Virus record (IMG/VR): IMGVR_UViG_3300005805_000011
Coordinates: 1 to 33,682 of that record
Reading direction: 5' to 3' (one strand)
DNA: 33,682 nt
From: a virus
Lineage: Duplodnaviria > Caudoviricetes
Position numbers and translations under genes: made by a program. The notes under the pieces were generated by a model. The model saw only the letters and a program-made list of their open reading frames with translations. It did not search any database and was not told the DNA's origin. Shown here in pieces: positions 1 through 33,682 of this stretch (positions are counted from its first letter, which is position 1; each line of letters opens with the position of its first letter).

Positions 1-99
1 TAAATTTTGGATGCCGTACGGATAGGGATCAAGGAATGCAATGAATTCACCAACCAAATCAGGGGAAACATTGTCCGTCATTGTAACAATCAAATAATC
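1..99. repeat. Terminal direct repeat, copy 1 (circular contig overlap)
   Basis: Bases 1-99 (taaattttggatgccg...caaataatc) are identical to 33584-33682, and a reading frame runs through the junction. Confidence 0.95.
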
Positions 100-2664
100 A
101 AATTGACCTTCGCAAAACTGACCTGTGATTGTCACGGGGGGATTTGTCCCTTTTACACCTTCAATCAAAATTGGTTTGAACAATGATGGAAACGGATTCG
201 GTGTTGTTTCAAAATCGATTGGATGAATTTTATTGATGAACACCAAATTCGTGATGAACGTTGTCGGAAACAATGATGACAAATCAAACCTGAAAACGTA
301 TTCGAAATAAATATCCTGATCACCCCAATCGTAAGTGATGGCATTGGTTGAAACGTATGTGTTGCCTAATGCACCCGCCGGGATTCGATTCATCGGTGTT
401 GCATTATTTGAAACAAACACCTGTGATCCGGGCAAAGGATTGTTTTCATATCGCACCCGCCCGTTCCATTCAACGTCAAATGACAAACCCGATTCCGAAC
501 AAAATAAATCCGATGACAGGTTGTTGAAATTGTTAGGGAATCCCGGTGTTCGTATTGATTGCAATTGATCGAACATAAAATATGTAGTTTGTCCCGCAAT
601 TGGAAAATTGTTCACTTTGCGATAAATGTTCAATTTGATGTCAGTCAAAAACGTTGTCCAATCAACCAATGCGGGATTCCATCCGTAATCCTTTATGCAA
701 TTACCAAAATCCCCTGAATTCACATTCAACGTGTTTTTGATCCGTTCCTTCATTGTGGGACTGAAACAGGCATTGCCGACCTTGTTGTGATAATCGTACC
801 AAAACGGGGTGACATCCATCGGACAACAAATTTCGTTTCCGGGGATTTGTGTCACCGAATATTGTGATGATATAAATGAATTTACAAGGTACGTTCCTGA
901 ATCGTAACAAACGGCAATGATATAATATTGTCCCGATGGGTTCAAATTTATTCCAACGTATGCGGAACATTCCCACGTGTTAGGTGCGATCAATGTCGGT
1001 GCGACCGATGGCGAAAACAAATTGTTGTCGATCACACCGATCAATGCATTGGTTGTAATTTCTCCACGTGATGAATCATAATTTTGTAAGAACGTGACCG
1101 AATCATCAATTTGCGATCCATCAATCACCCAAAACAAAACGTTTGTCAATGTTCCGGGATATGTGATTTGGAATTTCACCTGTGTTTTCAAAACCGATGA
1201 CAAATTATTCACCTGTGTTGAATTCCGAAACAACGTGAATTGTGGATTTGTCATTTCGGATGTTCCGTTGTACAAACCTTTATTGTAAAAACGTGCGGTG
1301 ATCGGCATCGATTTCACGGAATCACATTCAAAATTTTCGTATTGTACGGGGTTTGTTCCGGGAATTGCAACCAATGTGTTGGGATCGGATATGTATGTCA
1401 ACACACACAGGTTTTTGTCGGAATTGTAAACCGACTGAACATTGTTCACCAACGGAACAGGTGCTGAAACGTGATTGTTCAACAATTTTGGTTGATTCGC
1501 CAACGTTCCCGAATCGATCCAATTTTCAATGTCCTCAATCAAATAAAAATCCAAAATGATATTGAACGTGTAAGCGGAATAAAAATAAATTTTTGCCGTG
1601 ATGTTCTTTTGACAATTTGCATTTGCACCCGCACCGAACAACGTCATCGTGATTCCACCCGCACCAATGTCACTCAATTGGAATTGATGAACAAATCCTG
1701 TCGGGGGCGGTGAATCAATTGTCGATGTTCCGTAAAGATTGGCGAAATTGCAAACCACGTCAAACAAAACAGGGTTAAAATAAACATATGCACCCGATGA
1801 CAAAAACCCGTTGTTGTATTGGTATTCCATTATCAATTGTTTTTTTTCACCGATTGCCCCATAGGTGTATAATTCACCCGCTGACAATTCGCAAAAATCA
1901 AAATTGATTGGAATGTAGTTGTTTTCCGTTTCCAACCTTGCACCGATACAATTCAAACCGCAATCATTACAAACAACGGGAACAATTGTGACATCAACGA
2001 TTTGAATATTCCCGCAAACATCCAATGTCATTTGACACGTTCCCGTTGACAACGTTGATCCGCACATTGTCCATTGGATCACACCTGATGTCATTGGCGG
2101 GATGTCCACTTTGTTAGGCATCCCGGAAACAATACCATTGAAATAGTAATCGATTGTGCCTCCAAAAATATCATCACAATCGGAATCGATCGTGATCGTG
2201 TATGTCAACCCGGTGTTGTTGTAAACGTCAATGCCGATCGGTTGTAATTGTGTGCAATCGTTTGAACACGGAAACCATTGAACGGGATTTGCCGATGTGT
2301 AATCGATCCCCACAGGGTTGAAATCGTAATAAAATGAATGTGTTGCACCGCCCTGTGTATGAATTTTCAATTCACCTGTGATTGGTGTCAGGTTGCATTC
2401 ACAAATTGAAACGATCACCGACAATTGGTTATTTTGTGTCAACGTAAAATTGACAGGCAAAGGATTCGCCCACGTTGCGCCATTGTAACTGATCGGAACT
2501 GATCCGCAATCATTCAATCCGTTTTCAATCCATTCAATCTTTGTGATCGTGTGATTCGCTTCAAGCGGTGACAATGTCAGGATGAATTCAGCCAATCCAC
2601 AACAATTTTCAAAAAAATCGTTTGTTCCTGATCCCTGTTGTACTAATTGTGACGTGCAAATCAT
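1..2664 (-). CDS. Large Cys-rich virion/tail-tip protein, N-terminal 888 codons of a ~941-aa protein that continues across the contig junction to the stop at 33422
   Basis: Manual translation from ATG at 2664 (MICTSQLVQQGSGTNDFFENCCGLAEF...) is open to base 1 and joins in frame with the 33422..33676 ORF (...YGIQNLQESDPIPSP...GLYHV*). It lies downstream of the tape measure and the 582-aa gene, is beta-rich and has about 29 Cys. Confidence 0.85.
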   Translation of the reverse strand, partial: MICTSQLVQQGSGTNDFFENCCGLAEFILTLSPLEANHTITKIEWIENGLNDCGSVPISYNGATWANPLPVNFTLTQNNQLSVIVSICECNLTPITGELKIHTQGGATHSFYYDFNPVGIDYTSANPVQWFPCSNDCTQLQPIGIDVYNNTGLTYTITIDSDCDDIFGGTIDYYFNGIVSGMPNKVDIPPMTSGVIQWTMCGSTLSTGTCQMTLDVCGNIQIVDVTIVPVVCNDCGLNCIGARLETENNYIPINFDFCELSAGELYTYGAIGEKKQLIMEYQYNNGFLSSGAYVYFNPVLFDVVCNFANLYGTSTIDSPPPTGFVHQFQLSDIGAGGITMTLFGAGANANCQKNITAKIYFYSAYTFNIILDFYLIEDIENWIDSGTLANQPKLLNNHVSAPVPLVNNVQSVYNSDKNLCVLTYISDPNTLVAIPGTNPVQYENFECDSVKSMPITARFYNKGLYNGTSEMTNPQFTLFRNSTQVNNLSSVLKTQVKFQITYPGTLTNVLFWVIDGSQIDDSVTFLQNYDSSRGEITTNALIGVIDNNLFSPSVAPTLIAPNTWECSAYVGINLNPSGQYYIIAVCYDSGTYLVNSFISSQYSVTQIPGNEICCPMDVTPFWYDYHNKVGNACFSPTMKERIKNTLNVNSGDFGNCIKDYGWNPALVDWTTFLTDIKLNIYRKVNNFPIAGQTTYFMFDQLQSIRTPGFPNNFNNLSSDLFCSESGLSFDVEWNGRVRYENNPLPGSQVFVSNNATPMNRIPAGALGNTYVSTNAITYDWGDQDIYFEYVFRFDLSSLFPTTFITNLVFINKIHPIDFETTPNPFPSLFKPILIEGVKGTNPPVTITGQFCEGQFDYLIVTMTDNVSPDLVGEFIAFLDPYPYGIQNL

Positions 2665-2681
2665 TTTGCTAATTTATTGTT

Positions 2682-4430
2682 TTAAACGATACCTGAAACC
2701 TGAATTGTCCTGTTTTTAAAATCAATTTGCAATTCATTCACCAATCCATTAACCACGTTTTGACCTTTAACCAATCGAATCGTTTTTTGGAACGAAAACG
2801 AATTCAATTGTGTGCAGTCAAATTTGAACGTGAATTTGAATTCAAAATTTGTTGCACCCGGCAATCGTGGATCATCGATGTAATGAAATAACGAATACAA
2901 ATTGTTTGATCGACCCGCCCAAAACCACATTGGGTAATTGAACCTTTCATCAGGCGGGATGTAAATTGAACCACCTGTGAACGTGTCATCGTAATTGTGA
3001 ACAACCTCCCCATCCGATGTCGTGTTGTAAATCAAAAATTTGTAATTGAAAAACGTGTGTTGGTTGATCAACAATGCTTTGTCATATTGTCCAAATGCAC
3101 CGCCAAATAAAACATTGATGATTCCACCCAATGCGTTCGACATAAACGTGAACACATCCGTGTCGATTCCATCTTCTCGATGCCGTGCGGGTGATGCGGG
3201 AATTGTGACATTCAATTCACCCGCCTGTGATGAATTATAAGGAACATTCCAATCAACGATGTCATTGTAACGTGATTTCGCTTCGTTGCCGATGTAATCC
3301 TGTGCATCCAATTGATATTCGTATCGGGCGAATGCGAATCGTTCCTTATCGATCCAATTGTAACAAATCGTGTCATCAATGATGTCACCCGCATTCAATA
3401 ATTGTTCCGTGTCGATCCAATTCACGTTTGTGGTGAAATAATCTTTTCGCTCAAACGTCAACACCCCGTTTGCAACACGATAATCGGCATTAAATATCGG
3501 TTTCAAGTATTGGTTCAAATATGTTTCCAATGTTTCAACCGGGCGGTTGTCATCGATCACGGAAAAATTGGTTGAGGTTTTCGGTCGTCCCTTTTTTATT
3601 TGCGCTGATGCCATCACCAAATTGAAATATGGCGATGATGGATTGTTCAGGATGGATGATTGAAACGTCAATCCGCATTTGTCACAAACGTTTTTGATGT
3701 AATCACGAACATAGGGGGATGGGTGAAAACGTCCGCAAGGGATCAACAATTCATTCAATTGACCATAAATTTGAAAAACGTTGTTGATCAACGTCACCGG
3801 GTTTGTGAACGGGGTGTTGCAATTTGGCGGATCACAATCAATCAACGGAATGTCGCAAATGAAATCAATAACCTGACAAATTAGATAAATGATCGCAATG
3901 ATCGGAATCAATGTTGTCAATATACCAATCAGGATTCCGAAAAACATATAATTCAAAATCGCAGTCAAAAAAATCAAAACATATTGAAAAAATTCAGGAC
4001 GTGATTCAATGCAATACCGAATGATTGGATGTTGTTTGACTGATGAAAATCCGTTCCAATCATCCCAAATGATCGTTGATTTCAAACAATTTATTTGTGC
4101 GTCATCCTCGACAACGTTTGCCGTTATGAAACAACCGGGTTCACACCAATCGATTGCATCCCCGAAAATGAATCCATCAAACACGGGATTCCCTTTGCAA
4201 CAATCATCCCAAATTGTGATTTGTACTTTTTTGGAAAACCCTGTCGGATCATCAATCAGGATCGTTTTCAAAACCTGATATCCGTCATCGTAAAACGTCA
4301 ATTCGGATGAAAACGATTTCGCCAATCGACCTGATTCATCCGACCTTCGAATCGTTACGTTGAAATTATCAACGCCATCGATCCGACCTGTGATCAACGT
4401 TCCGTTCAATTCAATTTTCATTGTTGACAT
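2682..4430 (-). CDS. Tail tip/baseplate hub-like structural protein with an internal hydrophobic segment (582 aa)
   Basis: Long ORF directly after the tape measure; about 15 Cys; hydrophobic stretch at residues ~147-190. Function inferred from position. Confidence 0.6.
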   Translation of the reverse strand: MSTMKIELNGTLITGRIDGVDNFNVTIRRSDESGRLAKSFSSELTFYDDGYQVLKTILIDDPTGFSKKVQITIWDDCCKGNPVFDGFIFGDAIDWCEPGCFITANVVEDDAQINCLKSTIIWDDWNGFSSVKQHPIIRYCIESRPEFFQYVLIFLTAILNYMFFGILIGILTTLIPIIAIIYLICQVIDFICDIPLIDCDPPNCNTPFTNPVTLINNVFQIYGQLNELLIPCGRFHPSPYVRDYIKNVCDKCGLTFQSSILNNPSSPYFNLVMASAQIKKGRPKTSTNFSVIDDNRPVETLETYLNQYLKPIFNADYRVANGVLTFERKDYFTTNVNWIDTEQLLNAGDIIDDTICYNWIDKERFAFARYEYQLDAQDYIGNEAKSRYNDIVDWNVPYNSSQAGELNVTIPASPARHREDGIDTDVFTFMSNALGGIINVLFGGAFGQYDKALLINQHTFFNYKFLIYNTTSDGEVVHNYDDTFTGGSIYIPPDERFNYPMWFWAGRSNNLYSLFHYIDDPRLPGATNFEFKFTFKFDCTQLNSFSFQKTIRLVKGQNVVNGLVNELQIDFKNRTIQVSGIV

Positions 4431-4442
4431 CGGTTTCCTTTT

Positions 4443-7400
4443 TTATCGTGCCTTGTTTCGGATTCGGTTTTGTTTATATTGCAATGTTGACACGATCCCG
4501 TGAATGCCACGTTCATCGATCGACAACGACATTCCCTTTTGTTCCCGGATTGCCTTTTCAATCCGTGTCAGTTTTTCATCCATCCCGGCGTTTTGAACAA
4601 CCAACACCTTTGATGACATTCCCTTTGTGATGAATGGATCACGACCTTTGTGGATGTCCTCAAACAACGACCTATATTTTGCGGTTTTCTCTTTTGTGAA
4701 AACGAATTCGCCTTTGTGGACAATCCCGGCGGGTTCATATTTTCCGCCATCCCCTGTGAATCCACCTTCGGCAAAACCACCACCCGCTGATTGCGCCAAT
4801 GCACGGGCTTTGATGAATCCCGCAGTCAACGCAATGATTGTCGATGCAATCGTGAATGGTGCTAATGCACCGCCATCACGTGCGGATTTTGCAATTGCCA
4901 ATGCTGAATTGAATGCCAATTCAACGAATGCCAATGCCTGTTGTTGTCGAACGAAATTCGCACGTTGGCGGTTCAATTTATCCAATCGTTCTTCTTCCAA
5001 TTGCAACAATTCAGCATTCCCTTTTTCCGCAATTTCCTTTGCACGTTCAACCCGTTTTTCCTGTGATGATATTGCAACCTCCGTTTGTTTGATTTGTGCA
5101 TCAATCACGGAATTGATCAATGCCAACGTTTCCTTTGTCACGTCCTCGTAACCTTGCAAAATTTCTTCGTTTGCCTTTTTACTTGCATCGGTTGCGGTTT
5201 TCGCCCCATCGACATTGATTTTGTCGATCTTATCCTGTGTTTCTTTTTTCTCTTTTAAAACGTCCAATGTTGCTTGATCCTCGATCGCTTTAATCTCCAA
5301 TGCGGTTTTTCCTTTGACGTTTTTTTCCGCTTTTGCATTGGTTTCGATTTGCAAAATGCGTTCATTGGATTCACGTTTCAACGAATCGATTGTCAACAAT
5401 TTATTTTCATTCAATTGTTTCAATATCGAATCACGTTCCTTTTTTGTTGTTGCCTTTGACAAACGTTCATTCAATTTGTCACGTTCGGTTGCCAATTTTT
5501 CCTGAATGATTTGTTCATCCAATATTCGTTGTTCGGATGCGATTTTTCCAATCTCCAATTGTGATTTCAAATCACGTTGATCATAATCCCTTTTGATTTT
5601 GAAAATTTCTTTTTCCTGATCCTGTTGAATCTTTATTGCGGTCAATCGTTTCAATTCATCAAATTGCGCCTGAACACCCGCAGTCAACGTTCCCTGTTGA
5701 CGTGCATTTTCAATTTCACGATCGATGTCGGCATCGGCACGTTTTTGTTTCAATGCATACAAATCATTCACCTGTTGTTGTGCTTCGTTGAATGATTCGG
5801 GATCGGTGAATGTGATCGCTTGTTCCCGGATATCCAATCGCAATGAATTGATTTTTTCCTGTAAATTGTTGAACAATGTTTTGATTTGATCAGCGGTTTT
5901 GGAATCCGTTCCATCAGGGATTTTTATTTCAGGTGCTTTTAATGATGCACCTTCATTCAACAATTGTTCAATCCTTTTATTCAAATCATTCAATTCAAGC
6001 AAATCCTGATCAACACCATTTTGAACCTTCCCTAATGTTTTAACCAAAAGGTTTTGGTTTTTTATTTGATTTTGAATTGCCGGGTTGATATCCTGCAAAT
6101 CGGTTAATTGTCGATCGTTGATGTTCTTTTGTTCATCACCTATCACCTTTGCGTTTTTAGCAACCCTTTGTTGCAATTCACTTTGTTTTTTGTAAAGTTC
6201 AACCAACGTTTCCTCTATCGCACGTGCCTTCGCTTTGTTTTCAATCAATGCAATCGCTTTTGCGGTTTCATTGTTTACCGCCTCCTGAAACTTTTTTTCA
6301 TCATCCAAATTTTTCAACGTTGTCCCGTAGTTGTCATTCAATTCCTTAATCAATCGATTCCGTTCCGTTGATCCGTTGTTAGACTTACGGATTTGGTTGA
6401 TCAACAAATCCAATTTGGCACGTTCCTGATCGATCAAATCGTTTTCCTTTAGTTTTTGTTGTTCACGTGATTTTGCCAAATCAAAACGTTCGTTTTCCGC
6501 TTCAGTCGCTTCGGCGGTTGCATCACCGAAATCAATCAACAATGACGTTGCCAATGCCAACCCGGAAACCAACAATCCAATCGGGTTTGCCCTTAACACC
6601 GCTGAAAATGCACGTGTGGACGCAGTAACCAATCGTGTGGCAATATTCAAACCTGTGGTTGCCGTTGTTTGCAGTATTGTTCCCGCCGTTGCTGATCGTT
6701 GCACCCCGTTCACGAATGCGATTGCACGACCCTTTGCGTTTTCCAATCCTATGGAAACACGATCAACAATGTTTTTTGCGGTTATGTAACCACGTGCCAA
6801 AATCCAAAATTGATTTTGCAATCGTTGTTGGATTGTGACAAACGTGATTGCACCCGCCAAAATTTTCAACGTTGTTGCATTTTCCTGAATGAATGCCGGG
6901 ATTTGTCGGATTACCTGAATGAATTGGAACAAACCTTCAATCACGGATTCCAATGTCGGTTTCAATGCCGTGCCGATATCACGTGCCAAAAATGTGAATT
7001 CATCTTTTAACGTTGCCAATCGACCTGTCAACGATTGCGACAATTCATTTGTCAAACCGAAAAACGATCCTTTTTCACCTTCGGTTGTCAGCAATTTCAA
7101 AGCCTGTTGCAAATCCAAAAAACTGATTTTGCCTTGTTCACCGAATTTGCGAACATCCGCTTCGGCAATGTTCAAAACCTCCGCTAATTTTCCATAAATC
7201 GGAACACCCGCTTCAGCCAATTGGTTCAGTTCTTCGCCCTGAACAATCCCTTGTGTTTTCGCTTTGCCGAATATCGTTGCAAGTTCGTTGAAATCCTTTC
7301 CTGTCCCGGCACTAATGTCACCCAACGTTCGCAACGTTGATTGCAGTTCATTAACAGGAACACCGAATGCCAACAACGCACGTCCCGCCCTTGTCACTTG

Positions 7401-7745
7401 TTCGGTTTCAAAAGGTGTTGAAATTGCGAATTCCTCCAATGATTTCAAAACCTCTTTTGCCCGATCCGATGATCCCAAAAATGTGGTGAATGATATTTGC
7501 AGTTTTTCCAATTCAGCGGTTGCCGTGAATGCGGATTGTGCGAATGTCAACAACCCCTGACCGACTCCAAGTGTTGCCAATGTCGCACCCGCCTGTCGTA
7601 ACAATGAACCGAATGATGTCAGCGATTGTTCCGCCTGTTTTGTTGAATTGTTAATTTGCGCCAATTCTTTTTGAACCGCATCCAATTCCCTTCGCAATTG
7701 CCCGGTGTCGGCTTGTATTTTAAACAGGACGTTTTTCGTTGCCAT
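4443..7745 (-). CDS. Tail tape measure protein (1100 aa)
   Basis: Tape-measure N-terminal motif (TPFETEQV...GDISAGTG...QGEELNQLAEAGVP), long coiled-coil and hydrophobic helices, C-terminal FAEGGFTGDGGKYEPAGIVHKGEFV motif; preceded by a frameshifting chaperone pair. Confidence 0.93.
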   Translation of the reverse strand: MATKNVLFKIQADTGQLRRELDAVQKELAQINNSTKQAEQSLTSFGSLLRQAGATLATLGVGQGLLTFAQSAFTATAELEKLQISFTTFLGSSDRAKEVLKSLEEFAISTPFETEQVTRAGRALLAFGVPVNELQSTLRTLGDISAGTGKDFNELATIFGKAKTQGIVQGEELNQLAEAGVPIYGKLAEVLNIAEADVRKFGEQGKISFLDLQQALKLLTTEGEKGSFFGLTNELSQSLTGRLATLKDEFTFLARDIGTALKPTLESVIEGLFQFIQVIRQIPAFIQENATTLKILAGAITFVTIQQRLQNQFWILARGYITAKNIVDRVSIGLENAKGRAIAFVNGVQRSATAGTILQTTATTGLNIATRLVTASTRAFSAVLRANPIGLLVSGLALATSLLIDFGDATAEATEAENERFDLAKSREQQKLKENDLIDQERAKLDLLINQIRKSNNGSTERNRLIKELNDNYGTTLKNLDDEKKFQEAVNNETAKAIALIENKAKARAIEETLVELYKKQSELQQRVAKNAKVIGDEQKNINDRQLTDLQDINPAIQNQIKNQNLLVKTLGKVQNGVDQDLLELNDLNKRIEQLLNEGASLKAPEIKIPDGTDSKTADQIKTLFNNLQEKINSLRLDIREQAITFTDPESFNEAQQQVNDLYALKQKRADADIDREIENARQQGTLTAGVQAQFDELKRLTAIKIQQDQEKEIFKIKRDYDQRDLKSQLEIGKIASEQRILDEQIIQEKLATERDKLNERLSKATTKKERDSILKQLNENKLLTIDSLKRESNERILQIETNAKAEKNVKGKTALEIKAIEDQATLDVLKEKKETQDKIDKINVDGAKTATDASKKANEEILQGYEDVTKETLALINSVIDAQIKQTEVAISSQEKRVERAKEIAEKGNAELLQLEEERLDKLNRQRANFVRQQQALAFVELAFNSALAIAKSARDGGALAPFTIASTIIALTAGFIKARALAQSAGGGFAEGGFTGDGGKYEPAGIVHKGEFVFTKEKTAKYRSLFEDIHKGRDPFITKGMSSKVLVVQNAGMDEKLTRIEKAIREQKGMSLSIDERGIHGIVSTLQYKQNRIRNKAR

Positions 7746-7754
7746 TGTTTTAAT

Positions 7755-8105
7755 TTATTTTTTTGATGATATCTTTTTTCGTGTCACAGGTTTTTCATCA
7801 TCGTGATCCGATCCCCTGTCAACCGATTTGTTTTTTTCTTCAATGATTTTCATCCACGTTGTGATCGTTTGATAGTATTCATCCACCGACAAATTTTCCA
7901 ACACCTTCATTTCACTTGGCTTTGAATCACAAATCAATTGGTTTAAAGTGTTTATATCATCAATGTATTTTCCGATTTCAACGTTTGCAAATATTGATTT
8001 AACCTTTCGTTTTCCGTTTTTGCCTTCCGTAAAAAGTTTATTATATCGGTGTCGGATGTATTCCCAAATTGAATTGTGCGTTCGAATGCCTTTTGCAAAA
8101 AAAAA
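7755..8105 (-). CDS. Tail assembly chaperone, -1 frameshift extension (gpGT-like C-terminal part)
   Basis: The -1 frame is open from the T9 tract (8097-8105) to TAA at 7755 (FAKGIRTHNSIWEY...LICDSKPSEMK...SSKK*), immediately upstream of the tape measure. Confidence 0.7.
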   Translation of the reverse strand, partial: FFFAKGIRTHNSIWEYIRHRYNKLFTEGKNGKRKVKSIFANVEIGKYIDDINTLNQLICDSKPSEMKVLENLSVDEYYQTITTWMKIIEEKNKSVDRGSDHDDEKPVTRKKISSKK

Positions 8106-8530
8106 TCCTTTGCATCGGAATCGGCATTCAGGATGTCACGTTTTTTGTTTTGCCATTCATCGCTGAATTGCGTTTCATCTTCGCCATCAATAATGAAATA
8201 ACACACCGCCAATTCCATCAATGTTTTTTCTTCGCCAATGAAATTCAACCTGAATTCAATTTCGGACAAAACCGAAAACAATTCAACGATGTTCCCGGTG
8301 TTTGCGTTTTTTTTCATCGCTTCAATCAGGATCATCAATTCGGATTTTGTCAAATTCATTTCAGCAAATCGTGTTGCAACTTCCGCATTGATTGTCCTTC
8401 GTGCCGGGATTGTCAGGTTGTTGATGTATTCAAACCAATCGTTTCCGAATTTGTCGGTGTATATTTTATTCACCGCAATTTGACGTTCACGTTTGTTTGT
8501 GCTTTGCTTTTTTTGTTTGTTCCAAAACAT
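7952..8530 (-). CDS. Tail assembly chaperone (gpG-like, ~192 aa)
   Basis: Position before the tape measure and a slippery GAT TTT TTT TTG site near the C-terminus. Likely start is ATG 8530 (MFWNK) after an A-rich leader; the ORF track extends it to 8572. Confidence 0.75.
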   Translation of the reverse strand: MFWNKQKKQSTNKRERQIAVNKIYTDKFGNDWFEYINNLTIPARRTINAEVATRFAEMNLTKSELMILIEAMKKNANTGNIVELFSVLSEIEFRLNFIGEEKTLMELAVCYFIIDGEDETQFSDEWQNKKRDILNADSDAKDFFLQKAFERTIQFGNTSDTDIINFLRKAKTENERLNQYLQTLKSENTLMI

Positions 8531-8549
8531 ATTGTTTTTTGTTTGATGT

Positions 8550-9563
8550 TTATTCAATGTAAATGTAGCCACCGAAAATCGTTGTCAACGGATTTGTTGC
8601 CCACGTTGGGTTGATGAATTTCATTTCGAAATAATCACCCGCAACAACGGCAATGTTCAATGATGCGTTTGAAAATATACGTTCGGACGTTGCGACCGCC
8701 AACGTTGCAATCAACGTGTCGGTTGTATTGTTTAAACGAATGTAACCTGACCACGATTGATTTGTTCCCGCAGTCCCGGAATAGCAATAAATTTCAACAC
8801 GTTTGATTGTTCCCGCTTTAGGGATGTAAACCTTTGAAATGTTTGCGGTCGTTGTTGGTGCTTTAGGCAAATTGCCGAAATAAATCGTTGCCCCATCAGC
8901 GGGTGAACTTGTCAATGCCTGAACCTGTAATGTGTAACCCAACGTTGAAACATCCCCTGATCCCAACAATGAATTGCCGTTGATCGTTTTGATATTTGTT
9001 CCCGAAACCAAAACATCCTGAACGGGCAAATCCCCTGATCCCAACAACGAATTTGAATTGATGGATTTGATGTTCGTTCCTGAAATCAATTTGTCCTGTA
9101 AATCAAAATTTCCTGATCCCAACACGGATGTTGCATTGATTGTTTTGATGTTTGTCCCGGAAACCAACACGTCCTGAACCGCCACGTTTCCTGATCCAAC
9201 AATTGAATTCGAATTGATCGTTTTGATATTCGATCCGCTTACCAACGAATCCTGTTTGCCGTTGAACGTATTGAAATCCGTTGATGATAAATATCCATCA
9301 ATTGATCCTGTGGCTTTCTTTACTTGAATCGATGTTCCTGATCCAACAACCGCATCAGTCCCGCCAACGATTGTCAAAACGTTTGATGTGGCTTCAGTCA
9401 AATCCCCTGTGGTGACACCGCCACCACCACCACCACCACCATTCGACAAATCATCGATTTGTTCCTGAATGTTACTGACCGCACCTTGCAAATAGGACAA
9501 TTCCTGAATTGTCGGATAAAGAGGCAAATTGGGATTCGGTGTCGGATTGATGTAATTCGGCAT
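8550..9563 (-). CDS. Tail/head fibre-like protein with four 26-aa repeats (337 aa)
   Basis: Short N-terminal coiled coil, poly-Gly hinge, 4x QDxL(V/I)SG(T/S)NIK(T/S)INxxSxxGSG repeats and a beta-rich C-terminal head. Confidence 0.7.
   Translation of the reverse strand: MPNYINPTPNPNLPLYPTIQELSYLQGAVSNIQEQIDDLSNGGGGGGGGVTTGDLTEATSNVLTIVGGTDAVVGSGTSIQVKKATGSIDGYLSSTDFNTFNGKQDSLVSGSNIKTINSNSIVGSGNVAVQDVLVSGTNIKTINATSVLGSGNFDLQDKLISGTNIKSINSNSLLGSGDLPVQDVLVSGTNIKTINGNSLLGSGDVSTLGYTLQVQALTSSPADGATIYFGNLPKAPTTTANISKVYIPKAGTIKRVEIYCYSGTAGTNQSWSGYIRLNNTTDTLIATLAVATSERIFSNASLNIAVVAGDYFEMKFINPTWATNPLTTIFGGYIYIE
8945..9256 (-). repeat. Four tandem ~78-bp coding repeats in the fibre gene
   Basis: Repeated cctgatcc(c)aaca...ttgat...cc(c/t/g)gaaa units encoding the 26-aa repeat. 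Ends are approximate. Confidence 0.85.
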
Positions 9564-9566
9564 CGT

Positions 9567-9701
9567 TTATTTTTTTTTGGTTGTTGCCTTTTTTATTACT
9601 CCCGCCTTTTGCAACGATGCCGTGCAAATAGCATAGGCGGATGATTTGTTTTTCCCTTGTTTCATCACGTCCGTGACGCAACGTTCCAATTTTTTCGGCA
9701 T
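9567..9701 (-). CDS. Small basic two-Cys protein (44 aa, MPKKLERCVTDVMKQGKNKSSAYAICTASLQKAGVIKKATTKKK)
   Basis: Below the ORF-track cutoff. ATG at 9701 and TAA at 9567; fills the gap between a promoter and the fibre gene. Confidence 0.8.
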   Translation of the reverse strand: MPKKLERCVTDVMKQGKNKSSAYAICTASLQKAGVIKKATTKKK

Positions 9702-9725
9702 CGTTTCAATGTTTATTGTTTCAAA

Positions 9726-9755
9726 CAAAAGTAATCATTTCAGCAATTTGACAAA
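9726..9755 (-). promoter_or_regulatory. Bacteroidota sigma70-type promoter (TTTG-N18-TACTTTTG)
   Basis: Matches the -33 TTTG / -7 TAnnTTTG consensus, just after the TerL stop and upstream of the tail genes. Confidence 0.55.
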
Positions 9756-11069
9756 ATCCCGGTGAAACGTCCACAAATAATATCGCAAACAATCTAAAAG
9801 GTGAGTGATCGATTTGTCCTTTGTTTTGTCGATTTCACCATTTTCATCCGTTTGAACCATTTGTAAATCGTTGATCAACCATTGACACGATGAATCGATT
9901 TGAAAATCGATGTGCCGTTCCAACAACGAATTCAGCAACACACGTGAATTCCTGATCGATGGGTTGAATGATGGAACACGGAATGCGGTTTTGGGAACGT
10001 CTAATTCCCGCATAATGATTTGATAATAGTTCGATGCACCCTGTGTCATCGCTGATCGGTTCGATCCTGATGCATCCCCGGTGATCAAAAACCAATTCGA
10101 TCCGAATGTCGTTTTGATCACTTCACACAATTTGAAAATGTCCGAATTCCGCAACCTGAATTCCTTCAATATCCTGATCCGACCTTTGAATGATTGTCCC
10201 GCAATGCACGTGATCGGATCAACGTTGAAATCAAATGACAGGATGATCGGTTCATTCCGTTCAATTTGCAAATTCGGTTGAATCGTTTTGGATCGGTTGA
10301 ATGCGTATGCAAACGGACGTTCGACATCGATCACATCCCAATTGCCCTCCACAAATATTTGTCGTGTGATTTCATCCAAATTTTGCAATCCATCCAAATA
10401 GGTTTGTGGCAACGATGGATTGTCCCGCATCAGGGATTGCAAATAAAAATAATCGGATGACAATTCACCTTTGACAAACGGATTGTGGAACACCTCTTTT
10501 GTCCAATTTTGTGATGGGTTGCACGTGCAAAGGATCAACGGCATCGGCTGAACCTCCATTCCCGGAATGATGTTTCGCCCCGCCCTCAATTTGCATTTTT
10601 CGAATGTCTTTTGTTGTATCTCCTGTGATTCCTCCAACAAAAAAAAATTCGCTTCGATTCCATCAAATCGTGTCAGGTTTTTGTCCATCACATAGTTTTC
10701 CGGGAAAAACGTCAACGATGATCCGTTTTTGAATTTGACAACCTGATCCGTTTGATTGTAATTGCGGATGAATGATTTTGGACACAATTTGAAAAACGAT
10801 GGGATCGTTGTCCGTTTTAATGTAGGCAACGATTCACGGATCACGAATGATTTTGATCCGGGGAACACACGTGCCAACAACAACAACGTTGCCAACGACA
10901 CGAATGATTTTCCGCCCCCGGCTGATCCACCAAACAATAAATATTTGTAGCGATTACTAAACACCGCCTCAATGAATTCCTTTTGTTTGGGATGCGGTTC
11001 AAATATTATTTTTTGATTCAAAACAGGCTGAAAATATATTTGATTGAAACGATCAAACCAATTGCCCAA
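9735..11069 (-). CDS. terL: Terminase large subunit
   Basis: Walker A GGSAGGGKS, Walker B-like FFLLEESQE, motif III CTCNP, RNase H-like nuclease motifs SFDFNVDP, TGDASG and HLLDCLRY. The true start may be TTG at 11021, overlapping the upstream TGA. Confidence 0.93.
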   Translation of the reverse strand: MGNWFDRFNQIYFQPVLNQKIIFEPHPKQKEFIEAVFSNRYKYLLFGGSAGGGKSFVSLATLLLLARVFPGSKSFVIRESLPTLKRTTIPSFFKLCPKSFIRNYNQTDQVVKFKNGSSLTFFPENYVMDKNLTRFDGIEANFFLLEESQEIQQKTFEKCKLRAGRNIIPGMEVQPMPLILCTCNPSQNWTKEVFHNPFVKGELSSDYFYLQSLMRDNPSLPQTYLDGLQNLDEITRQIFVEGNWDVIDVERPFAYAFNRSKTIQPNLQIERNEPIILSFDFNVDPITCIAGQSFKGRIRILKEFRLRNSDIFKLCEVIKTTFGSNWFLITGDASGSNRSAMTQGASNYYQIIMRELDVPKTAFRVPSFNPSIRNSRVLLNSLLERHIDFQIDSSCQWLINDLQMVQTDENGEIDKTKDKSITHLLDCLRYYLWTFHRDFVKLLK

Positions 11070-11236
11070 ATCGTTAACGAAATGAAATGCAAAATGATTT
11101 TCACGATGGATTTTTTTCGCCTCAATTTCATTTTTTCCAAAGGATTGAAATATGGGGATGGATCATTCATCGAATATTCGTTTTTTGTCCAATCGAATTC
11201 AGGTGTTTCGGTTTTGTTTGTGTTTGTATGTTTCAT
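11018..11236 (-). CDS. Small membrane protein (72 aa)
   Basis: ATGA-coupled to TerS; one C-terminal hydrophobic helix. Confidence 0.65.
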   Translation of the reverse strand: MKHTNTNKTETPEFDWTKNEYSMNDPSPYFNPLEKMKLRRKKSIVKIILHFISLTIWAIGLIVSIKYIFSLF

Positions 11237-11745
11237 TTGAAATTGATTGTTTGATCACCTATTTTGAAAACCTGATCATCACCTTCCAATTCAATCGTGA
11301 CCTGATCGTTCCAATTTTTCGGATCACAATTTTTCAGGGCGAAAATGATTGCAGTCGGGTTTGGTGCGACAAATCGTTTTTTTGTTCGAACACGTTTTCC
11401 GATCAGGTTGCCACGTTTGTCGAACATTTCATCAACTTCGGATTCGGTGACGTGAAATCCATCGATCAACAATTCAATTCCGTGTGTTGCCTTTTCACGC
11501 AACAAATCCTTTCGAACCTGTGTTCCAAATTCCTTTGCCTTTTTATAAGCATCTGCAAAATCTGAATTGTCATTGCACCAAATAACGAATGTTCGATACG
11601 TGATTCCGAATGCATCACACACCGATTCGATCGTTTGATTGTGTTGTTGATAGTGATCACAAATCCGTTTCACCAATTCGGATTTTTCCGATTCGGATCG
11701 TTTCGTTGAATGTTTTGGTTCACTATTTTTTGCACGTTTATTCAT
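11233..11745 (-). CDS. terS: Terminase small subunit
   Basis: HTH-like TIESVCDAFGITYRTFVIW...FADAYKKAKE and C-terminal PNPTAIIFALKN..P.NW motif; upstream of TerL. Confidence 0.8.
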   Translation of the reverse strand: MNKRAKNSEPKHSTKRSESEKSELVKRICDHYQQHNQTIESVCDAFGITYRTFVIWCNDNSDFADAYKKAKEFGTQVRKDLLREKATHGIELLIDGFHVTESEVDEMFDKRGNLIGKRVRTKKRFVAPNPTAIIFALKNCDPKNWNDQVTIELEGDDQVFKIGDQTINFK

Positions 11746-12016
11746 TGTATATTTTCACGTGAAATGGATCAGCCAAATAATTTTGAAATGCAAATGGATT
11801 TGGATTCACGGAATGATCGAATGATGACCAATGTGAACAAAACCGCAACCAAATATCGTTGAATTTTTCGATAATATTCAAGAATTCATTTTCATTTGCA
11901 AAATTATTTGAATAGCAACGTGCCTCAAATGCGGTTGTGATTGTGTAGAATTCCAATGCGATCCGGGAAAATTCACGTTCAACAATTCGGTTCGATTTCA
12001 TCGGGATCATCATCAA
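11738..12016 (-). CDS. Hypothetical protein (92 aa)
   Basis: Tiles with neighbouring genes on the coding strand. Confidence 0.6.
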   Translation of the reverse strand: MMMIPMKSNRIVEREFSRIALEFYTITTAFEARCYSNNFANENEFLNIIEKFNDIWLRFCSHWSSFDHSVNPNPFAFQNYLADPFHVKIYNE

Positions 12017-12203
12017 AGGTCAAAAGGAATGCGACAATTTCAACCGCATTTTTAAAATCATCACGTGCGAATTGTATTTCATTGAATCGATAGTGAAATT
12101 CGTGTAATCCAATTGACTGATCGTTTGCGATGTCGGATTCCATTTGATCAAATATCAAATTCAATTTGTGATTGATTTCGTTGATTGAATTTTGAATGTC
12201 CAT
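11979..12203 (-). CDS. Hypothetical protein (74 aa)
   Basis: Acidic helical ORF that tiles with its neighbours. Confidence 0.6.
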   Translation of the reverse strand: MDIQNSINEINHKLNLIFDQMESDIANDQSIGLHEFHYRFNEIQFARDDFKNAVEIVAFLLTFDDDPDEIEPNC

Positions 12204-12564
12204 TTTTCAGGTTGTTTAAATATTGCTCAATTGATGTCCGGGATTCCCTGATTGCATTTTCACGTTGTTTCATTGTTTCAATCCATTGTTCCAATTCATT
12301 GATGTCATCGGTTGTGTAGTAACCTTTTGATGTTGCGATCAATCCCGGAACTAAATTTTCAATGCGAATGTATTGAATGATTTTTCGAATCCGTGGTTCG
12401 GTTATTTTGATTTTGAAATTTCGTTCCAATCCTGAAACGATTTGTGGATTGGTGACAATATATTTTGAACCTTTCCATTTTGTAAAGCGATCAACGATGA
12501 TTGGAACAATTTTCAATTCATCCTGATTTAATTCAATTGTGTAATCATCAAAATTTGTGATCAT
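12148..12564 (-). CDS. Winged-helix DNA-binding protein (~138 aa)
   Basis: ITEPRIRKIIQYIR...IATSKGYY resembles a wHTH recognition helix and wing. Likely start is ATG 12564. Confidence 0.6.
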   Translation of the reverse strand: MITNFDDYTIELNQDELKIVPIIVDRFTKWKGSKYIVTNPQIVSGLERNFKIKITEPRIRKIIQYIRIENLVPGLIATSKGYYTTDDINELEQWIETMKQRENAIRESRTSIEQYLNNLKNGHSKFNQRNQSQIEFDI

Positions 12565-12646
12565 CGTTTTTGTTGAATTTATTGATTGCAAATAATAAGA
12601 CACCGACACAAATTGACGTGATCCAAAACATTGCGAAATATTCCAT
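12548..12646 (-). CDS. Small single-pass membrane peptide (32 aa, MEYFAMFWITSICVGVLLFAINKFNKNDDHKF)
   Basis: ATG overlaps the TGA of the 58-aa upstream ORF; corresponds to the 3' part of the track's 115-aa ORF. Confidence 0.5.
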   Translation of the reverse strand: MEYFAMFWITSICVGVLLFAINKFNKNDDHKF

Positions 12647-12822
12647 CACTTTTGTATTTGTTTTTGATTCAATTGTTCTTTCATTGAATTTTTGTTGTTC
12701 TTTAGCATTTCCAATTGCATTTGCAACGTTCCAATCATTTGTGTGACGTTTTTGATTTGGATATCGATTTGATTGATTCCGTTTTTCAGGTTTGCGATTT
12801 TTTGATCGATTGTCGGTTTCAT
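12646..12822 (-). CDS. Small coiled-coil protein (58 aa, MKPTIDQKIANLKNGINQIDIQIKNVTQMIGTLQMQLEMLK...)
   Basis: Below the ORF-track cutoff. ATGA-coupled to the upstream gene, clear heptad pattern and genome-typical codons. Confidence 0.7.
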   Translation of the reverse strand: MKPTIDQKIANLKNGINQIDIQIKNVTQMIGTLQMQLEMLKNNKNSMKEQLNQKQIQK

Positions 12823-13037
12823 TTTTTATAGGTTTCATTGTAGTAATGTTCAGCATCATTATATTCAATGGCAAATCCTTGACTGAATCCAACATTCATT
12901 GCTTCTTTAATCTGCTCTTTCTCCATTGCGAGGGCTTGTTGGACAACATCTCTAATTTCATCCCATTTGTCTAATGGTATAAATTCTATATTTTCATTAA
13001 GTGTTCGCACCAACCATTCAACTGCGGTTTGTTTCAT
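12819..13037 (-). CDS. Hypothetical protein, MKQTAVEWL-type small phage protein (72 aa)
   Basis: ATGA overlaps at both ends; base composition atypical for this genome (CT/AG-rich). Confidence 0.75.
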   Translation of the reverse strand: MKQTAVEWLVRTLNENIEFIPLDKWDEIRDVVQQALAMEKEQIKEAMNVGFSQGFAIEYNDAEHYYNETYKK

Positions 13038-13264
13038 TTTTTGATTGTTTGTTGATCGATTTTTGATAATGATTTTCGGAATTTCATTCGTTTTTGAAAT
13101 CGTTTTGATTCATTCAGCAAATGATCCAATGCCAATTTTGTCCCGGTTAGATCATTAAACAAGGCAATCAACGCAAACGACATCGACAGGATGAATGATG
13201 CTATCAGTAAAACAATGAACACCGGGGTTGCGAAAATCATTCCGAATTTTGTTTTTGTTGTCAT
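13034..13264 (-). CDS. Small membrane protein (76 aa)
   Basis: N-terminal hydrophobic helix and basic tail; ATGA-coupled. Confidence 0.65.
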   Translation of the reverse strand: MTTKTKFGMIFATPVFIVLLIASFILSMSFALIALFNDLTGTKLALDHLLNESKRFQKRMKFRKSLSKIDQQTIKK

Positions 13265-14154
13265 TTGATGGATTCAATTTTTTGTGAATTTAGTTTTTTT
13301 TCAATGATGGATTCCAAATCCACATTGTTTGTTTTACAGGATTCGAAAAACTTGATCACGGATATTTTGTGACATCGGGCAATGATTTCGTTTTTCATTG
13401 CGATTTCAATCCCTTTCAATTTTATCAGATCCCTAACATCCTGTAATTTTTTATTGTCATCGGGGTTGAATGCGATTTTTTTTGATTCCTGATCGATTTG
13501 ATCGATTGCCATTTTGTAAATCGTGTTTTTGTCGGCATCGGACAATTTGAAAACATTCAGTTTTTCGGTTAATGATTCATAAATCACGGAATGCGGGATC
13601 AAACCGAATGTGATTTCACCTGTTTTCAAATAAAATTTGAAGGGTTGAATGATGCAATTTCGAACAAAACGTTGATGACGTTCCAATTTTTCCTGATCGC
13701 TCAATTCATTTTCCAATTCCTTTTGTTTCATTTCGTTTTGTTTTTTTTGAAATTCCCTGATTGTTTCAAATCGGTGTTTTTGATAGGCATTCATCACGTT
13801 GGACAAATACAATGCTGAAAATGATTGGTAGTGATTCGGATCGCAATCCAATTCGTTTTTCAATAAAAGGTGAAACGCAATTTTGATGTCATCGACCGAA
13901 AATTGTTTCAAATCGTTTTGGATGAAATTGATCAAAACCGATTTTTGAATTTCGTTGGGGATGTTTTCAGCCTTCAATCCGATCAGGGTGAACACGTATC
14001 GCAACACCTGTTTGATTGGTTCATCGGAATCGATGTTTCGGATTTTTGGTTGATGGAATGCCCGGATGATTTCGCCTTGTTTAAAACTTACTGATGGCAT
14101 CCGTGAAATCAGGTTTTCCAATTCCGGGTTGTTTGTTGTTTGCAGTGTTGTCAT
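13261..14154 (-). CDS. Hypothetical replication-associated protein (297 aa; possible helicase-loader position)
   Basis: Long helical ORF directly downstream of the initiator. No NTPase motif seen; function inferred from position only. Confidence 0.55.
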   Translation of the reverse strand: MTTLQTTNNPELENLISRMPSVSFKQGEIIRAFHQPKIRNIDSDEPIKQVLRYVFTLIGLKAENIPNEIQKSVLINFIQNDLKQFSVDDIKIAFHLLLKNELDCDPNHYQSFSALYLSNVMNAYQKHRFETIREFQKKQNEMKQKELENELSDQEKLERHQRFVRNCIIQPFKFYLKTGEITFGLIPHSVIYESLTEKLNVFKLSDADKNTIYKMAIDQIDQESKKIAFNPDDNKKLQDVRDLIKLKGIEIAMKNEIIARCHKISVIKFFESCKTNNVDLESIIEKKLNSQKIESIK

Positions 14155-14893
14155 TTTTTGCCCTTTTTAGCCAATTTAAAGCGGTTAAATGCACGGAAAC
14201 GTACTTTGCCCCCAACGACTTGAAATTTTCCATTGCTGACAGGGTTTCCGTTGTTTTCTCAAATCCGAATTTTTCATCCAATTCAAAGCATTGTTCCAAC
14301 GTCAATTGTTTTTTCAATTTTTGGACGTTAGGACAATTCATTTCAACAAAGGATGCAATCGGATGAAACCAATCATCATTTTCCTTTTTATTATTTAATA
14401 ATGATTTATCATTATTTATAATATTAGAAGATGAAGATGAAGGGGTTGAATTTTGCTTAAGGTCTTGCTTATCCAAATTTTTGACTTTTGGTTCACGTTT
14501 TGGTTGCAATTTTGGATTACCTCCCAACGATCCGCAATCCCTTCTAATTTGTCGAATGCGTTCATCCTCAACCATTCTCTTTGAATAGTACACACCCCGT
14601 TCATCCAATTTGATGATCCCGAATTTTGTCAATTCCGACCATATTTTTTCGAATGATTTTTGATCACAATTCACGAATTGTTTCAATGAATTTGCATCCA
14701 AAGGTTGACCATTGATGATAAGGAATCCGGGTTCGTTTGACAGGAACATCCAACACAATAAATCGATCCAAACACCACGTGTTTCCGGGGAACACAAACG
14801 CAATGAAGGATCAGTCAACCAATCCATTGCGTAGAATTGGAAGGCGGGTGCTTTATTGCGTCCGTTTAACTTTTGCTTTGATTTTGCTTTCAT
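14081..14893 (-). CDS. Phage replication initiator (YdaU/DUF1376-like N-terminus, 270 aa)
   Basis: APAFQFYAMDWL...LCSPETRGVWIDLLCWM N-terminal domain, YSKRMV...GSLGGNP motif, and a low-complexity linker carrying DNA repeats, as in lambda O-type initiators. Confidence 0.75.
   Translation of the reverse strand: MKAKSKQKLNGRNKAPAFQFYAMDWLTDPSLRLCSPETRGVWIDLLCWMFLSNEPGFLIINGQPLDANSLKQFVNCDQKSFEKIWSELTKFGIIKLDERGVYYSKRMVEDERIRQIRRDCGSLGGNPKLQPKREPKVKNLDKQDLKQNSTPSSSSSNIINNDKSLLNNKKENDDWFHPIASFVEMNCPNVQKLKKQLTLEQCFELDEKFGFEKTTETLSAMENFKSLGAKYVSVHLTALNWLKRAKNDNTANNKQPGIGKPDFTDAISKF
14385..14521. other. Putative replication origin: 12-bp-period iterons plus an AT-rich tract inside the initiator gene
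   Basis: TTTTGGTT-like units at 14486, 14498 and 14510, TTTTGCTT-like units at 14451 and 14463, next to the AT-rich 14385-14425 stretch. Confidence 0.6.
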
Positions 14894-14940
14894 TTTGGTT
14901 GATTGTTTGGTTGACGTTTTGGTTCAATTTTGGTTAACCT
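14893..14940. repeat. Four TTTTGGTTnA direct repeats at the initiator start
   Basis: Units start at 14893, 14905, 14917 and 14928; same core as the internal iterons. Confidence 0.75.
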
Positions 14941-15331
14941 CAACCTGTGCTTTTGCTTCGTTTTGAAATGATGCCAACAACGAAAACCATCTTTTTTCCT
15001 TTGTTTTTTTGCGACCTGTGATGATATTGGAAACAAATGTCACCGAAAATTCAGGATGCGATTTGCAAAAGGAACGGATTGATTTGTAATTGATCGCAAT
15101 GAATTGTCGGATCATTTCACGTTCCTGATCGGTGACAATGTTTGTCGGCACGAATCCCGGTGACAACGTGTCGATTTTTTCACGGATCACACGTTCGAAT
15201 TGATCACGTGTTGTTGATGACATCCGATTGTGCAAAAATGCGATCATTTGGTTTTTGTTAATTTGGGCAACATTTTGGAACATTGCGATCGTTCCGAATT
15301 TTTGTTTGATTTCAGTTTTGATTTGGTTCAT
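14924..15331 (-). CDS. Putative transcription regulator with two HTH-like halves (135 aa)
   Basis: KFGTIAMF...INKNQMIAFLHNR and NYKSIRSFC...FSVTFVSNIITGRKK both resemble Cro/Ner-type HTHs. Confidence 0.5.
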   Translation of the reverse strand: MNQIKTEIKQKFGTIAMFQNVAQINKNQMIAFLHNRMSSTTRDQFERVIREKIDTLSPGFVPTNIVTDQEREMIRQFIAINYKSIRSFCKSHPEFSVTFVSNIITGRKKTKEKRWFSLLASFQNEAKAQVEVNQN

Positions 15332-15605
15332 TTTGGGTTTGTTTTAAATTGTTTTGTTTTCCGATATTGTAAATTGATTTGATGACATTGTTCCAATAAA
15401 ATTCGGCTAATGTGTCGCAGTATTCAAGCATCAATTCACAGGATTTGACCGCAAACATTTTCGCCATCCATTTGATTTGATGATCCATTGCGGGATCGGT
15501 GACATCGACATCCAAAAACCTGACCTGATCGATCATTTCGATGTGATATTGTTCGAACAATTCGTGTGCCTTTGCATCGAATTCGCATTGTGATATTTTC
15601 GCCAT
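15312..15605 (-). CDS. Hypothetical protein (~97 aa)
   Basis: Likely start is ATG 15605 (MAKISQCEF); the track's upstream extension runs through a hairpin. Confidence 0.65.
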   Translation of the reverse strand: MAKISQCEFDAKAHELFEQYHIEMIDQVRFLDVDVTDPAMDHQIKWMAKMFAVKSCELMLEYCDTLAEFYWNNVIKSIYNIGKQNNLKQTQNEPNQN

Positions 15606-15645
15606 TTTAGTAACTTTTAGTAATGATTTCGTAAGTTTTCGTAAA

Positions 15646-15674
15646 TGTGGGGATGCCGGGTTTGACACCCCCAC
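15646..15674 (-). terminator. GC-rich hairpin after the Bet-like gene
   Basis: TGTGGGG...CCCCACA inverted repeat with only a short U tract on the minus strand. Confidence 0.4.
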
Positions 15675-15682
15675 AAATCAAA

Positions 15683-16573
15683 TCAATTGAACAAATTTGG
15701 TTGAATCACGTCATCATCGGATTCCTGTTCCTGTTCCGATTCCGTTTCATTTTCCATCGATGCGATAGCCTCCAATTCCAACCGCCGTTGACGCAAAGCC
15801 GAAATGAATTCATCCGATTTTTGTAATCCCGGATAAGTGTTGTAAATCATTTTCAGTTCATCCAACGAATTGGAATTCGTGATCATCGGCAACACGTCAA
15901 AAATCATTGGATTGTCGTTTTGTGTACGTTCCACAGGTTCTGTTTGCACTTTTGGTTTGCGTCCACGTTTAGCGGGTTCAGGTGACATTGGTTGTGTTTG
16001 TGCAACCTCAATTGATTTTGGTTCAACCGGGACGTTGACGATTTGGATGTCGGAATTGATTTCATCGGCGGTGTACGGCATCCCCCCTAATTCATCCGAA
16101 AAACACAATCGGAATCCCTGTGCGATTGCCACCTTTTTGATCATTGTCAGGGGTTTTTCCCGCCAAAATTTGTTGACCTGACCTTCCCGGTTGCATTGAA
16201 CGTATTCCCTGAAATAGACTTCGTGAACGAACGGGTGTTCCCAATCTTTACGATGGATCGTGATCGTGGCTTTGATGTCGGATGTTTTAGGATCAATGAT
16301 CGATCCTGATGTGGTGACGTGCCACCCGGACAATCGACCTGAACGTTCAGCACGTTTGACGTACGTTTCAAACCCTACAATGATCGAAAATGATTGTCCG
16401 AATTTGGATGCGTAAATTTCACGTTTGAACGGATTCAAACCGAATGCCTGTGCAATTTCAATGAATTGTTGCACCTCCGAATTAGTCAAATTCGTTGTCA
16501 GGTTCATTGTTTGCAAATAAGTTTTGATTTTGTTGGCATCAACGGATGCCTGATTTGTTTGGATGTTTGACAT
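15683..16573 (-). CDS. bet: Single-strand annealing recombinase, Bet/RecT family (296 aa)
   Basis: FIEIAQAFGLNPFKREIY, EVYFREY and W.EKPLTMIKKVAIAQGFRLCF...GMPYTADE are typical phage Bet motifs. Confidence 0.85.
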   Translation of the reverse strand: MSNIQTNQASVDANKIKTYLQTMNLTTNLTNSEVQQFIEIAQAFGLNPFKREIYASKFGQSFSIIVGFETYVKRAERSGRLSGWHVTTSGSIIDPKTSDIKATITIHRKDWEHPFVHEVYFREYVQCNREGQVNKFWREKPLTMIKKVAIAQGFRLCFSDELGGMPYTADEINSDIQIVNVPVEPKSIEVAQTQPMSPEPAKRGRKPKVQTEPVERTQNDNPMIFDVLPMITNSNSLDELKMIYNTYPGLQKSDEFISALRQRRLELEAIASMENETESEQEQESDDDVIQPNLFN

Positions 16574-16648
16574 TGTTTTGTTGTTTTAAAATTGTTTGAT
16601 GTTTGGTAAAATTAAATGAATTTTTGTTTCAGTCAAATATTTTTGAAA

Positions 16649-17137
16649 TTATTTTGGCAATTTGATTTCGATTGTTGTTTTGGATGATTTAACCGGGGGA
16701 TGAATTTCGAAAACCTCACCTGTCGTTTCATCTACCATTGTCCGGGATGATTTCAATGATTTCAATTCGGTTTCAATTTGTTTCAAATTTGATTGCATTT
16801 CATCACATTCCGATTTCAGGATCATCCATTTTTCGGTATTGCTGAAATCATATCGCACCCCGGATTCCTTTAATTTGAATTGAACACCATTTCGTTTGAT
16901 GCCTTGTTTGGCATCGGGATGTTTTTCCAATTCATTGATCAGGGATTCCCGCATTTGGGATTTGGCAATTTCAACCGCCTGTGCGATGAATTCCAATTCC
17001 GATAAATAGTCGAACGGATTTTTGTTGCCTGTTTTGAATTCGAACAAAATTTGATTGGCTAATTGCTCGACATTCGCTTTGTTCAATTGAACCGATCCAC
17101 CTTTGATCGATTCAATGATTGTTGTTGTTTGATTCAT
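16649..17137 (-). CDS. Hypothetical phage protein (162 aa)
   Basis: Helical/coiled-coil ORF with C-terminal VDETTGEV...PPVKSS; upstream of Bet. Confidence 0.75.
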   Translation of the reverse strand: MNQTTTIIESIKGGSVQLNKANVEQLANQILFEFKTGNKNPFDYLSELEFIAQAVEIAKSQMRESLINELEKHPDAKQGIKRNGVQFKLKESGVRYDFSNTEKWMILKSECDEMQSNLKQIETELKSLKSSRTMVDETTGEVFEIHPPVKSSKTTIEIKLPK

Positions 17138-17460
17138 TTTGATAGTGATTTGAATTTTGCGATTAAAATTGTGTTGATGATTTCAGCGGATTGTGATGTT
17201 TCGTTTTGTTTTTTCAAAAACCTGATCAAATCATCGATCGATTGAATGTCGATCAGGGAATTGATTTGATCATTTGCCGGGAAACATTTTTGAAAACGAT
17301 TTGTCAAATATTGGATTTCAATCGGCATCAATTCGTTTTTGATGTCGGAAAATTTTGTTGATTCAATTGGTTGATTTTTATTTTTTGTCATTATCATTGT
17401 TGTGGCTTTTTTGTTTGGGCATTTTGGGAAGCGGGAACGATTTTTGTTCCCGTTTTTCAT
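17134..17460 (-). CDS. Hypothetical protein (108 aa)
   Basis: ATGA-coupled on both sides. Confidence 0.65.
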   Translation of the reverse strand: MKNGNKNRSRFPKCPNKKATTMIMTKNKNQPIESTKFSDIKNELMPIEIQYLTNRFQKCFPANDQINSLIDIQSIDDLIRFLKKQNETSQSAEIINTILIAKFKSLSK

Positions 17461-17918
17461 TTCATCCGGGTGCGATCATTCAGGTTCATTGCATCGTAAA
17501 AATCGGACATCATATCTTTGAACATTTCGAATTCGGATTTGCTCAAACGATCCTTGAATGTCGGCATCCATTTGATCAGGTTTTTGGTTGCATACACAAA
17601 CGAATCGATCACCAATTCATCGGTTGTGATCGTGTCAATCGGTTTTGGTTCATCGTTCCGTTCTACGATATCAAATGACAACCAACAATCATCGTTTCCG
17701 ATCCGCCTGTCATTTTTTCGGTAGATCGTTAAGCCATCAACGTTTTTGATCGATCCGTTCGGTTGATGGATCGTGACACCGGGATTCAACGATTCAAATT
17801 CCCGGATCAGGATGTCACGTGCGTCATCAATTGATTTGATTGGTTCGGAGTGAAATTTTGACACGATCAGTTTTCCTGATTCGCCAACCTTGTTTTGGTA
17901 AATAATGATTTCGTGCAT
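17457..17918 (-). CDS. Hypothetical protein (153 aa)
   Basis: A-rich leader and genome-typical codons. Confidence 0.7.
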   Translation of the reverse strand: MHEIIIYQNKVGESGKLIVSKFHSEPIKSIDDARDILIREFESLNPGVTIHQPNGSIKNVDGLTIYRKNDRRIGNDDCWLSFDIVERNDEPKPIDTITTDELVIDSFVYATKNLIKWMPTFKDRLSKSEFEMFKDMMSDFYDAMNLNDRTRMK

Positions 17919-17938
17919 TTTATTATTTGTTTAATTGG

Positions 17939-18562
17939 TTAAAACAATGTCAATTGTGATTTAAATTCATTGAATCTTTTTTCCTGTGCTTCAAAATAGT
18001 CTTTGTCGATTTCGCAACCGACAAAGTCAAATCCGTTTTTGTAACAGGCAATGCGACTGCTTCCACTACCCAAATGCGAATCAAAAATTTTGTCATCTTC
18101 GTTTGCATAATTTTTCAAAATCCATTCATAAAGTTTAATCGGTTTTTGTGTTGGATGAATTCTTTTGTTTCCACCCATTCCGCTTAAATCATATTGACGT
18201 GTCGCCCTATCAAATGATGTCCAAGCCAATTCACCATCTGCAAATGTCATCCCCTTTTGTTTAAACCAAAAAATCCAACCCTGTGAAGGAAATAAATATT
18301 TTGTAAAATAATTCCCGCCCCAAATTATTTGATTTTTTGAAATACGAAATAATTCAATAAAATATTCGTGATCAGGAATTGATTTGTCCCAATCTTTTTT
18401 TTCCCAATTTTTAAATCCAAATTTTTTAATTCTCGATCCTTGATGCAAATAATCAATTCCATAAGGCGGGTCGCATATTGCCAAATCAAAGTGATTTTCG
18501 GGATATCGTTTCATAACTTCCATACAATCTTCATTGAATATAATTGAATCCTTTTTCATCAA
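17939..18562 (-). CDS. DNA N6-adenine/N4-cytosine methyltransferase, beta class (207 aa)
   Basis: Catalytic DPPY precedes HPTQKP and the SAM-binding DSHLGSGS motif. Confidence 0.92.
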   Translation of the reverse strand: MMKKDSIIFNEDCMEVMKRYPENHFDLAICDPPYGIDYLHQGSRIKKFGFKNWEKKDWDKSIPDHEYFIELFRISKNQIIWGGNYFTKYLFPSQGWIFWFKQKGMTFADGELAWTSFDRATRQYDLSGMGGNKRIHPTQKPIKLYEWILKNYANEDDKIFDSHLGSGSSRIACYKNGFDFVGCEIDKDYFEAQEKRFNEFKSQLTLF

Positions 18563-19185
18563 AACAATGTTAATTGTGATTTGAATTCATTGAATCGTTT
18601 TTCCTGTGCTTCAAAATAGTCTTTATCGATTTCGCAACCGACAAAATCAAATCCGTTTTTGTAACAAGCGATGCGACTGCTTCCACTACCCAAATGCGAA
18701 TCAAAAATTTTGTCATTTTCATTCGCATAATGTTTCAAAATCCATTCGTATAGTTTGATTGGCTTTTGTGTTGGGTGGATTTTATCTATATTATTTGCGG
18801 AATTAAAATTAAATTTTTTTGCGGAACTTTTAAAAGATGTCCAAGCCAATTCAAATTGAGAAAATGTAATTTCCTCTGAAAAACCTTTGTCCCACATCAA
18901 CCAACATGAGGATGGAAACAAATATGTTATCATATAATTACCTCCCCAAATTATTTGATTTTTTGAAATACGAAATAATTCAATAAAATATTCGTGATCA
19001 GGAATTGATTTGTCCCAATACGCTTTTTTGTGTCCACTATGTTTTTGATTTTTTCTTCTGCCCATGTTTTCATTGATATTTATCCCATACGGCGGATCAA
19101 CGATTGCCAAATCAAAGTGCTTGTCGGCATACCGATTCATTACGTCCATGCAGTCCTGATTGAAAACAATTGAATCCTTTTTCAT
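18559..19185 (-). CDS. DNA N6-adenine/N4-cytosine methyltransferase, beta class (208 aa), paralog of the downstream gene
   Basis: DPPY, HPTQKP and DSHLGSGS motifs; C-terminus nearly identical to 17939..18562. Confidence 0.92.
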   Translation of the reverse strand: MKKDSIVFNQDCMDVMNRYADKHFDLAIVDPPYGININENMGRRKNQKHSGHKKAYWDKSIPDHEYFIELFRISKNQIIWGGNYMITYLFPSSCWLMWDKGFSEEITFSQFELAWTSFKSSAKKFNFNSANNIDKIHPTQKPIKLYEWILKHYANENDKIFDSHLGSGSSRIACYKNGFDFVGCEIDKDYFEAQEKRFNEFKSQLTLF

Positions 19186-19400
19186 TTTTTGTTTTTTAAT
19201 TGGTTCAACAAATGTTCAATGTCGGATTTCAGGATCATTGAATCCATCAAATCGACATCATCCTGATCCATCATTTCATTCACCCGTAGCAACAACGATT
19301 TCATTTGTCTGAATTGCTGAACACGTTGGTTGAACGTTGTTGATTTTCTTTTCCCGGTCAATTCGGATGTCAATCCGAAATCAAATGTTTTTGTTTTCAT
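19182..19400 (-). CDS. Hypothetical protein (72 aa)
   Basis: A-rich leader; ATGA-coupled to the first methyltransferase. Confidence 0.7.
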   Translation of the reverse strand: MKTKTFDFGLTSELTGKRKSTTFNQRVQQFRQMKSLLLRVNEMMDQDDVDLMDSMILKSDIEHLLNQLKNKK

Positions 19401-19426
19401 TGTTTTGGTTTTTGATGTTTGATTAT

Positions 19427-19447
19427 GGGGGCGGGATCACCGCCCCC
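19427..19447. other. Perfect GC-rich hairpin GGGGGCGG-GATCA-CCGCCCCC
   Basis: 8-bp all-GC stem in an intergenic gap with no U tract, so a terminator or mRNA processing/stability role is uncertain. Confidence 0.6.
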
Positions 19448-19455
19448 TGTTGGAT

Positions 19456-19692
19456 TTAATATTGTTTGGAATAGGTTAGCCAAGCACTTTTATTTTTTTC
19501 ATTAAAATAAATGTCACAAACCCATCCATCATACTCACCTTTTGTGCAATTCATTATAATGTGATTCATATCTTTTTCATCGTATGCAGTCCACTTTTCC
19601 CAAGTATTTAAATACTCTTCAAATCCATTAGATATTAAATTGTTAATGGTAGAATTGAGATTCTCAATGTTGATGTTGATTTTAGTTGTCAT
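19456..19692 (-). CDS. Hypothetical protein, probable first early gene (~78 aa)
   Basis: Likely start is ATG 19692 (MTTKININ), downstream of the promoter; atypical composition. Confidence 0.65.
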   Translation of the reverse strand: MTTKININIENLNSTINNLISNGFEEYLNTWEKWTAYDEKDMNHIIMNCTKGEYDGWVCDIYFNEKNKSAWLTYSKQY

Positions 19693-19731
19693 TGTTTTTG
19701 GTTTTAAATTGTTTGTTTGAATTTGATAGGG

Positions 19732-19786
19732 CAAAACTACAAATGATTTTGATACATACAACAATTGTTGAAAACTATTTTCAACA
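19732..19786 (-). promoter_or_regulatory. Early promoter (TTG-N19-TAGTTTTG) with overlapping operator-like palindromes
   Basis: -7 element at 19732-19739; palindrome CAACAATTGTTG at 19759-19770; inverted repeat TGTTGAAAA-CTA-TTTTCAACA at 19766-19786. Confidence 0.6.
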
Positions 19787-19857
19787 TTTGTTTGAATGTA
19801 TTGATTTTGAATCAATTAGAGATTCACAAAAACACCCATTTTCAGGCAATTAACAAC

Positions 19858-19884
19858 AAAAAAACCCTGAATGATCAGGGTTTT
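19858..19884 (-). terminator. Rho-independent terminator at the end of the late operon
   Basis: AAAACCCTGA-N4-TCAGGGTTTT stem followed by a T run on the minus strand. Confidence 0.75.
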
Positions 19885-19915
19885 GGGGGAAAAATATAAT
19901 TGGTTTAACGGACTT

Positions 19916-20173
19916 TTACGGCAATTTTACTTTCCCGAAAAAAGGTTTTTTACTCACGGATTTTTTTCCCTCACACGACCACAACTGACGTGCCCAATAA
20001 TTGGGTGTTGACTTGTCATTCGCACCTTTGATCCCTGATGATCGGGCGCAATATGCATCCCCGGCGGGTGTTCCCGGTTTTATTTTGTAACCTGATGCAC
20101 CGAAATTGATTGTTTTTCCATCAACCTTCGTTGCGTATTTTTTGCCATCGATTTGCGATCGTGTAATTTTCAT
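19916..20173 (-). CDS. Small basic viral protein (DUF5754/DUF6321-like, 85 aa)
   Basis: KKY...INFGASGY...AYCARS...TPNYWARQLW pattern. Family assignment is from memory of the motif. Confidence 0.6.
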   Translation of the reverse strand: MKITRSQIDGKKYATKVDGKTINFGASGYKIKPGTPAGDAYCARSSGIKGANDKSTPNYWARQLWSCEGKKSVSKKPFFGKVKLP

Positions 20174-20174
20174 T

Positions 20175-21086
20175 TTAACAATTGATATTGTTGTGCATTA
20201 TTTGTGAACCGATGAAAATATCACACGTGTCATTGTTGATAAATGTTTCGGTTTCCAAACATCCACCTGATGCCGATTGTGTAAAACCTAAAATTTGCCC
20301 GACACCCAATGTCCACGTAACAGGAAACAAGGTTGTTCCATCATATAACAAATGCACCTGAACACCATTTTCCAACAACCACAATTCAGCAAATGCATTC
20401 ACACCGGGATTGATGATTGTCGGATTGATTAACAAATCAATTGCCTGTGTTGTGGTGTTTTGATATGACCATCCCTGAACGGGGGGAGGGGGGAACAAAG
20501 GGAAATTGGCGGTTGTGAAAATTGTTGTTGATGCCTGAACAATTGGAATCAAATTCCATTGTGGGCAAAAATCACAGGATGGATCGCCAAAATTAACAAC
20601 GTAAGGAATGCCATAATCGATCGAACACGAAACATTGAAAATCGATGCAAATGCAACACCACAATCAACACCACGATGTGTTGTTTTGAAAAATATGACA
20701 TCCTGATCATTCAAAACAAATTGTGTTGGAATTCCTGTCGGAATGAAATTGTCAATTCCGTTGATGTTTAAAAAGGTGTCACACGTTGCATCAGGGTTGA
20801 AAACATTAAATTCCAATGTCACCTGACACGCTGAAACACCATCAGTTGTGGCAATGATGAACGGAGGTGTTGACAATTCAGTTGATGTGATCGGTTCAAG
20901 GAATGATCCGAAAAACGGAACAACCTTCAAATCACAACAACCCGGTGTTGGGGGAATTGAATTTTGATCATTCAATTTGGAATGTTTGCAACGTGAACAA
21001 TCATTGTTGTCACATTGAACACATCCTTTGATTTGGTTTTGAACCTTTGATGTGATCCTGTCAAATGATTGTTTGATCCCCTTCAT
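20175..21086 (-). CDS. Cys-rich structural protein with an N-terminal CxxC-x4-CxxC cluster (~303 aa)
   Basis: ATGA-coupled to the CxxC membrane gene; CVQCDNNDCSRC followed by beta-rich domains; 15 Cys. Confidence 0.65.
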   Translation of the reverse strand: MKGIKQSFDRITSKVQNQIKGCVQCDNNDCSRCKHSKLNDQNSIPPTPGCCDLKVVPFFGSFLEPITSTELSTPPFIIATTDGVSACQVTLEFNVFNPDATCDTFLNINGIDNFIPTGIPTQFVLNDQDVIFFKTTHRGVDCGVAFASIFNVSCSIDYGIPYVVNFGDPSCDFCPQWNLIPIVQASTTIFTTANFPLFPPPPVQGWSYQNTTTQAIDLLINPTIINPGVNAFAELWLLENGVQVHLLYDGTTLFPVTWTLGVGQILGFTQSASGGCLETETFINNDTCDIFIGSQIMHNNINC

Positions 21087-21415
21087 TCCCTCCAAAATGA
21101 TTTGTCCAACACGTTCAATGCAAAATGTGAAAACATCGTTGTCGGAACAAACCACCAACCTGAAATTCCTATTTCAAAATAGTAGATCAGGAACACACCT
21201 GATGTGATCCAAATGTTTTGGCAATATGCACACAACCCCAAAGGATTCGCTAAAAAATGAAACGGGTTTTTCAAATTGTCCCTGAAATTTTTTTCAACGA
21301 ATGGAATCCATTTTCCGAAAACGTTACCGGGGCGAAAACAAAATTCCAAAAAAAACGTGATCAATGCCGATGTGAATGCCACAAACAACATTTCAAAAAA
21401 TTCCAATGCTTCCAT
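21083..21415 (-). CDS. Membrane protein with a CxxC motif (DUF1360-like; putative thiol-disulfide oxidoreductase, 110 aa)
   Basis: About three hydrophobic helices; PLGLCAYCQNIW sits at the start of a TM helix, resembling the DUF1360 CxxCxxxW and VKOR/DsbB active-site placement. Confidence 0.6.
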   Translation of the reverse strand: MEALEFFEMLFVAFTSALITFFLEFCFRPGNVFGKWIPFVEKNFRDNLKNPFHFLANPLGLCAYCQNIWITSGVFLIYYFEIGISGWWFVPTTMFSHFALNVLDKSFWRE

Positions 21416-21425
21416 TGTTTTACAT

Positions 21426-21746
21426 TTAAGGATTTACACACATTGAAACAACCCCGTGTGCAATGAAACAGCACGCCCCATCGGGTGACGTTGCAAAATG
21501 AACACCCTGTGACACCATACACGATGGCAATTTGATTTTGATCATCACATCCGAATTTTCGTTGAATGTGTACGGCAAAACGATTTGATCGCCCGTTCCA
21601 AATGTGACAACGGATTCCATAAATGTTCCATTGTTCCAAATTTGAAACGTGAAATCAGCATCCCCCGGACAGGGATTTGTGAAACCAAAATCGATGTTTT
21701 GATTGTACGCAAAACACCCTAATTCCTTATAGCAACCACAATTCAT
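21426..21746 (-). CDS. Small Cys-rich structural protein (106 aa)
   Basis: Starts MNCGCY; 8 Cys; beta-rich. Confidence 0.7.
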   Translation of the reverse strand: MNCGCYKELGCFAYNQNIDFGFTNPCPGDADFTFQIWNNGTFMESVVTFGTGDQIVLPYTFNENSDVMIKIKLPSCMVSQGVHFATSPDGACCFIAHGVVSMCVNP

Positions 21747-21758
21747 TTTTATTTGTTT

Positions 21759-22295
21759 TTAAATGTAGTAATTTTGTAAAGATATATCAAAATCCAATGC
21801 AACAAAAATCAGGTTTTTGTCGAATTGTTTTGGTTTGTCGGTTTCCGTTTTAAGAACGGCAATTGAATCGACCTGTGATCGCACGGGTTTGAATTCAATG
21901 TTTTTGATCATTTGGTTTCCGATTGTGAAATCCCCGATTTTGGTTGATGTGATCGCATTACGTAATGAATTTTCAAGTTCATATCGACACCAATTTTTAA
22001 CACAACAAACAACCCTCAATTCGAACACCGAAACGTTTGCCGTTTGTGAACACGAAACAAATTGTTTGTTGTTTGGAATTTCTTCGAATCGGATTTCGCC
22101 ATTGTCCCGGTGTCGAATATAAAACCAATTGATCAGGTTGTCACCGATCCCGGAATAAACATATTCGGTTGAATCATCGTTTTGGATCAAAACACGTCCA
22201 TCATCATCGATGATTGCCAATGCAACACCTTTTGTCAACACAGGCATTTTTGATTTGATCGAATTGATCAGGACTTTCAAAATATCTTTTATCAT
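21759..22295 (-). CDS. Putative tail completion/terminator-type connector protein (178 aa)
   Basis: Size, alpha/beta pattern and position after the 158-aa morphogenesis-like gene. Inference only. Confidence 0.45.
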   Translation of the reverse strand: MIKDILKVLINSIKSKMPVLTKGVALAIIDDDGRVLIQNDDSTEYVYSGIGDNLINWFYIRHRDNGEIRFEEIPNNKQFVSCSQTANVSVFELRVVCCVKNWCRYELENSLRNAITSTKIGDFTIGNQMIKNIEFKPVRSQVDSIAVLKTETDKPKQFDKNLIFVALDFDISLQNYYI

Positions 22296-22768
22296 AATCG
22301 TGCGATTATTTCATCAATTTTTTCATTCAACAGATCCGTGATGTAAGCGGATGTTTCAATTTCTTCGTTTTGTGATGGAACGAAAATATCCATTTTCTTT
22401 TTACCGATTTTTTTCGCTTGAATGATTTCCTGACCTGTCGCCTTTAAATAATCAGCATCATTGATCACCGCCAAAACAACTTCCGAATCGTTTTCCTGAA
22501 CAACCTGAATTGAATTTCGCAAATCGGATGTGAATTCCAAATCAACGAATCCGATTTGGTTTCCTTTTTTTTCCCTCTTTTTTTTCCACCACTTTGATTT
22601 GTATGAACCGATTGCGGTTTCAGCGGAATTCAAACCCTTGTTAAATATGCGGGTTTTCATTTCACCTTCCAAATATTTGCCACCCAACAACAATAAATCT
22701 CCTTTGTAATTGGCAATTTCAATCGACAATTGTCTAACCTTGTTTTGAAAATTTTCCCGTGTGATCAT
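22292..22768 (-). CDS. Putative virion morphogenesis/neck protein (158 aa)
   Basis: YKSKWWKKKREKKG...VDLEFTSDLRNSI resembles tail-completion (Mu gpG/HK97 gp10-like) proteins. Confidence 0.55.
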   Translation of the reverse strand: MITRENFQNKVRQLSIEIANYKGDLLLLGGKYLEGEMKTRIFNKGLNSAETAIGSYKSKWWKKKREKKGNQIGFVDLEFTSDLRNSIQVVQENDSEVVLAVINDADYLKATGQEIIQAKKIGKKKMDIFVPSQNEEIETSAYITDLLNEKIDEIIARL

Positions 22769-23196
22769 CGTTTGATTGAATCAATTAGTTTTGAAATAGC
22801 AATCAGAAAAATCAAAAACAATGCAATAGCCAAAAATCCAAAAATGCCATCGTTTTTCATCAGGTGAATGATCCGTTGTGTTGTTGTTTCGGTTTTCCAT
22901 TTGGTGACAACGATCGTGTCCGATGGACATTCAGGTTGAATGAATATTGAATCACCGGGCAACCTGACAACCTTCACACGAACATCCGTGTTTTTGTCAA
23001 CGATGAAAATCGTGTCACGATTCAAAACCGAAATGATCGTGTCAAACGATTTCGATGTCGTGATGATTGTTGTGTCAATGAATGTCGTGATGACGTTTGT
23101 TGATTCCGGGAATTTTTCCGCACACCTTTGTGCGGTTATGCAACCCGATTCAACAACCATCATCAGGAACACGAACGGGATCAACAGGTTTTTCAT
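22765..23196 (-). CDS. Lipoprotein with a C-terminal TM helix; putative unimolecular spanin (143 aa)
   Basis: Signal peptide ending SGC (Cys19), beta-rich middle, C-terminal GIFGFLAIALFLIFLIAI; directly after the holin. Confidence 0.55.
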   Translation of the reverse strand: MKNLLIPFVFLMMVVESGCITAQRCAEKFPESTNVITTFIDTTIITTSKSFDTIISVLNRDTIFIVDKNTDVRVKVVRLPGDSIFIQPECPSDTIVVTKWKTETTTQRIIHLMKNDGIFGFLAIALFLIFLIAISKLIDSIKR

Positions 23197-23683
23197 CCTT
23201 TTTTACGATATCATTTTTGTATGCATCAATTTTTTTGTAGAATATTTCAGCAAATATCGGGTTGATCATTTTCAACAATGACAGGTTTTTCACCAATGAC
23301 AACATCGAAACAATAACCAACGGCACGAACACCGCTTCGTTCAACCAAATCAACGCACCTGATCCCTTTGAAACATTTGTTGCAAACATCAACAATGCCG
23401 TGTGTGATAACATTGTCCAAAGGAAACGCAATGCTTTCCGGGTTTCGAATTTATCATTGCGAAATGCCAACACGATCCCTGTGATATTGTCACAAACGAT
23501 CAAACCGATCAATGAATAAAATGAAATTGCGGGATCAAATATCCAATCGGAAACGAATCCTGTCGTTGCACCAAACGAAAACCCACCAATCAACGTTGTC
23601 ATCAATACTTCATTTTTAAGTTTTAATGACAATATAGATTCCACAACCTCGATCACTTCATTCGGCAACAAATATTTTTTCAT
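23150..23683 (-). CDS. Holin (phage holin 4-like, ~177 aa)
   Basis: Multiple TM helices, D.ITG motif (VCDNITGIVLA) and SLVKNL. Likely start is ATG 23683. Confidence 0.75.
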   Translation of the reverse strand: MKKYLLPNEVIEVVESILSLKLKNEVLMTTLIGGFSFGATTGFVSDWIFDPAISFYSLIGLIVCDNITGIVLAFRNDKFETRKALRFLWTMLSHTALLMFATNVSKGSGALIWLNEAVFVPLVIVSMLSLVKNLSLLKMINPIFAEIFYKKIDAYKNDIVKKDEKPVDPVRVPDDGC

Positions 23684-23685
23684 TT

Positions 23686-23799
23686 TCAAAAACGTTTTGG
23701 GCGGGTTGTCGGTTTGATGGGGCGGGTTGTCGTTGGACGTGGGCGAGAGCCTCCACACGATCCACATCCTTTGTTTTCTAAAACGATTTGTTTTGTCAT
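23686..23799 (-). CDS. Small CxxC peptide (37 aa, MTKQIVLENKGCGSCGGSRPRPTTTRPIKPTTRPKRF)
   Basis: Below the ORF-track cutoff. ATG 23799 after an A-rich leader, TGA at 23686; exactly fills the gap between the 313-aa gene and the holin. Confidence 0.65.
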   Translation of the reverse strand: MTKQIVLENKGCGSCGGSRPRPTTTRPIKPTTRPKRF

Positions 23800-23811
23800 T
23801 TTATTTTTGGT

Positions 23812-24753
23812 TTAAGGTAAGCCTTGAACATATCGTGATTGATTGCAAATGATACAACAATCATCAACACGTTTCATCAATTCGGGAATCGATGCGATCA
23901 GGATTTTGAAATGTTTGTCGTATTCCTTTGAAAACATATCAAACAAAAATTCCGTTTTTTCCGAATCCAACAACGTCATTGAATTCAAACGATCGGATGT
24001 GATAGCCTCTTTTATGATCTCCAATCCTGATTTGTAAAGGATCGGCAATGCCAATTTTGGCGCAAGGATGCAACCTAATTCATCAATTGAACATTCGGAA
24101 TTCGCTTTGACATTCAACCCATAGGTTGAATTTGCATTGTTCGCCCCGTTCCAACCTGATCCATTCAAATATTGTGATGATTTGGATGAACATCCGCAAC
24201 CCTCTTTGACATCCGAATCATTGACGTTGATATTGGTGTCATTCATCGTGATGAATATTTCATTGGATGTCGAAAAATAATCCGGGAACAATTCAGCATT
24301 GCCATTCGCATCAGTTGTGAACGGAAACGATGTTGTGTTCAATCCATCAGTAATTTCAACGGAATGATTGAAATTCGCTTGTTGTATGTTTACAACAATT
24401 GAATTCACCCTGATCCTGATCAACCGGGATTGTTTTGTTTTCAAACGAACACCACGATCGGCATTCATCAAAGGCAAAAACGTTGTCGTAAATTTACCGA
24501 CATCAATTGTGTCGATGATAGAATTCATCCTGAAATAAGGCAATGAATACGCCGAAATTTCATTCAATACCAATGATGTGGCGAATTCAATTTTTGATTT
24601 CAGGAATTCCAATCCTGAAACGTGATCCGAATCGGCAATGTCGGATGCGTAACGTAAATTCAAACCCTCCAAATCGTTGATCCAAAATCCGGATTTGGAT
24701 TGTGTGTAACACCTAACACCGATGTAATTTTCAAGACAATTTGGAATACTCAT
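23812..24753 (-). CDS. Cys-rich structural protein, putative head-tail adaptor (313 aa)
   Basis: Helical termini with an inserted beta region; 9 Cys including CGC and CCIIC. Role inferred. Confidence 0.5.
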   Translation of the reverse strand: MSIPNCLENYIGVRCYTQSKSGFWINDLEGLNLRYASDIADSDHVSGLEFLKSKIEFATSLVLNEISAYSLPYFRMNSIIDTIDVGKFTTTFLPLMNADRGVRLKTKQSRLIRIRVNSIVVNIQQANFNHSVEITDGLNTTSFPFTTDANGNAELFPDYFSTSNEIFITMNDTNINVNDSDVKEGCGCSSKSSQYLNGSGWNGANNANSTYGLNVKANSECSIDELGCILAPKLALPILYKSGLEIIKEAITSDRLNSMTLLDSEKTEFLFDMFSKEYDKHFKILIASIPELMKRVDDCCIICNQSRYVQGLP

Positions 24754-25249
24754 ATGGATCGGAATTGTAAATGTTTTTTTCGTTGATTTTTATTTTGCAA
24801 TGATTACGCAACCAATTCGGAACAAAAAATGATGGACAGGCTTTGTTCGAAAATTGGTTGTGACCCGCAATCAATACATCAGGATTGTATGCCAAAACTT
24901 CAGCGATGATCGATGTCAGCATCATTGATTGTGTTTCGGTCATTGTGTTTTTTGGTGTTCGTTTGTCGGCATCCAATCCCCCAATATAGCAAACGTGCCG
25001 GGATATTGAATTGATTCCCGCAACACCATTTGTGATTTCGTTTTCATCGATCCATTTGTCACCATTATGTTTCACGAAATTGTGTCGTGATCCATCCAAC
25101 AAAATCAAATCCGAATATCCGACACGTGACCAACCTCGACCGACAGGTTTTGGTTTGGTGTGCCAATTGCGAATTGTTTCAGCGGTGAATGATTTTCCTT
25201 CGGGTGTCGCTGAACAATGAATAATCAAAAATTTATGTTGTCGTTTCAT
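24731..25249 (-). CDS. Endolysin, N-acetylmuramoyl-L-alanine amidase (Amidase_2, T7 lysozyme-like)
   Basis: IIHCSAT, GWSRVGY, VCYIGG and GHNQFSNKACPSF zinc-amidase motifs. Likely start is ATG 25249. Confidence 0.92.
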   Translation of the reverse strand: MKRQHKFLIIHCSATPEGKSFTAETIRNWHTKPKPVGRGWSRVGYSDLILLDGSRHNFVKHNGDKWIDENEITNGVAGINSISRHVCYIGGLDADKRTPKNTMTETQSMMLTSIIAEVLAYNPDVLIAGHNQFSNKACPSFFVPNWLRNHCKIKINEKNIYNSDPYEYSKLS

Positions 25250-25589
25250 TTTCGTTTTGCGGTTGATCATCAACGGGCAAATCGGGTTTTTCGGTTTTGG
25301 TTTTTGATGCCTTCATTTTATTTGACAAAACGAATGTGTCATATCGTTTTCCCTCTTTTTTTTCAACCTTTATTCCGGGCATTTCATTTTCAATCCATTC
25401 GATCACACCCTGAATTTGATTGTTCAATTTGTATCGATATGAAAATTTTTGAATCCCAAATTCAACGGAATTTTTTTCGGCATTCAAAACCTGAACATCA
25501 TATGATGTCCCGATTCCCCAAACAAATGTTTCAATCGCTTTTGCAATTTCATCATTGGTTTGTTTCAATTTGTGTTGACTGATTAACAT
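25233..25589 (-). CDS. Hypothetical protein (118 aa)
   Basis: ORF between the terminator and the amidase. Confidence 0.65.
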   Translation of the reverse strand: MLISQHKLKQTNDEIAKAIETFVWGIGTSYDVQVLNAEKNSVEFGIQKFSYRYKLNNQIQGVIEWIENEMPGIKVEKKEGKRYDTFVLSNKMKASKTKTEKPDLPVDDQPQNENETTT

Positions 25590-25612
25590 TCAATTTTTGT
25601 TTTAGTAAAAGT

Positions 25613-25649
25613 AAAAAAAAACGGGGATCAAACAACCGACCCCCGTTTT
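25613..25649 (-). terminator. Rho-independent terminator after the capsid/tail tube genes
   Basis: AAAACGGGG...CCCCGTTTT stem followed by T9 on the minus strand. Confidence 0.8.
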
Positions 25650-25672
25650 GACATCAAACAAACAAACAAATT

Positions 25673-26227
25673 TTACAATCCTGACAAATCAACCGCCACA
25701 GGGCAAATCATCGTGACGGAATTCCAAAGGATTGTTCCATCAAAATAAGTTGACCCGGTGTTGTTGTCCTCAATGACCTCATCGATTTCAATTTGAAAAT
25801 CGTTGATCACTCCGTAAAAATAGCCATCGCATGAATAATAGCCAAATTTATAGGATGATGGTTCAGCCAAAATCGTGTTCCAAAAATCGTAAGCCAAACA
25901 ACCACCACCGGGGGTGATTGTGTCGGTGTTGTAATCTTGGAACGTCAATTGTTTTTCAGCACCGACAACACCTTCAGGTTGACAGGATGCGATCCTTTTT
26001 TTGGTGAATGATCCTTTTGGTTTTTGTCCCAAAATCAAACCGCTGAAAACAACGTCATCCGATGCAACCGCCGCAGTCCATTCGGCAACACTTGTAATGT
26101 CGGTGAACGTGTAATCACATTTGATGAACACCAATTTTTGAATCCCTCCGGGACGTGATACAATTCCGCATCCACCCGCATATGATGCGGGTAGTGCGGG
26201 GGCGCAATTTGAATTACATATTGCCAT
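25673..26227 (-). CDS. Putative major tail tube protein (184 aa, Cys-rich)
   Basis: Size and beta-rich pattern (RPGGIQKLVFIKC...KQLTFQD...YFDGTILW); lies between the capsid gene and a strong terminator; 8 Cys. Confidence 0.65.
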   Translation of the reverse strand: MAICNSNCAPALPASYAGGCGIVSRPGGIQKLVFIKCDYTFTDITSVAEWTAAVASDDVVFSGLILGQKPKGSFTKKRIASCQPEGVVGAEKQLTFQDYNTDTITPGGGCLAYDFWNTILAEPSSYKFGYYSCDGYFYGVINDFQIEIDEVIEDNNTGSTYFDGTILWNSVTMICPVAVDLSGL

Positions 26228-26262
26228 TTTTTACCTCCTTATTTTTTAAATTGTTTAAATGA

Positions 26263-27279
26263 TTATGGACATTGAACCGCACCCGCTGAACAATCTTCGA
26301 ACAACAATGTCAAATTGCTATCGGCATTCACGCAAAGTGATGTTTTAGGAATAAAGAACAAAGCCCAATTCAAAGCCAATTCAACAAACCATTTTTCGGT
26401 ACAATCATCGTAAGACGTTTTTAAATCGTAAACCAACCCGGTGAACGGATCAACGATTGTTCCGTGAGTGAATGAATCATTTTGTTTTGCATACTCACCC
26501 GCATATTTGTTCCACGTGATCATTTGAACCGCACCGGGGGCGAATGCAAGGAATTGAGTAGGACTGAAAACTGAATTCACGTTGATGTCGTGGAAAAACA
26601 TTCCATCGGATGACATTCGTGATAAATCCATTCCGAATTCCGTGTTGCAACAAGCGATTTGTTGTGCCTTTGCGTAAATGTCAAGTGATGAACCGCCAAC
26701 GATCAAAGGTGTTCCATTTGCGCCCAATTCATCCATATAGTGGCGGATTTGCGCCCAAGCCAACGGATTCGGTGAACCTGATGTGGTATAAAGCGGAATT
26801 TGTGTCAAAGCCGATCCTGATGCATTGTCACCGATGTTTGTTGATGCCAAAGCCAAAACCGCTTTGTCAACAGACATATTGATTGCGTTCATCGACTTCA
26901 TAATGTTTTGGGAAACCCAAACGTTGTCGGCTTCGCACAATTTACGCATTTCGTTCTCATCAAATGACATTTTGTATTTCGCACAATTGAATTCCGAAAT
27001 GATTGTTTCATTTGGTTCAGGTGTTACATCAGCGGTGCAATCAGCAACGCAATCGGTGTTCACATCGGCATCACACGCCTGTGCGATCCAATTCACCTGA
27101 ACTTGTTTGAATTTTCCGTTTGTCGGAACCATTTGTGCGGTCATTTGTGACCTGTTCACCTGTGACATCAATGCATCGATGTAACCTACTTTTTGGCGAT
27201 TCAATGCGGGGGCGTTTGTCCCGGCAACGTCATTGATGTTCACCTGTAATTTTTCGCATAATCCTTTAGTGTATGCCAT
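26263..27279 (-). CDS. Major capsid protein (338 aa, Cys-rich)
   Basis: Follows the scaffold and has its own promoter and leader; size and FLAFAPGAVQMITW pattern fit an HK97-fold capsid; 12 Cys. Confidence 0.8.
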   Translation of the reverse strand: MAYTKGLCEKLQVNINDVAGTNAPALNRQKVGYIDALMSQVNRSQMTAQMVPTNGKFKQVQVNWIAQACDADVNTDCVADCTADVTPEPNETIISEFNCAKYKMSFDENEMRKLCEADNVWVSQNIMKSMNAINMSVDKAVLALASTNIGDNASGSALTQIPLYTTSGSPNPLAWAQIRHYMDELGANGTPLIVGGSSLDIYAKAQQIACCNTEFGMDLSRMSSDGMFFHDINVNSVFSPTQFLAFAPGAVQMITWNKYAGEYAKQNDSFTHGTIVDPFTGLVYDLKTSYDDCTEKWFVELALNWALFFIPKTSLCVNADSNLTLLFEDCSAGAVQCP

Positions 27280-27326
27280 TTTAATTTTTGATTTTTTTAG
27301 TTAATAATTGATTTGAAATTTTGAGT

Positions 27327-27510
27327 AAAAAAAAATCCTGACACGAACAAATGATGAATCAATTGTTGTTCGAATCAGGTTTCGAATTTCACCCGGTGCA
27401 TATTGGGATGCCTCCCCTGTTTAAGTTTTCGAACCTCCGTTCCGTTTGGTTTAAGGTGCGGGAATTAGTGAATGATTCACGGATCAATCAAAAACCCCCG
27501 CAACCCTAAC
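27327..27510 (-). ncRNA. Putative structured cis-regulatory leader upstream of the capsid gene
   Basis: Three stem regions (27431-27509, 27378-27435, 27337-27379); the last is followed by U9. Confidence 0.45.
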
Positions 27511-27516
27511 ATTCTA

Positions 27517-27545
27517 CAAATATAAATATTTTTTTATTGTCCAAA
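27517..27545 (-). promoter_or_regulatory. Bacteroidota-type promoter (TTTG-N17-TATATTTG)
   Basis: Consensus -7 element just after the scaffold stop codon. Confidence 0.6.
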
Positions 27546-28349
27546 TGTGCGGATGTTTTTCATTTGTTCCGCATTTTGTTTTGCCAAATCCAAACCGGGC
27601 AAATTGAATTTCGTTTCCGTTTTCGAATCAGGTGTGAATGTCGATTTCCGTTCCAATTGTTTTTGTTCGGGTGTTCCGTTACTTTGCTTTACTACGTTCA
27701 ACGACTTCAATTGGTTTTCCAAAATTTCATCAAATGTCAAAACCTTTGTTCCATCATCATTCAGGGGATTCAATCCATCCTTTGTTTTAACAATCAACGA
27801 TCCATCATCATTCAAATCAACGTTGAATTGTTTGTTGATGTAATTTTGAACGGCGGGAAAAACCACTTCGGATGAAACAATCAATTGTTTCGATCCCAAA
27901 ATCGAACGGATTGCGGATTCCTTTTTGAATGATTTGATTTGTTCCTTTGCTTCGTTTTCCTTTGCCGGGATGATTTCATCGGTCAAACGTTTATTTTCTT
28001 TTGTCAATTCAATGATCCTGTTTTGCAATTCATCGGTTGTCGATGATCCCGACAATTTCAATTTGTCGTGTGCGATTTGTAGGATGTCATCAAATTTTTT
28101 TTCCTTTATTTCATCCGCTGACAAACCGAATGTTTTTTTCAATTTGTGTTCCACCTTTGACAATTCCGTTCCCCTGATTTCATCCTTTATCGGTTGAATG
28201 AATTCGGGATCGTTGGCAATTACGTCACGGAAATTTGATTTGAATGATTGTGCGAATTCATCAACATTCAATTCATCATCGGTTGTCAGTTTTGAAATCA
28301 CATCGGATTTGACACCGATTTTTTTAAGGAATGTTTCAATGTTTTTCAT
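27534..28349 (-). CDS. Capsid scaffolding protein (271 aa)
   Basis: Charged coiled-coil protein directly upstream of the capsid gene; no Cys. Confidence 0.7.
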   Translation of the reverse strand: MKNIETFLKKIGVKSDVISKLTTDDELNVDEFAQSFKSNFRDVIANDPEFIQPIKDEIRGTELSKVEHKLKKTFGLSADEIKEKKFDDILQIAHDKLKLSGSSTTDELQNRIIELTKENKRLTDEIIPAKENEAKEQIKSFKKESAIRSILGSKQLIVSSEVVFPAVQNYINKQFNVDLNDDGSLIVKTKDGLNPLNDDGTKVLTFDEILENQLKSLNVVKQSNGTPEQKQLERKSTFTPDSKTETKFNLPGLDLAKQNAEQMKNIRTFGQ

Positions 28350-28657
28350 TTGGGTTGTTTTTGATATTTACGTTTGGGTTTTTCGTTGTCCATTTCAATT
28401 TGTGTTCCTGATTCCGATTCAACGAAATTGGTGAATCCGGGGAATTCCGATTCGGTTGTTTCGGTTTCCATTGTTTCATTTTCGTTTGTAGGTTGTTGAA
28501 TCGATTCAATTGTTGGTGCATTCAAAACGGGTTTTGAATTTACAACCATATAATTGTGAAACAATTTGTTTTTTTTCAATGTGTCCATTGCGGTTTGTGT
28601 AATATCAAAAACCTTTCCTGTTTTGACATTCATCACACGGATTGTTTGTTGTTTCAT
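28346..28657 (-). CDS. Hypothetical head-module protein (103 aa)
   Basis: Small N-terminal domain, acidic linker and basic tail; ATGA-coupled to the scaffold. Confidence 0.7.
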   Translation of the reverse strand: MKQQTIRVMNVKTGKVFDITQTAMDTLKKNKLFHNYMVVNSKPVLNAPTIESIQQPTNENETMETETTESEFPGFTNFVESESGTQIEMDNEKPKRKYQKQPK

Positions 28658-28679
28658 TTTGTTTTGTTTGATTCGTTTT

Positions 28680-28710
28680 CAAAATTAAATTTTAATTTTC
28701 GGATTTCAAA
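28680..28710 (-). promoter_or_regulatory. Bacteroidota-type promoter (TTTG-N19-TAATTTTG)
   Basis: Exact -33/-7 consensus and spacing upstream of the 103-aa gene. Confidence 0.6.
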
Positions 28711-28880
28711 TTTGGCTTTTTTTCAATCAATTCAAAAACAATTTCATTTGATTGTCCTGTTAATTTTTTATCGTGATTTACTTCTGACATTAAAATTTCA
28801 CAAGGTATTCCATTAGGAAAAGCCAAACAAGTTAATGAATTTATTTTTAAATGTTTACAATTATTACAGGATGTTTTCAT
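28692..28880 (-). CDS. Small Cys/His protein (CxxCxH...CxAFPxGIP), putative partner/immunity protein of the MuF toxin (62 aa)
   Basis: ATGA-coupled to MuF-ART and shares its AT-rich composition. Confidence 0.65.
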   Translation of the reverse strand: MKTSCNNCKHLKINSLTCLAFPNGIPCEILMSEVNHDKKLTGQSNEIVFELIEKKPNLKSEN

Positions 28881-30409
28881 TTTATTATGATTATATTTTT
28901 TGGATCAAATACAATTGTTTGATTCCCTCCAATTTTTCGTGTTACTGATCCAATTTCATTGATGCCTTTATCAACAATTATCATTGAATCATAACCATAT
29001 TTTTTAGCGGTGAATGATAATGCTTCACCATATGGATTTGGCAATGGATTGTTTTGAAAATATTCATTCCTTTGATTTTGATCTTTTATTTTTTGTCCCT
29101 CATCAAATATTGATGACCAAATTTTTTCTAATTCATCAAATTTTTCATTAAATGTTTTTTCAAATTCACTTCCAAATTTTTTAATTTGATCCAATTGATT
29201 TTTTGAACTTACACCAACACCTGTTTCAAATATTAAAGGATTTGAAACATTTACTTTTATTTTTAATTTTTTGGAATTTTCATTTCCATAAAAATCTAAT
29301 GTTTGATTGTTATCCGATAAATAAACACCATCACCCCAAACCCGACCGAATCCTGATTTGTTATTCAAATCAAATCCATTTTTCATTAGTGATTCAATAT
29401 TTGTTGTTTTTGTAACGTGATAAAAATCCTGTTTTAAAATTGAATTTTCCGTTAATTTTTTTGCATCTTGTATTGACATTGATGGATTCCATTTTAATTC
29501 ATCAATTTTTTCATCCTTTTGTTCCTGATCCCGATTGTATTTTTCCATTTGGGATTTTGTGATTTTGAATGGAATCGCTGAATGTCGGCAATTGTAACCG
29601 CCACGAAACACCGCAAAGTTTTCAGCGGTTGTTCCGGGAATCATCCCTGATCCGTTCGAATATGCCCACGAAATTTCAGTCGGCAAATCATCCAACAACA
29701 ATGTTCCCTTGTTGACCCAACGAACACATTGCGGACGTGAATCATCGATCAATGAACCTACATATTTGTAGGCATTCAAACCAAATTCCCCGGCAATCCG
29801 TGAATTCACCTGTCCATCGAATTGATTCAACGTATCACGTGCAATTTGTGTCGTGTATTTTTTGAATTGACCAAGCCTCAATTCATCCGACAAAATGAAT
29901 TGTTTCAAATATGATTCCAAATCCGTGATCGTTGCACCTCCGACAATGTTTTTGAAAATGCCTTCTTTCATCGGTTGTGTGAATTGTGTTGAAATCCCCG
30001 ATCCTGTCAAACCTTCGATCGTTTGATCGACAACCTGTTTTTGCATCGGGTTGATCAGTTTTTCCAATTCAGCCTCCGACAAATCATTCACGTCCTGATG
30101 TGCATCGAAATTGAATTGTTTGATCGTATCAAACGACCGCAAAAATTCCTTCACCTTTGCCGGGTAGTTCGATGATTGGATCGCATCCGAAATGATGTCA
30201 TCCAATTCATTGATGATTTGAACGTTCGTGTCATCAAAAATCGCTTTGCCCGAATCAACGTTCATTTGCAAAACTTTTTTCCTTACGGCATCGTAAATCG
30301 TTTTTTCGATATTCGAAAACCCATCGATGAACCTGTTGTCGGCATTGTCGATTGCATTCAGTTTTTTTTTCAGGATGTCATCGACCTTCCGTGAAAACCC
30401 ATCAGCCAT
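28877..30409 (-). CDS. MuF/head morphogenesis minor capsid protein with a C-terminal ADP-ribosyltransferase-like (ART-PolyVal-like) domain (510 aa)
   Basis: YKYVGSLIDDSRPQC...GGYNCRH MuF motifs, then FYHVT...GFD...WGDGVYLS...NPL...GYDSMII...IVFDPKNI ART-like motifs. Confidence 0.75.
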   Translation of the reverse strand: MADGFSRKVDDILKKKLNAIDNADNRFIDGFSNIEKTIYDAVRKKVLQMNVDSGKAIFDDTNVQIINELDDIISDAIQSSNYPAKVKEFLRSFDTIKQFNFDAHQDVNDLSEAELEKLINPMQKQVVDQTIEGLTGSGISTQFTQPMKEGIFKNIVGGATITDLESYLKQFILSDELRLGQFKKYTTQIARDTLNQFDGQVNSRIAGEFGLNAYKYVGSLIDDSRPQCVRWVNKGTLLLDDLPTEISWAYSNGSGMIPGTTAENFAVFRGGYNCRHSAIPFKITKSQMEKYNRDQEQKDEKIDELKWNPSMSIQDAKKLTENSILKQDFYHVTKTTNIESLMKNGFDLNNKSGFGRVWGDGVYLSDNNQTLDFYGNENSKKLKIKVNVSNPLIFETGVGVSSKNQLDQIKKFGSEFEKTFNEKFDELEKIWSSIFDEGQKIKDQNQRNEYFQNNPLPNPYGEALSFTAKKYGYDSMIIVDKGINEIGSVTRKIGGNQTIVFDPKNIIIIK

Positions 30410-32342
30410 TGACGTTCAAATTTGGTTCGACAGGAACAATTGGTTTCGGTGTTCCAATGATACGTGTCGCAATGTCCTGATTGAATCCATAAATTTCCAT
30501 CAACAACGCAACCGCTGATTCAGGATCGGTGACACCCGATGCAACGGATTGTTGTATTTCAATGATGCCCTGAACACCTCCGACCGATCCTTTCAAATTC
30601 GCTTTGGCTTCGGCTTCACGTTTTTGGATTTCAGCATCGACATTCATTTGTTCACCACCCGCCAAATCAACAACCTGTTTTGGAATGTACTGATCAACGA
30701 TCACATTCAACCGGGAATCCATTTCAGCAAATATCGTTGACATTTCATTTTCCAAAAATTCCGTTCCGTTTTCAGCAACGATTTGTGATAAAACTTTGAA
30801 TGCATAAATTGATTTGATGATGTCATCCTTTTTAATTGTCCCGGATGCCAACATCATTGATTTGTCCTTTGTGTTGATATGATAAATCGGATCGTAAACA
30901 ACCAATATTTCAACCATTCGTGCAATCGACTTGTTTCCTGAAAAACGTTTCCGTGCCAAATCTTTTGTGGTTTCAACCAAAAACGAAATCGGTGCGTTTT
31001 TATCATTCAATTTATTTATTTCATCAATCAAATCGTTTTCGGTTTTCATTGAAAACGAAATCGGTTTCACAATGACAGGTGACATCGGATTTGTTACATT
31101 CCTGTAACCCTCAATGAACAACAACGATTTGAAAATAATTTCATCAAAAATGTTGTTGCTGATTTTTGTCAACACCATAAACGAATCCTCACGATCGATT
31201 TCCTTTGCAACACCTGATTGTGCTTCGTTGATTGTGTTCAGGTGCAATGATTCTTCGGCTTTTTTCAACAACGTTTGCCATGCATTCCCGGAATATTCAA
31301 TCACATCCACAGGCGGTGACACGAAACGAATCATCGGTTCGGATGATCCTGATCCACCGCCATCCAAAATTGAATTGTTTTTTTCACGTAGAAAAACACC
31401 GAATGGGGATCGTGTTATCACACGTCCTGTTCCTTTGCAAACACGACACGGATGATGTTCCTGATCCTTTTCATTCCAACAAACCCCATCACGACAACCC
31501 GGTGCGGAACACGTTTCGGCAACCTCCTCACGATACGGAAAACAGGTTGTTGTCATAACACCCTGCCAATCGGAATATTGCCTGATCGCTTCGTTTCCAA
31601 ATGGAACAAATGCGTGAAAATAACTTTCGAAATATTCGTTGTCAGTTAGATCACCACCCAACACCATAGCCGGGACAACACCCAAATTGTGTTCGTATAT
31701 TGGAATCAACTGAAATCTTTTTTCCTTTGATGTTCCGATTTGGATGTGTTTGTAAAATCCTGTTTCAGTCAACGAATAATAAACCAAACCTGATTGTTTT
31801 GATTTTCCGTTTTCATAAATTTCGGAATGCTCGTTTTCATCCAACCAAACAATCACATCATCATCGACAAATTTTATTTGGTTTGAATAAATCAAAAGGG
31901 GTTTGACCTCCACTTTGATCGATGAATCATTCAAACCTTCACCTGTCGGAATCCAAATCAAATATCCGTTGGGATCTTCGATCATTCGCCTGACAACGTA
32001 TTTTTGAACATAGGAATAAAAATATTGTCCATCGAATTTTTTCATTGACAAATATTCATTCAATTCTTCTGACACCTGAATTGAAAAATTTGCCGATCCG
32101 AAAATCCGATACAATTTGTCGATCGCACGATTCATCGATCCTTTCGTGATCGGTTCATAAATAGACAAACGATATTTTTGGATTTCGGGATCTTCGTTCG
32201 GTCTTCGGGATGTAAGTATTTCACCGGGATTGCGTCCACGTGTATGAACAAACATCGTGTCACGAACACGATTCCAATCATCCCAATGTTTCGGTTTGTC
32301 AATCTTTGACAAATTATCATTCAAATAAACGATGTCAATCAT
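30402..32342 (-). CDS. Portal protein with an inserted DnaJ-like Cys cluster (646 aa)
   Basis: Position before MuF/scaffold/capsid; YEHNLGVVPA and AQSGVAKEIDRE portal-like motifs; CSAPGCRDGVC...CRVCKGTG insertion. Confidence 0.82.
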   Translation of the reverse strand: MIDIVYLNDNLSKIDKPKHWDDWNRVRDTMFVHTRGRNPGEILTSRRPNEDPEIQKYRLSIYEPITKGSMNRAIDKLYRIFGSANFSIQVSEELNEYLSMKKFDGQYFYSYVQKYVVRRMIEDPNGYLIWIPTGEGLNDSSIKVEVKPLLIYSNQIKFVDDDVIVWLDENEHSEIYENGKSKQSGLVYYSLTETGFYKHIQIGTSKEKRFQLIPIYEHNLGVVPAMVLGGDLTDNEYFESYFHAFVPFGNEAIRQYSDWQGVMTTTCFPYREEVAETCSAPGCRDGVCWNEKDQEHHPCRVCKGTGRVITRSPFGVFLREKNNSILDGGGSGSSEPMIRFVSPPVDVIEYSGNAWQTLLKKAEESLHLNTINEAQSGVAKEIDREDSFMVLTKISNNIFDEIIFKSLLFIEGYRNVTNPMSPVIVKPISFSMKTENDLIDEINKLNDKNAPISFLVETTKDLARKRFSGNKSIARMVEILVVYDPIYHINTKDKSMMLASGTIKKDDIIKSIYAFKVLSQIVAENGTEFLENEMSTIFAEMDSRLNVIVDQYIPKQVVDLAGGEQMNVDAEIQKREAEAKANLKGSVGGVQGIIEIQQSVASGVTDPESAVALLMEIYGFNQDIATRIIGTPKPIVPVEPNLNVNG

Positions 32343-32350
32343 TTTGTTTT

Positions 32351-33409
32351 TTATTTACACGAATATGTTTTTGAGCAATCAACTTTGCGGAACGGAACAT
32401 CAATGAACCATTGGTTTCCGATTTCATTGTTTTTTCCGATTTCACCATCGACAACGTATTCAATGCCATCAACGAAAACGTTTTCGGCATTCATCAAATT
32501 GGCGATCAGTTTTGCGACACGTTGCGGAATTCGGTTCGTTTTCAAAATCCAATTTTCATTCAATTGCGATGTTGTTGTTTTCAATTTAGTTCCAACAAAT
32601 TCCTTTGTGATTTCAAATGATGTTTGTTCGAATGCACCCTCGACACGATATGTGTTTTGAAATGCAAAAACGTTTCCGTTTCCGACCTGTTGTGTCCCGT
32701 AGTAATATGAAAAACAATCACGATCAGGATAAACACCTTGTAACAAAATGGTTGTTTTTTCAAGCGGACACGGATTGAAAATGTATGGTTCTGTACAAAA
32801 ACAATATTCCGTTGCCAATCCCAAATTGAAACAAAATTCCAAAACGAAACATCCTTTGCCATTTGGGAATTGTGCGATCAAATCAACATACAATTGCCCG
32901 GTGTCGATTTCAATCATTTGGATGTTTTTCCACGTTGTGTTTCCTGTGTAATCTGTGATCGGGAACACACCGACAAACGTGTTGGTTGCGTAATCCGTGA
33001 TCGAAACAGGGATTCCACCATTTTCCAAATAATCCCCATTGCAACAATCTTTGATGAATCCATCAACGAAACCTCCCGTTCCCCAACCAAAGGTGAATGA
33101 TCCGTTTGGATCGTTTCCGTTCATCGTGTCGATTTGTTGGAATTGGAAAAACATCGATTCACCCGGATTTACTATATTGAAATAAGGCAAATCATTCCCG
33201 CACAAATTACAATTCCACGTGTCATTGCATTCACACAAAACCAATCCATTGTTGACAACGGCATTGTCGCAAATCCCGCCACCACATTGAATGATTTCAA
33301 TTTCACCGCAAACGATACGTGATGACGTGTCAGCCAATTCACACGATGAATCACTGACATCGCACCAAACCTCATTCCCTAACTGATACGAATCAAAATA
33401 GACTGACAT
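32351..33409 (-). CDS. Cys-rich structural (tail tip-like) protein (352 aa)
   Basis: 19 Cys; beta-rich; follows the 941-aa protein in the tail-tip block. Confidence 0.65.
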   Translation of the reverse strand: MSVYFDSYQLGNEVWCDVSDSSCELADTSSRIVCGEIEIIQCGGGICDNAVVNNGLVLCECNDTWNCNLCGNDLPYFNIVNPGESMFFQFQQIDTMNGNDPNGSFTFGWGTGGFVDGFIKDCCNGDYLENGGIPVSITDYATNTFVGVFPITDYTGNTTWKNIQMIEIDTGQLYVDLIAQFPNGKGCFVLEFCFNLGLATEYCFCTEPYIFNPCPLEKTTILLQGVYPDRDCFSYYYGTQQVGNGNVFAFQNTYRVEGAFEQTSFEITKEFVGTKLKTTTSQLNENWILKTNRIPQRVAKLIANLMNAENVFVDGIEYVVDGEIGKNNEIGNQWFIDVPFRKVDCSKTYSCK

Positions 33410-33421
33410 TGTTTCGTTTTT

Positions 33422-33682
33422 TTAGACGTGATACAAACCACACAATTGATATTTTCCAACGGGCAATGATGACAAATCAACATAAAATTGCGCCGATCCA
33501 TTGAACACGTTTGACACGTTGTAAATCGGTGTTGATGACAATTGAATCATTCCTGATGGGGATGGAATCGGATCGGATTCCTGTAAATTTTGGATGCCGT
33601 ACGGATAGGGATCAAGGAATGCAATGAATTCACCAACCAAATCAGGGGAAACATTGTCCGTCATTGTAACAATCAAATAATC
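33422..33682 (-). CDS. C-terminal end of the ~941-aa Cys-rich protein that starts at 2664
   Basis: In frame with 1..2664 across the 99-bp overlap; TAA at 33422. Confidence 0.85.
   Translation of the reverse strand, partial: DYLIVTMTDNVSPDLVGEFIAFLDPYPYGIQNLQESDPIPSPSGMIQLSSTPIYNVSNVFNGSAQFYVDLSSLPVGKYQLCGLYHV
33584..33682. repeat. Terminal direct repeat, copy 2 (circular contig overlap)
   Basis: Identical to bases 1-99. Confidence 0.95.

Follow-up and report, generated by a model that had tools for sequence, protein, structure and literature searches.

The 33.7-kb phage genome analyzed here very probably specifies a virion linked by disulfide bonds, of the kind known from phages Milano and Jabs, judging from the sequences of its predicted capsid and tail tube proteins. 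A 110-amino-acid (aa) membrane protein with an invariant CxxC motif is tentatively put forward as the thiol oxidase that would form these bonds. The window (the whole stretch of DNA that was analyzed, 33,682 nt) is the complete genome of a long-tailed phage; its record classes the virus as complete and notes direct terminal repeats. The repeat is 99 nt, and the gene encoding the 941-aa protein spans it (Table 1). The phage lineage known here is large and uncultured. Position and size are the basis for naming the capsid, tube, adaptor, and scaffold; none of the four proteins has a named Pfam or PHROG match, and the capsid and tube, the two that were compared with the PDB, have no sequence match there.

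Table 1. Positions of the features discussed, in order along the window
Feature	Coordinates	Strand	Remarks
941-aa predicted tail protein, N-terminal part	1-2664	-	
582-aa predicted tail-tip protein, 15 Cys	2682-4430	-	phrog_12387
Tape measure protein, 1100 aa	4443-7745	-	0 Cys
303-aa variable accessory protein, 15 Cys	20175-21086	-	After CxxC gene, ATG overlapping the stop of that (CAYC) gene; in 9 other loci
110-aa DUF1360-like membrane protein; candidate thiol oxidase	21083-21415	-	CxxC is C62-C65
106-aa protein, 8 Cys	21426-21746	-	N-terminal Cys cluster; putative small virion protein or partner
178-aa predicted tail-completion/terminator protein, 4 Cys	21759-22295	-	Role suggested by position
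158-aa protein, no Cys	22292-22768	-	Weak HK97-gp10-like match (E 0.003, below cutoff)
Holin	23150-23683	-	In same gene block as CxxC gene
313-aa predicted head-tail adaptor, 9 Cys	23812-24753	-	4 Cys columns kept in 44/44 homologs
Amidase	24731-25273	-	In same gene block as CxxC gene
184-aa predicted tail tube protein, 8 Cys	25673-26227	-	
338-aa predicted major capsid protein, 12 Cys	26263-27279	-	
271-aa predicted scaffold	27534-28349	-	0 Cys; role suggested by position
646-aa predicted portal, 6 Cys	30402-32342	-	
352-aa predicted tail-tip protein, 19 Cys	32351-33409	-	
941-aa predicted tail protein, C-terminal part	33422-33682	-	Continues from 1-2664 across the terminal repeat

Cysteines of the virion proteins

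The cysteine counts that the initial annotation gave for the outer virion proteins (338, 184, 313, 106, 303, 352, 582, and 941 aa) are exact, including the 29 in the largest of them, and its report that the tape measure (0/1100) and the scaffold (0 in 271 aa) contain none was confirmed. Conserved cysteines in outer structural proteins together with a tape measure that has none is the pattern of Milano- and Jabs-type virions. Cysteine makes up 3.61% (119/3297) of nine Cys-rich proteins versus 1.52% (44/2903) of 14 nonstructural proteins, a difference whose significance is overstated by the Fisher test (P = 1.7e-7) because the “rich” group was chosen by looking at cysteine. The share in ten other structural-region proteins is 0.31% (11/3495). 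Five of the six cysteines of the portal are bunched at residues 278 to 302, ending in a CxxCxGxG motif, which we take to be a likely metal site resembling a zinc finger rather than a set of disulfides.

The proposal that the virion is cross-linked through its cysteines is well supported by the way in which these residues are gained and lost in the predicted capsid and tube. Related capsids have an even number of cysteines in 75 of 76 cases. Of the 15 tree branches on which capsid cysteines changed, 14 show paired changes, with 28 of 29 changes falling on even branches (null mean, 6.1; maximum, 18 in 20,000). Control residues show no such pairing, with even branches numbering 6/31 for Trp, 5/30 for His, 29/81 for Tyr, and 37/102 for Phe. 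The tail tube has an even count in 32/32. Pairs that change together in the capsid are C77-C99, which was jointly lost three separate times, C69-C316, and C330-C337, as well as ~152/~319 in relatives; C110 and C175 of the tube were likewise lost together. In both proteins, cysteines change two at a time, often at sites distant in sequence, and not in threes or fours. Even parity does not hold in the other proteins, with even counts in 17/44 for the 313-aa, 15/34 for the 106-aa, 2/16 for the 352-aa, and 8/30 for the 178-aa protein. Conservation and paired change of the capsid and tube cysteines point to a particle that is likely held together by disulfides. We are confident that such pairs form intra- and intersubunit bonds, as they do in Milano and Jabs, and that the proteins that are ejected or removed stay Cys free.

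A conserved CxxC membrane protein

The membrane protein with a CAYC motif, as first noted in the initial annotation, is real and conserved. Across 144 sequences of its family, no column is invariant apart from C62 and C65. The protein has three predicted membrane helices, and the CxxC lies at the start of the second, as it would in DsbB or VKOR; in an AF2 model (pLDDT 95), C65 falls at the beginning of a helix spanning residues 63 to 82. The side of the membrane on which the motif lies is richer in Lys and Arg in 142/144 sequences, which predicts that it faces the cytoplasm. No second conserved Cys pair was found in the family (C26 is present in 83/144), and H97 is semiconserved (43/144 overall; invariant in 25 close homologs).

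The family is remotely homologous to DUF1360 (PF07098), with the CxxC-transmembrane (TM) motif aligned (E 3.7e-5 in one comparison). A profile-profile comparison with actinophage DUF1360 gave a probability of 81% and an E value of 1.2e-5 over 64 columns, and phrog_781 matches the 110-aa protein with an E value of 0.0026. DUF1360/phrog_781 members are likewise small membrane proteins in which a CxxC, then a Trp, marks the beginning of a TM helix. The 110-aa protein itself is below the Pfam gathering cutoff for DUF1360, its atlas cluster is 11% DUF1360, and 4/89 relatives match the domain, all below the cutoff. Among 14 cellular control genomes, one has DUF1360 above the cutoff.

All 19 loci that were located through the capsid or amidase and extend far enough to include the CxxC gene carry it, and it is a core gene of the lineage; co-occurrence with Cys-rich virions there therefore counts as one event. 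Across phages, co-occurrence is not strict. In a group of 30-kb phages, the predicted capsid and the predicted tube each keep four invariant cysteines, but no match to the CxxC family was found, and the coding strands of two complete genomes of this group contain no gene combining CxxC with a TM helix. In A3Wally, the DUF1360 gene adjoins Cys-poor genes, a statement about neighbor genes and not about the capsid. The gene for the 106-aa protein always adjoins the CxxC gene in close relatives; seven loci retain the CxxC gene though this neighbor has no cysteine. Proteins with an N-terminal CxC recur in Verity, prophiT46-2, and Tonitrus.

Proposed mechanism and alternatives

The invariant CxxC, its predicted cytoplasmic side, its status as a core gene, and the DUF1360 link make the membrane protein a reasonable candidate for the oxidase of the earlier proposal, and we tentatively suggest that it acts as a thiol oxidase for virion proteins at the cytoplasmic face of the membrane. 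The full oxidase-plus-relay system that was envisaged is unsupported: no thioredoxin, glutaredoxin, or Erv/ALR family was found among 45 proteins compared with Pfam and PHROGs, the CxxC family lacks a second Cys pair, and it has no DsbB/VKOR sequence-family match. A fold search likewise returned no DsbB or VKOR among the best 50 of 48,161 chains, which is a weak test for a helical bundle. The tiny Cys-pair proteins named as possible relays are present, but a relay function for them is unsupported, as the 62-aa protein was found in one other locus and the 85-aa protein is DUF5754, whose position in the genome varies.

Late in infection, the disulfide of the CxxC would be passed to virion subunits or to assembled heads and tails, either directly or with a small protein bearing N-terminal Cys (for example, the 106-aa neighbor) as intermediary. 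The CxxC would then be reoxidized by a membrane acceptor, for example, quinone, as in inward-facing archaeal VKOR. The protein would probably have to oligomerize because it has three membrane helices only. More speculatively still, DUF1360-like proteins may be widespread minimal inward-facing phage thiol oxidases, the first phage-encoded disulfide catalysts, which with N-terminal-Cys partners would cross-link virions inside the host across unrelated lineages, including Jabs-type actinophages.

It is also quite possible, if short of probable, that cysteines brought into position by assembly bond spontaneously, at the time of lysis or later, a late, post-lysis timing that the Jabs preprint offers as a possibility (bioRxiv 10.64898/2026.07.24.740622). 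The 30-kb phages fit this explanation, as does the failure to find a relay protein. The CxxC protein would then do another job, most likely as an anchor or initiator of portal/head assembly, as suggested by the DUF1360 gene directly preceding the portal gene in the five actinophages examined, or as a lysis accessory, as suggested by the gene block that it shares with the holin and amidase. However, a pure anchor leaves unexplained why two cysteines are the only invariant residues and why genes for a CxxC membrane protein and an N-terminal-CxC protein recur in separate lineages with disulfide-linked virions.

A role as a thiol isomerase or reductase, or as a zinc or copper handler, that keeps virion cysteines from being scrambled or loads metal with no net oxidation appears unlikely. 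The single CxxC could bind metal together with H97 and C26, the portal has its zinc-finger-like cluster, and no quinone-binding fold was recognized among the best 50 chains, but neither H97 nor C26 is constant across the wider family, and a reductase is hardly necessary in the reducing cytoplasm. It is very improbable that the virion cysteines bind metal or exist as free thiols: CxxC motifs do occur in six Cys-bearing structural-region proteins besides the membrane and 62-aa proteins (48 open reading frames listed), several proteins have odd Cys counts, and the capsid model (pLDDT 46) is too poor for S-S distances, but the capsid and tube have no CxxC in the same list, their cysteines change by twos at often distant sites, and Cys-rich virions with solved structures proved to be disulfide linked.

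The analysis supplies disulfide pairs, predicted to the residue, for a large uncultured phage lineage and ties a single small gene family to the question of how phages gain hundreds of disulfides in a reducing cytoplasm. As culturable actinophages carry a DUF1360 homolog and an Escherichia coli assay is described in a published study (PMC13486548), that question is directly testable. If the oxidase reading is true, a compact inward-facing oxidase would represent a new class of enzyme and offer a means of producing disulfide-bonded proteins in the bacterial cytoplasm; if it is false, there is one more disulfide-stabilized phage family and an unexplained conserved membrane protein.

Comparison with known systems

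The E10/A2.5/G4 relay of poxviruses is a virus-encoded route to oxidized virion proteins in the cytoplasm and is also cited in PMC13486548. The likeness is one of concept only, as the 45 phage proteins include no Erv-type flavin adenine dinucleotide (FAD) oxidase or glutaredoxin. DsbB and VKOR are four-helix quinone-binding bundles; the phage protein shares with them a CxxC that opens a membrane helix but differs in its size (~110 aa), its three predicted helices, and its lack of a shuttle Cys pair, and no match was found by sequence or among the best 50 chains of the fold search. The inward-facing Aeropyrum VKOR, which is reported to oxidize cytoplasmic proteins, provides a precedent for the orientation (PMC13486548).

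The Agrobacterium phage Milano has a Cys-rich capsid (10/465), tube, and neck and a Cys-free tape measure (0/778), and its particle stability is sensitive to dithiothreitol (DTT) (PMC10491603). It also has a gene for an 81-aa protein with a CPCC motif and a hydrophobic helix that adjoins a gene for an N-terminal-CxC protein. However, Milano is an unrelated phage with a contractile tail, and this CxxC-TM protein, gp4, has no detectable homology to the 110-aa family (probability, 0.2%).

Jabs, which is MabL-like, is a siphophage with disulfides throughout the virion, numbering ~1,700 according to the 2026 preprint, which states the disulfide catalyst as an open question (bioRxiv 10.64898/2026.07.24.740622). 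It differs from the phage analyzed here in host group and capsid type, and Jabs-type virions have a far lower Cys percentage (6/594 in the prophiT46-2 capsid). However, its MabL relatives, including six Jabs-type prophages, have a DUF1360 gene related to that of the 110-aa protein, along with a small N-terminal-CxC protein, and from these relatives we infer that Jabs itself has the DUF1360 gene.

Genome organization and gene assignments

The genome is complete (33,682 bases, with a terminal repeat of 99 nt), and its long open reading frames lie on the minus strand. Pfam and PHROGs gave family matches for the terminases, tape measure, RecT, two methyltransferases, holin, and amidase, but no named family match for the capsid, tube, adaptor, portal, or tail-tip proteins, whose names rest on position and size. 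In the atlas, the named family closest to the 184-aa tube protein is one of tail tubes, which is no more than a lead (score 0.90, 146 features). The model of the 338-aa capsid is of low confidence (pLDDT 46) and contains a long central helix, presumably as in HK97-type folds. Our search found no cultured relative.

The late genes are mostly tightly packed (biggest gaps, 254, 128, and 83 nt). There is no separate lysis cassette: the amidase and holin genes and one for a 143-aa spanin-like protein are dispersed among head-tail connector genes, in an order conserved throughout the lineage. The two N6/N4 DNA methyltransferase genes are tandem near-duplicates. A 510-aa, apparently MuF-like head-morphogenesis protein has a C-terminal extension of ~220 aa that is missing or different in relatives (284 to 608 aa) and that, by motif, we take to resemble an ADP-ribosyltransferase-type domain. 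The 62-aa CxxC protein encoded after it may be its partner.

Coordinates of features in the window and in compared phage loci (L-numbers)
Feature	Location	Positions	Strand
Tightly packed late genes	window	33422 down to 19916	
Portal	window	30402-32342	
510-aa head-morphogenesis protein	window	28877-30409	-
62-aa CxxC protein	window	28692-28880	-
Interleaved lysis and connector genes	window	22765-25273	
106-aa neighbor	window	21426-21746	-
110-aa CxxC membrane protein	window	21083-21415	-
Tandem methyltransferases	window	17939-19185	
Ig-like protein	L045	11686-12480	
gp4 and gp5	L058 (Milano)	3913-4287	
~61-aa Cys-rich protein	L085	2522-2815	
~61-aa Cys-rich protein	L082	3019-3207	
~61-aa Cys-rich protein	L096	2641-2826	
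CxxC family gene	L115 (195-kb contig)	9794-10171	
CxxC family gene	L124 (53-kb contig)	9899-10207	

Paired gain and loss of virion cysteines

A recount of the translated window found every cysteine count per protein in the initial annotation to be correct. Cysteine makes up 3.61% of nine Cys-rich proteins, a group selected with cysteine in view, 1.52% of 14 non-structural proteins, and 0.31% of ten other structural-region proteins. Gene order is maintained in related IMG/VR loci, and all 12 capsid cysteines are invariant among 10 close homologs, as are all 8 tube cysteines among 11. Even cysteine counts were found in 33 of 36 capsids and in all 32 tubes of a set thinned to <90% identity. On trees built with the cysteine columns masked (29 capsid and 28 tube sequences, >35% identical), each branch with a cysteine change carries exactly two (capsid, 7 of 7; tube, 2 of 2). 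A larger, partly overlapping set of 94 capsids (84 full-length, 76 spanning both ends at >40% identity) has even counts in 75 of the 76 and even numbers of changes on 14 of 15 branches, or 12 of 13 without two that are one-column alignment shifts. The even branches hold 28 changes; null placement by branch length put 6.1 changes there on average and 18 at most. The paired pattern is absent from W, H, Y, and F controls. Capsid pair C77-C99 was lost three times, a pair near 152/319 was gained more than once, and C69-C316, C330-C337, and, in the tube, C110-C175 also recur. Because the cysteines change in twos at distant positions, disulfides fit better than metal sites with three or four ligands.

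The proposal of a Cys-crosslinked virion is thus supported by the capsid and tube, and the particle is very probably disulfide-linked, although even counts are in the minority for four other proteins (313-aa, 17/44; 106-aa, 15/34; 352-aa, 2/16; 178-aa, 8/30), which may reflect inter-protein bonds or free thiols. A cysteine cluster of the portal at residues 278 to 302, ending CxxCxGxG and retained in relatives, is likely a metal site formed by a zinc-finger insertion. One sub-clade (L045, L031, L043, and L073) has an Ig-like protein of 260 to 280 aa with 12 to 14 cysteines inserted directly behind the tube gene.

Distribution of the CxxC membrane protein

C62, C65, and seven other positions of the 110-aa protein are invariant in 25 close homologs; in a 144-sequence family alignment, the two cysteines are the only invariant residues, and no second pair is conserved. 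The profile matched 445 clusters at E ≤ 0.001, and CxxC is present in all 143 new clusters among the best 150 matches, to a profile that favors CxxC. The AF2 model (pLDDT 95) has helices at 2-27, 63-82, and 86-107 plus two short ones ahead of the CxxC; in a fold search it retrieved generic helical bundles only. By positive-inside count, the CxxC side is predicted to be cytoplasmic in 142 of 144 members, with 2 ties; some VKORs are reported to break this rule (PMC13486548). Judging from its sequence, the protein is a remote relative of DUF1360 (PF07098), for which it scores below the Pfam cut-off.

Among 50 loci retrieved by way of the capsid or the amidase, 19 distinct ones extend far enough past the 106-aa gene to show the family, and it is present in all 19. 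In IMG/VR, scanning for the motif turned up 38 loci; each of the 35 that were new carries the family, 33 show homologs of the window structural genes, down to ~20% identity, and their capsids have 6 to 10 cysteines where visible. Within the lineage, presence of the gene amounts to one inherited event. A whole-record search was positive in 8 of 23 records: all five close relatives, one distant relative, Verity, and prophiT46-2. Six MabL prophages have a DUF1360 gene, and the mycobacteriophage Jabs is described as MabL-like (PMC12993973). Small proteins with a starting cysteine pair occur in Verity, prophiT46-2, Tonitrus, and Milano.

Co-occurrence with Cys-rich virions is not strict. Fourteen phages sharing only the amidase (8 at least 90% complete) gave no family match, and one group of them retains four invariant cysteines in the predicted capsid and tube; in two complete genomes of that group, the coding strand has no CxxC gene with a transmembrane segment, and the best match to the family has an E value of 0.11. 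DUF1360 scored above its cut-off in 1 of 14 cellular control genomes, and the genes adjoining it in A3Wally are Cys-poor. In seven loci with an intact CxxC gene (L105, L119, L126, L127, L132, L135, and L139), the 106-aa neighbor is Cys-free; the capsid of this clade has 6 cysteines, and no tube homolog was recognized in the DNA examined. The 195-kb and 53-kb contigs also carry the family, with no recognizable homologs of the window structural genes nearby. Outgroup phages of 30 kb have a conserved ~61-aa protein with 6 or 7 cysteines ahead of the head genes.

Possible routes of oxidation and comparison with known systems

A phage-encoded membrane oxidase with its own relay had also been proposed. 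The first part retains a candidate: the single best reading, held tentatively, is that the 110-aa protein is the virion oxidase. If active at all, it would work like an inward-facing VKOR or DsbB, families to which it was not found to belong. Close to this stands spontaneous oxidation at lysis, a possible course in which the membrane protein has another job; DUF1360 lies directly upstream of the portal gene in five actinophages, so a head-assembly role also fits. A relay of tiny Cys-pair proteins finds no support, since just one other locus was found to have the 62-aa protein, and the position of the 85-aa DUF5754 gene varies among relatives. None of 45 window proteins scanned matched thioredoxin, glutaredoxin, or Erv families in Pfam or PHROGs, and the 106-aa neighbor is the only plausible partner of the oxidase candidate.

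The poxvirus-type relay has no counterpart in the window, and the literature searched yielded no phage-encoded virion oxidase. Disulfide-linked virions have been described for Milano (PMC10491603), Pam3 (PMC9942802), and Jabs (bioRxiv 10.64898/2026.07.24.740622), and the Jabs preprint calls the formation of virion disulfides an open matter. Milano has an 81-aa gene (gp4) encoding CPCC and a hydrophobic helix, with no detectable homology to the 110-aa protein. It is the only such open reading frame in that genome to pass our filter and is directly followed by a 42-aa virion-associated gene with an N-terminal CxC (gp5), the pair lying immediately upstream of the terminase.
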